Shown: in pieces, positions 1 through 64,000 of the stretch
Position numbering within the stretch: position 1 is the stretch's first letter
How the letters are laid out: every line of letters starts with the position of its first letter
The notes under the pieces: generated by a model
Told to the model about the DNA's origin: nothing
What the model saw: only the letters and a program-made list of their open reading frames with translations
Databases searched by the model: none
Made by a program: the position numbers and the translations under genes
Source of the DNA: a virus
Lineage: Duplodnaviria > Caudoviricetes
DNA: 64,000 bases
Direction: 5' to 3' (one strand)
IMG/VR virus record: IMGVR_UViG_3300005077_000489
Coordinates: 128,001-192,000 of that record

Positions 1-1
1 T

Positions 2-3000
2 TTTGACTCTAATTATGGTTCGTGGTATGATTGCGTTAGACTATCTGAGATTGAAATAGCAGATGATATTGACATTCTAAAAGGCTGCGGGTTGATCGGA
101 GAGATACCGGGTTTCGATGCTAAATATCTCTTGGACTCGCAAAGTTATACACAATATGTTAGTTCTGGTACCATTGGTCTAGGAGCACTACATATAGGAT
201 TAGATGCTAGAAATAGACCTAAGAAATTGAATCGATTCCAAGTAAAGTCTATCAGTAGTGCTATCACTGATACTAGTGATGACCCTTGGTTAAGGGTTAG
301 TCCCAAAGATATCTTAGTTTATGGTTCCAATATAGCTAAGCCTACTTTGAATACGGATACTGGTTGGACCTTAATAACTACTACCGGTATAGCACTACCA
401 CAAGCGGGGGCTGTTTATAGTAGTTGGGTAGGCGTGGTAGCTTCCGACAACTATACTACACCTACAATTAAATCTCCCACTATGACGGGGTATACTACTC
501 CTGCTCCCTATAGTGCTTCTGCTACTTCTATTAGGGGAACATTTCACGAGCCCTGGCGGGCCTTCGATAGGGATATATCCGACAGTTCTTATGGCTGGGC
601 ATCAAGTTCAATTTTGACTTTACCACAATCATTATCCATTTATTTAGGCAGCCCTATTATTATAAATGCTATTAGGTTACGTCCTTATAGTGGTGTAATG
701 TATTCTAGTTTTCCTGAGACTATAAAAATGTACGGTAGTAATATATTGAGTCCCTCTATAACAAACGAGGCACATTGGTCAGAAATTACTGACTATATTT
801 CTATTCCCGATCCTGGCGGCTTCGCGTGGACAACCTGGGTTTATTTTGATAACCCTGATGAATATTCTAGTTATAAGATTACTGTCTTTGAAACAATTAC
901 AGGGACTCCCGATTGTGGTTTCAATGAGATATATTTAGGTTATAGGGAAAAGTTATTTCCGAATCCGGCTGATATTCCTTATCGTCATTATAAATTAAAA
1001 ATAACATCCTCCCATGGTGGTACTTCTTCTAACGTCGAGTTTTCTGATTTAAATCTTGACTATGACGAGAGCAGTTATTATCAACAAACAGTAAATTACA
1101 ATATTGACTTTCCAGTAAAGATTTTTGATTTACCCCCAAAACATGAGGTGACCGGAGTAAATATAACAACTATTAGCGGTTACAAAGGAGGTTATTCTGA
1201 GCAGGTAGGTTCTACGGTTAGTGGTACTTATCCAATTAGTTTTATAACTATCGTTGATAGGCATAATAAACTAGAGAATGATAAGTCTATAAGTCAAATA
1301 GGAGTCTCCAGTGACATAGGTGGACGTATCTATTTCAGAATATTCGAAGAATATACGGAGGGCTCCACCGAGAGATTTACTATATGGGATGTATTTAGTG
1401 TTACTCATAGTGGAGGCGGTTTTCAGTGGTTTACTTTGACAGACCCTTATATAATTCCTAGTGAGGGAAATCATTACTTAGGGTGGTATCAGGCTAATAA
1501 CCCTAGAAAAATGGGTGTAACGGGCGGTGAAGGTAAAACCTCTTATCAGTATGGAGATTATATTGGAACTAATATTTATCTACCGTTGCACCATACCGAT
1601 TTCCTACCTTCTTTAGCCGTAAGGTATAACAGTTATTTTGATTTAGGAATAACTACCAATAGCGGTCTATTATTAAATAATTTCAGTCCTGCTCGTAACA
1701 GCAAGATATTTAATAGTTCAAATACGCTGGGACCTTATTATGACGAGACTGTTTCTATATACTTAGGTCGTCCTAGTCCAGTCGTGGAACCTAATACTCA
1801 AGGGTCTATGCTGGTAACTATTTATTACAAAGAAGAGGGTGAGGATAACTATGGGTTATCACAATTGGTAACAATAAAAGATAGTTCTCATAAAATGTAT
1901 GACCACCCTATAAACAATGCTTTTGATTCCGATAGTAAAAACTATTTTAGTCCAGAGAAATGGTTGGATGAATACCAAAATCTCAGGTTTATGCTGCGTT
2001 TTTATGACCCCGTATATTTGGAAGCTTTCTCTGTTGCACCGGCACAGGTGTCAAACGGAATAGATTGCTTACCAGACTCCTTGATGATTGCTGGTTCCGA
2101 AGACTATGCTAGGTTGTATGATGCAGAGGATTGGACTGATTTATATTTTGATGAGGATTACTCAATTCCTACAATAAGTGATTGGAAACCGTACATATAT
2201 TTTGATGACCACACAACGCAATACCGTTATTATAATTTTACATTGTGGCATTATGGTTATCCACAAAAGTATGGTATGTTGGGTGGGGTAAGGGTTGTTG
2301 GCGTTCTTCCATACCCAACTTATGTTACCACATCTGGTTTGCTAACGACGGTACGAAGTATAACAGGCGACGGAAGGGATGCTAATGAAGTAAGATTATT
2401 ACATAAGAGCGGAGATAGAAGGTATATTAATAATATTTGGAATACTTATACATACAACGGACGTAATGAAGTTTCTCCTGGAACTGTGTTTTTGATGGGA
2501 GAAAATAACATGTCTACTACGTGCCCGCATCCCGTCTCAGTAATCAAAGAATATAATGGTAATCGTAATGAATTACCTGTATCCCCAGTAGAATTTGGTG
2601 GATTAAATATTCTTGCTTGGCATAAGTTTGAAGAGGAGACCGGTAATTTTATAGATTACTCTGGTAATAATATTAATGTGGTGCGAGTAGGGAATATAAT
2701 TATAGAAGATGGTAAGCGGGGGAAGGCGGCTAAAATAGTAGATTCTGATAGTCCTCCAAAATATGGTGTGTTTACATTACCACATCATTTGACTGAATAT
2801 AGTGTTTCCTTTTGGTTCAGACCAGTTCATGACATATATCCTGGATATCCAATAACTTTTGATATAATGGGTGGTTGGGTTTCTTATGGTAATGTACCGG
2901 GTGTGTGGCATATATCATTAGGTCGAACTTATTTATATGTGGATTCTCCTTATCCCTTTAGACAAGAGAATACTTTACCACTAGGTTCTTCGCATTCTAC

Positions 3001-6000
3001 CAAGATCTTTTTTGGTAATTATGGGAAGGTTATCTATACAGGGAGGGAAGTGTGGAGTAAGAAGTCCTGGCATAATATCATATTTTCATTCGATTCCGAT
3101 GGGGACTATAAAGTATGGGAGGACGGAACATTAGATTATGAGTCTGGAACTCTATCCTCGACCATCTACCCACCGCCACCTGAGATAATTGTAAATCCGG
3201 CTGATATACATTATGATAACTATGACTTTAATAATTGTATGTATTATGGTTTACCTTGGATAGACGGTCAAGGTGCCGTGGGAGAGTTTTATTTGGACCA
3301 CGTAATGCATTTTAATAAAGTTTTTACAGATGAAGAAGCCTTTACAATATATAGATTAAAAGATAATTCGGAAGAGTGGGATGGAATATATTTTAATAGT
3401 CCACAGAACATAGAGTTACCTAGTAAATTAATATTTGATTTTGGACAAGATATCTCTGTTAATAAATATAGTTTTATTTTATCTAACACCCAAACATGGG
3501 CAGTCCCAAAGACCGAGTGGTTGTTAACTGCGTCTGGAGAGGATACTTGGGAGGTTTTGGATAATAATTACATTGAACTCGGAGAAATGCAATATATAGA
3601 GGGGGAATATATAGAAGAAACGAGGGAATTAACCATAAGTTCAGAAACCCTACCTCTTGCTATCTATTCTATTTATCCGGGCGAGCAGGTTATAGAGGTG
3701 TCGTTTGAGACTACAGAATATTTCAGTGGGGGTCACGACGGCACTTACGGTGGTATATATAATGACCCAGTACCAAATCCATTTTATGCTGCATACCCCG
3801 CAAATAGGACGTCCTTAATTGCAGGATATAATGTCTCTCAGGAGATGGTCAGGAATAATGAGTGGATTTCCTTGATACAAATAGTAAATTCGGTCAGCGG
3901 TTATATAAAATTTAAATTATGGAAATCCTCTCCTAACTCGTCTACGCATGTGATTGAGGATATCACCGATTTACTTCCTCTATCTGCCGGATCAAATAGT
4001 TATAATGTTCACTATAAGACTGGAATACCTTATCTAGGGGTTTCACCCACATTTTTTCCTGCTTTTTATGCTACTTGTGAAATAGACAGGCCGTATGGTG
4101 GGAGTGATCAGGACCAATATAATTATAAGTCCGGAGATATAACCGGCACTAGCACTGGCTGGACCAATATGGGTGGTTATTATACTTGCAGACTCCTTGT
4201 CTATTATCATGCTCCCAAATATAATTTAGGATTGGGTGCATCATCTAACTATTTTTATACAGCAGTTTCTTTTAATAATTTGTATGAGAGTCCTTTGACC
4301 CATTCTTATCCTTTACCTGTTAAAGATGTGATTCAGAATATCTATATTTATAGTAATAATGTTGTACAAGTAGATACGGAGGGCGTGTTAAGACTCACAA
4401 TTAAGAAAAAGATTCCTCCTCATAATCTTTTTACTGATTATGTGCACAATATTACTAATACTAAAGCATATCGACATTATGCTATAGAACTGGTAGGGAC
4501 CAATGATTGCAGAGAGAATTTAGAATTATCCGGTTTGAGAATGTTTGATACCCCTAGAGTTCCGACTGTCTCAGGTAATAGTCTTTCTGTTACCTCGGGT
4601 ATAGCTGCTAATAATATACTAGAATGCATTTCTGATAGTAATCCGGGTGATGCTGCTATAAGTTATGCTGTTTCCCTAGACAATATAGATTGGTGTATCA
4701 TGACGGCGAGCGGGTGGGAACCTGTCATATTAGATAAGGATGCTGTCTTGACACCTTCCGGTCTCTTCTTTAGTATAAATAATTGTGATTGGTTATCATT
4801 AGGTTCGGGAACGTTGTCTATTGCTCACAAGTTTGTAACTAATTCTAATTATTGTTATCCTGGAATAAATTCCTATAATGTGTTAGCCACAGACTACACT
4901 GCTTCAGGGACTGGCTCCTATATAACCTATAGTGGCAATATAACATATACAGTTCCGATGACTACTACTATTTCTAGTGATTGGTTGCATTATGCGTGGC
5001 AGAACTACGGAGATTATCATATTTTAAGCTATTTGGTTGATAGTGGTTACTTACCTATAGGTAGTGGTCAAGGTTATTTTGTAGATACATCTTATACGTG
5101 TAGCGGTTCTAGCCTAACACCATACATAATATCCAGGACTGATGATGTTATAAAAATAACTGCTTCTACTGTTGATGGTTTGAATATTGGTAACAAAATT
5201 AATATTGATACAGTATCTGGTTATACTATATATGAAGTAGAAGACATAATTGGAAATAATATAGTTCTTAATGCTCCTAAATTGTATGACGTTTTACCTA
5301 CTGATAGTTATTATAGACGCATAGTAACGCCTTACTATGAACTACGCGGGGAACAAGTTAATGTAAGTGGTACCGAAGTCAGGATTTCTGAGATGAATGA
5401 GGACTTAATAACTTTGAGTGGTAGTTTTAACTCAGGTGATATAGTAAATATTTCTTCCTCTAAAATTACTGGTAGTGGTATATTACCTACTACTATAAGT
5501 GGTAGATATTTTAATTTAGCAGACGGTGGTTACTACTTTTCTCCTGTTATGACATCTTTCTCGACCCCCGGTTCTTATACTATAGCTACTAATAAAATTA
5601 TAGCAGCGACGGAAGATTATACTATTAATGCGACTGATACATTTCCTAAGAAGATTTTTACTCTACCTAAAGATACAGTTTTGTTTGATACTATAATAAC
5701 AGTAAAGGATAGTTTTAGTGGCGATACTCCAGATACTTTTGGATATATAAGTAGCAATAAAACAGATAGTTATTACAACCGTTCTTATATAAATGATGGA
5801 ACTACGTTGACGAACGGGCGTTTAATAAGTCATTTTTGCTTATGGCAAGGAACGTCTAGTTATTATAGAGATGCTTATATGGGATTAAATATAAAAATTA
5901 AGTTGGTAAAACAAACTGGTGGCAGTAATCAGTATTATGATATACTAGACACAATTTGGGAAGGAGTAAACCCCGTATATGGTGATTTTTATGTTTATCT

Positions 6001-9000
6001 AGACCCACCTTTTAGAATTCCTTCCACCGGCATCCACCGTCTCTGCTACTGTTTAGGTGCTGCAAATTCTTTTTATGCCTTCGGGGTCTTGACTACTTCG
6101 AGAAATGACGGGTTACGCTACAAAGACGATGCTGATCCTACGGGTAACAATGTTTCATTTCTCTATCATAGCGGTGGTAATATGAGTTATAATTTAGTTA
6201 CTTACTATACCAGTTCCTACTCTGTTGGCACTCTGTCAAATGCTACCTATTTCACTGATACATTTAAATGGAACAGTCCACCCACGATTACCGGTTCAAT
6301 CGGTCCCTTTGCTACGGAGACAGATGTATATATGCACCGACAAGTTACTGTAGGACATACTGCAGGGGCATTTAATGTCTCCTTCGAGCACTCCGATTAT
6401 ATGTATCATTTATTTGATGGTAAACTGGACCCGGTTCCTACAGTAACTTCGGGTACCGCTTTATCTATAGATATGGGTTCAACATCTAATGTTGATGGGT
6501 ATAGATGGTACTATAGTACAGACGGAGAAGTAAATAGTCCCCTTATTTGGTCTATGTACGGTTCTAATGAGTTGCCTTATTGGTCCCATATAGCGGATGA
6601 AACTTCAGTCGTCGTAAATAGGGTATGGTCGTCTGTATTTAGTTTAACCCCCGGTTATAAGTATTATGGAATTAGATTTTACGATGATTATGAATTAGCC
6701 GAGATAGAATTTGTATACAGGAATAATACAACTACGTCTGGAATACATTTACTATCTACCACCAGCGGATGGGGATTTAGTTATGTGGGAAAATTATCGT
6801 ATATTGAAGCAAATACTTATGAACCGGGCGGTACAAGCATATACCATGCGATAAGTTTTGATAACTCAAATACATTTAAAATTTATAAGAATGGTAATTG
6901 GGTGGATATCGTTAGATATTTGGGGCAGTGGCAGTATAATGGAGGCGGGTGGTTTAATGCTCCTGATAATACTAAGTATTCCGCTTTTAGGGGAGCCTTG
7001 GATTATGGTCATACTTTTTCTAGTATCGAACTGGGGGGCATATTAGATGATGACTGGTACACGACTGGCGGGTTAACTTCTACTTCTGGTAGAATAAACT
7101 TTATTAATGCTATGCTGAGTGATGGCTACATAGTTCCATCAATTTCCTACTATGATATCTATTATACTGCACGGTCAGGGAATGTAACAAGTCAATGGTG
7201 GGCTAATTCTCTTATACCTTCTGGTTATGCCTATACAGTGGTATCTGGTTCTCCATATTTCTTTACAAACCACTATGATGTACCTTTGTATACAGATGAA
7301 ACTTTTGATGAATATCGTTACGACAGAGAGTATACTAATAATTTCAGATTATATACTGTAAATAGGTCTGCGGCTACGAGTGTTCCTTTGTACGAAATAA
7401 TGGTAACGGATGTCCAAACCCCAGATGATGCATATAGATTAGAATTATTTTCTCATGTCGCAGAGGATTGTGTTGTTGTCTGCTCAGGTATAACAGTGGA
7501 TACCGCCAAATTAACGGATAAAATACTACGGACTGGTGGGATACAAATTACTGAAAATAAATTGGTAGACTTAGAACTTTCTTCTATTCCCCGCAGCCGT
7601 GGTTTATTCTACGGCGATTTACGTCTGTATTTTGACACTGCTTTGGATAGACCTAGTTTAATAAGTGCGGCACCTTCCAGTAATACTTTGAATGGGAATA
7701 TTTCTACTAATACTTTTCTTCCTGTCTCCGTCTCCGGTATAGTCTTTAACTCAAACTACAATTTATCGGATGACCATTATTCCGTCTATTTTTGGGCTGA
7801 TTCTCCTGTCACTAAATTGGCTGTACGTACCGCTAATAAGAATAGTGTTGGTACAGGATTAGAAAGGATTACGGAACTAGGCGTCTTTCCTATAGAGTAT
7901 GAGGGTGGGTGGAATGTGCCCAGCGGTTTTAATTTATTAGAGACTGCCGAGTCTAAAAGTTATGTACATACAGCATTTTCTGCTTATAGGTACCAGTATT
8001 TATCTACACCGCATTTGGAGAGACTCTTTGATACTTCGATTTCTGGAGCCCTGCCAATCTTTGGTGGTTATTACATCGGGGTGGAGTCCTCATTAAATTA
8101 CTTTACAGGGAAGGCTAGGGAGTTACGTTTTGTTGTGGAAGACAACTCTGATATGACTATAGCTTTTTATACACAGACTTCAGGGGAACCGTCTTGGACG
8201 GAACGTACTCCTACTTGGAGTGGTTCTGGGTATTTTTATTACACGTTTGATATGCCTACTAATATAACCGCTACCCGGGTGGCTTGTTTAAATACTGCTA
8301 CAGGTGTTCGATTTGAAGATATAAAATGGTGTAGGTCTATACAATTAGTAAATGCTGGAGACGAGATAGACTTTGGTACAACTGGCGGCGAACCCGGTGT
8401 CGTAGACTTGCCTTTGTATTATGGATTACCAGAAATTGTAGAAATATTCAATAATAGTAGTCACGGGAATTATGCTAATGCTCGCGTTTTGCCCAGATTC
8501 TCTAATAACTATAACTTGGACAGAAATACCCAATTATCTGAAGATATGGTAAATTGGTATGGGTTAAATTCCGGTCTTTGTTTACCGGAGGATCTACCAT
8601 TCGAAACAGGAACTTTTGTTGGAACAGAAATATCCACTGAAGGAACTATAAAGTTAATAGATAGTGCTGTCTCAGGCACATGGACTTCCAGAGTCATAGA
8701 GGTATTAGATCCATCAAGTACAGTTGCTTATGTATATACAGAGAATAGTAGTTATGATGGAAGTTATGTTAATAAAGATTACAAAACAGTAATGAATATA
8801 ATAGAAGTTCGGGCTGCAGATGCCAATATTTCTCATCCTTTGTTCGTTACTGGTGCCGGGACGGAACCACAAGACGGGGATCAGCTACCATGGAAAGCAG
8901 TAGCTTTTGATACCAGCGGAAACCTATTATCTTGGGACGGCGGCAATCTAAACCGGGGTAGTCTCACCTATATAATAGGCGGACCACACAGGACTTATTC

Positions 9001-10420
9001 TTATTATTCAAGGCAGCCCTTGTGGCAGTTTTATGGGGCTATGAACTCTATGGGTTATGGGGCTTACACTGCTGGTAATGAGAAGGAAAGTATAGCTTTT
9101 GGACCCTACTTATTCTATAAACTTAGAACTATTTATCCTTATGATTATTCTCCGCCAAGTTATGCTATTCCTAATGAAAATAGTTTACATATTTATGGGA
9201 ACACTTACGAATATATGATACCTGTCTTTAATAAATCTTTGAGATATACTACTAAATATACTGATGGAGTAACTAAACCAACATGGCAATGCTTAGACGT
9301 GGTCCACAGAGAACTTCCCTTTTATGAGCGTTACCAAGAATATTATTTTGATGAAGGGGGTTTTCAACTAAGAAGTTTATTCACATTTAATGGTGATACA
9401 GATACTCCTGAGAGCACCACTGAAATAGACTATATTTGTTCTTTACCGGGGACGGTCGAAGGATTATTAGCGGATAGTATAAGATGTGCAGCATGCATAG
9501 ACGGGCAGGTTGGGGATTACTATAGTTGGTTTCATTATGCCTATACCGCAGAGGGGGAGGAAGAGTATAAAACTTTATTACTTAATGGTAGTGAAATAGT
9601 TCGGGAATGGACTAACATAGAAAGGAGTTTTAACTATATGGTAGAGGCTCCTCCAGAGAGTCCTCGCGGGTTTTGGGGGATAGGAGAAACAGCAGTCTAT
9701 TGGTATGAATATGATGGTACTAATTTAACGGAAGTTTTCTCAGTTAATACAGACGGTAATAAAACATTCAAACTACTAACTTTCGGGTATAATGATTATA
9801 ATAATAATTTATGGGTAGTAGACCTAGCAACAGAACGAGTTATTCGTATAAATTTTGAGCAGCATAGTGTAGATTATAGTAGAATAGTGGATGGAGCGTG
9901 TAGTGTTTATCCAGACGCCTTTGATGGCTCGGCTTATGTTTATGTTTTAAGAGACCCTGAATTTCCATCTAATGATTGTATAAAGTTAGTACATGCTACA
10001 GACTACGATTACCTAGTTCCGGAAGTGGTTTGTGCTGTACCAGGAATCGCTTTAATAGACCCTTACAATGTGAATCTATACGGACGCGGTCATTACCCGG
10101 AAGGTTATTACAACATCATGCCACAAGATGTTGTATGGAAGGAAGTAGCGGGTGCAGAGTGGAAACGTTATAGTTCCGGCAGCCCAACATTACCTAAAGG
10201 ACAGTATAAACAATTCCGGATAACCTTACAAAGGAATGATTTAGATTCAGTTTCACCGGAAGTGCAATATATAAGAATACCGGTTCCAGCAGTAATAAAT
10301 AAGATACCTTATCAAGGGTATAAGAAGATATATGTTGATACTTTACTGCGTAATGAAAATACCGCTTTAAATGCCGGAGATTATTCAGCAGACTTATTAG
10401 TATGGTGGCCGAGGGATTAA
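2..10420 (+). CDS. Giant virion-associated multidomain protein (>=3472 aa, 5'-truncated by the window): about 5 discoidin/F5-8C-like domains, LamG/ConA domain, three copies of a phage beta-sandwich, C-terminal beta-sandwich plus beta-propeller cassette
   Basis: The frame is open from base 2 (TTT GAC TCT AAT TAT...), so the TTG at 92 is not the true start. Discoidin motifs (WRAFD...YGSN...W...YRHYKLKIT); LamG motif (LAWHKFEE...SVSFWFRP...WHNIIFSF...LDHVMHFNKVFTDEE); propeller blades (NNLWVVD); C-terminal KQFRITL...LLVWW. Confidence 0.85.
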   Translation, partial: FDSNYGSWYDCVRLSEIEIADDIDILKGCGLIGEIPGFDAKYLLDSQSYTQYVSSGTIGLGALHIGLDARNRPKKLNRFQVKSISSAITDTSDDPWLRVSPKDILVYGSNIAKPTLNTDTGWTLITTTGIALPQAGAVYSSWVGVVASDNYTTPTIKSPTMTGYTTPAPYSASATSIRGTFHEPWRAFDRDISDSSYGWASSSILTLPQSLSIYLGSPIIINAIRLRPYSGVMYSSFPETIKMYGSNILSPSITNEAHWSEITDYISIPDPGGFAWTTWVYFDNPDEYSSYKITVFETITGTPDCGFNEIYLGYREKLFPNPADIPYRHYKLKITSSHGGTSSNVEFSDLNLDYDESSYYQQTVNYNIDFPVKIFDLPPKHEVTGVNITTISGYKGGYSEQVGSTVSGTYPISFITIVDRHNKLENDKSISQIGVSSDIGGRIYFRIFEEYTEGSTERFTIWDVFSVTHSGGGFQWFTLTDPYIIPSEGNHYLGWYQANNPRKMGVTGGEGKTSYQYGDYIGTNIYLPLHHTDFLPSLAVRYNSYFDLGITTNSGLLLNNFSPARNSKIFNSSNTLGPYYDETVSIYLGRPSPVVEPNTQGSMLVTIYYKEEGEDNYGLSQLVTIKDSSHKMYDHPINNAFDSDSKNYFSPEKWLDEYQNLRFMLRFYDPVYLEAFSVAPAQVSNGIDCLPDSLMIAGSEDYARLYDAEDWTDLYFDEDYSIPTISDWKPYIYFDDHTTQYRYYNFTLWHYGYPQKYGMLGGVRVVGVLPYPTYVTTSGLLTTVRSITGDGRDANEVRLLHKSGDRRYINNIWNTYTYNGRNEVSPGTVFLMGENNMSTTCPHPVSVIKEYNGNRNELPVSPVEFGGLNILAWHKFEEETGNFIDYSGNNINVVRVGNIIIEDGKRGKAAKIVDSDSPPKYGVFTLPHHLTEYSVSFWFRPVHDIYPGYPITFDIMGGWVSYGNVPGVWHISLGRTYLYVDSPYPFRQENTLPLGSSHSTKIFFGNYGKVIYTGREVWSKKSWHNIIFSFDSDGDYKVWEDGTLDYESGTLSSTIYPPPPEIIVNPADIHYDNYDFNNCMYYGLPWIDGQGAVGEFYLDHVMHFNKVFTDEEAFTIYRLKDNSEEWDGIYFNSPQNIELPSKLIFDFGQDISVNKYSFILSNTQTWAVPKTEWLLTASGEDTWEVLDNNYIELGEMQYIEGEYIEETRELTISSETLPLAIYSIYPGEQVIEVSFETTEYFSGGHDGTYGGIYNDPVPNPFYAAYPANRTSLIAGYNVSQEMVRNNEWISLIQIVNSVSGYIKFKLWKSSPNSSTHVIEDITDLLPLSAGSNSYNVHYKTGIPYLGVSPTFFPAFYATCEIDRPYGGSDQDQYNYKSGDITGTSTGWTNMGGYYTCRLLVYYHAPKYNLGLGASSNYFYTAVSFNNLYESPLTHSYPLPVKDVIQNIYIYSNNVVQVDTEGVLRLTIKKKIPPHNLFTDYVHNITNTKAYRHYAIELVGTNDCRENLELSGLRMFDTPRVPTVSGNSLSVTSGIAANNILECISDSNPGDAAISYAVSLDNIDWCIMTASGWEPVILDKDAVLTPSGLFFSINNCDWLSLGSGTLSIAHKFVTNSNYCYPGINSYNVLATDYTASGTGSYITYSGNITYTVPMTTTISSDWLHYAWQNYGDYHILSYLVDSGYLPIGSGQGYFVDTSYTCSGSSLTPYIISRTDDVIKITASTVDGLNIGNKINIDTVSGYTIYEVEDIIGNNIVLNAPKLYDVLPTDSYYRRIVTPYYELRGEQVNVSGTEVRISEMNEDLITLSGSFNSGDIVNISSSKITGSGILPTTISGRYFNLADGGYYFSPVMTSFSTPGSYTIATNKIIAATEDYTINATDTFPKKIFTLPKDTVLFDTIITVKDSFSGDTPDTFGYISSNKTDSYYNRSYINDGTTLTNGRLISHFCLWQGTSSYYRDAYMGLNIKIKLVKQTGGSNQYYDILDTIWEGVNPVYGDFYVYLDPPFRIPSTGIHRLCYCLGAANSFYAFGVLTTSRNDGLRYKDDADPTGNNVSFLYHSGGNMSYNLVTYYTSSYSVGTLSNATYFTDTFKWNSPPTITGSIGPFATETDVYMHRQVTVGHTAGAFNVSFEHSDYMYHLFDGKLDPVPTVTSGTALSIDMGSTSNVDGYRWYYSTDGEVNSPLIWSMYGSNELPYWSHIADETSVVVNRVWSSVFSLTPGYKYYGIRFYDDYELAEIEFVYRNNTTTSGIHLLSTTSGWGFSYVGKLSYIEANTYEPGGTSIYHAISFDNSNTFKIYKNGNWVDIVRYLGQWQYNGGGWFNAPDNTKYSAFRGALDYGHTFSSIELGGILDDDWYTTGGLTSTSGRINFINAMLSDGYIVPSISYYDIYYTARSGNVTSQWWANSLIPSGYAYTVVSGSPYFFTNHYDVPLYTDETFDEYRYDREYTNNFRLYTVNRSAATSVPLYEIMVTDVQTPDDAYRLELFSHVAEDCVVVCSGITVDTAKLTDKILRTGGIQITENKLVDLELSSIPRSRGLFYGDLRLYFDTALDRPSLISAAPSSNTLNGNISTNTFLPVSVSGIVFNSNYNLSDDHYSVYFWADSPVTKLAVRTANKNSVGTGLERITELGVFPIEYEGGWNVPSGFNLLETAESKSYVHTAFSAYRYQYLSTPHLERLFDTSISGALPIFGGYYIGVESSLNYFTGKARELRFVVEDNSDMTIAFYTQTSGEPSWTERTPTWSGSGYFYYTFDMPTNITATRVACLNTATGVRFEDIKWCRSIQLVNAGDEIDFGTTGGEPGVVDLPLYYGLPEIVEIFNNSSHGNYANARVLPRFSNNYNLDRNTQLSEDMVNWYGLNSGLCLPEDLPFETGTFVGTEISTEGTIKLIDSAVSGTWTSRVIEVLDPSSTVAYVYTENSSYDGSYVNKDYKTVMNIIEVRAADANISHPLFVTGAGTEPQDGDQLPWKAVAFDTSGNLLSWDGGNLNRGSLTYIIGGPHRTYSYYSRQPLWQFYGAMNSMGYGAYTAGNEKESIAFGPYLFYKLRTIYPYDYSPPSYAIPNENSLHIYGNTYEYMIPVFNKSLRYTTKYTDGVTKPTWQCLDVVHRELPFYERYQEYYFDEGGFQLRSLFTFNGDTDTPESTTEIDYICSLPGTVEGLLADSIRCAACIDGQVGDYYSWFHYAYTAEGEEEYKTLLLNGSEIVREWTNIERSFNYMVEAPPESPRGFWGIGETAVYWYEYDGTNLTEVFSVNTDGNKTFKLLTFGYNDYNNNLWVVDLATERVIRINFEQHSVDYSRIVDGACSVYPDAFDGSAYVYVLRDPEFPSNDCIKLVHATDYDYLVPEVVCAVPGIALIDPYNVNLYGRGHYPEGYYNIMPQDVVWKEVAGAEWKRYSSGSPTLPKGQYKQFRITLQRNDLDSVSPEVQYIRIPVPAVINKIPYQGYKKIYVDTLLRNENTALNAGDYSADLLVWWPRD

Positions 10421-12996
10421 TGTCTATAAATTTAATTAAGCGTGCAGATGTTAGAAACATTTCCAATTATACTGGTTTACCGCAAACAACGGCGACCAGG
10501 AGTGAATTAAAACAATTAGTCGGCGTTGAGGATGGTAGCGGGCTAGTAGTTCCTTCTTTACACTACTTTGGCATGGAGGCTTTACTAAACAAGCCTTTCT
10601 TTTGTAAAGATTGTAGTGTGACTGTTTCCAATGGGGATGATGACTACGCAGAGTTATATTGTAGTATACTCAGGCAGTCTACAGAGTACTGGGAGAGTTT
10701 AGCCGTTACTAAAACCGACTTCGGTTTTTATATTGATTTCAACGATGTCCTACCGGACTATGCTAAGTTGATATATAAAATACAATTTACCTATTTGAAC
10801 CTATCGGTATCTCCGTCTACTCTGCAGATTATAGAACTACTCAGTGTTGATTATCCTATTAATTTTGATTTCAATGAATTTTCTGTAGTTGCTAGTAGTC
10901 ATGAAAATAGTCCGTTAAAGATTTATAATAACTCTGTACAAGGAACGGAGAGAGATGTACGCGTATTTCCTATATATAGTGGAGATTTTGCATTAGACCA
11001 GGTTTTTATGTTGACAGAAAGTGGAAAAGAGGATACTGACAAATATCATATAAACCGTGGTATATCTATTCCTGATAGTATACCATGGAGCAGCGGGTAT
11101 TTTGAGAATACCACAACTAGCGGGAGGTTTCTTACTTTGTCAGGAACCTCTACCTCTGGTAGTTGGACATCACCAGTTATTTTTACGAATAATGAAGATT
11201 ATATTACCATGTATCTATACTCAAACAACACAAATGAGAATGCTGTTGTTGAAAGAGACTGGACATCGGTTAATGAATTAATTGAGGCCCGCGGGTCTAA
11301 TGAAACACCCCTTCCTCACTTCCTAATCTTGTCTTGGAATAAAGAGTTATTCTCTATGATTGATGGCTATGGAAATTTAATGGCGGATAGTTTACCAACG
11401 CCTGATAGAAGACCAGTAGATATGTCTGCTGCAAGCCCTCCGGACCCCAGTGATCCCTATTGGTTAGTCGATGATTTTTTTGGGCCATGCGGGAATAAAG
11501 TTTCTTTTGTAAGCCCGTGCCCCTATATATTTGGGAAGTCTAAACGTATATTTATGAAGGGAGACGGAACCGTTATTCATCAGAGTGAAGACGGCTTCTA
11601 CGAAATGGCTTCCCGTGTTTATTGGGTAGGAATTCCTTACAAAATTTATGGTGATATAAATGATTACTGGACTGCTGGTTTGTATAACAATTTATTGGGG
11701 GCTGGCGATTACGGAGGTTGTACCCTTAGTTTAGCACAAGCAGGTATGCACGATAGGATGACTATAGGGAAAGAAGGTAGTCTTACAGCAGATTGGTTAT
11801 ATGGTAGGAGTATAAAGGATTACGGTATATCAAATATTTATCCGAATAAAGGATACTGCTTAAAACAAAACATAGGGGTTGCACAAGAACTCAAACCATA
11901 TGAATACTTTGGTGCGACAACTCTGGCGATGAAGAGGCATCCAAATGAATGGGCTGTAGTAAGTTCAGACATATATCCTATCGATGGTGGAGACAGATTT
12001 ATAAATGTTTATTTACTTAATATACGTAATTGGTGGGTATCCGAAAGACAGTACCTAGGCTCCTTCTCTATGGGAGGGGATGCCTGTGATGAGGGTTATG
12101 CTGTTTGTAAAAGTGAATTTGCTGATGATAATGAAGGTGGTTTTTGGTTGCACGTAGGTTATTCAAATAATATTATAAGGAAATATTCCATGGATGGTCG
12201 TTTGCTGGCTGATTATGAAGTTAAGAGAGGGTATAGTTATTTGATTGAATCTAAAGTAGAGGGAGAATTGTGGGCGGTAAGAAATACAGGTATTTATTAC
12301 TATAAAGAAGTTGGAGATGAGTTGGAGGTACAATTCAAAATAGAAGATGATCGCTTTGACTATTTACACCTAGGTGGTATAGATGATGATAACAATTTGT
12401 GGGTGGTGGACCGGGATACTTCTACTATTTATCGTATAAATTTTTCTAGTAGAGAAATAGATTATTCTAATTATGTACCTTATGTTATAGGGGTGTGGCC
12501 ACATCCATCAGATGGTTCTGCTTACTTGTATGTCAGTTTTTATCCAGATACCTTTACTACTGCAATTAAACGTGTTTGGGTTAATGATCCCTATCAATAT
12601 GAGGAATTAATAACTCCTGTTAATTCCATGCCTTTATCAGATTCAACCGGCGTCCAATTCAAAGGGAAAGTTTCCGGTAATTATATATCTGTGGGGTCAA
12701 ATGACCCAATATGGGGTAATAATGGTGACCTAACCCTGGAGTGGCAGTCTTACGCGAATGCTAGTCTGACTTTACCGACGGGTAAGTATAAACAATTTAG
12801 AATAACTTTACGAAGAAGTTCCTCTGGTGTTACTACTCCTAATATACAAAAGATTAGGATTCCGTTACCGCTCATTCTGGAGCAGGTTCCTTTCGAGGAT
12901 TATAAAAATGTTTATATTAATCCGCATCTCCGCTATGACAGGCAACGCGGACACTATACTACAGAATTAGTTTCATGGTGGCATCACGATGTATAA
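10420..12996 (+). CDS. Structural protein with beta-propeller, paralog of the C-terminal cassette of the upstream giant (~858 aa)
   Basis: TAATG overlap with the upstream stop and GAGGG RBS at 10411 favour the ATG at 10420. Shares SGSWTS, NNLWVVD, DGSAYLYV, LPTGKYKQFRITL and terminal LVSWW motifs with its neighbours. Confidence 0.8.
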   Translation: MSINLIKRADVRNISNYTGLPQTTATRSELKQLVGVEDGSGLVVPSLHYFGMEALLNKPFFCKDCSVTVSNGDDDYAELYCSILRQSTEYWESLAVTKTDFGFYIDFNDVLPDYAKLIYKIQFTYLNLSVSPSTLQIIELLSVDYPINFDFNEFSVVASSHENSPLKIYNNSVQGTERDVRVFPIYSGDFALDQVFMLTESGKEDTDKYHINRGISIPDSIPWSSGYFENTTTSGRFLTLSGTSTSGSWTSPVIFTNNEDYITMYLYSNNTNENAVVERDWTSVNELIEARGSNETPLPHFLILSWNKELFSMIDGYGNLMADSLPTPDRRPVDMSAASPPDPSDPYWLVDDFFGPCGNKVSFVSPCPYIFGKSKRIFMKGDGTVIHQSEDGFYEMASRVYWVGIPYKIYGDINDYWTAGLYNNLLGAGDYGGCTLSLAQAGMHDRMTIGKEGSLTADWLYGRSIKDYGISNIYPNKGYCLKQNIGVAQELKPYEYFGATTLAMKRHPNEWAVVSSDIYPIDGGDRFINVYLLNIRNWWVSERQYLGSFSMGGDACDEGYAVCKSEFADDNEGGFWLHVGYSNNIIRKYSMDGRLLADYEVKRGYSYLIESKVEGELWAVRNTGIYYYKEVGDELEVQFKIEDDRFDYLHLGGIDDDNNLWVVDRDTSTIYRINFSSREIDYSNYVPYVIGVWPHPSDGSAYLYVSFYPDTFTTAIKRVWVNDPYQYEELITPVNSMPLSDSTGVQFKGKVSGNYISVGSNDPIWGNNGDLTLEWQSYANASLTLPTGKYKQFRITLRRSSSGVTTPNIQKIRIPLPLILEQVPFEDYKNVYINPHLRYDRQRGHYTTELVSWWHHDV

Positions 12997-15900
12997 TTTA
13001 TTAGAACATGCATATTTACAAACTTGTACTTCTGGTATATCTGGGTATACTCTAGATAGTTTTACACCAAGTGGTATATTAGCAATACAGAATGGAACAT
13101 TAATCAAAACAATTGCTAATACCAAATATGTGGCTTTAGAGGCGATCTTCGGTAATGATTTCTTGTGTGATGAAGCTAGGATATATACTAGTGCTACGGG
13201 AATATCATATATATGTACGAAGGAGTTCATTTCTAATGTTGTTGCTGCTGATGGTTCCTATAATAATAGCACCGGTTATGGAACCCCTCAGATGACTAGT
13301 GCAGCAGATCCAGAGCCTTTTTCAGCATATAGTGATTATCAGGGTTGGACAGATGTTACTACCGCGATGACTTCTAACACCGCTCCTTTTCCTTACAAAG
13401 TTTTTACCACTAGTAATACTGCAAGCGGCTATAAGGCATTTGATCATAGTACACTTAATTACTGGAAAGCATCAGAGCATTTACCACAATCTATTTCTTA
13501 TGATTTTGGTTCGCAATACAAAGTGGAGAATTACAGATTTAGAAATGTGAATTCTACCACACGCAATCCTCCCAAAAGTTTTGGGTTATACGGTTCTAAT
13601 TTGGTTAGTCCGACATTAACTGATGAATCTAACTGGACTCAATTGCATTATTATTATGATTTACCGGATTATGGAGCGAACTCTTATTCCCCGTGGTTTG
13701 CTGTTACCAGCCCGGGTTTGTATAGGCATTATCGACTAAAAGTAACTGCTCTGCAATATCCGTCTGTAAGTATGTATGTTGACATAAACGAAATAGAATT
13801 CTCTACCGGTGTTGATACTGCGTGGAAAGCTTTTGACCAAACTGTCACAAGTTCTAGTGATTGTTGGACTTCTGATAGGTCACCGTTGGTGGGTAGTGGT
13901 GTTAATATAGTGTTTGGATGTGGTCCCACAGGTAAGGTATTTAATAAGTATGCCTTACAAGGAGCTAATGTAGCTGATGCTGCGGATAGAGCGAGCCCTA
14001 TAGACTGGACTTTAAAAGCAGCATTATTGACTATAGATGTGCCAGATATAAATAATCCTTCGCATTGGGTTACTTTAGATACACGGACTGGGGCAACTCC
14101 AGCAGCACAGAGTACTTGGACATCTTTTTATACTTTAAGTAATGCAACTGCATATAAATATTACAGGTTAAATATTACTAATAGATATGGTACAGCTTCT
14201 TATACTCGGATAGGTAATATTAAATTTGTTGAGTCTTCTAGATTTGGCACCACTGCTTACTCGGATTGGCGGTGCTATACTCCTACAAGGCAGGATTCTT
14301 ACTATTCTAAAGTTTTCGAGCCTCCTATAGGTCTAGAAGGTCTGCGTTTTTTCTATGCAAACTCCACTGGTAATAATGTTACAGTGTCAGGCTTTGAGGC
14401 TTTATCTTATAATGATGATAGTATAATAACTATGTCGGGTATAATCGCCAATTCATCTTTAGTTCCTAATTATTTCAGATTTAGTTTTGATACAACGGAG
14501 CCGAAGATTCTAAATATTAAAAATTATATGGATGGCTCTGCAACTCCTTTTATCCAATTACAGTATACTAATGTCTATGACATAGATAGGAATGTATTAT
14601 TTTCTACTGATTATTCTACCAATTATTATAAGGATGAGTCTTTATGGAAAGGTTTAGAGTCTGGTTTTGTCATACCGGAAGAATATGACTGGTGGTTAGG
14701 TACCTTAAGTGGTACTCAAGAGGTAAGCCGAACCCTGCGGTTGGTTGACACAGTCGTCAGTGGTTACTGGTCATCCCCAGTATTGGATACCGGAAATGTA
14801 CCAAGCATTGCCTATGTATATGGAACAGAGGGTATTTATCATAACAATAATTACAGGTTGTATAGCCCCTCTATAGAAATCAGAGCTAGTGAATCTCCCC
14901 CCGCGGAGGCATTGTTTTTAGTTATCACAACTAACAATACTCATAAGAATTTAATGTATCACCATAAGCGGGTGTTCATAGATTCTAATGGGCAAGTAAT
15001 CAATAAAGTAGAATGTAATTTAAGTACTGAAACAGGAAATAAACTTTGGCGTATAGCAGATAATACCTTTGCTGGAACAGAATTACGATATTACGGTTCT
15101 GTTAGCAGCAGGGGTACCGCATCTTTTCTTTGCCCGGGCATGACTACTTGTGGTGACACGGACCCGGTTCAGGAGATGCTTAACTATTCTAAGTGGTATA
15201 ATCTATGTAGTTGTACCATGGAGTCTAGTACTTATTGGAATAATGGTGTAACTGTTTCTGGTATAAAATGGGGGGATGAACAATCCGTGGTTTATACTAA
15301 GACTTTTCCTATTGAGGGTTCTACGGCTTTTTTCACGGCATCCATACTAACATCCACTTCCCAGGCAGAGGAAGATAGAACCATTATGACCCTCGCTTTT
15401 CAAGATGGTACTATTACTAAATTTGTAAAGCCTATGATTACAGTATTAGGAAATAAGTTATTAGGAGACGATTATTTTGAGATTATAGCAGATGTGGCTA
15501 ACAATGGTTGGTGGGTTTACTTAGGGGGAGACATAGGAAAAATTTATAAGATAGACCCTGGTAGTTTTGATACAGTAAGAATTTTTATGTCTGAGAATCC
15601 TTTGGCTGAGACAGGAGCACAAGATGATATATATTATGGTTATCTTTATTCTTTAAATATCACTAATACATTAAAGCATTTGATAGAAATTCCGAATCCG
15701 CTATACTCTGGTTTTTGGGCTTTTACTGATGAGAGTATTTATTTATATGATGAGGTGTATGATTATGATGAACCCAACCTAGTTGTAAAAAGGACCTTTA
15801 CGCAAGGTTCAATTAATACGGACACCTTCTCCGAGATACACACAGGAGCCTGTGATGCAGAAGGAAATCTGTGGGTTATAGATATTACACAAGCACGTCT

Positions 15901-16492
15901 TATGCGTATTAATCTACAGAAATGTTTGAATAATGATTCCTTGGCTATAGATTATGATAATATTATAGATGGAATAACAGGCGTGTTGCCTCACCCGTCT
16001 AACGGTTCTGCTTATGTATTTATAACAAATGAATTAGACCACCCGAACCAAGATATAGTTCGTATGGTTAATGTAGGACAGTCCGCAGGTAGCAGAGGAA
16101 AATATATGTGTGAAATTCCTGGATTTTGTTCATCTACCTACAGATATGGTGTACATTTCACTGGAATAGTTTTTGCTGGACCAATAAAAACTCATACCAG
16201 CGATCCTTTTTGGGGAACTACTGGTCTGACCTGGCAGCAATATTTTCCGGGAAAAACATTCATGCCACGGGGTAGATATAAACAATTTAGAATAAGTTTG
16301 CAGCGTTCGTCTAGTAGCTCTACTTCTCCTATACTTTATAGAATACGTATTCCAGAACCTATAGAGTTAGAACCCTTGGATAGGTTGCAAGAGAGACAAT
16401 TGGCTATAAAAACATTATTTAACAGAGTTACTACCTACGGTACCTACGATGTAAAATTATTAACTTGGTGGGGAAATAAGGAATTTGAATAA
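12989..16492 (+). CDS. Structural protein (1167 aa) with two nested discoidin-like domains and the shared beta-propeller C-terminal cassette
   Basis: Motifs MTSNTAPFPY...YKAFD...YGSN...YRHYRLKVT and AWKAFD...YKYYRLNIT; then SGYWSS, GNLWVID, GSAYVF, MPRGRYKQFRISL, LLTWW. Confidence 0.8.
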   Translation: MYNLLEHAYLQTCTSGISGYTLDSFTPSGILAIQNGTLIKTIANTKYVALEAIFGNDFLCDEARIYTSATGISYICTKEFISNVVAADGSYNNSTGYGTPQMTSAADPEPFSAYSDYQGWTDVTTAMTSNTAPFPYKVFTTSNTASGYKAFDHSTLNYWKASEHLPQSISYDFGSQYKVENYRFRNVNSTTRNPPKSFGLYGSNLVSPTLTDESNWTQLHYYYDLPDYGANSYSPWFAVTSPGLYRHYRLKVTALQYPSVSMYVDINEIEFSTGVDTAWKAFDQTVTSSSDCWTSDRSPLVGSGVNIVFGCGPTGKVFNKYALQGANVADAADRASPIDWTLKAALLTIDVPDINNPSHWVTLDTRTGATPAAQSTWTSFYTLSNATAYKYYRLNITNRYGTASYTRIGNIKFVESSRFGTTAYSDWRCYTPTRQDSYYSKVFEPPIGLEGLRFFYANSTGNNVTVSGFEALSYNDDSIITMSGIIANSSLVPNYFRFSFDTTEPKILNIKNYMDGSATPFIQLQYTNVYDIDRNVLFSTDYSTNYYKDESLWKGLESGFVIPEEYDWWLGTLSGTQEVSRTLRLVDTVVSGYWSSPVLDTGNVPSIAYVYGTEGIYHNNNYRLYSPSIEIRASESPPAEALFLVITTNNTHKNLMYHHKRVFIDSNGQVINKVECNLSTETGNKLWRIADNTFAGTELRYYGSVSSRGTASFLCPGMTTCGDTDPVQEMLNYSKWYNLCSCTMESSTYWNNGVTVSGIKWGDEQSVVYTKTFPIEGSTAFFTASILTSTSQAEEDRTIMTLAFQDGTITKFVKPMITVLGNKLLGDDYFEIIADVANNGWWVYLGGDIGKIYKIDPGSFDTVRIFMSENPLAETGAQDDIYYGYLYSLNITNTLKHLIEIPNPLYSGFWAFTDESIYLYDEVYDYDEPNLVVKRTFTQGSINTDTFSEIHTGACDAEGNLWVIDITQARLMRINLQKCLNNDSLAIDYDNIIDGITGVLPHPSNGSAYVFITNELDHPNQDIVRMVNVGQSAGSRGKYMCEIPGFCSSTYRYGVHFTGIVFAGPIKTHTSDPFWGTTGLTWQQYFPGKTFMPRGRYKQFRISLQRSSSSSTSPILYRIRIPEPIELEPLDRLQERQLAIKTLFNRVTTYGTYDVKLLTWWGNKEFE

Positions 16493-17037
16493 TGGCTGAA
16501 GTAATTATACAAAACTTAAGAAACTTAGATCAGATAGTCAGTGTTATGGTTACCATAAGAAAAACGATAATACCTGAACATAGTGGCGGCGGGACTATGT
16601 GGATTATAGAGGCATCAACAGACGAACCTGATGCTAATGGAGATTTAATTCCTCCGGTGCGGCTTTGGTCTTCTTCTTATGATACTCTTACAGAAGATAT
16701 AAATAGCATAATAAATGAATTGGCACAAAAAGTTAATTGGGATTATGAGCCAGATTATGAACCACCAGAGATAAAAAGTCATTGGCCTATTTCTGGTGCT
16801 ACTGGTATAAGTGTAGACACTAATATACGCATAAACATCACGGAGGACGCACCCTCTGCTGGCATAGACCTTAGTTCTATTCGTGTGCGGGTTAAGGGTT
16901 TCGATTTAACGAGCCAAGTAAGTATAGAAGGAGATGTCCGGTCTTGCTCAGTTTCGCTGACACCCGGTAGTAAATACCAGTCTGCCATCAATGATGACAA
17001 TTGGCAAGACTACGTCGAGGCAGAGGATGGACAGTAA
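16492..17037 (+). CDS. Small structural protein with a C-terminal Ig-like (SbsA/Big_5-type) domain
   Basis: DYEPPEIKSHWPISGATGISVDTNIRINITED...GIDLSSIRVRV resembles the Big_5 pattern; TAATG coupling to the upstream gene. Confidence 0.65.
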   Translation: MAEVIIQNLRNLDQIVSVMVTIRKTIIPEHSGGGTMWIIEASTDEPDANGDLIPPVRLWSSSYDTLTEDINSIINELAQKVNWDYEPDYEPPEIKSHWPISGATGISVDTNIRINITEDAPSAGIDLSSIRVRVKGFDLTSQVSIEGDVRSCSVSLTPGSKYQSAINDDNWQDYVEAEDGQ

Positions 17038-18367
17038 TATTCTGGCTATAGAGCCAAATATGGCTATGTTCTTAGAGAACCATGAATTAAAGTTCTTCAA
17101 TTTGATTTGGGGAGGGTGGCAAGTAAGCCAAGACCCTAGTGTTTCTTTCTTTACTAACACATTGCTCAGGAGAGGTACAGACGGTACTGTTATTCCTCCC
17201 TCCTGGCCTACCTCAGTAGAGATGCAAACTACAGTGGATAGTCTGGATTACAACGGCGTTAACTTTTGGTCAATACAGGCTATAAATAGTACGCCTTATT
17301 ATCCAGGATGGGTTGTTAGACGTTGGCAAACCAGCACAAAATCATATAGTTTGGAGATGAAACACTTTAAGTGTTTTCCTGGGTTTAGTAAAGGCTCCGC
17401 CCTAACCACAGAATATTATAATTTTACTTTGATGGTGGGGATCGATTCATCAAAGAATTATGCACAATTTAGTAGTCCTACCTATGACTATATCATGGAG
17501 AGGTTGTTGGTCGGGCAACAAATACGGATCGGTCCTAATACGCATGGAGATTATTACTGGGGTACCATAAGGACTATTACGAAATTCTCCGGGAGATGGG
17601 AAGTAGTTTTTAGTGAAAACTTTAACACCAGTTATGTGGCTGGCGAAGATTGTTTTACTGAAACGCGATTATATGTATTTGATGAGAGCGGAACATTAAC
17701 GACTTTGAACCCGGTAAACTTAAGTGTTATTAGCAGCACGCAGCAAGATTTCTATAAGGGAGTAACTGCGGCAGGTTTTAGTGTAATAAATAACGTTCCG
17801 GAGATAAACTTAGGTAATAGGACTAGAGCATTATTTTTTGTAAGTGGGATGGTAGTTTTTTGTAAGAGAGTGGAAGATTTGGGTCTGACCATCGCAGCAA
17901 AATCAATTCCCCTGGGTTACTATGATGATGCTAATTCATTTATACCTATTTATGAATTAAGAATCCGTAATGATGACCCTGAGGATATTAATAATCATCC
18001 TCAGTTCTACTTCTTACAACGGGACTATCGAGACTCCCATACTTCTGGTGTGTCTAGTTTTCCTAGTAGTACATATAATTATGTTATTTTGAAAGTAGAA
18101 CGAGAGAATGCTTTTATGGTGTTGAACTTATATCCCGAGTTCGTTATGCCTAGTGGTTATATAGATTGTAGATGTACTTTGTTGGATGATTACAGATTTC
18201 CCGTTAGTAGTGCCCCTGTGTACTGGTCTGCTACTCCCGGGGCTGGTAGTTTTATTACTGCCACCGGGGTAGTAACTAATTCTAGCGGGGTAGCATATGC
18301 AACTTTTAGCGGAGGGCAGGTTATACCTTTTCCTGCATATTTAACTGCTATGACGACGGCAATGTGA
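17027..18367 (+). CDS. Putative structural protein with a C-terminal invasin/Big_1-like Ig domain; paralog of 19829..21370
   Basis: GAGG RBS at 17017 favours the ATG at 17027. SLDYNGVNFWS...VVRRWQ matches LQYDGINFWS...ILRRWR in the downstream paralog. C-terminus CTLLDDYRFPVSSAPVYWS...TNSSGVAYATF. Confidence 0.7.
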   Translation: MDSNILAIEPNMAMFLENHELKFFNLIWGGWQVSQDPSVSFFTNTLLRRGTDGTVIPPSWPTSVEMQTTVDSLDYNGVNFWSIQAINSTPYYPGWVVRRWQTSTKSYSLEMKHFKCFPGFSKGSALTTEYYNFTLMVGIDSSKNYAQFSSPTYDYIMERLLVGQQIRIGPNTHGDYYWGTIRTITKFSGRWEVVFSENFNTSYVAGEDCFTETRLYVFDESGTLTTLNPVNLSVISSTQQDFYKGVTAAGFSVINNVPEINLGNRTRALFFVSGMVVFCKRVEDLGLTIAAKSIPLGYYDDANSFIPIYELRIRNDDPEDINNHPQFYFLQRDYRDSHTSGVSSFPSSTYNYVILKVERENAFMVLNLYPEFVMPSGYIDCRCTLLDDYRFPVSSAPVYWSATPGAGSFITATGVVTNSSGVAYATFSGGQVIPFPAYLTAMTTAM

Positions 18368-18416
18368 TTATTTCTAAAAAAGATAAAGCAAATTACTATT
18401 ATCTTTTATGAAATAA
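18368..18416. repeat. Imperfect ~18-bp inverted repeat (hairpin) immediately upstream of the omegaRNA
   Basis: Left arm TTATTTCTAAAAAAGATAA (18368-18386). Right arm TTATCTTTTATGAAATAA (18399-18416), whose reverse complement is TTATTTCATAAAAGATAA. 12-nt loop. Confidence 0.8.
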
Positions 18417-18590
18417 ACAGCGGGCTCTGGATAAGTGCAAGAGCAGAAGTTAATTTAATTATTCTACCAACAGATGTTGTTCCAGTCTGTTGCTCTAGAA
18501 CTTGTAACTAAGGGTAGCGGAAACGTGAATGTGTTACAAGTGTAAAAAGTTTAATTAACAACCGCGAGGAGCAACTAACTCTACGGAGGA
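18407..18590 (+). ncRNA. IscB omegaRNA (5' guide of ~16 nt plus scaffold from ~18423)
   Basis: Scaffold starts GGCTCT...AAGAGCA, as recalled for characterised IscB omegaRNAs. Visible stems: GCTCT 18424-28/AGAGC 18440-44; GTTAATT 18449-55/AATTAAC 18553-59; AACAGA 18469-74/TCTGTT 18486-91; ACTTGTAAC 18500-08/GTTACAAGT 18533-41. Alternative pairing AGAGCA 18440-45/TGCTCT 18491-96. Ends with CGAGG and the GGAGGA RBS. Guide boundaries are inferred. Confidence 0.8.
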
Positions 18591-19822
18591 CTTAAATGTC
18601 AAATTTAGTTTATGTAATTAATAAGAATGGGAATCCTTTGATGCCTTGTAAACCTGCTAAGGCTAGGCATTTACTAGAGGCTGGTAAAGCTAAGGTTATC
18701 AAGCGTATACCTTTTACAATTCAACTGTTATGGAATTGTGAAGAGAATGTGCAGCCTATAACTTTAGGAATTGATAAAGGTTCCAAGATTACTGGTTTAT
18801 GTGTTGTAGAAAGTGACAATAGCAAAGTGTTATTTCAAGCAGATTTAAGACATCGTCTAGACGTTAAAGAAAAGATGGAGACGCGTAGAGAGCATCGTAG
18901 GTCTCGTAGGAACCGTAAATGGTATAGACCATGTAGGTTTTTAAATCGCAGTAGTTCTAAACGTATAGGAAGACTACCTCCTTCAATTAGAACCAATGTT
19001 GAGGAAGTAATCAGGGTAGTTAATAAGTTAAAAGTGATGTTACCTATAACCAGTATTGTAGTAGAAGATGTATTAGTGGATATAAGAAAATTGAATGAAC
19101 CCATAATTAAAGGTAAGCAATATCAAGTTTCTAATCGCCTATCTGAGAATTTGCGGCTAGCATGTTTAATGAGAGATAATTTTGTTTGTTATACGTGTAA
19201 GTCTAAAGGAGAACTACATGCTCACCACATTGTATGGAGGTCTAAGGGTGGTTCAGATACTATTACTAATTTGATTACATTATGTAAGAAGTGCCACAAC
19301 AAGGTACATAGTAATAAATTAACATTGGACTTACGAGGTTCTAACAATTTTAAAGACCGTATAGCACAACGTACAATGCAAGGTAAATCTTATCTTTATA
19401 GACAATTAGGAAATCCTGGGTTAGTTTATGGATATGAAACCGCTGAGCAGCGTAAGAAATTACAATTGGATAAAACACACATGATAGATGCATTTATAAT
19501 TGCTGGTGGTAATAAATATACAACTGATAACTCTTATTTCATAAATTTCAGACTTAGGCAAACTAGGCGACAATATTATGATTTGCCTAGAAAAGGGGTG
19601 GGTAGAGTTAGATATCAAGTCAATGAAGAATTAAATGGATTTAAAAAAGGGGATGTCGTTTTGGTAAAATCTTTTGTGAAACAAATTAATTCGATTCGTA
19701 GTGATGGACGCTTAGGTTTTTCTAAAAGCATAAATAGTGGACCACAGACGGCACTACCAAAACATTGTATATTACTAGAACGCCAGAAGACAGTTGTCTT
19801 TAATACAGTTAATATAAGGTAG
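18423..19822 (+). mobile_element. Non-autonomous IS200/IS605-superfamily IscB (OMEGA) element, no tnpA
   Basis: omegaRNA plus iscB inserted between two paralogous structural genes; no Y1 transposase in the window. Ends are approximate. Confidence 0.7.
18596..19822 (+). CDS. iscB: IscB RNA-guided endonuclease (PLMP, split RuvC, bridge helix, HNH), 408 aa
   Basis: N-terminal NGNPLMPC; RuvC-I LGIDKG; Arg-rich RREHRRSRRNR bridge helix; RuvC-II IVVED; HNH CYTC...HAHHIVWRSKGGSD...NLITLCKKCHNKVH; RuvC-III THMIDA. GGAGGA RBS at 18585. Confidence 0.95.
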   Translation: MSNLVYVINKNGNPLMPCKPAKARHLLEAGKAKVIKRIPFTIQLLWNCEENVQPITLGIDKGSKITGLCVVESDNSKVLFQADLRHRLDVKEKMETRREHRRSRRNRKWYRPCRFLNRSSSKRIGRLPPSIRTNVEEVIRVVNKLKVMLPITSIVVEDVLVDIRKLNEPIIKGKQYQVSNRLSENLRLACLMRDNFVCYTCKSKGELHAHHIVWRSKGGSDTITNLITLCKKCHNKVHSNKLTLDLRGSNNFKDRIAQRTMQGKSYLYRQLGNPGLVYGYETAEQRKKLQLDKTHMIDAFIIAGGNKYTTDNSYFINFRLRQTRRQYYDLPRKGVGRVRYQVNEELNGFKKGDVVLVKSFVKQINSIRSDGRLGFSKSINSGPQTALPKHCILLERQKTVVFNTVNIR

Positions 19823-19828
19823 GTAAAA

Positions 19829-21370
19829 ATGGCTTATGAAAACATTAGGTTAGATGTGGCTTCTTTTTGTGCGGCGGGTGAGTATTTCTATGAAATGAAA
19901 CCTGCTCCCACTAATATGCTTATACAGAAATCGAGTTACGGCGATTCTGTAATGGCTTATCCATTTTCGCACGAGATAGATTTATCCCTTGCAGGAGGAG
20001 CATTCTTATCTCTTCAGTACGATGGAATAAACTTTTGGTCTTTGGAGAAAAGATATATAGATGGACAAGGAACAGAAAAGGAGAGGATCTTAAGGAGATG
20101 GAGGATAGAGAACTTTGTTTGTAATCTAAAAGACTCTTGGCGTATAAGAGCACAAGGAATAGAGAGTATAAATGGAGAAGCCTTTGCCATAGAACATTAC
20201 TATAATACAATTACTACAGCAGTTGGTCCTGGAACAGGTAATCTAGATAGGATTTATTTGACATATCCGCGTGCATCCTTTTTCCACGTTACTGATAAAT
20301 TGACTTTAAAGTCGGCTACTCAGGATTATATACAAGATGTTGCTGTTGCTACTACGCCTGATAATTCAACGGTATGGACTGCAGAACCTGTAACTAATGT
20401 TTACTTACCCGGGGATTCTGTTGTTTTACGAAGGGATTTATACTTCTTTAATAATCAATCACCCAGCGAGGGTTCAGCCGGTGCCGCTCTTTACCATTTT
20501 TCGGTCCCGCACATAACTGCTGCAGATCCTACTGCTCTTAATGAATTAACCTATAAAGGCTGCCATGAAAGTGGGGTTTATGAACAGACTAAGTGTGCTA
20601 CCTTCATAACGACCTCTGGACAGTCAGACGCCATTAATCAGTCATATTACACCGGGTTAATAAGTTATGTTAGAGGGCAACAATTATTGTTGAAAAGACC
20701 AAACTTACCCGGGGGCGGATTACAGTATCCTGGTCCAAGTTCTGCTGGAGTTGTAACAACTGGTTTTGATTATGTCGGTACGAATACAGAATTCAGAGAT
20801 AATGTGTCTTCTATGATTATGGACAACGCTCTAAAGAATGATAGGATTAATCTCTGGACTATTTATGACTTAGGTGCTTCTGTGCATCCTACTAATTGTG
20901 TTAGTGTTAATATCTATAGATTGCAGATGGGTTATACGTATGGAGCACTGGAAGGGAGCTGGTCTACCTATAATTATGTTGTATCGGTTCTGAAACCACT
21001 TGTAACCTCTATTGCCTTGACTGCAGAACCCGCTTTAGTTGTTGCTAACGGGGTAGACAGGGCATTTATATGGGCTACAGTAAGAGACCAATATGGTGCG
21101 GCATTAAATTATAAACGTGTCGTGTTCGGACTACAGGCTACGGATGACGATGCCGAGGGTTATTTTATTTGCCCAGACTCAATCTCATCTTGTGTCCCTG
21201 GTAGTTTTACGTGGTTAGACAGCCCACCGCACAAAGAGGCTGAAGTATTAACAGGGAGTCAATCGTCTTATCCTGGCGGACCCCCGGCTATGGGTGGTCA
21301 AGCAGTCATAGAGTGGAGGTCAGGAACTAAGGCTGGGTTAGTTACGATTGTTGCTATAGTACAACCGTAA
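19829..21370 (+). CDS. Putative structural protein with a C-terminal Big_1-like Ig domain (513 aa)
   Basis: Paralogous N-terminus to 17027..18367. C-terminal IALTAEPALVVANGVDRAFIWATVRDQYG is invasin-like. Confidence 0.7.
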   Translation: MAYENIRLDVASFCAAGEYFYEMKPAPTNMLIQKSSYGDSVMAYPFSHEIDLSLAGGAFLSLQYDGINFWSLEKRYIDGQGTEKERILRRWRIENFVCNLKDSWRIRAQGIESINGEAFAIEHYYNTITTAVGPGTGNLDRIYLTYPRASFFHVTDKLTLKSATQDYIQDVAVATTPDNSTVWTAEPVTNVYLPGDSVVLRRDLYFFNNQSPSEGSAGAALYHFSVPHITAADPTALNELTYKGCHESGVYEQTKCATFITTSGQSDAINQSYYTGLISYVRGQQLLLKRPNLPGGGLQYPGPSSAGVVTTGFDYVGTNTEFRDNVSSMIMDNALKNDRINLWTIYDLGASVHPTNCVSVNIYRLQMGYTYGALEGSWSTYNYVVSVLKPLVTSIALTAEPALVVANGVDRAFIWATVRDQYGAALNYKRVVFGLQATDDDAEGYFICPDSISSCVPGSFTWLDSPPHKEAEVLTGSQSSYPGGPPAMGGQAVIEWRSGTKAGLVTIVAIVQP

Positions 21371-21371
21371 T

Positions 21372-23357
21372 ATGGAAAAGTCTATATTAATAAGAGGCCC
21401 AAGTGAAAAAGAGAGTAATCACAATGTCCAGAGTTATACCTACGGGCATGAGTGGGGAGAGTCTGTAGAATATCTAGACCCCGATAATGATGCGGTTTAT
21501 AGTTATTATAGAACTAATGGACCTCCGGATTATAAGATTACAGGAGAGTTTGATACTCCGTGGGATACCCAACTGTACATACCACAGGGGATTCTACTAG
21601 CTCCACGCGATGACCCTGGTCAAACCATGACATACGGAAGAAAGCCCTCCTATGTACGTATTATAGCTAACAAAGGGGCTTGGCCACATATAACGGAGGA
21701 AGAAAGAACATGGATACAATCACATCTGAGCGAGGTCACGGATGAATTCTTATGCCCTGTTTTTTGGGGGTTGGACTTTGTTTATTTCTTATATCGCGAT
21801 CCTTCTCTTTACGGAACTGTTTGTAATCCTGGTGGTTATTTTACTATTAGGACGCAAGAAGAAATAGAAACACATCAGATGATAGATGCACCTTGGAATG
21901 CAGTTAACATAGAGACAATGACCATAAGTGGAACTCTAATCAGTGGTTCTACTACTTTAAGTATAACCATGCCTTGGGTTGATACTGGCGGTCTTACAGG
22001 CTTCTATATGGATACGAGTTTTTTAAATACTGGAGGTTACTTCTTCCTGGGACCTAATGCTCAGGGAGAGTCTGGTTCAGCTCGACTTATTTCTATAATA
22101 GACAGTGAAAATGTAGAAATTACTCCCACACCTTATACCTTTCAACATGGAGATGCTATATTATATAAAGACTCCTCTATAGAGAAAGGATATGATTTTC
22201 ATGTACCCGAGGGATCTGGAGCACATATTCTGGGAGGCGGGGAATACACAACATCAAGCGGAGGACACAGTACTGAAACCTTAATAGAGTTGAGAGGAGG
22301 ACTAGAGACTTTTACTATAATAGAGACTTTTATACCTATTCCTTGGGCTATACCGGCTCCCTATTCTATTCGCAATGTACCATTCACCAATATTTGGCAG
22401 CGATTTCAGAATCCCTCCGTTCCATTAAACTGGGATACATTAATCTATAAAGTTAACGGGTTAGATATTACCCCAGATGTAGAGTTGACACTTATCCCGG
22501 GGGGAGCCGAATTATTTTATGACCCTCCAACAGATTTTCCACTAGCTAGTAAGGTCTACATAGATATTTATGTTTCTGCTTCTCCTAGTATCCTGAGAAC
22601 TTTTGCGGATAATGTAATAGTTGGTACAGAATATGTGAATATTGCTGATGGTGATGCTTCTATTATACAACCAGGAGGCTTCGTATTCTTAGGACCAAAT
22701 AATCTGGGGCAGAGCGAATCAAAAGAAGTTCGGGGGGTAGTTAATGATACGCAGATATTGATATATGCGACAGAATATGAATATTCTGCTGGAGACGAGA
22801 TTCTATATACATATGATGATTATCCTTTATCTATAAAGTATTGGTTCGATATCGTAGATGATTTTAAGCCACCTACTATATATAATATGTATCCTTCACA
22901 AGGAATGGTGAACATAGATGTAAACCACTGGATACGATTCGAGATAAGGGATGAGGGTTTGGGGGTGGATATAAGTTCCTTAACCTTTACTGTAAATAAC
23001 TTAGTTGTCATACCTACTATCTATAAGTATAGTGATTATTGGTATCAAGTTATTTATGAACCACCCGTACCTTATTATTATAACGCTCCTATTGAGTGTT
23101 TTGCAACTGTCACAGATTTATCTAGTCAGAGAAATAGAGCCTTCGCTGTTTGGAGTTTTAATACAGGTCCGTCTGTCACTCCAATAATAATGAATCCTGT
23201 TCCTGGCTATTGTGCATTTCCAGTACATGCAAATGCTGATGTGAAGTTAGACGTTTTTGCTAGGGAAGGAGGAGCTAATTGGCCCTCCATGACTTTTACT
23301 ATAGACCAAAAGAAGTATGAATACTATAGTTATCCGAAAATCTATAGGTTTAAATAA
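21372..23357 (+). CDS. Putative structural protein with two internal beta-barrel repeats and Ig-like domains (661 aa)
   Basis: Internal repeat GGYFFLGPNAQGES...GDAILY / GGFVFLGPNNLGQS...GDEILY. Big_5-like DDFKPPTIYNMYPSQG...IRDEGLGVDISSL. Confidence 0.65.
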   Translation: MEKSILIRGPSEKESNHNVQSYTYGHEWGESVEYLDPDNDAVYSYYRTNGPPDYKITGEFDTPWDTQLYIPQGILLAPRDDPGQTMTYGRKPSYVRIIANKGAWPHITEEERTWIQSHLSEVTDEFLCPVFWGLDFVYFLYRDPSLYGTVCNPGGYFTIRTQEEIETHQMIDAPWNAVNIETMTISGTLISGSTTLSITMPWVDTGGLTGFYMDTSFLNTGGYFFLGPNAQGESGSARLISIIDSENVEITPTPYTFQHGDAILYKDSSIEKGYDFHVPEGSGAHILGGGEYTTSSGGHSTETLIELRGGLETFTIIETFIPIPWAIPAPYSIRNVPFTNIWQRFQNPSVPLNWDTLIYKVNGLDITPDVELTLIPGGAELFYDPPTDFPLASKVYIDIYVSASPSILRTFADNVIVGTEYVNIADGDASIIQPGGFVFLGPNNLGQSESKEVRGVVNDTQILIYATEYEYSAGDEILYTYDDYPLSIKYWFDIVDDFKPPTIYNMYPSQGMVNIDVNHWIRFEIRDEGLGVDISSLTFTVNNLVVIPTIYKYSDYWYQVIYEPPVPYYYNAPIECFATVTDLSSQRNRAFAVWSFNTGPSVTPIIMNPVPGYCAFPVHANADVKLDVFAREGGANWPSMTFTIDQKKYEYYSYPKIYRFK

Positions 23358-23371
23358 GAAGGAGGGTTAAG

Positions 23372-24529
23372 ATGCAAGTAGGTAAAATATCATCTTATAA
23401 CTTAGAAAAGAATTTTAATAAATTTTACAGTGAAATGAATGGGACTACTGGGTCTGGTCATGTTAGTTATTGTCCTAAGATAATACATAACCAAGAACAG
23501 ATAGTTCGTTGCCAACTACGGGATGGGTCAGCAACCCCTAATGGGATAATAAAATATTGGAACATGGACGGTACAGAGGCTGCTCAATTCACCATTGGTT
23601 CCGGGGGAGTGCCTTATAAGAATGTACTAGACATTGCTTGGATAAATGATGAAATGAAATTTGTTTACATTACATCTGACCCTTCCCTAGTGACTGGTAG
23701 TACTTATAATATATATAAATGTGGTGTAGATGGAGCCGACCCTGAGTTACTAATTAGTGAGTTTGATGGTGGGTCGGAATATGCTGCGTGGGCGGTTGCG
23801 TCTGTTAGTGGATATGTGGGTATTTGTGCTAGTGATACAGATCTATTCGTGAAGACGGGTAAAAATCTGTATAAAATTCCCGAAGGTACTACTGGTGATT
23901 GGGGATCTGTGAGTGGAGATACAATTTTGTTAGATGACGGTTTCCATTACGGAGACGGCGTGGGGTGCCAGAATCTGATGTACCAACCAGATGCTACTAC
24001 TTCAGGTTATATTTTATATACATGGTATGATTCGTCAATCGATACTTTGTACTTAAGGAGTATAGACACCCAAGATACTATGGCATATGATGCGTCTAGA
24101 TGGGCTATGCTTGATGTTACCTATTATTCGAGTGTAAAAGAACCCATATTCTTAAATCAATTAGATACTGATGCTTTACATGTTTTAGTACCTACGGCAG
24201 TTACAGCTACCGGTACTGTTACCCAGCAAGCTGCTTACCTTAATGTTTTTAATATTGATGACAATATTGCGGCATTTTTGAATGTTAATTCCTCTGACAC
24301 AGTGATGCCTGCTGGTATCGGTGCTACCTCCGACATTATTGCCACAGTAGTTAATTGTTGGGGTACCACGCTGTCAGGGAAGTTGGTTCAGTTCTGGGTC
24401 AGTAGTGGAGATGGCGGAGTTTATCCTACATATGATACTAGTGATGCAAATGGGCGTGCTCAAACAGAATTTACTACTGGAGCTAACGTAGGTATATCGA
24501 CCGTTGCAGTTGTGGTTAATGAAGCATAA
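23372..24529 (+). CDS. Putative structural protein: beta-rich N-terminus, C-terminal Big_1-like Ig domain (385 aa)
   Basis: GGAGGG RBS. C-terminal IIATVVNCWGTTLSGKLVQF...TSDANGRAQTEFTTG is invasin-like. Confidence 0.65.
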   Translation: MQVGKISSYNLEKNFNKFYSEMNGTTGSGHVSYCPKIIHNQEQIVRCQLRDGSATPNGIIKYWNMDGTEAAQFTIGSGGVPYKNVLDIAWINDEMKFVYITSDPSLVTGSTYNIYKCGVDGADPELLISEFDGGSEYAAWAVASVSGYVGICASDTDLFVKTGKNLYKIPEGTTGDWGSVSGDTILLDDGFHYGDGVGCQNLMYQPDATTSGYILYTWYDSSIDTLYLRSIDTQDTMAYDASRWAMLDVTYYSSVKEPIFLNQLDTDALHVLVPTAVTATGTVTQQAAYLNVFNIDDNIAAFLNVNSSDTVMPAGIGATSDIIATVVNCWGTTLSGKLVQFWVSSGDGGVYPTYDTSDANGRAQTEFTTGANVGISTVAVVVNEA

Positions 24530-24537
24530 GGATTGTT

Positions 24538-27500
24538 ATGGATTGTACTATAAGTGGTGTAATAACAGGTTCTGGAACTTTAACTACGAGCGGTACAACT
24601 GTATCGGGCGGTTGCCCCTCATGCTCCGGCAGTCATTATGTTTATTATACTTATGCAATACCTAGGGAGTGCATCAATGCTACTACCACTTTATTTACTT
24701 CTGTAAGTGGACTAGAGCAGGATTATGTATTACAGACGCAACAAATACAAGATACGGTTGGTTTTGGTCCTATAGACATTGGTGAAGGTTTAATTGCATG
24801 GCATAGATTTGTAGAGTCAGATGGTTATTACTATGATTGGTCTTCAAACACTTATGATGCCCAAGCCTTAGGGAATGTAATTAATAGTGAGGGAAGATAC
24901 GGTCAGGGGGTCCGCGTCGGAGAATATCCCCATGGATGTATCTCTGCTCCTATACCTACCCAGAGTGGGAGCAACTATATGTTGTCATTCTGGTTGAAAC
25001 CCTCCGTTCTGCTTACTTCGGGTAATAATACTTCGTTCCGTTTATTTGAATCGGATACTTTCTATGGCGATCATTTCGCTGATTCTAATGACTACAATGT
25101 GCTACGTCCATATAAAGGGTGGACGCTGCTGAATACTACAACTACGGCTGTAGCCGGATATAATTCTACGTACCTTAGATTTAAGGGAGCGTCCAACACT
25201 AATTGGTTTTCTGGTACGTGGACAGCCTCTACAATATATTTTAATATAGAAAGAAACAGAGATTGGGATATAGAGACGGAACTATTAACAAACGAACTCA
25301 TTGGTGACCAGGCTGCTGGATTTATCTTTTTTGACCGTTTGTCTTATGTTAATTATTGTTCATTAATAATAGACTGTGATAACAATGCAGTTACCACTTA
25401 TGATGATTTGACTCCACCTATGGATGGGAATACATCCCCTACCCCTTACATAGTTGCTGCTACGTCAGAGAATAGTTCTAGTTATGCTGCTTATAAGGCT
25501 TTTGACCATTCTAATGATAGTTATGGCTGGAGGTCTAATACAGGATTACCAGCAGCCATATATTTTTATTTTGGTATTCCCATATATGTAACACATTATA
25601 GGTTTCGTAGTGTGAATGCGGCGGACAGTAGAGGGTTTCCTGCAAATTTTACTTTATACGGGAGCAATGCTGCCAGTCCTAGTGTTAGTGATGATGCCGA
25701 TTGGGTTCAGATAGACCAAAGGACATCTACTTCTTATCCAGGACAGGATGGGTATACTTCTTGGTTCGCTATTTCGTCACCTTCTTCTTATACATATTAT
25801 AAGATAAAGATTACGTCTGTTAGTAGTGACACTTTTGTTTGGATAGGTGAAGTAGAGTTTTCTGAGTATGAGTATACTCCGGCTACAGTTAGTGTTTTAG
25901 TCCAGACAGATTCCTTCTCTTATACTGTTTCCTCTAGTATCACCCAGGACTTATTATCTACTTTCAAGCTAGGTTTGGTGAAACGTGGTAATATAATAAC
26001 ATTTAGATACAAACCATATTACGCAAATTATTGGTTAGATACAATCTACGAGATGGATTGCTCTCTATGGAGTAATTCCATGGCTCTGGGATTGCAAAGT
26101 AGAAACCCATCGGGAGTTTCGCCAGAGATTTATTTTGATTATCTATCCTTTACTCGTGGTCTAAAACCTGATAACGTCGGGGATGAAGAAGCTCCTGGTA
26201 GATTAATTATATCATATAATGAGACTGATGTTTATGGGGAAATCGGGGTACGAGATGATAGTCGAATTTGGGCACAGACTACACGAAGTGGTCATGCTTT
26301 TGGTACCTCTACATATAATTGGGAACCGGATACTTGGTATTTATTACAGTTTGGTTTTGCTCCTGATGCTGCTGCCGGTGATTATACTTGGTGGGTAGAT
26401 GCGACTCGGGAGAATGGTTTACTGGTTGGGTCGGGTACCGGTGGGTCTTCTATTTATTATAATAATGTCATTAATTATTTTGATTCTTATCCTATGCCCG
26501 CCAGTGGAGTTTTTACTATTGATGAGGTTTCTCACTGGAGTAGGTGGCTGACTGCGGAAGAAATTCTTAGAATGTTAAACAGGGTTTCTCAATCTGCGTG
26601 GTTGGCAGTGGCAGATTATTTATATGGCAACGATAGTTTTTTGACTGCGGCTGTTTCCGTATCTGGAGGTTATGGTTTGTACTCCGATGTAAACCATAAG
26701 GATTTCTATTATCATACACAGTATCAAGCACCCTTATTACCACAAGCAGAAGTAACTTATAATAAGATTAGTTATAGGATACAGAAGGAATACAAGGTTG
26801 TGGCGGCTCGGATAGATGAATTTGTACTGAATATATTTAGATGTTCCAGTGGTTGGATAACTAATATGGAAGAATGTTTCAATTGTGCTAATAGTAGTGC
26901 TTGTCTCTGCGATGTCCGCGGCGGTATTGCTATTTATACCTTGCCGTTCTGGGGCAATCAATTCAATAAATTATTCCATATTATAAGCCGACAGAAGTAT
27001 AATTACAACAATGTGTTATTAATCCGTATAGATACTCTGACCGGGCAGTATTCAATCATGGGTTACGATTTAAATTCTCCCTATCCAACTTCTTTAATCC
27101 CGGCAAACAACCAGCGTATGATACATCCGGAATTATTATGGCAAGATGAACCAAATATAACTATAGAAATTTCTGATTTCGGTGGTAACCTCGCTGAGGA
27201 TCGGAGTCGTGTTTGGATAAAGAGAGAGAATGTTGGGTATAATACTTTTACTAAAATTGATGATTTCTGCTTTTATGAAGAAGACTTTAAATTACTACCC
27301 ACTTATTCAGGTTCTTTAGGGACGACTGTATCAGGGAATGGATGGACAATAGTAAATATCGATAATACTATATCTTGCAAGGTTAATGATAACTTTAATA
27401 GTAATGTTGTGTTGGATTATACTGACATAGTTGCGTCCGGGGTCGAAGGAAGTTTGACCACCTCTGGGCTCAACGATAGTTTGGAAACAATAAAAAATTA

Positions 27501-30216
27501 TACTTATTACTATAATCCTGAATGTTCTATAAGCGGAACTAGGAATCTAGAGGTGATAACAACAAGTGGTGCTTGGTCTAGTATTTTAGGTAATAATTTA
27601 ACGGCACCCTTTGCTTATCAACTCATACCTTCTACTGTTTCTGGGTGGGATTTTATTACTAAAGTAAATAGTTCTTTTGAGGGAGATACTAGAGGACAAT
27701 ATTGTGGGCTGATGGCTGCTTCACCGACAAACAATACTAAATATACTCAATTGTTACTTTCTCCGAGTGGTGTTATACTTAGACCGACACCCACGTTGAG
27801 TGGTGTTTATATTAATACTGGTAAAAATAGTTATGACCCCATCTGGTTCAAAATAAATAAGAACAATAACGTATTAAAATATTACTGGTCTCTTACAGGT
27901 AGTTCCTGGACACAGTATACGTCCGTGAGTGGAGAGTCCTTTCTTAATACTAATAACTTAGCAGTTGGTCCTGTAGTTATATCAGAACGAGCGGGATATG
28001 ACACTGGGGTTACAAAAGCCTGGTTTGAGTTTGTAAAATTTACCACATCTGGGAATAATACCAGCGAAATAAATTTTAATAATGGTGGGTGGGAACTCCT
28101 GTTAGAAGGTTCATACCCTGTTAATTCTATAGATAATTCCGGTTATGTAAGCTATACCAAAGTGGCTGACTACAGATATATTTTGAACTATGAACCAAAA
28201 GAGTCATTCGTGGGTGGTGAACAGGTCTATGTTCGTACAGAATCCCACGATGTGCCTAGTTTTAAGATAGACTATTCTTATGGTAATGACCTACTATTAC
28301 TCAAAGGTGACGGGGTCCACGGTCAAGTTGTGGACAGTAATTATGGAGAATTGGGGGCTAGCGGTATTAATACTGCTTTTATATTTGACTCCTCTTCCTA
28401 TAACTTAAAAACATATTCCGTATCAGGGACTAATAGTGTAACTACTACGACCGGTATAAAATATTTGGGTAATGGTTCCTTTTATTTCCCCACTAATATT
28501 GGTCTTACTACTGAGGCTGTGCCCTATGATTTATCTACCACTAATTGGACATTTCATACATGGATCAATACTACGTCCACTTCGGGTAGTATACTATCCT
28601 TTCTGCCTATTACAGGTAATAGTTTTATATGTAAATATTATAGTAGTAGGTTGAACTTCTTAAGTGGGACTACCCTATTAGGTTCTGGAACTATCTTTAC
28701 CATCCCTACTGGTTGGAACCACCTCGGTGTGATGCGTAATAATGATTATCTATATGGTTATTTTAACGGTAAGATGGTTGCTTCCTCATACATCGGTAAT
28801 ATTACGTTGGCTACAGCATCGGGTAGCAGAATAAAATTGATGGGTGATAATATAACAGGTTATCTAGATATGGTTACGTTAAAAGATAGCCCTATATTCT
28901 CTGATACTCTAGTATCAACAAACGATCTGGATATTATTACTTCTTTTAATATTGCTAGTAGTCATGGTTTCGAGGTTACGTTGAATTGTGTAACAGACGA
29001 CCATGCCCCCGTGGTTGTACCAGTAGACCCAGTTCCTTACCAACAATTAATATGTCCTTCGTCGGGTATTGTTTTTGATATCTTAGACGATTTTACAGGT
29101 GTGAAGTGGACACAAACCAGTATTATAATAGATGGTATAACTGTTTGGTCTGGCGGGAACAACATGACAGACTACTTCGATGATAGAGGCACATTGATAT
29201 ATGAGGAGACAGGGGAGAAGGGCGGTGAGTGGGCAGATACGCAAGGAACCTCCTTCGAAAAATCAGACGGGATAAACCGATTACTATATCCTCCTGGGAC
29301 AGTATACAGTGGTAGTGGTGCTTGGGGACGCCGTTATACATATTATTTACCCGATGCAACACAAATTAATTATTTTGGTAGAACAATAAATATTACGATA
29401 TCTGGCACAGACGATTTTGGCTACCTATCATATTTAGATAGTTTTTACCCTAATGAATTTTCTTATGATTACGAATTCAGTTTCATTTATAACACTAATA
29501 TTCAATTCGCGAATTGTTTTATGGTTCCTGGAGAAAGTTATCGTATAGATGAAATAGAAGCTCGCGGGTGGAACTTCTGTACAGATATATTTGACAGTGA
29601 ATATCCGGTTACAGATATAGATGATGCGGAATGTTATATAAATTTCAACGACGGTATAAATCAGTTTACTGCATCAGGGACTTGGATGACAACATGGACG
29701 GGTGAGTTAGGTACTACATCTGGTGTCTTCCATCGAATACAATGGTATCCGGATAATCATTGGAACTGGGGTGGTAACAGGGCGATGTACTTAACTATAG
29801 AAGCACATAATACGCATCCATATTGTGATGTCTATAACACCGTAGAGTATATATATTACTATGGTAAAGAAATTTGGTGGTATCACACCGCGAGGCGTAA
29901 TGATTTAAAACAATACCCTCCTTTTGATTTGAACCATAAGTTACCAGTTCTAATAGGCATAAAGACACAGGACTTTATACCTGAAACATTTTTCAGGTCT
30001 TATCTGTTCTGGACGCATCCCGGTAAAACATATGATTTGGGAGTTACACTGAAAGCTATACCAAAACCGACGAAGGATTTAAAAGTCGGTATACTGGCAC
30101 ATAGTCATTACTTACAATATAGTGAGGATGTTGATGTAGAAATCTATTGTAAAGATTTAGATGGAAATGAAATAACATATACGTGGATTTTTACCACGGA
30201 AGATAAACCAAATTAA
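24538..30216 (+). CDS. Giant structural/adhesion protein (1892 aa): two LamG, two DUF1349/ConA-like, one discoidin and several Ig-like domains, partly nested
   Basis: LIAWHRF...SFWLKP and IDEVSHWSRWLTAEE (split LamG); AYKAFD...YGSN...YYKIKIT (discoidin); LLLLKGDG...FIFDSS...WTFHTWI...WNHLGVMR (LamG); DDHAPVV (Ig). Confidence 0.8.
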   Translation: MDCTISGVITGSGTLTTSGTTVSGGCPSCSGSHYVYYTYAIPRECINATTTLFTSVSGLEQDYVLQTQQIQDTVGFGPIDIGEGLIAWHRFVESDGYYYDWSSNTYDAQALGNVINSEGRYGQGVRVGEYPHGCISAPIPTQSGSNYMLSFWLKPSVLLTSGNNTSFRLFESDTFYGDHFADSNDYNVLRPYKGWTLLNTTTTAVAGYNSTYLRFKGASNTNWFSGTWTASTIYFNIERNRDWDIETELLTNELIGDQAAGFIFFDRLSYVNYCSLIIDCDNNAVTTYDDLTPPMDGNTSPTPYIVAATSENSSSYAAYKAFDHSNDSYGWRSNTGLPAAIYFYFGIPIYVTHYRFRSVNAADSRGFPANFTLYGSNAASPSVSDDADWVQIDQRTSTSYPGQDGYTSWFAISSPSSYTYYKIKITSVSSDTFVWIGEVEFSEYEYTPATVSVLVQTDSFSYTVSSSITQDLLSTFKLGLVKRGNIITFRYKPYYANYWLDTIYEMDCSLWSNSMALGLQSRNPSGVSPEIYFDYLSFTRGLKPDNVGDEEAPGRLIISYNETDVYGEIGVRDDSRIWAQTTRSGHAFGTSTYNWEPDTWYLLQFGFAPDAAAGDYTWWVDATRENGLLVGSGTGGSSIYYNNVINYFDSYPMPASGVFTIDEVSHWSRWLTAEEILRMLNRVSQSAWLAVADYLYGNDSFLTAAVSVSGGYGLYSDVNHKDFYYHTQYQAPLLPQAEVTYNKISYRIQKEYKVVAARIDEFVLNIFRCSSGWITNMEECFNCANSSACLCDVRGGIAIYTLPFWGNQFNKLFHIISRQKYNYNNVLLIRIDTLTGQYSIMGYDLNSPYPTSLIPANNQRMIHPELLWQDEPNITIEISDFGGNLAEDRSRVWIKRENVGYNTFTKIDDFCFYEEDFKLLPTYSGSLGTTVSGNGWTIVNIDNTISCKVNDNFNSNVVLDYTDIVASGVEGSLTTSGLNDSLETIKNYTYYYNPECSISGTRNLEVITTSGAWSSILGNNLTAPFAYQLIPSTVSGWDFITKVNSSFEGDTRGQYCGLMAASPTNNTKYTQLLLSPSGVILRPTPTLSGVYINTGKNSYDPIWFKINKNNNVLKYYWSLTGSSWTQYTSVSGESFLNTNNLAVGPVVISERAGYDTGVTKAWFEFVKFTTSGNNTSEINFNNGGWELLLEGSYPVNSIDNSGYVSYTKVADYRYILNYEPKESFVGGEQVYVRTESHDVPSFKIDYSYGNDLLLLKGDGVHGQVVDSNYGELGASGINTAFIFDSSSYNLKTYSVSGTNSVTTTTGIKYLGNGSFYFPTNIGLTTEAVPYDLSTTNWTFHTWINTTSTSGSILSFLPITGNSFICKYYSSRLNFLSGTTLLGSGTIFTIPTGWNHLGVMRNNDYLYGYFNGKMVASSYIGNITLATASGSRIKLMGDNITGYLDMVTLKDSPIFSDTLVSTNDLDIITSFNIASSHGFEVTLNCVTDDHAPVVVPVDPVPYQQLICPSSGIVFDILDDFTGVKWTQTSIIIDGITVWSGGNNMTDYFDDRGTLIYEETGEKGGEWADTQGTSFEKSDGINRLLYPPGTVYSGSGAWGRRYTYYLPDATQINYFGRTINITISGTDDFGYLSYLDSFYPNEFSYDYEFSFIYNTNIQFANCFMVPGESYRIDEIEARGWNFCTDIFDSEYPVTDIDDAECYINFNDGINQFTASGTWMTTWTGELGTTSGVFHRIQWYPDNHWNWGGNRAMYLTIEAHNTHPYCDVYNTVEYIYYYGKEIWWYHTARRNDLKQYPPFDLNHKLPVLIGIKTQDFIPETFFRSYLFWTHPGKTYDLGVTLKAIPKPTKDLKVGILAHSHYLQYSEDVDVEIYCKDLDGNEITYTWIFTTEDKPN

Positions 30217-30217
30217 C

Positions 30218-30250
30218 TATCCTGCTAGGAATTACAGCAGGGTATCTTTG
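30218..30250 (+). terminator. Possible weak intrinsic terminator or processing hairpin
   Basis: Stem TATCCTGCT (30218-26) / AGCAGGGTA (30236-44) with one G-U pair, followed by TCTTTG. Lies in the longest intergenic gap of the structural block apart from the IscB leader. Confidence 0.4.
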
Positions 30251-30268
30251 TAATGGAGGATTTTTATT

Positions 30269-31888
30269 ATGGCTACACCACGTTGGACGGAATTCTATAC
30301 TAATAGTAGTGGGGTTGGTATAAGCTCCTATTTAAACTTAGGACATACACATGATTATATGTACGGGAGAGGTACTCCTCCAGCATTACGTGGTATTACT
30401 CCTAGTGAAATACCAATAACCCTAACCTCTTCTACTAATGATTTGATGGTAACAATGAACGATGGGTTGGCTTCCACGTCAAAGACATTTACCCTGGCGA
30501 GCGGAACAAACCTAGACCCAAAGATTCTAGCACAAGATATAACAGATAAGATGCATCGCGAATACCCTACCAATCATCCTATCTGGACTAATGCCTATTG
30601 CTTTTGGTGGGATAATGCGTTTGAATTACGGGCTGGAATTGCAGGATTAAATGCCTCTGTTTCTGTTGACTACACAGCCAATAGTGCTGCAGATGCTCTA
30701 GGCTTCACCCACGGTGTCACTGCTTATGGTTCTGATAATTACAGATTATACGGTGGACAAATAGCTGCCGGAAATAAGACTACCAATACTTGGAGTGGGT
30801 CAATGACCGGTAGCGGAACTTCTTTTGCTCCATCTTGGGATGAGTATGTGTTAATGGCAGTTAATGGTGATGCTGGCACCGGACAAGGTACCGCCGAGAT
30901 AATTACTCATGCTAGTGGTTCCTATCCTGGAACATTAACTTTAGGTGGTATCTATAACTATGGTGATAATACGACCTATCACATGCACGTAACAGTCAGT
31001 GGGTCTTCTTCTTATATGACCGGAGTAAAGGATGCTGTTCCTGTTATGACTTGGTATGGTGAAGGTGGCGATACTACTATGTCTGGTTCACAAGAATTGC
31101 TATATGCTAATTATCCGTACCCATTAGGTAATAAGGGTTTGTGGGTGAAATTTACAAATGCACCTTTTACTTATCCTGGGGATGCTTGGCAGATACAGGC
31201 TAGTGGAGTGTTAACACCGGAAGGATATGACTACCAGTGGGGTTCCGCAATGCGGAAAGTTATATGGAGTTCTATTAAAGGTGACACCGAATGGACGCAA
31301 CAATCAACCGCTACCTTTGGTAATTATTTTAGGGTTGGAAGGGCTGGTGTATATTTGTCAGCCAATCAAGACTACAATGTGGCACCTGGGGATGTAATTC
31401 GTGTGCGGGTCCCTGGTCCTGTTCCTTATAGATATGATGTATCTTCAGTTGACTTAGGTAATATTACTGTTACTACGGCTTCCAGGGTTGTGGCCATGCG
31501 GTTTGACTTAATAGCTGGGGCTGTGGAATTAACTAATGTTAAGTTTAGTTTATTAAATAATGGCGGTATGGGTTATCATGACGGAGTTAATACTCGCTTT
31601 CCTTATGGTACTGTGGGTGCTGGTCAACCAGCGGTAAACACAGATTATGATGTTGGTTGGTGGAACCAAGTCAATGTGAATGACTTAACTCCTCCTAAAC
31701 CGGATTACTTATATGAGATAGATAATAATTTAACTGTGGTATCGACTGCCGACGATTCTAAGACAGTGGGTATAGACCCATTTACATCGTTGATGTCTGA
31801 CTTTATTTATTTTGCAATACAATTGGGTGCTGATGAGAGCGGTCAGAAGACTGTTATTTACAGATGTTATTTTGACTATACGGAGTAA
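30269..31888 (+). CDS. Putative structural protein (539 aa) with a module like those in tail-sheath/flagellar-hook-associated inserts
   Basis: GGAGG RBS. LAQDITDKM...FELRAGIAG...AADALGF module is also found in 42307..48795; G/T/S-rich beta composition. Confidence 0.55.
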   Translation: MATPRWTEFYTNSSGVGISSYLNLGHTHDYMYGRGTPPALRGITPSEIPITLTSSTNDLMVTMNDGLASTSKTFTLASGTNLDPKILAQDITDKMHREYPTNHPIWTNAYCFWWDNAFELRAGIAGLNASVSVDYTANSAADALGFTHGVTAYGSDNYRLYGGQIAAGNKTTNTWSGSMTGSGTSFAPSWDEYVLMAVNGDAGTGQGTAEIITHASGSYPGTLTLGGIYNYGDNTTYHMHVTVSGSSSYMTGVKDAVPVMTWYGEGGDTTMSGSQELLYANYPYPLGNKGLWVKFTNAPFTYPGDAWQIQASGVLTPEGYDYQWGSAMRKVIWSSIKGDTEWTQQSTATFGNYFRVGRAGVYLSANQDYNVAPGDVIRVRVPGPVPYRYDVSSVDLGNITVTTASRVVAMRFDLIAGAVELTNVKFSLLNNGGMGYHDGVNTRFPYGTVGAGQPAVNTDYDVGWWNQVNVNDLTPPKPDYLYEIDNNLTVVSTADDSKTVGIDPFTSLMSDFIYFAIQLGADESGQKTVIYRCYFDYTE

Positions 31889-31897
31889 TTTATTCTA

Positions 31898-32542
31898 ATG
31901 ATTACTAGAACATATCCAACAGAGTACTCTCTTTATGGTGCTGATGTTGATATAATACAAGCAATACGGGATAAGATAGGTGATAGGCTGGAACTTAGGA
32001 GATACTATTTACCATCAGGCAATGAGAATTTAGCACGGTACGTTCAGACAGACAATCTAACATTTTACGACAGCACCACCAAGTTCTGGCCTTATCACAT
32101 TAAGGTAGGATCTCTGACCTGCTCCGGTATCACTAATCCACAGGTCCTGGGTTATCATTATTTAGTGTTCCAAGACCCTGTAGGAAATGTCACTACATCC
32201 GGGATAGACTTCTGGGTGGATACATTTAAATTATCTGATTATGAAATATGGACGGCGTACTTAAGTGTAGATTTATCTCCGTTGGTTAAAGACCCTGACT
32301 GTATTACAGAGGATATGGAAATAATTAAGGCTGCAATAGACTTAGTTCCGAGTATGCGTACTAAAATAGATGATTTGTATACTTCTAAAGAGGTCGTTGA
32401 TAATGATACCAGATACAGACAAGACCGAGCGACCTCTATAGACCCATTTAAAGATTTATTGGATGGTTTGCAAGACCAACTTGATAAACTCATTAAGGAA
32501 AATTGTTATAGATTATTACAAGATGGTTATAGGGTTGAATAG
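31898..32542 (+). CDS. Possible head-tail adaptor/neck protein (214 aa)
   Basis: AIRDKIGD...LSDYEIW...IKAAIDL...helical C-terminus resembles the helical pattern of SPP1 gp15-like adaptors. Manual pattern only. Confidence 0.45.
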   Translation: MITRTYPTEYSLYGADVDIIQAIRDKIGDRLELRRYYLPSGNENLARYVQTDNLTFYDSTTKFWPYHIKVGSLTCSGITNPQVLGYHYLVFQDPVGNVTTSGIDFWVDTFKLSDYEIWTAYLSVDLSPLVKDPDCITEDMEIIKAAIDLVPSMRTKIDDLYTSKEVVDNDTRYRQDRATSIDPFKDLLDGLQDQLDKLIKENCYRLLQDGYRVE

Positions 32543-32550
32543 GAGGAGAT

Positions 32551-32874
32551 ATGAGGGGATGGGTGGTTAAATACAAAGATGGACAAGTAATAGCTGAATG
32601 GGATTTCGGAAAGCCCTTCAGTCAATTACCAAATCAAAATAGTATAGATGCTGTGGCAATAGTACACAGAGATACAAACAGAAAGTGGATTATTAGTGGT
32701 AAAGAAAATTATTTTGCTATGAAAAGAGAATCGATGCTGATGGGGTTAGGAATTAGCAGCGGAAGAAGAATTGAATCGAGAACAATAGGGTATTGGGAAG
32801 ACGGTAAAAAAGTGCTATTTACCGTAGATGAACTTACAGGAGAACCACGCGGTCCTTATCTAGCGAAGGAGTAA
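32551..32874 (+). CDS. Hypothetical protein (107 aa)
   Basis: GAGGAG RBS; fills the gap between coupled genes. Confidence 0.65.
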   Translation: MRGWVVKYKDGQVIAEWDFGKPFSQLPNQNSIDAVAIVHRDTNRKWIISGKENYFAMKRESMLMGLGISSGRRIESRTIGYWEDGKKVLFTVDELTGEPRGPYLAKE

Positions 32875-32881
32875 GGACTAG

Positions 32882-35800
32882 ATGCCTTCCTATCTTAAAT
32901 ATCGAATAAAGCATACTTCAGAACAAACTACTTCATTATATGATTATCAGGCATTACCTCCTGATATATTAGAACAAATGACTAACAGTGGTGTCTTCGA
33001 GGAAACAGATAGAAATATCTTGCCTTCGACCTGCACGTTTATCACTAGAGTTATGTATAATGATATATATTACTATCTGTGTGGAATAAAAATAATAGCA
33101 CAACGCTCAGATTTAATAGCCAGTGATGAAAGAGAAGGAGATGGAAAGCTATTAGATAAAGAGGGCTGGAATGAACGCCGGGTTTCAGGGGCTCTTAAAA
33201 CTAAAGGCGATAACTTATTCCAATCATCCGAACCTAATAAATTCTCTTATGTAGAAAATGCGTATTTCAAATGTAAATACTGTAATATGAGGACTGCTTC
33301 CGCCACAAAGCACGGTATTACTACAGACGAAACAATAGAGTTCCCTATATGCAATTGTTATACTCCGCGTGGAGGTATGGCAATCACAGTGTTCGATGGT
33401 GCTGTCCAAGGCAATTTGGCTACAGGTTACATATCCAATGTTCAAAATCCCGAGGAGTTTACTAATACAACGCAAGAATGGGGAGAGGCGTCTTCCGATC
33501 TAGAGAAGTATATGCATAATGTGAATAAGCCTTTTGTAGCATATCCTAATATACCGCAACCTCAGTCAAAACAACCCGAATATCCTCCCTCTGATAAAAT
33601 TGGAATTATTTATGTACTATTAAACGCTAGGGCTCGTGTAGCCCCTTGTTGCTATTATAACAGTATACCATGGCAATATACCAGTAGATATTTCAGATTA
33701 ATAGATTTGGCTGTTGCCCAACATAAAGTAAAATGTGGTAAAGCAGTAGGTACCGAAAATAAATTTGAGGATTTTAAACCATATCCTGTATCAAATAAGA
33801 CTGGTATTAGTGATATCGGAGTATATACTTATTTAGATGAGAGCGATTACTACCCAGATTCGGACCCGGATGCTTATTTTAAAAATATTTTGTTAGGGCG
33901 AAATTACGATCCTTCTTTACCTGAGTGCGGTAACAACAGAAGGTTGATTTACACTCTACATTATGCTGTGACTGGTAAATTAACTAGAGACATAAGAGAG
34001 GATGATAAAGGTAAATGTACGGATTTACCACAAGATGGGATTTGGCATTATGACAATAATTCTACCTTTTCTCCTAGGAATTGTAATCATCCGAGTTGCT
34101 CAGTAAAATATCAATGGGGTCACCTATGTAATGGTGGCGGCTCCTTTGATTTGGCACTTGGCAAAGCGTGTCCTTATTATGAAAATCCATTAATGGGGGA
34201 TAAAGATACAAATAGATATTCTAAGTTACAGAATATGTATGCTGGGGACTCTGTCACCGGGGCTGCAATACTGGAGTTAATGTGGATGTGCAAAGGCGGT
34301 CTTCCTTGGACACAAGAGGAGTGGGAAACAGTCTGGAGAGTTCCTTATATATGGTCTACAGTCCCGTTTAGTCCAATAGCTTATCAGACAGATTTGATAA
34401 CAGACGAGTCTGGTAAAAAAATAAAAAGTAATTTATGGCATACCGAATATAAACAGTATGCTCAACGTACTAGCGTAGATTTGGTTACAGGTAAGATACA
34501 AGTAAAACCTCCTGTTTTATTACCTGGGGGAACTGTAACGTTAAGGAAACGTAAAGATGCTAGCTCCTTAGAGGATGGCGAACGAATCCCTGATTTTCCT
34601 ACAATTGTAAGAAACATTCAAATGAACGCTACAGGAACCATAAGAATACTTTGGCCAAATCCTGATTTAAAAAATTCGACCTTTAATGTTACCAGCCCGC
34701 AAGACTACGCTAATCAACTCCTAGAATTAAAAACTAAGGTATACAATAAATTAATATGGTCCAGAGATAGTTTGGGGACGGAAGTGATTGCATATGCAAA
34801 TCCTTTTGAACTAGAGTCCGGGATATATTGTATAAATACAGCATTTCTTGTTGGGGCGTGGGCACAGAAACGATATGAATTAGAAGATGCTCTAGAATCT
34901 AATGATTTACTTACCAAAAGGGTACAGACGATACTACAAGATTTGTGGCATGATTTAATAAGATCAAAAATAGCCGGTGCTTCTTCTATACTTGATGGAA
35001 TGCCATTATTAAAGACCTCTATATCTTCCTTAGGTAATATAATATTTCCTCAAGTTCCCCTTAGTTGTTTAGAAGATATTAATCATATTATTGTGTTTGG
35101 TTTCAATAAAGCAGGAATGATATCATCTTATATGGTTAAGGTACGCCCTATTTTCTGTCATGGTTATACATATCAAGCAGAGACTTCCCTATGTACTTCC
35201 TGGAAGGCTGTGTGGAATGGTAGACCTTCTCTTTTTTACAACGCTAATCGTCTAAAAGATATTAATGTAACTGAGGAGGATGGTAATAAAATATTGAAGG
35301 GCTCTTCTATAATGATAGGCAACACTATGTATAATACTTCTACTGGTATAAAAGTAGATGTATCTACACTGGATTATTTTATAGCAGAGCAGCAAGGTAA
35401 ACTGGTTGCACTAATAAACTCTGTTGGGTCTGCCGATAGTGATAGTTTAAGAACATCGTTGAATAATCAGATTATTTCTACTAATAGTTATTTAACCTCT
35501 CTTATAGAACAAAGGCGTAAACAACTTCTGGATGACTCCAGTATTTATACTGATCCTAAAACTATCTCAGAAGTTATAACCTATCTTAATGAACGTATAC
35601 GCTATCTAAATAATGAAATATCAATTATAGACAGGGTCTTAAAAACTTCTTTAACAGAGCAATCCACTTTAGCCTATCAAACATTAAAAAATGATTATGA
35701 TGTAGAGCGTAGGGCTCTGCAGCAGAAGGTAATCCAACTTGCAGGTAGCAGCGGTGGGACCACCACAACTACCTCTTCCACTCCGGATACTGATAATGAC

Positions 35801-38800
35801 GAACAAGATGAGGCATATGATTATAGAAGTGTTAACAGGTCCTACAGTGCTGGTAAAGCCGGTAATGTAGATATCTTACAAGACACAAGAAACTATACCG
35901 CTGGAGATATAGATACAGACGAAAATGGCTCTATTACCATAGATTCTACCACAGAACTGCCTTCTCCATACCCGTCTAGGTACTATGTACCTTACTTAAA
36001 CCCAGACGTAACAAAGCATAAGGACTTAGATAATTATTATAAGTTACTAAAAACGGCTACCAAGGAAAGTATTACTTTAAACATACCGGATAACTCGGGT
36101 GTAGCAAAATGGAAGGTACTGGAAGTATCTCAGAAGACAGATAAGATATTAGCAGGTTCTTATTCGTTTCCGTGTAGTGGTGCCAAGAAGGTTGTAGTGT
36201 ATTCTACTAGAGATTCCGACAATCCTAATAATAGTAAGGGGGCAGACCAACCAAAGGGTGTTAAGTTAACGGAAGATTTAGGAAAATGGTATAAGACATC
36301 TTCCTGTAATCATATGATTATATTAATTATGAATCCGGAGATTTTCAATAGGCATACTGAGAGGATGATCTTTAGTCTGTCGGGACAAATGTCTGTCTGG
36401 GATAAAGATGCTTCGGGAAATTTAGTGGAGAGCAAAAAATTAATAAAGTTTGTCCCTATAAATTATACTCAGGTTCCTCGTGCATTCCCCGGTTATAACA
36501 GGTCTAAGGACGCGGCACAAATTGGTTTTACAACGGAAGACGGGGTAACCTATTCTAAAATACAAGTATCGGAAGGGGTAGAAGTATTAGAATTAGATGA
36601 TAACAATAGGCATCCGTGGGTATTTTTTGCCTATCCAGTTAGTGAAGAGACCTATGTGCAGGAATGGCGTTTTTATGATAAGGCATGGAGTCCGGTTGTG
36701 CCCAATCAGCAGCTAGTAATAATACCAGATAAAGTTGAACTAGATTTATATATAGAATTTGCTTATATAGCAGAAATATATGATTCCTTTGGTTCCGACC
36801 AATATAAGTGGGAAAACAACGAGTGTCAAACGAAGATACTGCACGACCATCCGAAATCTGGTGTCATCCGCACGGTTATGGATTATACAGATGCCAATAA
36901 TAAAGTTGATGGTTTTACTAAGGTACCGGCGGGCTCCCATTCTATGGCTACTCTTTGGCCTTATGCAAGATATGCGTGTCGTGATTATGAAATAACATAT
37001 GCTTGGAGGGATACATATAAAGGATGGGAGTTAACCGTTCAAAATATGTTGGGGGAGTGGAGTAGTAGTAGGCAGGGGTATCACAATAGAACTTTCAGCC
37101 AACCACAAACCCTTACTTACTATACGCAGGGAGACCATGACTTAGGAACAGAATTTCAACCGAAAATAGCGTATAAAGAGCGTGCAGTAAGAGAAGAAAA
37201 TATGAACGTTGGAATATATGATGTAAAACGTTCTGCCTACGGAGAATCCTTCGAGACAAAAACAGATAAGTCTATCACAGATAAAGACCCTATTAACAGT
37301 TTTCCTACTGGCGAGGGGCGTGTTTGTGCTCCCCCTAGATCTTCCCAAGGTGCCGCATATTATCCATATACTAGATGTGAAGAATACTCCCTGTATGTGC
37401 CACGCCATAAAACGTATATCTGGGATTTCCTGGAGAAGTGGAGGAATAAACCAGAGGAAAATGAGTATCTAGGTGGTCTTAGATTGCGGGCGACTGACTG
37501 GTGTGTTAAAGGCGGGACCGTAACGAGAAAGAGGCAGTGGTCAAAATACTGGTACTATGATCCCACCAAAGAAACATCTTTCTTAGGTAGATCTAAAACA
37601 AGAGGACCTGTATTCCCATTAGAATATAAGGAGTATTATGAATTACCTACAAAGACAGTATTCTTAAAACCTTATTCTATACGTACTGGTTCAGAATCAC
37701 AAGATTGTTACTGTCCTGAATGTAATAAATATTTTGTTTGTGCGGACAGCCCTGGGCAATGTCCTTATTGTAATTCGAAAAGTATAGAGCGTGTGACGGG
37801 TTGGGATGCCCATTGGCTTACTTTGTTGGAGCGAGTGGATTCCGAAAGCACCTCTTATACTCCCCAGTCCTCAGAGGATACCGAGGCTTCTAGTGTTACA
37901 GTCACAGTTCTGAAATCTTCTGGGTTACCGAACCAATATTATCAATGGCGTGAATTAGTTACGCGTTTATTCAATGCCTGGAAATCAAATGGGACATATT
38001 CGGCACAATCTTTCACAGATTTTGAAAGAGAACAAGCCCGCGGAAGAACCAAAGGTTGGTATGCTAACATTGTAGGAGGAAAACTGGAGTTTGTTAATGA
38101 TGAGGGTAACTACCAGTCTAGTGCGGCTGCCTCTGCGGGAGATGCTTCCCCCCGTGACATGGTCACTGGTTGTGAAAAAACTGACTTAGGAAAACGGAGT
38201 GATTTAGGTTCTTTTCAAATAAGTGATGGCTATATACCAGGTAGCGTTGATTTTTCGTCATCCACTACGAGTAATGAACTAGATACGCTGGAGTCAGAAG
38301 TTACTATTGCTACAGAACAAGTGGCGGCTATTGAAGCAGACCTTGAAAATTTCAGGTCTTGGCGTAATACGATGACTTCGAGCCCACATACACTTTATGA
38401 GGTTGGCGGGGTTACATACTCATTACGTGTCTGTAGTGACCCAGAATATTACAAAGGGGAGGAATGTATAGATACAAAGATTTCAGCATTGGAGAGCCAA
38501 CTGGTTGAGGCTACTAATGTAATGAATAAGAAAGAAGGTATATTATATGATAAGTATCAAAACACCGCTGCCGGTTATATTAGGAAAGATATAGCCACAA
38601 AAGCGGCTAAGGCTAGGACACAAATAGAAGCTAGTTGCATGCGTTATTATGAGTATACCCAAAAGTCTTTTGGTTATAATTTACCATGGAGCCCTTATGA
38701 CTCCCCACCGCTCTTTGGTAATATGGGTAGAGAATTCTGGGGTGTTGATCTATGTACCCTAGGCTCTGTTATATCTTGGTTACCACGACGTGCTACTAAA

Positions 38801-41800
38801 ATAATTCAGGTTAATAATTGGAATGGTTCATCGGATAATACGAAGATACCTAGTTGGTGGACCGCCGGAAACCCAGAAGGTGAGCCCCTGGAATTAATTA
38901 CTTTGTTGAATCCACCAATAGAATGTACTAGGGCAATAAGTCTGATGTCCTCCACTGCCCAGAATCCTTTCTATAACTATGTGATGTATGATAAGCCCTT
39001 CTATGAAACGATTCCCAGTCCTGCTACCAGTAATGAAACGAATATATTTGAAAATAGATACTGGGTAAAAGATTTGCGTATAGTTACAAAGCATGACACC
39101 GGACATTACGGAGAACAGGGTTATAGATCTGATGTGGGTCGGTTTGTTATATTTGGTAGGGAAGGGGACCACACCCGGGATTTTAAAGTACACGGAGATA
39201 GCCCATCGCACTATGACTATTACGAAAATATCTTTGATACTATAACTGGTTTTTCAAGTGGTAGTTCCGGGTCAACAGAAACTAGTGTACCCCCTCTCTA
39301 CTATATAGAGGGTAAGGATGTCAAAGGCTTTTCGGTCGGACATAATGAAACTATGTCTGTCGGTGACTATTATCCTGGTTATTTCAGCCCTATAAATCAT
39401 TCTAAATTTTTTACAGGGTTCCAATCTTCTCCCGCCGGAACCAACAATATACATTGGGCGTGGCCTGTATCTAATAAAGATATACTAAGAAGATCTAAAC
39501 GTCTAGTTCGGTGGTATGCTGATCAAATAACTTCTAATGCTGATAATACAGATGTAAAATTTGAGGCAGATTACAAAGAAGACGAGGGTATTAATGCTCT
39601 TTCTTATTTAGCCTGTGCACCTTATTTAAAGAAAAGAACTACTACGGGTGAAGACGATGGCAGGGAGATATCTGGAGGACCTAAATTAAAAGAGGATACT
39701 AATTCTCGTACCTTATATAATAATGAAGTTCGCCATAAAAACACTTATTTTGCTATAGTTGCTGAATCAGAACGTGTTTATGGTGGTGTACTAAGACCTC
39801 CTCTAATCTGGGTAGAACAAATAGATAATAAAAACTTAACAGAGATAGGGCACTTCAAGGTTCCTAGTTCTGATTCTATGCCCCACAGAATTAAGACAGA
39901 TGGGACGTTGCAACCTGTAAAGTTAGATGAGGGTGACGAAAACTTCAAAAATGCTGATGGTTCCCCTAGTTACAAGACAGCATTCTCTACTGGTTCTATA
40001 AGTGATTTAAGTAATAATTATGTAAACCCGGCAGACGGTGCCAATTTGTTTACGTCAAAAGGAGTAAATAGTTCCGGTTACTTTCCTGGTTTTATAGCCG
40101 ACTATATTGATTATAGTTATATAGGTAAAGTTTATAATGAAAAGAGGCTTTATGATTTAACTACTGTGAGTGGTAATCGTTGGGCTAACACCAGATTGAC
40201 AAAGAAGATTTCTTCATTTGGGCAGAACAACCATGAAGTTACTGGAACAATTACTATACCTAGATTTGAGGCTAACGCCAGTCACATAGAGTTAAAGTTA
40301 AACTACGGGTTCGAGGATGGAATTATAAGTAAATTATTCACGAATTACTCAGATGCTATTACCCTACAGATACGTGTTTATGGTAGTCCTGTCCCGGGTG
40401 TTAATCTAACTACCGGTAACTTTGATAAAACACTAACCAAGTCTATACCACTTAGTAATTCTGATTTAACAGAAGACGGATCTGTTATATTTGATTTAGA
40501 CTTTTTGATGACTAAAAGTATAGCGATAGAATGTACCTTTTTAGTACATATGAATGTAACAGATTTTTACCTTGGTCCTTGGAAGGGTAAAGAAACGAAG
40601 ATTGAGGTCGGAAAAACTGTTCCGGATGCGGGTAATTACTGTTACTTTAAAGACCTATTTGATTATGTAAAACTGGGTATATTATTCCCAGGTAAGTGTG
40701 CAGAAGTAGTAGAAGTGGAAGAACGTGGCTTTGTTATAACCACTGGTGGTAGTTGTTTTCATACTACATCTACAGGTAAGACCAAAGACCCGAAAGAAGA
40801 CACGAAGACGTCAACACAGTATAATTTTTTTACTGACTCCCAATCTTACTGGTATAAACCAAACTGGTCGGAGTCATATAACAGGACCGACCCAAAAGAA
40901 GGTTGGTGGCAAAATTCAGGACGATCTGATGATGCTTGGGTTACTGAGGGTTACAAAGCCATGCTTGCATCTCTCCAAGAGAGTGACTCTAATATAGGGA
41001 AAGTACCGAAAGCAGAGGTTTTCCCTAAAGTTTGTGTTGAAATTCCTGAGTTGTGCTACTCCAGATTAAAGATGGAGGCGTGGGAGAATGATATTCCCTC
41101 GGTAGAAGGTAAAGACTGGACATGGGGCGGCGTGTGGACGACCAGGATGTCAGGACCAGAATGGACTACTAATGACCAATATCCTAGTAGAGATAAAATT
41201 TGGTGGCCTGCTATCCCTTATGGTGAAGGTCATTTAACATTTAAAGGAAGGTATTTTAGTTTTGGTCAGCAGTATAAAGATGAGGCTAGAGTTAGGAACA
41301 ACAGCAACAAAAGAGTAATAGATACTAATGATAAGTATAATGAATATGCTTACAAGTATGAGTTAACGGCTTTTGATGCTCTGCTGAAAAGTGTTGAACA
41401 AATAGAGAACCTAAGTGCCGAACAAAGACGTAGCTTAGCCTATAGCAGGCATTACGGGGGCTCTGTTCCCAACTCTATAGCACCGGGTCAACCCTATAAT
41501 TCATCGATATCATACTCCACAACGGCTGGTACTACGTTGGGTAATTTCAGTGGAAGGTCTGCTAATGATGCTCTACAAGATGTTATGAAAACCTCTGATT
41601 GGGCGAACAATATGGCTAACAGTGCTACCGATGCTATATATGATACAGTTAATAATGCTAGAAATTACATAGTAGCAGATAGGCGGCAATGGAGATTATT
41701 AGAAGAAGTAGCAATGGACGTAGACGAGGTAAGTTGGGATTTGCTACGAAACAGGGAGGAGATTCCACAAAAAGAAATATTTGGTCTGGCAGAAAGTAGG

Positions 41801-42307
41801 AATGATATGGGAGGTAGAATAAGGATGAAGTCTATCGTACCGTATCATGATTGGGACGAGATATTTGAAATAACGGGCGGGAAAGCCAAATCTAGTGGAA
41901 TGCCCAGCAAAGGATTAGAGCCTATAACTCCGGAGAAACTAGCAAGTATAAATGCTGATGCCTATATGGATTGGCATGATTGGAATTGGACAGAGATACA
42001 AAGTTTTTCTTTTAGAGAGGAAGAAAATGATAAGTATCCAAAGAAGAAAGGTAGTTCTGGAAAGAAGTGGTCCACAATTCTTATACGTAAGTGTGGAGAG
42101 CGGTGGGTACATAGCAAGGCAGGGGCAGTGATTTCTGGAGACTGCAGCAGCAGTGATGGTTCTGTAGGAGGGCAAGCCCCTGACTGTAAAGACGTAAAAC
42201 TTAAGTGGGACCCCCCGCGTGCTAGTAGTTCTTGGCCTGTGTGGAAGTCTGGTGTGTCTACAGATGGAAGAACGCTCAAGCGTTCAGATCCGTGGTGGAG
42301 ATTTTAA
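32882..42307 (+). CDS. Giant hypothetical protein (3141 aa) with Cys clusters, a Zn ribbon and two coiled-coil segments
   Basis: Long ORF with AAGGAG RBS. CxxC motifs (CKYC; CPECNKYFVCADSPGQCPYC) and helical heptad regions; no recognisable family. Confidence 0.8.
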   Translation: MPSYLKYRIKHTSEQTTSLYDYQALPPDILEQMTNSGVFEETDRNILPSTCTFITRVMYNDIYYYLCGIKIIAQRSDLIASDEREGDGKLLDKEGWNERRVSGALKTKGDNLFQSSEPNKFSYVENAYFKCKYCNMRTASATKHGITTDETIEFPICNCYTPRGGMAITVFDGAVQGNLATGYISNVQNPEEFTNTTQEWGEASSDLEKYMHNVNKPFVAYPNIPQPQSKQPEYPPSDKIGIIYVLLNARARVAPCCYYNSIPWQYTSRYFRLIDLAVAQHKVKCGKAVGTENKFEDFKPYPVSNKTGISDIGVYTYLDESDYYPDSDPDAYFKNILLGRNYDPSLPECGNNRRLIYTLHYAVTGKLTRDIREDDKGKCTDLPQDGIWHYDNNSTFSPRNCNHPSCSVKYQWGHLCNGGGSFDLALGKACPYYENPLMGDKDTNRYSKLQNMYAGDSVTGAAILELMWMCKGGLPWTQEEWETVWRVPYIWSTVPFSPIAYQTDLITDESGKKIKSNLWHTEYKQYAQRTSVDLVTGKIQVKPPVLLPGGTVTLRKRKDASSLEDGERIPDFPTIVRNIQMNATGTIRILWPNPDLKNSTFNVTSPQDYANQLLELKTKVYNKLIWSRDSLGTEVIAYANPFELESGIYCINTAFLVGAWAQKRYELEDALESNDLLTKRVQTILQDLWHDLIRSKIAGASSILDGMPLLKTSISSLGNIIFPQVPLSCLEDINHIIVFGFNKAGMISSYMVKVRPIFCHGYTYQAETSLCTSWKAVWNGRPSLFYNANRLKDINVTEEDGNKILKGSSIMIGNTMYNTSTGIKVDVSTLDYFIAEQQGKLVALINSVGSADSDSLRTSLNNQIISTNSYLTSLIEQRRKQLLDDSSIYTDPKTISEVITYLNERIRYLNNEISIIDRVLKTSLTEQSTLAYQTLKNDYDVERRALQQKVIQLAGSSGGTTTTTSSTPDTDNDEQDEAYDYRSVNRSYSAGKAGNVDILQDTRNYTAGDIDTDENGSITIDSTTELPSPYPSRYYVPYLNPDVTKHKDLDNYYKLLKTATKESITLNIPDNSGVAKWKVLEVSQKTDKILAGSYSFPCSGAKKVVVYSTRDSDNPNNSKGADQPKGVKLTEDLGKWYKTSSCNHMIILIMNPEIFNRHTERMIFSLSGQMSVWDKDASGNLVESKKLIKFVPINYTQVPRAFPGYNRSKDAAQIGFTTEDGVTYSKIQVSEGVEVLELDDNNRHPWVFFAYPVSEETYVQEWRFYDKAWSPVVPNQQLVIIPDKVELDLYIEFAYIAEIYDSFGSDQYKWENNECQTKILHDHPKSGVIRTVMDYTDANNKVDGFTKVPAGSHSMATLWPYARYACRDYEITYAWRDTYKGWELTVQNMLGEWSSSRQGYHNRTFSQPQTLTYYTQGDHDLGTEFQPKIAYKERAVREENMNVGIYDVKRSAYGESFETKTDKSITDKDPINSFPTGEGRVCAPPRSSQGAAYYPYTRCEEYSLYVPRHKTYIWDFLEKWRNKPEENEYLGGLRLRATDWCVKGGTVTRKRQWSKYWYYDPTKETSFLGRSKTRGPVFPLEYKEYYELPTKTVFLKPYSIRTGSESQDCYCPECNKYFVCADSPGQCPYCNSKSIERVTGWDAHWLTLLERVDSESTSYTPQSSEDTEASSVTVTVLKSSGLPNQYYQWRELVTRLFNAWKSNGTYSAQSFTDFEREQARGRTKGWYANIVGGKLEFVNDEGNYQSSAAASAGDASPRDMVTGCEKTDLGKRSDLGSFQISDGYIPGSVDFSSSTTSNELDTLESEVTIATEQVAAIEADLENFRSWRNTMTSSPHTLYEVGGVTYSLRVCSDPEYYKGEECIDTKISALESQLVEATNVMNKKEGILYDKYQNTAAGYIRKDIATKAAKARTQIEASCMRYYEYTQKSFGYNLPWSPYDSPPLFGNMGREFWGVDLCTLGSVISWLPRRATKIIQVNNWNGSSDNTKIPSWWTAGNPEGEPLELITLLNPPIECTRAISLMSSTAQNPFYNYVMYDKPFYETIPSPATSNETNIFENRYWVKDLRIVTKHDTGHYGEQGYRSDVGRFVIFGREGDHTRDFKVHGDSPSHYDYYENIFDTITGFSSGSSGSTETSVPPLYYIEGKDVKGFSVGHNETMSVGDYYPGYFSPINHSKFFTGFQSSPAGTNNIHWAWPVSNKDILRRSKRLVRWYADQITSNADNTDVKFEADYKEDEGINALSYLACAPYLKKRTTTGEDDGREISGGPKLKEDTNSRTLYNNEVRHKNTYFAIVAESERVYGGVLRPPLIWVEQIDNKNLTEIGHFKVPSSDSMPHRIKTDGTLQPVKLDEGDENFKNADGSPSYKTAFSTGSISDLSNNYVNPADGANLFTSKGVNSSGYFPGFIADYIDYSYIGKVYNEKRLYDLTTVSGNRWANTRLTKKISSFGQNNHEVTGTITIPRFEANASHIELKLNYGFEDGIISKLFTNYSDAITLQIRVYGSPVPGVNLTTGNFDKTLTKSIPLSNSDLTEDGSVIFDLDFLMTKSIAIECTFLVHMNVTDFYLGPWKGKETKIEVGKTVPDAGNYCYFKDLFDYVKLGILFPGKCAEVVEVEERGFVITTGGSCFHTTSTGKTKDPKEDTKTSTQYNFFTDSQSYWYKPNWSESYNRTDPKEGWWQNSGRSDDAWVTEGYKAMLASLQESDSNIGKVPKAEVFPKVCVEIPELCYSRLKMEAWENDIPSVEGKDWTWGGVWTTRMSGPEWTTNDQYPSRDKIWWPAIPYGEGHLTFKGRYFSFGQQYKDEARVRNNSNKRVIDTNDKYNEYAYKYELTAFDALLKSVEQIENLSAEQRRSLAYSRHYGGSVPNSIAPGQPYNSSISYSTTAGTTLGNFSGRSANDALQDVMKTSDWANNMANSATDAIYDTVNNARNYIVADRRQWRLLEEVAMDVDEVSWDLLRNREEIPQKEIFGLAESRNDMGGRIRMKSIVPYHDWDEIFEITGGKAKSSGMPSKGLEPITPEKLASINADAYMDWHDWNWTEIQSFSFREEENDKYPKKKGSSGKKWSTILIRKCGERWVHSKAGAVISGDCSSSDGSVGGQAPDCKDVKLKWDPPRASSSWPVWKSGVSTDGRTLKRSDPWWRF

Positions 42308-45300
42308 TGAGTATCTCAGAATTTAATGTTAATGTAGAATCTGAATATAATGTGTTAAATGAGTGTAGGTACATTCGTAATAAGGACCGATGTATATATG
42401 ACTCTAACGTAGGCTATGAAGCCCGCTTTGATAAGGGTGATAATGGTTTTACAGATAATTTTGGAATGAACTGGTTCATGGCTACCGGCTACTTCATGTG
42501 GGGTATATCTACACAAACTTCTTGTTACATATCTTTAGCAGAACCCTTAGCATACAGTTTTGAAGCAGATTTTTTCCCTGATTTTGACTTGGATTTATTA
42601 TTACGTTATGATGATAATTATGTAACATTACCAACTAATTTAAATGCCAGATTAATATGGAAAATGGAGACGGATGCAGATTGGCATGCCGATGCTGTAG
42701 TAGACTTTACTGTATACCCGGATGGAATATGGCATAGGTATAGCATAAATATGTTGGAAGAACCACGGTGGGTGGGAAACTGCGTTGATCTGCGGTTATA
42801 TATATTTACTGACGGAGCAAAAGATGTAGAATTTATAATAAAGCGTCTCGCCTTCAAATCGGATTATTATTTTAAATGTAAATTTCCTCCTTGTGCTTAT
42901 AATAGGAGTTATAAACATCCTTGCCAAGGAGTCGGTACTTTCGCAAGGGCATATAGTAGTGAGAGGCGTCGGACAGTAAAGATAGATGATGATAATTCTA
43001 GATTGGGGGTAAGCATAGATAGATACCCTGTAAAATATATAGATTTGGATCTGAGCCACTGTATAGATTGTTGGTCTGTGGCACAAGATATTACACTGAA
43101 ATTAAATACATTATCTTTCGGTGGTTACAAGTTTGCGGAGTGTATCTATGATGATATAGAAGAAAATTTTTCCATATATACAGGGACACGCGGAAGTTCC
43201 GGGAGTGTAGAGATATATCATGGCGGAGAAAAAGATGCTACAGAGGAGCTGGGATTTTCTGTTTCAGGAACCGGAGTTAGGGCATGGCGTACAGAAGTAG
43301 GTTTAGATCCGGTAGATGGGTTCCAAGAAGCCTACCAAAAACTTCCAGCCAGTATTCTTTATAGATTACCTAATTCAACTGTAACCACCATAAATTATGA
43401 TCCGGCTAAACCTATTACTGAGATTGGTAGGTCAGATTTACTGGGGTTACCAAGTGAAACAGTATTTCAGGAATCAGTTATTGAGGGTTTCATACAAATA
43501 GATATTTTTGGACAATCAACTTACGGTGGTAAAATAGATTATATAGAATTTAAAGGTGAAATTATAAGTAACAAAAGTAGGTTATTACTACTAAGACCTA
43601 GTAGCGATAGTTCATTTAGTGTTATCTACATAACTACCGTGGATTCATCAGATATGAAACGAGGGCAGGAGACCGTATATAAAAAGAGTGTAGATTGGAA
43701 CTTAAAACCAGGTGACGTATTTGGTTTGTATATGTGTAAGCCGGTTATACATACTGAAGACAACCCTAAATTAAAACCCGAGATGGTCTATAAATATTCT
43801 TGGGTAGAAATTAGAAAATACAATATAGCTGTAGGGGATGAACTCTCTTTTTCTACTAAGGACATAAAATTCTATGGTTATGAAAGTCTACCTGTTTATG
43901 GTTACTCTAATATTACTAACCCCGGGCACGGTATAGAAGCAGAATTGCGTTATGAATATGGTATTAGTTATGCTTCAGTTATTGGTGATACTAATTCGGA
44001 TGTTATAGATATAAATTTGATGACTATAGATTCCACCCAAGTTAGAATGTCTAGTTCTGTTTCTCCTGGTTCTCTGCAAAGTGCTACAGACTTAGATTTG
44101 GCGGTAGAAATAGATTCCGAAACTAACGATGCCTTCTGGATAGATTTTTGGTTTCCAGGTTATATACATACGATTTATAAGATGGTTACCTATTATGAGA
44201 ATGTTAGTAATTTACGTTCTTTTTGCTGGGAATTTTGGGCAGAGGAAGACGAAAGGATAGGTCTTCAGTGGAATAGATTTTATACATTCTTGACCGAAGC
44301 GAATCCTATAGGTAGTGCGGAGTGGTGGATACGTCTGTATGACCCCGCGGTGGTTATAATAAACGGATGGCAAGACGCTACTGGAACTCCGTATTTAGGT
44401 GCCAATTATGTTACGGCTGACCCGAATGATTATTATCCTGGTGTAGAAGAGGACATAGTAACTCTCAGGTCTGATGATGCAACGGGCGTAGTTTGGAATA
44501 AATTGGAACAAACGTTCTTTCCTATACATACTCGTGGACTACGTCTATATTGTTGGAGATGGAATAGTTCAAAGGTGACAGGAGTAGAGATTTATGCCAA
44601 GTTCGAAAGTGCACAAAGTATATTACAAGCCATAGAAGCCTATGGGTGGAGTGGTCCGGAAGTCTTTTCTACAGAAAAATATGATATAGTTGACCTAGAA
44701 GGTCAGATATGGCGTTCTTCTAATATTAGTAGGGCAGAAACAGTTGATTATAAATATGATTTGGACTTTCAAATACAAATGGATGAAGATGAGGCTACTG
44801 ATATATTACTTTCTCCTGTTGGTACTACCCTCCGTAAATTAGATTTTGATGTAAAGGGTCTACCCGCTAGGATACAGCAGATAAAGTTAATAGGTCAGAA
44901 GCTAGCAGTAAGACTAGAGGCGGGGTCTGAACACGAGCCTATTACGGAAGTAGCCAACCTATCTTGGGGTGCTCCTTCCGATGGTCGTGACTTTACTTAT
45001 GGACCTTCTAAGGAATATAGGATTTGTAATGATACTGGTCATCGTGCCAATCTTATATTGAATATAGCAAATCCTTTAGCAATAGACCAAGCATGCGTTT
45101 TTTCCAGCGATTTATCGTCACTTGCTTCCTTAGAAGATCCTTACAGAGGTATTAGAGCGGAACTAATTTGTGCAAACGATTTTGAGATATGTAATCATAG
45201 GTCTATAAATTACCATGCACGGGCATACTCAATCCTTGCAGCAGAACCAATCTCTTGGTATTCAACCAGTACTAGTGGTATCGTGTGGCAAACACTAGTT

Positions 45301-48300
45301 TCTGGTAATCCTTTTTCAGATACATTTAGATGGAACGAACCTAAAGATCCTTTTAGTAATTGGAATATTTTTAACTGGGCTAATTCAGAGGAAATAACTG
45401 TAGACAGCGGCACCCTAAATTTCTCTGTCTCTTCTAAAGCACCAAATGTAGAGCGTGGACAGTGGTTAAATCCTACCTATTTTCAAGATGTACAAAAAGA
45501 ATCAACCTTTTATTTGGAAACAAAAGTACCCACCGCTGTAGCACAAACTGCTGGCGTCGATGTGTCTGCTGGAATAGTCCTATGGGATGATAATGATATA
45601 AATAAATATGTTCGTTTAGAGCGTTACTCAGGAAATAATGTATCTACAGTGTCCGGGCTTTCTTACGGCGATTTAATACATTTAGATGTGCCCTTTGGTG
45701 ATTACATACGTTACGGAGACCAATCATATTATACATTAATATCAGGAGTTAACCCCACAATATTAAGTGTTGATAGACCGGAGTATGGATTACTCTTTAG
45801 AATTGCTAAGAATGCAGAAAAAGTCGAATTTGCTTATAGATTACCGTGGGACACGTGGACTACAGTTAGTGCTTTCTCTTTGTCTGGTTGGTCAAAGGAT
45901 TTGCGTATTGGTGTATTTGGGTCCGCCCAGGCGGTTTCCAGAGATACCGTCGATACGCTGTGCGAAGTTAGTTTTGATTATGTATCATATAAGGCAAGTA
46001 CTAATAGGTATACAGAACCGTTCGACTACTATTTCGACTTCGACGACTTTGTAAACAACCACGGATTGTGGACAGCACACAATGCTGAGACAACCGCTAT
46101 TCTAAGCTCAACTGCAGCATCAGGTATACATATAAAAAGACACTTTGGTAGAGGAACCTATAGTTTTTTTGACAAATATTTAAACAGTCCTGCGTTACTT
46201 ACGGATTGGGGGTCCACAAAAGATTATAGTGATGCGTGGTTTAGGATAGCGGACTATGACGAGACCACCCTAGCCACAGGTACTTTAACAGCAGGGGTAC
46301 TAATCAGAGATGCTGGTAATCCTCTAGTAAATTATGCTATATATGGTCTCAATAAACCCGATAGATTATTATTAACAATAACCGGTAGTAATTATTATAT
46401 ACCGATAGATCCAATTACTAGCACATCTGGAATTTATCTAAGTGTACAGAAGGGTGTAAATGTATTGATATTTAATTATTCTTACGATGGTAATATCTAT
46501 AATGTTGCTTCGGGTATAACTACGTATGGATGGTCACAGGAAACGGCAGTAGAACTAGGGTTTTCCTCAGATTTTAATGATGTTACATTTAGTAATATAG
46601 AAGTAGGAGCGTCTATGTTTGGTGCCACAGATGTAACTGCTGAGTTTGAACCGCCCTTACCGGTGCTTAATATTTATGGGCGGGGAGGAGATATTACTAA
46701 TATACAGTATGCTACTACTGTGACTGGTATAGAATATACTACTTTTTCTGATGTATCACCACCTACAACTAAGTTTATAAAATTTACTAAATCGAGGGAC
46801 GTCGAAATAGATACTAATGCGATAAAAGTAATACCAGACCCTAGAATGGCTAAGGCAGTGGGATATCCTTTACAACAGTTAGAAATTCCAGATTATAATC
46901 AGCAATTGTATGATTATGCCGGTAATATACAAATATCTGATGGGCTAGTTACTTCTTCCGGCGGAGGCTGGTCTCAAGATTTAACATATAAAGGTATTCC
47001 ACAGTTTGATATACCTGTTATGGCTATAGACTTGGGGAGTATATTTGAGTTAGGACGTAACCCCTTGTCCATATCTTCCGCTAAAGGACGTTTTTCAGAC
47101 AGTAATACTGATTATTTGATAGATGTCAGTTGGCCCTCTGTATCCTACGACGAATGTGGTTTTAAAAGGAAATGTCTTTATAGTTCTAATAATGAGTGTA
47201 CTGCCACGATAGAGTGGGGTAAACCCAAGATGATTTACGAAGGGGAACAGGGATCTATAGACTATTATTTTGCTGGTGAGTGTAATGGTGTTTCCACAAC
47301 TGCGGGGAGTGTAAACAAAGCCTGCCCACTGTTCAATTCGGGGAGGGGTCGTTGGTGGTTATTAGAGAGTACCAATTACAGTAATACTACGGTTTCCGCT
47401 GGTGCCGTGTGGTTCCTAGGTCCTCTAGAAATTAATCATATACAGAAACCATATCCCATAACTAATAATATAGACTGGTGGACAACTGACTATGGGCTCA
47501 TGCACTACATTGATAATACGGCATATTATCCGGATTATACGTTGGTTTATAGTTATCCGGGGCTAAATGTAGAAGGTTCTGTTTATTTTAATGGTTTGGG
47601 AAATCCCTATTGGAAACTTGCTACTGACCATGAATGGACTTTCGAGGACAAATTTTCTATTGATTTATCTTTGAATAATCCTGGTAATATTGATAAAATA
47701 GAAATACGTCTTGGAAGAGACCCGCAATGTTGCTGGTTATTTACTGTAACAGGTACATTGACACAGACATGGAGTAGTCATACATGGTTGTTCAAAGATG
47801 CGGAAGTTATTATAAATAGTGACATAGCACTAGAAGAACCAGTTTATACGCAGCACGACATGGAGTTTTATCAAATAGAAAATTCCCCTTATCGTCCATT
47901 GCCTTATCTAAACCATGGGTATGTGGAAGTAACTGTTTCTGGTAGTGGTTATTCTGACATTTATATGAAAAATATGAAGCACATCCGCTCCAGATTTGCC
48001 GACGATTACTTATTCCTCGGTATAAACGATTCTTTATATATTCCGGAGTTAGATTTAACCAATAAAGGAACCATACAATTTGATTATTATCCTTCTGAGG
48101 CTGCCGTTAATTTAGTTGAGGGAGACCCTCGTAGTTTCTTGTACTCTATTGCTACTGTTAGTAATGCTAATACAGGCTTGTGCTTGGTACTCAGTATGCA
48201 ATTTGGTTGGACTATCTATTGTTTTTCTCCAGAAGAGCAAGTAATATTAGACTTCTTACCCCCCAAGGATATTGCAACCCGGGTCATTCCTAGTCTATCT

Positions 48301-48795
48301 AATCCAGGTCCATTCCGTATTGTCATGAGCTGGTGTCCTCCCACTATTCCTGGACTGACTGATACTGTAGCATTGTGGGTTAATGGTTACTTGGTTTGTA
48401 ATGGCTTGTTTGAATCTTTGGAAAATTACTTCAAGACTGATGATATACGGGTGACATTAGGACGAGGAGCAAGTGTTTTTGATTACCAAGAAGACAATGA
48501 GATGGCAGCTTATGCAAAATTTAAAAATTTAAAAATCTATAAACAATCTGTTAGTAGACCTGACATAGATTTAGACAGCACTGCATTAATACCGGAAAAT
48601 TTATTTGAATTATCCACAGACGGTTCTACCTGGAAGTCCTTTTTAAATAATGAACTTCCTATAAAAGTACATGGCGTTGAGCACGGAGACTGTACTACTT
48701 TTTACTTGAGGAATATACGTCCTAGGAAAGAGATAAAAGCACTACATACTAGATTTACGGCTAATTTAGAAACTATGTGGGAGGTCTCTCAGTGA
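42307..48795 (+). CDS. Giant structural protein (~2162 aa) with CBM-like, DUF1349/ConA-like and LamG domains
   Basis: TAATG overlap at 42305-42309 favours this start. DGIWHRYSINM...W.G...LRL (CBM-like); SAGIVLWD...LRIGVFG (DUF1349-like); KGTIQFDYYP...LWVNG...KNLKIY (LamG). Confidence 0.8.
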   Translation: MSISEFNVNVESEYNVLNECRYIRNKDRCIYDSNVGYEARFDKGDNGFTDNFGMNWFMATGYFMWGISTQTSCYISLAEPLAYSFEADFFPDFDLDLLLRYDDNYVTLPTNLNARLIWKMETDADWHADAVVDFTVYPDGIWHRYSINMLEEPRWVGNCVDLRLYIFTDGAKDVEFIIKRLAFKSDYYFKCKFPPCAYNRSYKHPCQGVGTFARAYSSERRRTVKIDDDNSRLGVSIDRYPVKYIDLDLSHCIDCWSVAQDITLKLNTLSFGGYKFAECIYDDIEENFSIYTGTRGSSGSVEIYHGGEKDATEELGFSVSGTGVRAWRTEVGLDPVDGFQEAYQKLPASILYRLPNSTVTTINYDPAKPITEIGRSDLLGLPSETVFQESVIEGFIQIDIFGQSTYGGKIDYIEFKGEIISNKSRLLLLRPSSDSSFSVIYITTVDSSDMKRGQETVYKKSVDWNLKPGDVFGLYMCKPVIHTEDNPKLKPEMVYKYSWVEIRKYNIAVGDELSFSTKDIKFYGYESLPVYGYSNITNPGHGIEAELRYEYGISYASVIGDTNSDVIDINLMTIDSTQVRMSSSVSPGSLQSATDLDLAVEIDSETNDAFWIDFWFPGYIHTIYKMVTYYENVSNLRSFCWEFWAEEDERIGLQWNRFYTFLTEANPIGSAEWWIRLYDPAVVIINGWQDATGTPYLGANYVTADPNDYYPGVEEDIVTLRSDDATGVVWNKLEQTFFPIHTRGLRLYCWRWNSSKVTGVEIYAKFESAQSILQAIEAYGWSGPEVFSTEKYDIVDLEGQIWRSSNISRAETVDYKYDLDFQIQMDEDEATDILLSPVGTTLRKLDFDVKGLPARIQQIKLIGQKLAVRLEAGSEHEPITEVANLSWGAPSDGRDFTYGPSKEYRICNDTGHRANLILNIANPLAIDQACVFSSDLSSLASLEDPYRGIRAELICANDFEICNHRSINYHARAYSILAAEPISWYSTSTSGIVWQTLVSGNPFSDTFRWNEPKDPFSNWNIFNWANSEEITVDSGTLNFSVSSKAPNVERGQWLNPTYFQDVQKESTFYLETKVPTAVAQTAGVDVSAGIVLWDDNDINKYVRLERYSGNNVSTVSGLSYGDLIHLDVPFGDYIRYGDQSYYTLISGVNPTILSVDRPEYGLLFRIAKNAEKVEFAYRLPWDTWTTVSAFSLSGWSKDLRIGVFGSAQAVSRDTVDTLCEVSFDYVSYKASTNRYTEPFDYYFDFDDFVNNHGLWTAHNAETTAILSSTAASGIHIKRHFGRGTYSFFDKYLNSPALLTDWGSTKDYSDAWFRIADYDETTLATGTLTAGVLIRDAGNPLVNYAIYGLNKPDRLLLTITGSNYYIPIDPITSTSGIYLSVQKGVNVLIFNYSYDGNIYNVASGITTYGWSQETAVELGFSSDFNDVTFSNIEVGASMFGATDVTAEFEPPLPVLNIYGRGGDITNIQYATTVTGIEYTTFSDVSPPTTKFIKFTKSRDVEIDTNAIKVIPDPRMAKAVGYPLQQLEIPDYNQQLYDYAGNIQISDGLVTSSGGGWSQDLTYKGIPQFDIPVMAIDLGSIFELGRNPLSISSAKGRFSDSNTDYLIDVSWPSVSYDECGFKRKCLYSSNNECTATIEWGKPKMIYEGEQGSIDYYFAGECNGVSTTAGSVNKACPLFNSGRGRWWLLESTNYSNTTVSAGAVWFLGPLEINHIQKPYPITNNIDWWTTDYGLMHYIDNTAYYPDYTLVYSYPGLNVEGSVYFNGLGNPYWKLATDHEWTFEDKFSIDLSLNNPGNIDKIEIRLGRDPQCCWLFTVTGTLTQTWSSHTWLFKDAEVIINSDIALEEPVYTQHDMEFYQIENSPYRPLPYLNHGYVEVTVSGSGYSDIYMKNMKHIRSRFADDYLFLGINDSLYIPELDLTNKGTIQFDYYPSEAAVNLVEGDPRSFLYSIATVSNANTGLCLVLSMQFGWTIYCFSPEEQVILDFLPPKDIATRVIPSLSNPGPFRIVMSWCPPTIPGLTDTVALWVNGYLVCNGLFESLENYFKTDDIRVTLGRGASVFDYQEDNEMAAYAKFKNLKIYKQSVSRPDIDLDSTALIPENLFELSTDGSTWKSFLNNELPIKVHGVEHGDCTTFYLRNIRPRKEIKALHTRFTANLETMWEVSQ

Positions 48796-50744
48796 AAATA
48801 GTTGCTACCCAAGAAGGTATAGAAATAAACGGTGTATTTCTAAGTAATACATGGGAGATACAAACTTTTATTAATGCACATGCCCCTAGTGATTTGCAGG
48901 TTGGTATTGGAGCAGTAAACCCTATTGACTTACATGTGTTTTTCCGTGGTGTTTACTCATTTCCACTCCACGATTTATATGTAGATTTGGGTATTATTAG
49001 TCCTAAAGATTTGGAAGTAAACCTAGGTATAAACTTACCCATGACCCTTGCGGCAGTAATTGACAGCCACTTGCCAAGGGATTTATTAATTAGTACGTAC
49101 GCGGTGGCTCCACATGATTTATATGTAGAATTCTGGATTGCACACCACCATTATCTTGAATCCTTTATTAATTCTCACTCACCTGTAGATTTGCCTATAA
49201 ACTTTGGGATATTTAATATTTTAGCCTTGTCCGGTTACATTGGTGCTCATCCGCCGATGGATTTAGCGACGCTCTTACGTGTTGTGAAGACCGGGAACAG
49301 AGCACTCACTATTTATTTAGCTGCTAATAAAACTGGAATGTTAGATTTGACTTTAGATATGTATATTTGGGGGATGAGGCAGTTGGATGTGAATCTAGGC
49401 GGGCATCTACCAGAAGATTTAGATGTGGATGTATGGGTTTGGGGGTATCACGATTTACCTGCGTTAATAGAAACTGCATATCCGAGCACTTTAGCAGTAG
49501 ATATTATTCCTACACCAGAAGAGGGAGTTGATTTAAGGGTTCTTCATAGTGCCTCGCATACATCTTACTTTTCTGTTGTATTTGATACGTGGACTACATG
49601 GAAAGAATTAGCTGTTAATTTACTAGGTTTATATTCATACAATCTCGACGTTAATTTTACAATGGGCGGTTACTTACCATTGTATATTGATGTTCCTATG
49701 ACCACAGGATACAAAAATTTATTTGTAACATTAAAACCTTCTTCTAGAGTACAAACCACATTCATACCTATTTATACTATGGAAATAAGAGACTTAATAA
49801 TATCAATCAACCAAGGGTGGCCTTGTGGGTTCGGCTCATCATACAGATTATTAGAAGTTTATTGTAATCCTTCTTATTTCCTTAACTTCTCTGTCCCTTT
49901 CAAGGTCATACACGGGAGTGGTAACCCAGTCTTAGGTACATATATAAACAAACCTTATTTTGATACTTACATCAGGACTTATGCTTTGGAGTTTTGGTTA
50001 CCCGAGGATATTGTTTATCCTGATACTTTTATATCTGATGAAGTTGGTATAGTGTACGATAATGAGTTTGACGAAATAACTCAAGAAATTATAACTATTA
50101 ATTTCTCTTGGCCACGTTTCAGAAGATCAACAGGTAATCTTAATTTTTCAGTTTATGTAACCCCTTATAAACAAGACAAGTGGTATTCATTAAATGTTAT
50201 GCTTAGGGCAGTAAAACCAGATTTACCAATTATGCCACAATCGCAACCCTTAGTGCAACGAGACGGATATGCGGAGCCTGTCTGGCCACATGTGTTCCAA
50301 GTAAAAGAAATAGAACTCTGGTCAGAAGATTCATCGGAGATAGTGAGGGTGATAGAGTTAATGTTTGGTGAGCAAGTACGTAAATATTACTGGTTGTCCA
50401 GAACACAAACAGCATATGCTGCAGATGTCTTTGAGAGATGGACCCTGCTTGCCAGTGGTTATTTACCACACGCTGAATATAGTGGTCAGATAGATTATGT
50501 TACAATGCGAGAAATTAGTGACATGAAAAGATATAGCACAGTTGATGCTGCTGTGAAGGCTCTTCTATCTAATTTTCTTTACAGCGACCTGAAAAATCTA
50601 GAAGTTTCATTAATAGCCTCGGGAGGATACCACCTACTAAATATATATATGGACATATGGGGTAGAAACAGATTTAATAATCTATCAGTTAAAATAGAAC
50701 CTATGCATCCATGTGACCTTGAAGTCTCGATAACTTGTGTGTAA
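48792..50744 (+). CDS. Fibre/beta-solenoid-like protein with ~12-residue repeats (~650 aa)
   Basis: GGAGGT RBS and GTGA overlap favour the GTG at 48792. More than 20 repeats of x-D-L-x-V-x-I-x-x-x-x-P. Confidence 0.75.
   Translation: MKIVATQEGIEINGVFLSNTWEIQTFINAHAPSDLQVGIGAVNPIDLHVFFRGVYSFPLHDLYVDLGIISPKDLEVNLGINLPMTLAAVIDSHLPRDLLISTYAVAPHDLYVEFWIAHHHYLESFINSHSPVDLPINFGIFNILALSGYIGAHPPMDLATLLRVVKTGNRALTIYLAANKTGMLDLTLDMYIWGMRQLDVNLGGHLPEDLDVDVWVWGYHDLPALIETAYPSTLAVDIIPTPEEGVDLRVLHSASHTSYFSVVFDTWTTWKELAVNLLGLYSYNLDVNFTMGGYLPLYIDVPMTTGYKNLFVTLKPSSRVQTTFIPIYTMEIRDLIISINQGWPCGFGSSYRLLEVYCNPSYFLNFSVPFKVIHGSGNPVLGTYINKPYFDTYIRTYALEFWLPEDIVYPDTFISDEVGIVYDNEFDEITQEIITINFSWPRFRRSTGNLNFSVYVTPYKQDKWYSLNVMLRAVKPDLPIMPQSQPLVQRDGYAEPVWPHVFQVKEIELWSEDSSEIVRVIELMFGEQVRKYYWLSRTQTAYAADVFERWTLLASGYLPHAEYSGQIDYVTMREISDMKRYSTVDAAVKALLSNFLYSDLKNLEVSLIASGGYHLLNIYMDIWGRNRFNNLSVKIEPMHPCDLEVSITCV
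48849..49740 (+). repeat. Degenerate 12-aa (36-nt) tandem repeat array within the CDS
   Basis: SDLQVGIGAVNP, HDLYVDLGIISP, KDLEVNLGINLP, RDLLISTYAVAP, VDLPINFGIFNI, RQLDVNLGGHLP, EDLDVDVWVWGY, HDLPALIETAYP, etc. Confidence 0.85.
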
Positions 50745-51017
50745 ATTTTTTTTACTTTAAATTCTGGTAGTTTATAAATTTTTGGCAAAAAAACTGCTAG
50801 TAGAGATCGATTTGTGTACTATATTAATTATAAGAAACTTGAAAAAAATATATATTATATATATGTACATATAAGAAGAATATGGGGAGAGAGGGGAGGG
50901 AGTGTAACGACCGAGGCTCTCATCACAGTTTAAGAAAATTATAGAGTAGAGTTGAAAGTGTGTACTATATACTATATAGTGGGTGTAAAAATGTTTTTTT
51001 ATATAAGAGGTTAATAT
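50745..51017. other. AT-rich intergenic control region between the structural and replication modules
   Basis: 273-bp gap with T-runs, (TA)n tracts, and palindromes TATATGTACATATA (50860-73) and ACTATATAGT (50971-80). Confidence 0.7.
50952..50980 (+). promoter_or_regulatory. sigma70-type promoter for the replication module
   Basis: TTGAAA (50952-57), 17-bp spacer, TATAGT (50975-80); AGAGG RBS before the ATG at 51018. Confidence 0.6.
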
Positions 51018-52196
51018 ATGCACGTTGTAGTTCCTACCTTTGATTTTATTAGAATGCTGAACAATCTTAAGCCATTAAAAACCCTAGTAACCACAGGATT
51101 TGAGTTTGCGGTGTACACACTGGAGACACAAGGTTCTGATAAATTGAAACTCATTGTTGGTGATGGTACGAATTTAATGGCTTCTACAGAGATATTTGCA
51201 GACGTAAAAAAGGAAGGCAAGTTAAGTGTTAATGGTAATGATTTCTTGCAACTCATGTCTAAAATTCATCCGGATGCAAGAGGAGCAGGTTCCAAAGAGA
51301 TAGAGTTAAAAACTACTAGTACTAAGCTACATGTAAAGACTTATACTAATTATGTGGGTGCTAAAAAGGCTGTAGAAAATAAAAGAGAATTTAGTTTGCT
51401 AACTAAAGACTTAGTAGCAAAAGAGACCTTGCAAAAGACTGAATATGAATTTAAAATAAAGGCTGTATTCATGTCTGAAATTTTTAAAGTTTTAAGTAGA
51501 ATGGTATCTGCTTATACATCTGACATAGCCGGATTATCAGGTGTTTTGTTAAGGGTCAAAGATAAGATGCTGCGTTTCGTGGTGTCCGATGGCAAACGAA
51601 TACTAGAGGTATTTTTTCCAGAAGCCGTCAATTGTAATGATGTAGATGTGATACTTCCTAAAATTACTTGTCTATTATTGCAAACTTTATTGATGGAGGG
51701 TGATACGTTAAAAATATCTTATGACGGTAACCGCCAAATTAAATTTGAGATAGATACGCAAGGATTAAAGACAGTAGTCATGTCAGGAATAATAGTTGCT
51801 TATTTTCCCCCTTACGAGAGTATATTTAATAACACAGGTGAAGTCTTAACTATGGACGTATCTATTTTGACGGATAATATTACTAATATCCGTAGAGCAA
51901 TAGATGACGAAGCATTTCGTATACATATAAAGTTTGACGGGGATACCTTAGCATTAGGTAACTACAATTATTCTGACGGTCACATAAATTTTTCTAATAG
52001 TAATATCCCAGTCGTTTCTTCTTCATCAAGCGGTTTTGAAGTATTACTAAATGCCTTTTTATTAGAAAGTCTTATTTCTCTAATACCTGCAGAAAGTATA
52101 ACACTTATAATACCGGAAAATCAACCTATTATCTTGGATAATTGTGATAATTCTTTGAGAGTAAGAGCTGCCTTGGCACGTGCCATAGCAGACTAG
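51018..52196 (+). CDS. dnaN: DNA polymerase III beta-like sliding clamp
   Basis: 392 aa three-domain size. LSGVLL...LRFVVSDGKRI, YFPPYESIF and LLNAFLLESL correspond to the DnaN motifs ATDGHRL, YPDY and FNxxYLLD. Confidence 0.85.
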   Translation: MHVVVPTFDFIRMLNNLKPLKTLVTTGFEFAVYTLETQGSDKLKLIVGDGTNLMASTEIFADVKKEGKLSVNGNDFLQLMSKIHPDARGAGSKEIELKTTSTKLHVKTYTNYVGAKKAVENKREFSLLTKDLVAKETLQKTEYEFKIKAVFMSEIFKVLSRMVSAYTSDIAGLSGVLLRVKDKMLRFVVSDGKRILEVFFPEAVNCNDVDVILPKITCLLLQTLLMEGDTLKISYDGNRQIKFEIDTQGLKTVVMSGIIVAYFPPYESIFNNTGEVLTMDVSILTDNITNIRRAIDDEAFRIHIKFDGDTLALGNYNYSDGHINFSNSNIPVVSSSSSGFEVLLNAFLLESLISLIPAESITLIIPENQPIILDNCDNSLRVRAALARAIAD

Positions 52197-52208
52197 TGAG
52201 GAGGCTAA

Positions 52209-52895
52209 ATGGCACGACCAAAGAAACCCACTAAAGATGCCGGGTTGTTTAGTGGTGAGGATTTTGAGAAAAAATGTATTTCGTATTTGCATGAGAATGG
52301 TTATGCTATATTCAAGGCAGACGATATACATAATATTGATGAGGCTGAGTGTGTGCGTAAACTGAGAATGGTGGGGTATCGCGTAGAACATATTCGAGAT
52401 TCTTTGGTAAAGGTGGATACGGAAAAGATAATATCTGCTGATGACATTGTATTATACTTTTATGAGTTTTTAAAAAGATATAATCGTTCTTGGTTCGACC
52501 CGGATAAGTTGAGTAACAAAGAGCACCGTAAGATAGATTGTAGTGTCGTTAATTCTTATCTTAGATGGCGAGTAGACTCCGGAGATATCGCTTTGAATGA
52601 TGCTATGAAGGAGTTATTTCTACTGATAGATACTTTGTTTGAAAAAGCGAATGAATGGGGAATAGAAGTCAGGGGGATAGGGATACTAAGCATCAATACT
52701 AATAAATCTTTTGTGATGTCCTTACTAAGGGAAGCCAATCTTAAAAAAGATAATACGTTAGAATACGAGGTAGAGGTATTGATAAATGAACCCGATAAAG
52801 TTACCTATTTAAATCTGCTAGATAAAGCCAAAAAAGAAATGAGAGCAGCCACGAGACCTATAAAAACAAGACGTAAAAAAATATCATTGAGGTAG
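52209..52895 (+). CDS. Hypothetical protein (228 aa)
   Basis: GAGGAGG RBS; short internal repeat (CISYLHENGYAI / CVRKLRMVGYRV); no family recognised. Confidence 0.7.
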   Translation: MARPKKPTKDAGLFSGEDFEKKCISYLHENGYAIFKADDIHNIDEAECVRKLRMVGYRVEHIRDSLVKVDTEKIISADDIVLYFYEFLKRYNRSWFDPDKLSNKEHRKIDCSVVNSYLRWRVDSGDIALNDAMKELFLLIDTLFEKANEWGIEVRGIGILSINTNKSFVMSLLREANLKKDNTLEYEVEVLINEPDKVTYLNLLDKAKKEMRAATRPIKTRRKKISLR

Positions 52896-52903
52896 TCAAC
52901 TAG

Positions 52904-54124
52904 ATGTCTAAAAAAGAAAAAGATAAAGAAAAAAATAAGAAAGAGCCAGAGAAGAAAGAAAAGATTAAAAAGGCAAAAGAAGAACCTACAGATGTAATCT
53001 CAATAGACCCAAAGAAAGCATTTAAATTAGTCTCAGACCAAGTGGACAAAGATTTTAATAATGCTTTTCATGCATGGGCTTATGAGGAAGAAAAAATTAT
53101 CCAGAGACGTTTTAGTAGCGGATCAATAGGTGCTGATGTCGCACTAGGTGGTTATGGGTTACCACATGGTAGAATTATTGAACTATGGGGTCCATCACAA
53201 AGCGGTAAAACTAGCCTAGCCTTAGATATTGCATGGCACCTTCAGAAACAAACAGGTCTAGCTGTAGTCTTTTTTGATTTGGAGCATAAGTTTGATAAGA
53301 CTTTATTTTGGCGTTGGCGTGGCGAAGGCTTCGATAGAGAAATGACAAAATATGAGGAACCCTTCACCGGGGAGGATTTTTTCTCCATGCTGTCCCGCTA
53401 CGTGGAGAGTGAGGCTACCGGCATCATTATAGTAGACAGCGTCAGCGGAATAAAATCTGCGGCAAAACTAGAGAGTGATGACCAGACTACACACTACGGG
53501 GCACAGGCTAATTTAATAGCTCAGTACTTACCCAAGATTTCCGGTTCAGCAGCTAGAACCGGAGTTCCCATGATTTTTATTAATCAAGTCAGGGCTAATA
53601 TGGAAGCTCATAGGATGGCTAAGAAAAAGATTAAGATATTAAGGAAGGGTGGAGGCTTTGCTTTTGACCATTGGATTGCTATTTCTTTATTTGTTGATAG
53701 AAGCACTATTATAACCGATGGAACTCGTGACTTAGGTCATTGGTCTGTAGTCCATGTATATAAAAATAATTCTGGTGATACATTATTTAAATCATTTAAG
53801 TCTAAATTATATTATGGGTGGGGATATGATACATCGGCTGAGCTGGCAGCACATGCTATTGGTTTGGGTATCTTTCCTAAGACCTCTGAAAAAGGACATC
53901 ATTATATAATTGATGGTAATACGTTGAATGGCGAGGAAGCCGTAGCCGAGTTTTTGAAAGGACGTCCCGATTTATGCCCAGGAATTATAGAAGATATAAG
54001 AGCCATGCATCTATCGGGAAGAAAGGACACGGTTGATAAGTACATATCTCAATTATCTTGGGAGTCAACAGGTAACGAAGGAATTCTTATCATGGATGAG
54101 GAAGAGGACTATTCTGATGAGTGA
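52904..54124 (+). CDS. recA: RecA-family recombinase
   Basis: SSGSIGADVALGGYGLPHGRIIELWGPSQSGKT (Walker A), IIVDSV (Walker B), IFINQVR, GGFAF; K/E-rich N-terminal and acidic C-terminal tails. Confidence 0.95.
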   Translation: MSKKEKDKEKNKKEPEKKEKIKKAKEEPTDVISIDPKKAFKLVSDQVDKDFNNAFHAWAYEEEKIIQRRFSSGSIGADVALGGYGLPHGRIIELWGPSQSGKTSLALDIAWHLQKQTGLAVVFFDLEHKFDKTLFWRWRGEGFDREMTKYEEPFTGEDFFSMLSRYVESEATGIIIVDSVSGIKSAAKLESDDQTTHYGAQANLIAQYLPKISGSAARTGVPMIFINQVRANMEAHRMAKKKIKILRKGGGFAFDHWIAISLFVDRSTIITDGTRDLGHWSVVHVYKNNSGDTLFKSFKSKLYYGWGYDTSAELAAHAIGLGIFPKTSEKGHHYIIDGNTLNGEEAVAEFLKGRPDLCPGIIEDIRAMHLSGRKDTVDKYISQLSWESTGNEGILIMDEEEDYSDE

Positions 54125-54464
54125 TTTGGAAGATAAGATAAAGGAATTATTGAAAGCAGCCTTTCCTAGGGCAACCATTAAAGAACAGTATTTCGTTAAG
54201 TATAATGGTGCCTCTCTAATTTTTGATTTTTATATTCCTTCTGTTGGTGTTCTAGTAGAATGTCAAGGAGCACAACATTATAAATTCGTTGCCCACTTCC
54301 ATGGTACAAAAGATGAGTATGAATCTGCATTAAGAAGGGATAAGTTAAAACAGGAATATGCTCTGAAGAATAAAATGTTTTTATTGGAAATTCCGTATAA
54401 TAAACTACCGGCTAATCATGTCGATTTGTTTAATCAAATTTATGAGGGAGTGAATAATGCCTGA
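54117..54464 (+). CDS. DUF559/Vsr-like PD-(D/E)xK endonuclease
   Basis: EQY...LIFDFYIP...VLVECQGAQH...RDKLKQEY...LLEIPY. ATG at 54117 overlaps the recA stop region. Confidence 0.8.
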   Translation: MSDLEDKIKELLKAAFPRATIKEQYFVKYNGASLIFDFYIPSVGVLVECQGAQHYKFVAHFHGTKDEYESALRRDKLKQEYALKNKMFLLEIPYNKLPANHVDLFNQIYEGVNNA

Positions 54465-54918
54465 AGAATCTCCACTTCGGTTTCCTGACAGTTTATTGGA
54501 AAATTATGCTGATGTAGATAATTTAGTGATGGAAAGTTTTAGTGATAAAACCATATCTAATTTACCATATGAAGATGAAAGAGATATCCGGAGGATGATG
54601 GCGGCTTTGTCTAGATTTTTAGGACATCTACAATTTACATTGAACCTCCATAAAGCCGCGGTGGTTAGACTAAAAAGGCAATTTGAAGGACTAAAGAATA
54701 AGACTGCCGCTACTTTAGATGGGATAACTGACCGGACATCATCTAATGTATTATTAACCAAGGTATATAAAAAAGAACCTAAACTAGAAAAGATACAAGA
54801 GCAGTTGGCAATAGAAGAATCGTGGGTAGAATATTATAATGGGTTACCAGATAGAATTTCTGAGCATATACAAGTATTCAAATATGAGTTACGTAGACGA
54901 GAGGACGGGAGGCAATAA
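54457..54918 (+). CDS. Helical protein, possibly a UvsY-like recombination mediator
   Basis: 153 aa amphipathic/coiled-coil protein near recA. The UvsY assignment rests on size and context only. Confidence 0.35.
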   Translation: MPEESPLRFPDSLLENYADVDNLVMESFSDKTISNLPYEDERDIRRMMAALSRFLGHLQFTLNLHKAAVVRLKRQFEGLKNKTAATLDGITDRTSSNVLLTKVYKKEPKLEKIQEQLAIEESWVEYYNGLPDRISEHIQVFKYELRRREDGRQ

Positions 54919-54920
54919 TA

Positions 54921-56366
54921 GTGCAAAACACATTCGAGCATAAACACACTGAAAGAGCCCTATTAGCATGCATTCTACAGAAACCGGACCTCCTTATAGA
55001 GTTGGATAATACTTTTGGTTTAGATGCATTCAAGTCTCCTATTAATAAGACTATTCTAGAAGAGGCTCTAAGATTATATGAAATGGGCTATTCTAGATTG
55101 GATAACGAATTGATATTTAATGCCGTGTTTATGCGCGGGTTGCCGGATTTAACCAATGAACAAATTGTCAGTTATATAAATTCATTATTACAGGCAAACG
55201 TACATGAAGTTAATTTCCATTCTTACCTAAATGATTTGTTCGATGTACACATGAAAGACCGATTGAATACAATTCTTACTTCTAATACAGGAAGATTGTA
55301 TACAGAACGTGAAAAAACCCCCGCATTAGAATTGATCGGATCTGTTCAGAATCAATTATATACTATAGACAATAGGATTGGTACAGAGGACGTAGTAGAT
55401 GTATTTGCTAGTATGCGTGATACTGTCTTAGAACGTAGGGAAAATCCGGAACAATTCAGGGGTATAAGTACCGGTTTTCCATTATTAGATCAGATTATTT
55501 TGGGGTGGTTAAAAACTAAATTCTACTTTGTTTCTGCCCGACCTTCAGTAGGTAAATCCACGCTGTTAATGCAGTGGGCTATAAAAGGATTGTTATATTC
55601 TAAACAAGATGTACGCGTGTTATATTTGGATACCGAAATAGGAGGATCTGAGTTTACTATACGAACCGCTGCCCATATATCCGCTGTTAATGGATTAAAA
55701 TTACTCGCTGGTGAACAATTAGATGAAAAGTCCATGGATGTGTTGAATAGGTCCTTCGATTTTGTAGAGCAATATAAAGATGTTTTTCACCACAAATATA
55801 TACCAGGCTTTAAACGGAGTCAGGTAATAAATCTTATTAAAAAATATGTATATAATCATGGAGTTAATTTAGTTGTGTTGGATTATATCAAAGAACCGGA
55901 GGGCGGTGAGGAAAACAGAGCCGGGTGGCAAGTAGTAGGAGATTTAGCCAGGAATTTTAAAGATACGATGGGCGAATTAGATATTACTGGGTTGTCTGCC
56001 CTCCAACAAAACAGAAAAGGTGAGGGGAAAAGTAGGGTAGAGGGTGAAGCCTTTGCAGAATCCGATAGAGTTTTACAGTATTCAGATGTGGCATTCATGT
56101 TGAATCGGAAGTCTGGTAAAGAAGTGAAGGAAGAAGGGATAGAGGCGGGTACCCATAGATTACAATTACACAAAGCGAGATATACTAAAAGATTATACAA
56201 TGGTATTAATCTGCGGTTTTACGGGCATTGCTTCAGATTTGAAGAAGCAGCATTACAACAAACGATAGGGAATACAGAGGATGCAGAGCCAGTTACAATT
56301 GAAGAAGAGACCCCACTCCCCAAGGCGACATATGGAGCAATCGAACCACTCTTTAAAATTGGATAG
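54921..56366 (+). CDS. dnaB: Replicative DNA helicase DnaB
   Basis: TERALLACIL N-domain, GISTGFPLLD, ARPSVGKS Walker A, LVVLDYI, ALQQNR, ESDRVLQYSD, LHKARY. Confidence 0.95.
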   Translation: MQNTFEHKHTERALLACILQKPDLLIELDNTFGLDAFKSPINKTILEEALRLYEMGYSRLDNELIFNAVFMRGLPDLTNEQIVSYINSLLQANVHEVNFHSYLNDLFDVHMKDRLNTILTSNTGRLYTEREKTPALELIGSVQNQLYTIDNRIGTEDVVDVFASMRDTVLERRENPEQFRGISTGFPLLDQIILGWLKTKFYFVSARPSVGKSTLLMQWAIKGLLYSKQDVRVLYLDTEIGGSEFTIRTAAHISAVNGLKLLAGEQLDEKSMDVLNRSFDFVEQYKDVFHHKYIPGFKRSQVINLIKKYVYNHGVNLVVLDYIKEPEGGEENRAGWQVVGDLARNFKDTMGELDITGLSALQQNRKGEGKSRVEGEAFAESDRVLQYSDVAFMLNRKSGKEVKEEGIEAGTHRLQLHKARYTKRLYNGINLRFYGHCFRFEEAALQQTIGNTEDAEPVTIEEETPLPKATYGAIEPLFKIG

Positions 56367-57393
56367 AGGTATTATAGAATACATCAAACAAGTAGTAGAC
56401 CCGGAATTGATTGCTTCTAGTCTGGGTATCTCTGGGGATAGACGTTATGGTAATACTATACGTACCACATGTCCGTTTCATGCAAGTGAGAACAAGACTA
56501 CTTTTTCATTAAATTTAGATACCGGAAATTGGTCATGTTTTTCTAATGGTTGCCACCATGGTTATAGTGATATAATAGGGTTGGTACAATTATCTAAGGG
56601 TATAAATTTTGTTGAGTCCATAAAATATATAGCGGCATTAGCCGGTATAGATTTAACTAGTGATTATACAGAGCAGGCAGAGTCAGCTCTTAGACGAAAA
56701 GATGTTACTGATTTTATTAGGCGTGTTAAAAAATCTAAAGTAGAGATGGATTTGTGTACTATATCTAATATAGAGGAAGAAATTTTTAAATGGGTACAAA
56801 ATAGAACCAGTTACTTTTATGATAGAGGCTACCGTTATGATATACAAGATTATTTTGAAATAGGTGCTAATGTAGATAGATACGGAGTACCACGAGCCTG
56901 CTTCCCTATAAGGGATGAGAACGGAAAGGTTGTTGCGTGGGATGGACGGCGGCTAGATGGGGATGAAGAACCTAGATATTTTGTGCAACCAGAAGGATTT
57001 GTGAAGGGTAAAGTATTTTACCATTATCATAAGGCAAAACATTATGTAAGAGTTTTTGATGGTATATTATTTGTAGTAGAGGGTTACAAAGCTTGTTGGT
57101 CTATGTTCCAAGCAGGTTACATTAATACGGTTGCTTGTATGGGAGCAGGATTCCAAGGGGACCAAAAGAATATTTTGTTGAGGGATTTACATATTAGAGA
57201 AGTAGTGCTCTGTTTAGACGGGGATATTGCAGGGAAAAATGGAACCGCCAGAGCACAGAGGGAACTTGGTCATTTGCTTAACTTATCTGTAGTAGAAATG
57301 CCGGATGAGCAAGACCCCAGTACCTTGGACTTAAAAACATTACACACACTTATATTAAACAGAAAGGGAGTTAATCATGGAAACGCTACATAA
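56332..57393 (+). CDS. dnaG: DnaG-type primase (CHC2 Zn finger plus TOPRIM, no helicase-binding C-domain)
   Basis: CPFHASE...WSCFSNGCH; FPIRD.NG.VVAWDGR; VVEGY; LCLDGDIAG. Start codon uncertain (56281/56332/later). Confidence 0.92.
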   Translation: MEQSNHSLKLDRGIIEYIKQVVDPELIASSLGISGDRRYGNTIRTTCPFHASENKTTFSLNLDTGNWSCFSNGCHHGYSDIIGLVQLSKGINFVESIKYIAALAGIDLTSDYTEQAESALRRKDVTDFIRRVKKSKVEMDLCTISNIEEEIFKWVQNRTSYFYDRGYRYDIQDYFEIGANVDRYGVPRACFPIRDENGKVVAWDGRRLDGDEEPRYFVQPEGFVKGKVFYHYHKAKHYVRVFDGILFVVEGYKACWSMFQAGYINTVACMGAGFQGDQKNILLRDLHIREVVLCLDGDIAGKNGTARAQRELGHLLNLSVVEMPDEQDPSTLDLKTLHTLILNRKGVNHGNAT

Positions 57394-58051
57394 TCCATAT
57401 CAAAACGGGCAAACAACACCACCGAATCAAGAAGGACAGGGTCAATATAACCCTCAGCAAGGTCAACAGTATGTCCCCCAACAGAATACCGGACAGTATA
57501 ACCCACAGCAAGGACAGCAATATGTACCACAACCAGCATCTATGCCACAACCAGCACCGCAGCAACAGGCACCTGTGCCGCCTGCTCCACAACCGGGTCA
57601 ACAGTGGTCGGGTCAACAGAGTGGTGCGTGGCCACAAGGGCAACCAGCACAGCAGTATACACGTGTAGAAAATACAAAGTTAGGTACTATTACAGGTCAA
57701 GCGTTACAAGGTTTGAATGTTATTACTATAGATGGGTATTTGAACAATCCTAAGCTCACTACTACTGCAAATGGTTTTGTCCGACTTAATATGTTTATTG
57801 TGTGGGAACAACCACAGTTTGATAACGAAGGTAACAGACGTGTTGACCCAACCACGGGTAGATATGAAACGAGGGATATGAAATTTATGTGTCAGGCTTG
57901 GGGAAATATTGCTCAAGAATTAGGTAATTTACCTGTCGGTACACCGGTACAGATTACGGGTCAACTTAATGTTTGGAACGCTGAACGAAATAGAAATGCT
58001 CCTGCTAAGTGGGTTACCGACATAAAAATAATTAGTTACAAACAATTATAA
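57377..58051 (+). CDS. ssb: Single-stranded DNA-binding protein with an N-terminal Q/P-rich extension
   Basis: C-terminal OB fold VITIDGYL.NP...FMCQAWGNIAQEL.NLPVGTPVQITGQL; first ~95 aa are Q/P/G/Y low complexity. Confidence 0.8.
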   Translation: METLHNPYQNGQTTPPNQEGQGQYNPQQGQQYVPQQNTGQYNPQQGQQYVPQPASMPQPAPQQQAPVPPAPQPGQQWSGQQSGAWPQGQPAQQYTRVENTKLGTITGQALQGLNVITIDGYLNNPKLTTTANGFVRLNMFIVWEQPQFDNEGNRRVDPTTGRYETRDMKFMCQAWGNIAQELGNLPVGTPVQITGQLNVWNAERNRNAPAKWVTDIKIISYKQL

Positions 58052-58063
58052 GCCGGAGTTAAT

Positions 58064-58840
58064 ATGAATCCATACGAGATTTTAGGTGTAAGAAAAGATG
58101 CTAGTGCTGAAGAAATAAAAAAAGCATATAGGAAATTAGCCCAAGAGACGCACCCCGATAGAAATCCTGATGATAAGGATTCTGAGGAAAGATTCAAGAA
58201 GATTTCTAGTGCTTATGATATACTTTCTAATCCTGAAAAGAAAAGACAGTACGATAATCCTAGTTTTTTTAATGGTCCTTGGGGTTTTAGTTTTGAATCT
58301 TTTATTAGGCGACCGCCTGCCCCGCCGGTTCCCAGACACGGGACCCTCCGCGGGAATGATATTAATTTAGGTATAAATGTAAATCCTTTTCAATTAATAC
58401 TGGGAGAACTTCTTACTATAAAGTACAAGAGACCGACGCGTTGTAATATATGTGATGGTCACGGAGCCGACATAGAGCATTGTCCTGCGTGTGAAGGTTA
58501 TGGTTTTATAAGAGAAGTGAAGGAAGCCGGTTTCCAGAGGATGGTGAATGATTATGCTTGCGATTCTTGTTTATCTACGGGTATAAAAAAGACAAATGTT
58601 TGTAATAATTGTAAGGGTAGCGGCTTGATTATTAGTGATACAGAAGTAAGTTTTAATTTAAATCAGGGAAATCATAAAGAAATAATCATACCGGAGTATG
58701 GGGGTCATGGTCCTATGCAGGGTCCCCCTGGTAATCTGGTTATTTCATTACAACTTGTCTTTCCTAGTGCCGACCAGATTAATGATAAGGCTAAGGAACA
58801 TATTCGTAAGGCTATTGAACATATATATAATAAGAGGTAA
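58064..58840 (+). CDS. dnaJ: DnaJ-like co-chaperone (J domain plus four CxxCxGxG-type repeats, shortened C-terminus)
   Basis: MNPYEILGV...HPDRNP...AYDILS; [32 protein letters not shown]; GPPGNL. Confidence 0.9.
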
Positions 58841-58843
58841 TAT

Positions 58844-59404
58844 ATGAGAATCTTAGGAATAGATGGTGCATTAAATCATAGTGGGTGGGCTCTACTAGAT
58901 ATGAAGGACGGAGAAGGTTGGGAAGGTGTTTCTGCATCTAAGTACGGAACTATAAAAGTTAAGCAGAAAGAAACCTTGGGCTTTAAGTTACAATATATAC
59001 GTGCCGAACTGGTTAAGTTGTGTAAGTCCTTGAGACCTGATATCATAGTATTAGAAGATGTCTATTCAGGACCAAACAAGAAGACGGTCGCACGCCTAAA
59101 CAATGCTAAAGGGGTTTTTGTACTAACTGTTTATGATTTGTTAGGCAAAGACCCTATTTTTGTTGGTGCTTCCGAAGCAAGGTCATGCTTAGGTCTAAAG
59201 AATAAAGAGCATGCTTATTCCTTTTTTGCAGATAAATATAAATTAAAAGAAAGTGATGATGATATAACTGATGCCTATGTCTTAGCATGGTGGTATATTA
59301 AACAGCACCGTGAAGAGTGTAATATAAAAAAGAAAAGTAAGAGAAGAATCAAAAAAGAAGATGCTGGAACACGAACTAGACAAAAGAATAACAGAAAAAA
59401 ATAA
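58844..59404 (+). CDS. ruvC: RuvC-like Holliday junction resolvase
   Basis: ILGIDGALNHSGW, IIVLED and DDITDAYVLA acidic catalytic motifs. Confidence 0.85.
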   Translation: MRILGIDGALNHSGWALLDMKDGEGWEGVSASKYGTIKVKQKETLGFKLQYIRAELVKLCKSLRPDIIVLEDVYSGPNKKTVARLNNAKGVFVLTVYDLLGKDPIFVGASEARSCLGLKNKEHAYSFFADKYKLKESDDDITDAYVLAWWYIKQHREECNIKKKSKRRIKKEDAGTRTRQKNNRKK

Positions 59405-59633
59405 ACCACGAAAACTAGAGAAGAATGGGCGGGCAGTTGGTCTACAACTCAAAAGTGGTATTAAAATTATAGGTGTGCTCAATGATCATTCCACTAATAA
59501 GTTAGTTGTAGAAGATTGGCTGGACCAAGATTTAGTAAAGGAAGTACACAGAGCTACAATTGTAAGGATTATGGTTCTAATTGATGGAGGTAATAATGAC
59601 GGAAAACTTAGAGTATACAAAAGAGCAACCTAA
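59361..59633 (+). CDS. Small protein with a probable Sm/Hfq-like fold
   Basis: AVGLQLKSGIKIIGVL...KLVV...KEVHRATIVRI parallels Hfq PVSIYLVNGIKLQGQI...VILL...MVYKHAISTV. Confidence 0.5.
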   Translation: MLEHELDKRITEKNKPRKLEKNGRAVGLQLKSGIKIIGVLNDHSTNKLVVEDWLDQDLVKEVHRATIVRIMVLIDGGNNDGKLRVYKRAT

Positions 59634-60942
59634 ATTACCGGCGGAGCCAAAGAAGAAGATCCGTCTAGTATTCTATGGGGACGCACCCTGCGTTGCTACA
59701 GGATTTGGAAAGGTGTCTAGTAATATTTTACCTGTATTTCATGAATCAGGTGATTATGTCATATCATGTTTTGGTGTGAACTATATGAATGTACCACATC
59801 CATATCCTTTCCAGATTTATGGTATGTTGCCTAATCCACAAGGTGACCCCTATGGGCGTGAAAAAATCCAACAGATTTTACCGCAGATGGAGTTTGATAT
59901 TGCTTTCTTTTTGCAAGACTCCTTTATTTTAACTTTTCTGCCTAATATTATTAATGAGTGCCGGAAACGCGGGCGGAATTTTAGGTCATTAGTCTATTTT
60001 CCTATCGACGGCGTGCCGTGGGTAGAATGGATACAAGCTATGTCTGCTGCCGATAGATGCGTAACTTACACGCAGTATGGTAGGCGGCAGTGTATAAATG
60101 CTTACCCGGAGATAGAGCCTAAACTAGAAGTAATACCGCACGGTATTAGTCTGAGGGAATTCTATCCCCTGTCGCCGGAGGAAGTAGAACAAAAGCGTAA
60201 GGTTTACTTTGGTAAACATGCAGATAAATTCATCGTTATTAACGTGAATAGGAATCAACAACGAAAAGACCTACCGGCTAGTATGATGGCTTTTAAATTG
60301 TTCAAAGCGGATTGTCCTAATAGTGTGCTATATTTACATTGTGCTGAAAAAGATGTAGGTTGGGATTTACCTAGAGTTGCTAAGCATTTAGGATTAAAAC
60401 TTGGAGAAGATGTATTGTTTCCTCCTAACTTCAATGTTAATAGTGGTTATCCAGTAGAGATTGTAAATCATCTGTATAATTGTGCAGATGTGTGCATTTC
60501 CTCAACCGTTGGCGAAGGCTGGGGTCTAAGTGCCTCAGAATGCATGGGAACTAGAACACCAGGTATTTTTCCGCAGAACACGTCTCTGACAGAAATCTTT
60601 GCGGATGGGAGAGGTTTCCTTGCTCGTAGCGGAGATACAGAAAATATGAGAATAGTTCTTCCCATGGATAATGAGGTGGTTAGACCACGAACCAATGTGA
60701 ATGATGTTGCGAAATATCTTAAGCGTCTTTATGAGGACAAACAGTCGGGAGGTAGGATAGCAAAAAATATTACTGACAAAGCATACAAGTGGGTCGTAGA
60801 GAATCTACAATGGGAGAAACACATAGTCCCCAGATTTGATAGGATTATTAAAGAACTCGTGTATGACTTAACAAGACCGATAGAAGTAATTAATCCTGGT
60901 AGAGAGACAAACGAGGATTGGAGACGTGGGGAATTAATTTAA
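59596..60942 (+). CDS. GT-B glycosyltransferase (GT4-like)
   Basis: GGAGGT RBS before ATG 59596. TGFGKV, VIPHGI, NRNQQRKDL, YNCADVCISSTVGEGWGLSASE (ExF/WGL...E motif). Confidence 0.88.
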   Translation: MTENLEYTKEQPKLPAEPKKKIRLVFYGDAPCVATGFGKVSSNILPVFHESGDYVISCFGVNYMNVPHPYPFQIYGMLPNPQGDPYGREKIQQILPQMEFDIAFFLQDSFILTFLPNIINECRKRGRNFRSLVYFPIDGVPWVEWIQAMSAADRCVTYTQYGRRQCINAYPEIEPKLEVIPHGISLREFYPLSPEEVEQKRKVYFGKHADKFIVINVNRNQQRKDLPASMMAFKLFKADCPNSVLYLHCAEKDVGWDLPRVAKHLGLKLGEDVLFPPNFNVNSGYPVEIVNHLYNCADVCISSTVGEGWGLSASECMGTRTPGIFPQNTSLTEIFADGRGFLARSGDTENMRIVLPMDNEVVRPRTNVNDVAKYLKRLYEDKQSGGRIAKNITDKAYKWVVENLQWEKHIVPRFDRIIKELVYDLTRPIEVINPGRETNEDWRRGELI

Positions 60943-60962
60943 ATATAATAAAGAGGTTAGTA

Positions 60963-62147
60963 ATGGAAACTAGAAATAATGTTGAGGTAAGGATACAAGG
61001 TATTAGAATTGTTGGACCAGTATTCGATGGCAGTGGTTATGCCCAAGGGATTCGTAATTATATTCGTGGGTTATTCAATGCAAAGGTCCCTTTTCATATT
61101 TTGCCTATCTCATTCGAAAAGGATCGCCCTGAACTCACAGACATAATTAATATAAATGGACAGGAAATAACTGAACAAGATTTCTTACGTTCTCTTTGCC
61201 ATCAAATGGAATATGATGTTAATTTTGTTAGGTTAAGCCCCGAAATAGCTGTACAATTTTTGGACGATAAAGCAATTAATATATGTGCTTGTGCGTGGGA
61301 AACAACACGATTAGATCCACATTGGGTAGATTGTTGCAATAGGTTTGATGCTATTTTTGTTGAGAGCCAGTGGTTGGTGCAAGTATTTACAGATTCCGGA
61401 GTTAAGAAGCCTATATATTGCGTACCGAATTGCGTGGATGTTAGTAAGTATACCCTAAAGGATAAACCTAATATGGATAAGACTTACCAGTTCTATGCTA
61501 TTATGCAATGGACAGAACGTAAGAACGGAATTGGTTTATTGAAGTCTTACTTTAACGCCTTTACTCCTAAAGATGATGTGGTATTAATTCTTAAGACTTA
61601 TCTTACCCGGGTAGAAGCAGGGAAAGACCAGAAGACACAAATTGTAGAGCATATAAATAGTTTAAAACGTTCCCTTAATTTACTTACTGGTTACCCACCA
61701 GTCTATTTGATTACTGAGAAGTTGACCAACGAGGCTCTAATTAAATTACATGAAGATTGTGATTGTTATGCAATGTTAGACCGAGGGGAGGGCTTTGGTC
61801 TCCCATATATGGACGCGTGTGCTGCTGGCAATCCTATTATTGCTCCTAACTTTGGTGGAACTAGAGAATTCCTTAATGAAACTAATAGCTACTGTGTAGA
61901 CGGTCAACTAACTTACGTTGATAATATGATGTGGAGCAATTTTTATCGCGGGAACCAAGCATGGTTTGAGCCTAATTTACTGACTGCTTCTGAATTAATG
62001 AGACATGTATATGAGAATAGAGAAGAAGCCTTTCAGATGGGTTTGAATGCCAGACAGAATGTTGAAGAGAATTTTAATAGAGAAGTAATTACTAATAGGT
62101 TACTCGGTGCGTTGGCAGAAGTAGTGGGTAGAAAGAGAGGCATGTGA
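60963..62147 (+). CDS. GT-B glycosyltransferase (GT4-like)
   Basis: SGYAQG, AWETT, VPNCVD, QWTERKNG, RGEGFGLPYMDACAAGNPII...GG..EF. Confidence 0.88.
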   Translation: METRNNVEVRIQGIRIVGPVFDGSGYAQGIRNYIRGLFNAKVPFHILPISFEKDRPELTDIININGQEITEQDFLRSLCHQMEYDVNFVRLSPEIAVQFLDDKAINICACAWETTRLDPHWVDCCNRFDAIFVESQWLVQVFTDSGVKKPIYCVPNCVDVSKYTLKDKPNMDKTYQFYAIMQWTERKNGIGLLKSYFNAFTPKDDVVLILKTYLTRVEAGKDQKTQIVEHINSLKRSLNLLTGYPPVYLITEKLTNEALIKLHEDCDCYAMLDRGEGFGLPYMDACAAGNPIIAPNFGGTREFLNETNSYCVDGQLTYVDNMMWSNFYRGNQAWFEPNLLTASELMRHVYENREEAFQMGLNARQNVEENFNREVITNRLLGALAEVVGRKRGM

Positions 62148-63919
62148 GTATTGTGAAATTAGCAGTAGATTTGGTAAGAGAGCCCTACAAATTATTGGGA
62201 ATTAGGATAGAGGGTCGTAAGGAAATATTCAAAGTATCTTGCCCTAAGGGTCATGAATTTGAGATATCTCGGACTAAGTGGGGTTCTGGGAATAGATGCC
62301 CCGTCTGTCGTAATTCTAAAAGTTTAGATAATAAACGGAATATAATAAAAGAGTTTTTTAGTAAAGAGGGATATACTCTTTTGTCTGAATATTCTGATGC
62401 TCTTACTAAACTAGAATATGTTTGTCCAGAGGGGCATAAAGGTTCCATTAGGTGGGACCATTTTAGAGATGGATATCGGTGTGGTATATGTACAAAGGGT
62501 AGTCACGTAGACCCTGAATATATAAAAGACTTATTAGAAAGTGAAAGGTATAAAGTTGTTTCTATTAATAAATTGAAGTGGGATTATGAATTAAGATTAG
62601 TATGCCCTAATAACCACAATATTACTATGAGGTGGTTGACCTTAAAAAAAGGTAAGAGATGTTATGTGTGTGATGGGCGCGTATCTAAGATAAATTATGA
62701 TATAGTTAAAAATTCATTTGAAGAAGAAGGTTATGAGCTTTTATCTACTTCATATATTAACTCTGGTTCTTATTTATATTACAGGTGTCCAGAAGGACAC
62801 GAAGGTAAAATAATATGGTCTAATTGGAATAAGGGCATAAGATGTGGTCAGTGTAAGCATGATAGTATGAAGGTTACTGATACTGTTATTAATAATATAC
62901 TGAGAGGCACTAATAAGACTTATTTAAGTAAAAGATACGATAATGTTAAATCCCCCTTAGTAACATTGCGTTGTGAATGTGGTGAAGAATTTGAAGTTCG
63001 GTTTAGAAATATAAGAAGAACAGGTCCTAGATGCCCAAGTTGTGATAAATATCATTCTAAGAATGAGGATGAGATTTATAATTTTATATTCGCGTATTAT
63101 CCTGATACTCTTAGAAATAGATGGGATATATTAAATTCTAGAAATGAGATTGATATTGTTATTCCAGAAAATAAATTGTGTGTTGAATACTGTGGTTTAT
63201 ATTATCATACGGAATTATCTGGTAAAAGAGAAAAGAACTACCATCTAGATAAACTATTAAAAGCAAATCAAGGAGGCTACAATCTTATTACTATCTTTGA
63301 AGACGAATATTTACTGAAGAAAGAATTGGTATTAAACATGCTATTAAGAAAGATTAATAAATTTAATGGTTTTAAAATATATGCGAGAGATTGTTATATT
63401 AAAGAAGTGTCTAGTGAATCTGCTAATCTTTTCTTAGATAAATATCATATTCAAGGAAAGGGTCATTCTACTAAAAAGGTAGGTGCTTATTTCGGTGACT
63501 ATTTGGTGGCTCTTATGACATTTTCAAACGGAAATATTTCTAAAGGGACCAAGAATAAGGATAAAACCTTTTGGGAGTTGGACAGGTTTGCAGTTCACTC
63601 TGATTTTTGTGTAGTTGGAGTTGGTTCAAAATTATTATCTTATTTTGAAAAAAAGTATGATCATACCGTTATTATCTCGTATGCTGACAGACGCTGGTCT
63701 ACTGGAAACCTATACTATAAACTGGGTTTTGAACTAGACGGGTTTACCAGACCCAACTATTGGTATACCAAGGATTACAAAACTAGGATACACAGATTTG
63801 CTTTAAGAAAAAATAAAGAGGATGACCAAGGTATAACAGAATGGGAGAATAGAAAATCTCAGGGGTATGATAGAATCTGGGATTGTGGAAATATGAAATT
63901 TATAAAAAGGAATTTGTAA
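62144..63919 (+). CDS. Five Zn-ribbon repeats + PD-(D/E)xK (Hef/Vsr-like) nuclease + GNAT-like (Mom-related) domain; putative homing endonuclease-like protein
   Basis: Repeats CP.GH...W...G.RC..C x5; EIDIVIP..KLCVEYCGLYYH; C-terminal WELDRF...ISYADRRWS.G.LY..LGF...IWDCG. Confidence 0.75.
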   Translation: MSIVKLAVDLVREPYKLLGIRIEGRKEIFKVSCPKGHEFEISRTKWGSGNRCPVCRNSKSLDNKRNIIKEFFSKEGYTLLSEYSDALTKLEYVCPEGHKGSIRWDHFRDGYRCGICTKGSHVDPEYIKDLLESERYKVVSINKLKWDYELRLVCPNNHNITMRWLTLKKGKRCYVCDGRVSKINYDIVKNSFEEEGYELLSTSYINSGSYLYYRCPEGHEGKIIWSNWNKGIRCGQCKHDSMKVTDTVINNILRGTNKTYLSKRYDNVKSPLVTLRCECGEEFEVRFRNIRRTGPRCPSCDKYHSKNEDEIYNFIFAYYPDTLRNRWDILNSRNEIDIVIPENKLCVEYCGLYYHTELSGKREKNYHLDKLLKANQGGYNLITIFEDEYLLKKELVLNMLLRKINKFNGFKIYARDCYIKEVSSESANLFLDKYHIQGKGHSTKKVGAYFGDYLVALMTFSNGNISKGTKNKDKTFWELDRFAVHSDFCVVGVGSKLLSYFEKKYDHTVIISYADRRWSTGNLYYKLGFELDGFTRPNYWYTKDYKTRIHRFALRKNKEDDQGITEWENRKSQGYDRIWDCGNMKFIKRNL

Positions 63920-64000
63920 TGAATACTGATGATGTGAGTAAACTAAAAGAGAGAATTAAAAATTTAGAAACTTTGTTGGCGGCTAAGCAAATTGAGTTAG
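63919..64000 (+). CDS. Partial CDS truncated by the window end (coiled-coil start)
   Basis: TAATG overlap; MNTDDVSKLKERIKNLETLLAAKQIEL runs off the end. Confidence 0.6.
   Translation, partial: MNTDDVSKLKERIKNLETLLAAKQIEL

Follow-up and report, generated by a model that had tools for sequence, protein, structure and literature searches.

What kind of element is an IscB gene with its guide RNA when it stands among the tail genes of a phage, and by which route could it have spread? IscB is a small ancestor of Cas9. A sequence-only reading of this locus had described an apparently intact IscB-omegaRNA unit that might act as an RNA-guided homing endonuclease or serve as a new compact genome editor. 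The DNA analysed here, called the window, is a stretch of 64,000 nucleotides corresponding to bases 128001-192000 of a 211,229-bp IMG/VR virus record with a CheckV completeness of 86%. The cassette is wedged between the stop codon of a tail-module gene and the next ribosome-binding site in an uncultured phage whose genome exceeds 211 kb. On balance, we lean towards regarding it as a non-autonomous, IS200/IS605 ("ISC")-derived cassette, composed of an omegaRNA scaffold and iscB, which would spread by RNA-guided homing into sibling phages.

The function of IscB and its omegaRNA is established in the work of Altae-Tran et al., as that work is cited in PMC9755519 and PMC13565253, and the model in which IscB cleaves the empty joint was established by Meers et al. 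(10.1101/2023.03.14.532601). Goltsman et al. (2022, PMC9755519) traced more than 16% of their HEARO/IscB fragments to viruses or prophages. Phage-borne IscB is thus already known, and our literature search turned up no publication on this nuclease in jumbo phages. The present locus adds the resolved anatomy of the cassette, the corrected position of its putative guide and the clear loss of the TnpA-dependent end.

The tail-gene block and the IscB protein

When open reading frames of at least 120 aa were considered, 29 of 29 in the window were found on the + strand, iscB included, which bears out the co-directional arrangement proposed earlier; the IscB-omegaRNA unit is co-directional within a phage tail-gene block. 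The first open frame of the window spans 2-10420 and ends about 8 kb before the cassette, and the large proteins encoded after it match Ig-like domains weakly in Pfam. A replication block at 51-58 kb of the window carries a sliding clamp, a UvsX/RecA-like protein, a DnaB helicase and a primase, and no tRNA genes were found in the window. The cassette is preceded by a gene for a 458-aa protein, whose match to the Ig-like Pfam family Big_1 is weak and under the cut-off (24.8 bits), and is followed by a gene for a 513-aa protein, which retains its ribosome-binding site, AGGTAGG, immediately 3' of the insert. Metagenome relatives of these flanking genes were found by an alignment-based scan, the others coming from IMG/VR. 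The 458-aa protein has orthologues with 47-54% identity in three related phages, L004 (545 kb), L005 and L049, in which the orthologues of the 513-aa protein reach 75%, 61% and 66%, respectively. A blastn search with 16000-22500 against GenBank phages gave no match, and a single-protein scan of IMG/VR with the 513-aa downstream protein found nothing. A look-up of public sequencing runs that cover 17600-20600 returned none.

The open reading frame that follows the omegaRNA encodes a full-length IscB, and on this point the family models, the solved relatives, the residues and the predicted fold agree. The NCBIfam model NF040563 (RNA-guided endonuclease IscB) matched residues 5-302 of the 408-aa protein with 299.6 bits, its curated cut-off being 175 bits; Pfam RRXRR scored 203 bits and Pfam HNH 43.1 bits, the latter at residues 198-239. 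All RuvC and HNH residues had been said to be present, and we confirmed this in an alignment of 25 homologues, where D60 (GIDKG, RuvC-I), E157 (VED, RuvC-II) and H295/D298 (HMIDA, RuvC-III) are invariant columns, as are the HNH and zinc residues C198, H210, H211, N225, C230, C233 and H234. The RuvC motifs align to GIDDGS, EDV and SHSNDA of HfmIscB. The PLMP motif is located at residues 14-17, with M16 and P17 invariant and L15 kept in at least 90% of the 25 homologues, and arginine and lysine together make up 19% of the protein. The nearest solved structure by sequence is HfmIscB (9k2z, E 8e-53), followed by TbaIscB and OgeuIscB. The AlphaFold2 model had a mean pLDDT of 72, and its ten best fold matches in the PDB were all IscB/IsrB complexes, with 8csz_D at the top (E 1.5e-23). 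The claim of an intact protein stands.

The complexes of OgeuIscB, HfmIscB and TbaIscB (PDB 7utn, 7xht, 8csz, 9k2z and 9k30) share the domain order and the predicted fold of the window protein, but the identity with the solved chains in the fold alignments is 17-29% and the solved proteins are longer, with 495-540 aa. The C-terminal residues 317-408 are conserved in the clade; the pLDDT is below 50 at 321-342 and at 399-408, and no HMM reaches this region. Among 5.8 billion proteins searched there were thousands of homologues of 390-430 aa with 55-68% identity; the window protein thus has the usual length for its large clade and is not truncated. The MG35-1-type HEARO nucleases (Goltsman et al. 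2022, PMC9755519) are likewise compact, R/K-rich IscB proteins with a 5'-guide HEARO RNA. For phage copies, that paper does not analyse insertion sites or empty sites, and the present locus supplies such an analysis.

The omegaRNA scaffold and the position of the guide

A search with covariance models had been proposed as a check on the omegaRNA. The Rfam model HEARO (RF02033, the IscB omegaRNA) matched 18405-18579 on the + strand over its full length, with 81.9 bits and E 2.4e-16, falling 1.1 bits short of the gathering score (83); it is the sole match in the genome record. The 5' portion of this alignment is misleading, and the element is defined much better by bacterial copies from the same IscB clade. 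In Tengunoibacter, four copies agree fully over a span that runs from about 50 nt 5' of ACCAGCGGGC to about 62 nt beyond the stop codon, and outside it they are unrelated; together with about 30 other bacterial copies they all start with ATAGTTCCTAAA. In an alignment of 32 sequences, ATTATTTCTAAA of the window aligns to this start at 18367/18368, precisely at the TGA stop of the upstream gene. By this alignment the left boundary of the cassette is exact to the base, and the conserved IS200/IS605 (ISC) end on the omegaRNA side, named RE in Meers et al., is present in the window.

The boundary of the scaffold was set from these 32 clade omegaRNAs by their alignment and by an RNAalifold consensus fold. 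The consensus holds 58 pairs, 41 of which show compensatory changes, and 56 of the 58 are formed by the window RNA, in line with the earlier claim that the stems are intact. The single-sequence fold gave the same architecture (z = -2.1). With respect to the consensus P1, UAGUUCC/GGAACUA, the window P1 has three double changes that preserve the pairing, and the inner helix stands in for the inner hairpin of the bacterial copies. The start of the omegaRNA, formerly put at 18423, was moved by clade alignment and consensus fold to 18367/18368, the previous coordinates being off by about 40-55 nt. The features of the locus are collected in Table 1.

Table 1: Features of the IscB-omegaRNA locus and its neighbours, in positions of the window.
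Feature	Position	Strand	Basis or remark
Upstream phage gene, 458 aa	16991..18367	+	ORF list; TGA stop 18365-18367
Putative guide, 16 nt, GACGACGGCAATGTGA	18352..18367 (up to 24 nt, from 18344)	+	Directly 5' of clade-conserved element start
Whole inserted cassette, ~1,448 bp	18368..19815	+	Absent from three related phages
OmegaRNA (HEARO) scaffold, 221 nt	18368..18588	+	HEARO match, clade alignment, consensus fold
P1 helix, UUAUUUC/GAAAUAA	18368-18374/18410-18416	+	Clade consensus fold
Inner 8-bp helix, AAAGAUAA/UUAUCUUU	~18379-18386/18399-18406	+	Consensus fold
Long-range helix	18420-18423/18562-18565	+	
OmegaRNA hairpin	18424-18428/18440-18444	+	
OmegaRNA long stem	18449-18458/18550-18559	+	
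OmegaRNA helices	18463-18466/18496-18499, 18468-18475/18485-18492, 18500-18508/18533-18541	+	
OmegaRNA terminal hairpin	18579-18588	+	
Shine-Dalgarno site of iscB, GGAGG	18585-18589	+	
iscB, 408 aa	18596..19822	+	PLMP domain, split RuvC, bridge helix, HNH, C-terminal domain
Right-boundary region	19799..19816	+	TTTAATAC 19799-19806 and TTAATAT 19809-19815, possible TTCAATAC remnants
Downstream phage gene, 513 aa	19829..21370	+	ORF list; weak Ig-like domain match

IscB takes its guide from the 5' "spacer" region of the HEARO RNA or omegaRNA, within the 5' UTR of iscB (Goltsman et al., PMC9755519). The omegaRNA is bounded by a transposon end (Meers et al., 10.1101/2023.03.14.532601). Taking into account that the scaffold starts at the TGA of the upstream gene, the guide would correspond to the last 16-24 nt of the 458-aa gene, that is, to about 18352-18367 or from 18344 onwards. 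This stretch is the 3' end of that open reading frame with its stop codon included. In the 211-kb record it has no second site at up to three mismatches, except for one site with three mismatches. The sequence-only reading had placed the guide at 18407-18422, but these bases are the 3' strand of P1 and the start of the long-range helix.

Two other placements of the guide were considered and rejected, one directly 5' of CAGCGGG (18401-18416) and one at 18389-18404, the latter with the local Rfam hairpin UUUAU-GAA-AUAAA as P1. Both are discarded by the same observation, since the Tengunoibacter copies share about 50 nt upstream of CAGCGGG and the bases in question belong to the P1 hairpin; the candidate 18389-18404 was searched for all the same and recurred neither in the window nor in IMG/VR. 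An 8-nt direct repeat, TTATGAAA (18406-18413 and 19834-19841), was examined as a target duplication and judged to be due to chance or part of P1, its first copy being the conserved motif (C/T)ATGGAACTAA.

Insertion site, empty sites and the right end of the cassette

A search for the empty site in related phages had been suggested, and such sites were found in L004, L005 and L049, where 9-10 nt lie between the orthologues of the two flanking genes (for example, TAA-GGAGGAAAT-ATG). The same genes are separated by 1,461 nt in the window, and when 18368-19815 is removed the junction becomes TGA-AAGGTAGGTAAAA-ATG, close to the empty sites of the relatives. There is, then, a presence/absence polymorphism at one site among related phages. 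The other 40 metagenome loci, which are more distant, held no IscB. The insert has a GC content of 0.342, lower than the 0.40-0.42 of its neighbours, and no terminator-like sites were found on the + strand inside the insert.

A fragment of a fourth related phage, L008, carries an IscB 68% identical to that of the window, with its omegaRNA, between homologues of the genes for a 661-aa and a 385-aa protein, which is two genes downstream of the insertion site in the window. The 661-aa/385-aa junction measures 14 nt in the window and is empty also in L004, L005 and L049. In L008 a gap of about 85 nt separates the upstream stop codon from the element, so not every insertion is as clean as the one in the window.

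On the other side of the cassette, the bacterial copies of the clade have a conserved stretch of about 50-60 nt after the iscB stop, ending in ..TTCAATAC(C). This tail is the opposite transposon end, the site of the hairpin bound by TnpA. The window has just 6 nt between the iscB stop and the ATG of the next gene, and therefore the opposite transposon end with its subterminal hairpin is missing from the phage cassette. The gap is 15 nt in L008 and 4 nt in L006, and in P0004 and P0008, as read from their gene tables, the next gene overlaps iscB. The two TTCAATAC-like motifs of the window (Table 1) leave the right boundary uncertain by about 15 nt. The right flanks of the bacterial copies were scanned for a target-adjacent motif (TAM), and no clear consensus emerged beyond the terminal ATAC(C), which could be either the TAM or the element's own end.

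The absence of tnpA, as claimed earlier, holds for the window, but the record contains a remnant of it. Across the 211 kb of the record, the Y1 transposase was matched once, by a C-terminal remnant of 70 aa. It adjoins an intact tnpB (371 aa) at record bases 365-1689, about 145 kb from iscB; no intact tnpA was found in the record. A TnpA copy encoded by the host is conceivable. There is one IscB and one HEARO match in the record, where the multicopy state is the criterion for IS200/IS605 elements. The cassette is probably no longer movable by the TnpA transposase.

These features bear on a different explanation, in which the cassette would be an ordinary non-autonomous IS605-type transposon, moved by a host TnpA in trans (peel-and-paste), with IscB limited to "restorative" homing after excision. 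We consider this unlikely: the 6 nt that follow iscB in place of the conserved end of the bacterial copies, the single copy in the phage and the lack of an intact tnpA in the record speak against it, even if the omegaRNA-side end matches the transposon end of the clade exactly, the TTCAATAC-like short motifs at 19799-19815 recall the other one, the clade is multicopy in the genomes of Tengunoibacter, Kouleothrix, Thiomargarita and Parabeggiatoa, and two different insertion sites are seen among related phages.

A near counterpart is GstIscB/ISGst of Geobacillus stearothermophilus (Meers et al., 10.1101/2023.03.14.532601). Like the window cassette, it is a non-autonomous IS605-type element with the omegaRNA (HEARO) 5' of iscB and bounded by the transposon end; its guide is flanking DNA, its copies are co-oriented with the upstream gene, and GstIscB cuts the empty joint. 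In contrast, the phage cassette is without the hairpin-bearing opposite end, is single-copy and resides in a phage genome that has no intact TnpA, and any homing of it would take place between genomes (non-restorative) and not after excision.

Relationships and possible routes of spread

A quick maximum-likelihood tree of IscB proteins placed the window IscB, L006 and the group L008/P0003-P0010 as basal branches in no settled order. A clade of 52 rows (SH-aLRT 94) excludes this basal group and holds all the rows from named bacterial genomes together with unnamed metagenome proteins. At least three of the basal members are located on phage-like contigs. The related phage L004 has three to four other IscB genes with only 38-43% identity, so the phage group has been colonised repeatedly.

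The nearest relatives of the window IscB (L008, L006 and P0003-P0010) have diverged to 62-70% identity and are nevertheless intact, which points to purifying selection on both the protein and the RNA. Considering this conservation, it seems improbable that the cassette is an immobile passenger, that is, the product of one insertion carried vertically and with no activity of consequence to phage or element. Such a passenger would be single-copy, could keep the low GC content of foreign DNA relative to its neighbours and would need no matching target, none of which was found in the fetched relatives or in IMG/VR; but it would hardly be expected to keep all its catalytic and zinc-binding residues and 56 of 58 RNA pairs, several of them through compensatory changes.

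For the homing cassette that we favour, the mechanism would be the following. Read-through transcription of the tail operon would yield an RNA with the final 16-24 nt of the upstream gene on its 5' side, acting as guide, and the 221-nt scaffold immediately behind them. IscB, translated from its own Shine-Dalgarno site, would bind this guide-scaffold RNA. In the carrier phage, the 1.45-kb insert would part the guide-matching sequence from the downstream TAM and, with target and TAM split in this way, the carrier would be immune. In a co-infecting sibling without the insert, target and TAM would be adjacent and would be cut; repair by recombination from the carrier would then copy the cassette in (homing), or the rival would simply be damaged. 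Guide processing, TAM, cleavage and homing are all steps that we infer.

The precedent for such a mechanism is found in two sources. Meers et al. (10.1101/2023.03.14.532601) report that IscB elements tend to share the orientation of the gene upstream and that the empty donor joint is cut by IscB, and TnpA-independent "non-restorative homing" into co-infecting phages or plasmids was described as theoretically possible in a 2026 review (PMC13565253). At the locus itself, the empty sites, the second junction in L008 and the lost hairpin end fit the RNA-guided homing that the sequence-only reading had put forward, but no relative with a matching target was found. Compared with the putative guide, the three orthologous empty sites (L004, L005 and L049) differ at 5-6 of 16 positions. 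The exact 18-mer of the guide occurs in only 7 contigs of IMG/VR, all of them unrelated coding matches of the "DDDGNV" type, and no guide-matching empty site was seen among the fetched relatives or in IMG/VR, for which reason homing is proposed here in conditional terms. Homing accounts for spread at one site and not for a lineage that is present at two different junctions.

A further step is offered tentatively. The window IscB, L008, L006 and P0003-P0010 might represent a phage-adapted lineage that has shed the TnpA end, has a 3' side so shrunken that iscB touches or overlaps the following phage gene, and spreads among large phages purely by homing, with occasional jumps to new intergenic junctions by a transposase-free route. 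If this were true, it would be a natural RNA-programmed gene drive in viruses.

The least probable explanation is that of a domesticated weapon, by which the phage would keep the cassette mainly to destroy co-infecting kin (marker exclusion or killing) and not for its spread: the presumably late transcription of the operon would give expression during co-infection, T-even free-standing homing endonucleases act likewise (PMC13565253) and the 545-kb phage has its further IscB genes, but by sequence alone it is indistinguishable from homing, and the guide is the insertion flank, as in any IscB element, and not one chosen from a rival. The likeness to the T-even enzymes SegF, SegB and Mob (PMC13565253) extends to the layout, since in both cases a nuclease gene is wedged between conserved phage genes and is patchy among relatives, and both are expected to act during co-infection; they differ in that an RNA guide with a TAM, and not a protein alone, would recognise the target of the window IscB, and there is no sequence kinship beyond the HNH motif.

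Returning to homing as the preferred reading, the locus offers a well-resolved natural case of a phage IscB-omegaRNA, with a base-exact left boundary, empty sites in three relatives and a further insertion site in a fourth. Since the donor is defined and a recipient can be reconstructed, it becomes directly testable whether RNA-guided homing passes between co-infecting phages independently of TnpA. To our knowledge, TnpA-independent homing has so far been demonstrated only for TnpB on plasmids, and for phages it has been proposed.

As to the suggested new compact genome editor, a 408-aa IscB with a 221-nt scaffold is indeed compact and such a use is possible, but novelty is not sustained, the protein being one among thousands of similar ones, homologues of about 410 aa with 55-68% identity. 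In a limited pattern scan, 25 IMG/VR contigs with IscB were recovered, and HEARO scored above the gathering score in 9 of the 12 that were tested.

The insertion site and its flanking genes

The terminal omegaRNA hairpin, CUC-UACG-GAG, has a loop of the UNCG type. The hairpin shares bases with the Shine-Dalgarno sequence of iscB, and therefore IscB translation could be limited by folding of the omegaRNA on the same transcript. The genes on either side of the insert appear to be distant paralogues. Both have the motif Y(N/D)G(V/I)NFWS and match each other in direct BLASTP (E 1e-4). In remote relatives, both matched the same genes, and 2-4 tandem copies occur in many of these relatives.

Related elements in this and other phages

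The phage record that carries the IscB of the window also contains a second OMEGA-type element (locus L178), which is an intact tnpB directly preceded by a Y1 (IS200-type) TnpA of which 70 aa remain.

An omegaRNA of the same clade as that of the window was present in two IMG/VR viral contigs, L033/L034 (116 kb and 70 kb), where its first helix, P1, was compensated (UGGCCCC/GGGGCCA). The element appears to be a decaying copy, since its IscB frame is open for just 139 aa.

The 545-kb megaphage G001, an IMG/VR relative that is empty at the insertion site of the window, has 3-4 other IscB genes (loci L166-L169). They are 38-43% identical to the window's IscB and lie at unrelated positions, so different IscB clades have repeatedly colonised the phage group.

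Other genes of the window

The endonuclease labels given by PHROG to the 591-aa ORF may be misleading, considering that its sole Pfam match was a weak one to GNAT. The gene of the phage-encoded DnaJ-type co-chaperone adjoins replication genes.

Coordinates of the features discussed (window positions unless the record is named)
Feature	Position	Strand	Matches
Upstream flanking gene	16991-18367
Terminal omegaRNA hairpin and overlapping Shine-Dalgarno sequence	18579-18589
Downstream flanking gene	19829-21370
DnaJ-type co-chaperone	58064-58840		J domain, 95.6 bits; CXXCXGXG zinc-finger domain
591-aa ORF	62144-63919		PHROG 559 'HNH endonuclease', E 3e-113; PHROG 3339 'homing endonuclease'
Second OMEGA-type element: tnpB (371 aa) and TnpA remnant (70 aa)	G000:C1:365-1689 (phage record, outside the window)	-	TnpB: OrfB_IS605; Cas12f1-like TNB domain
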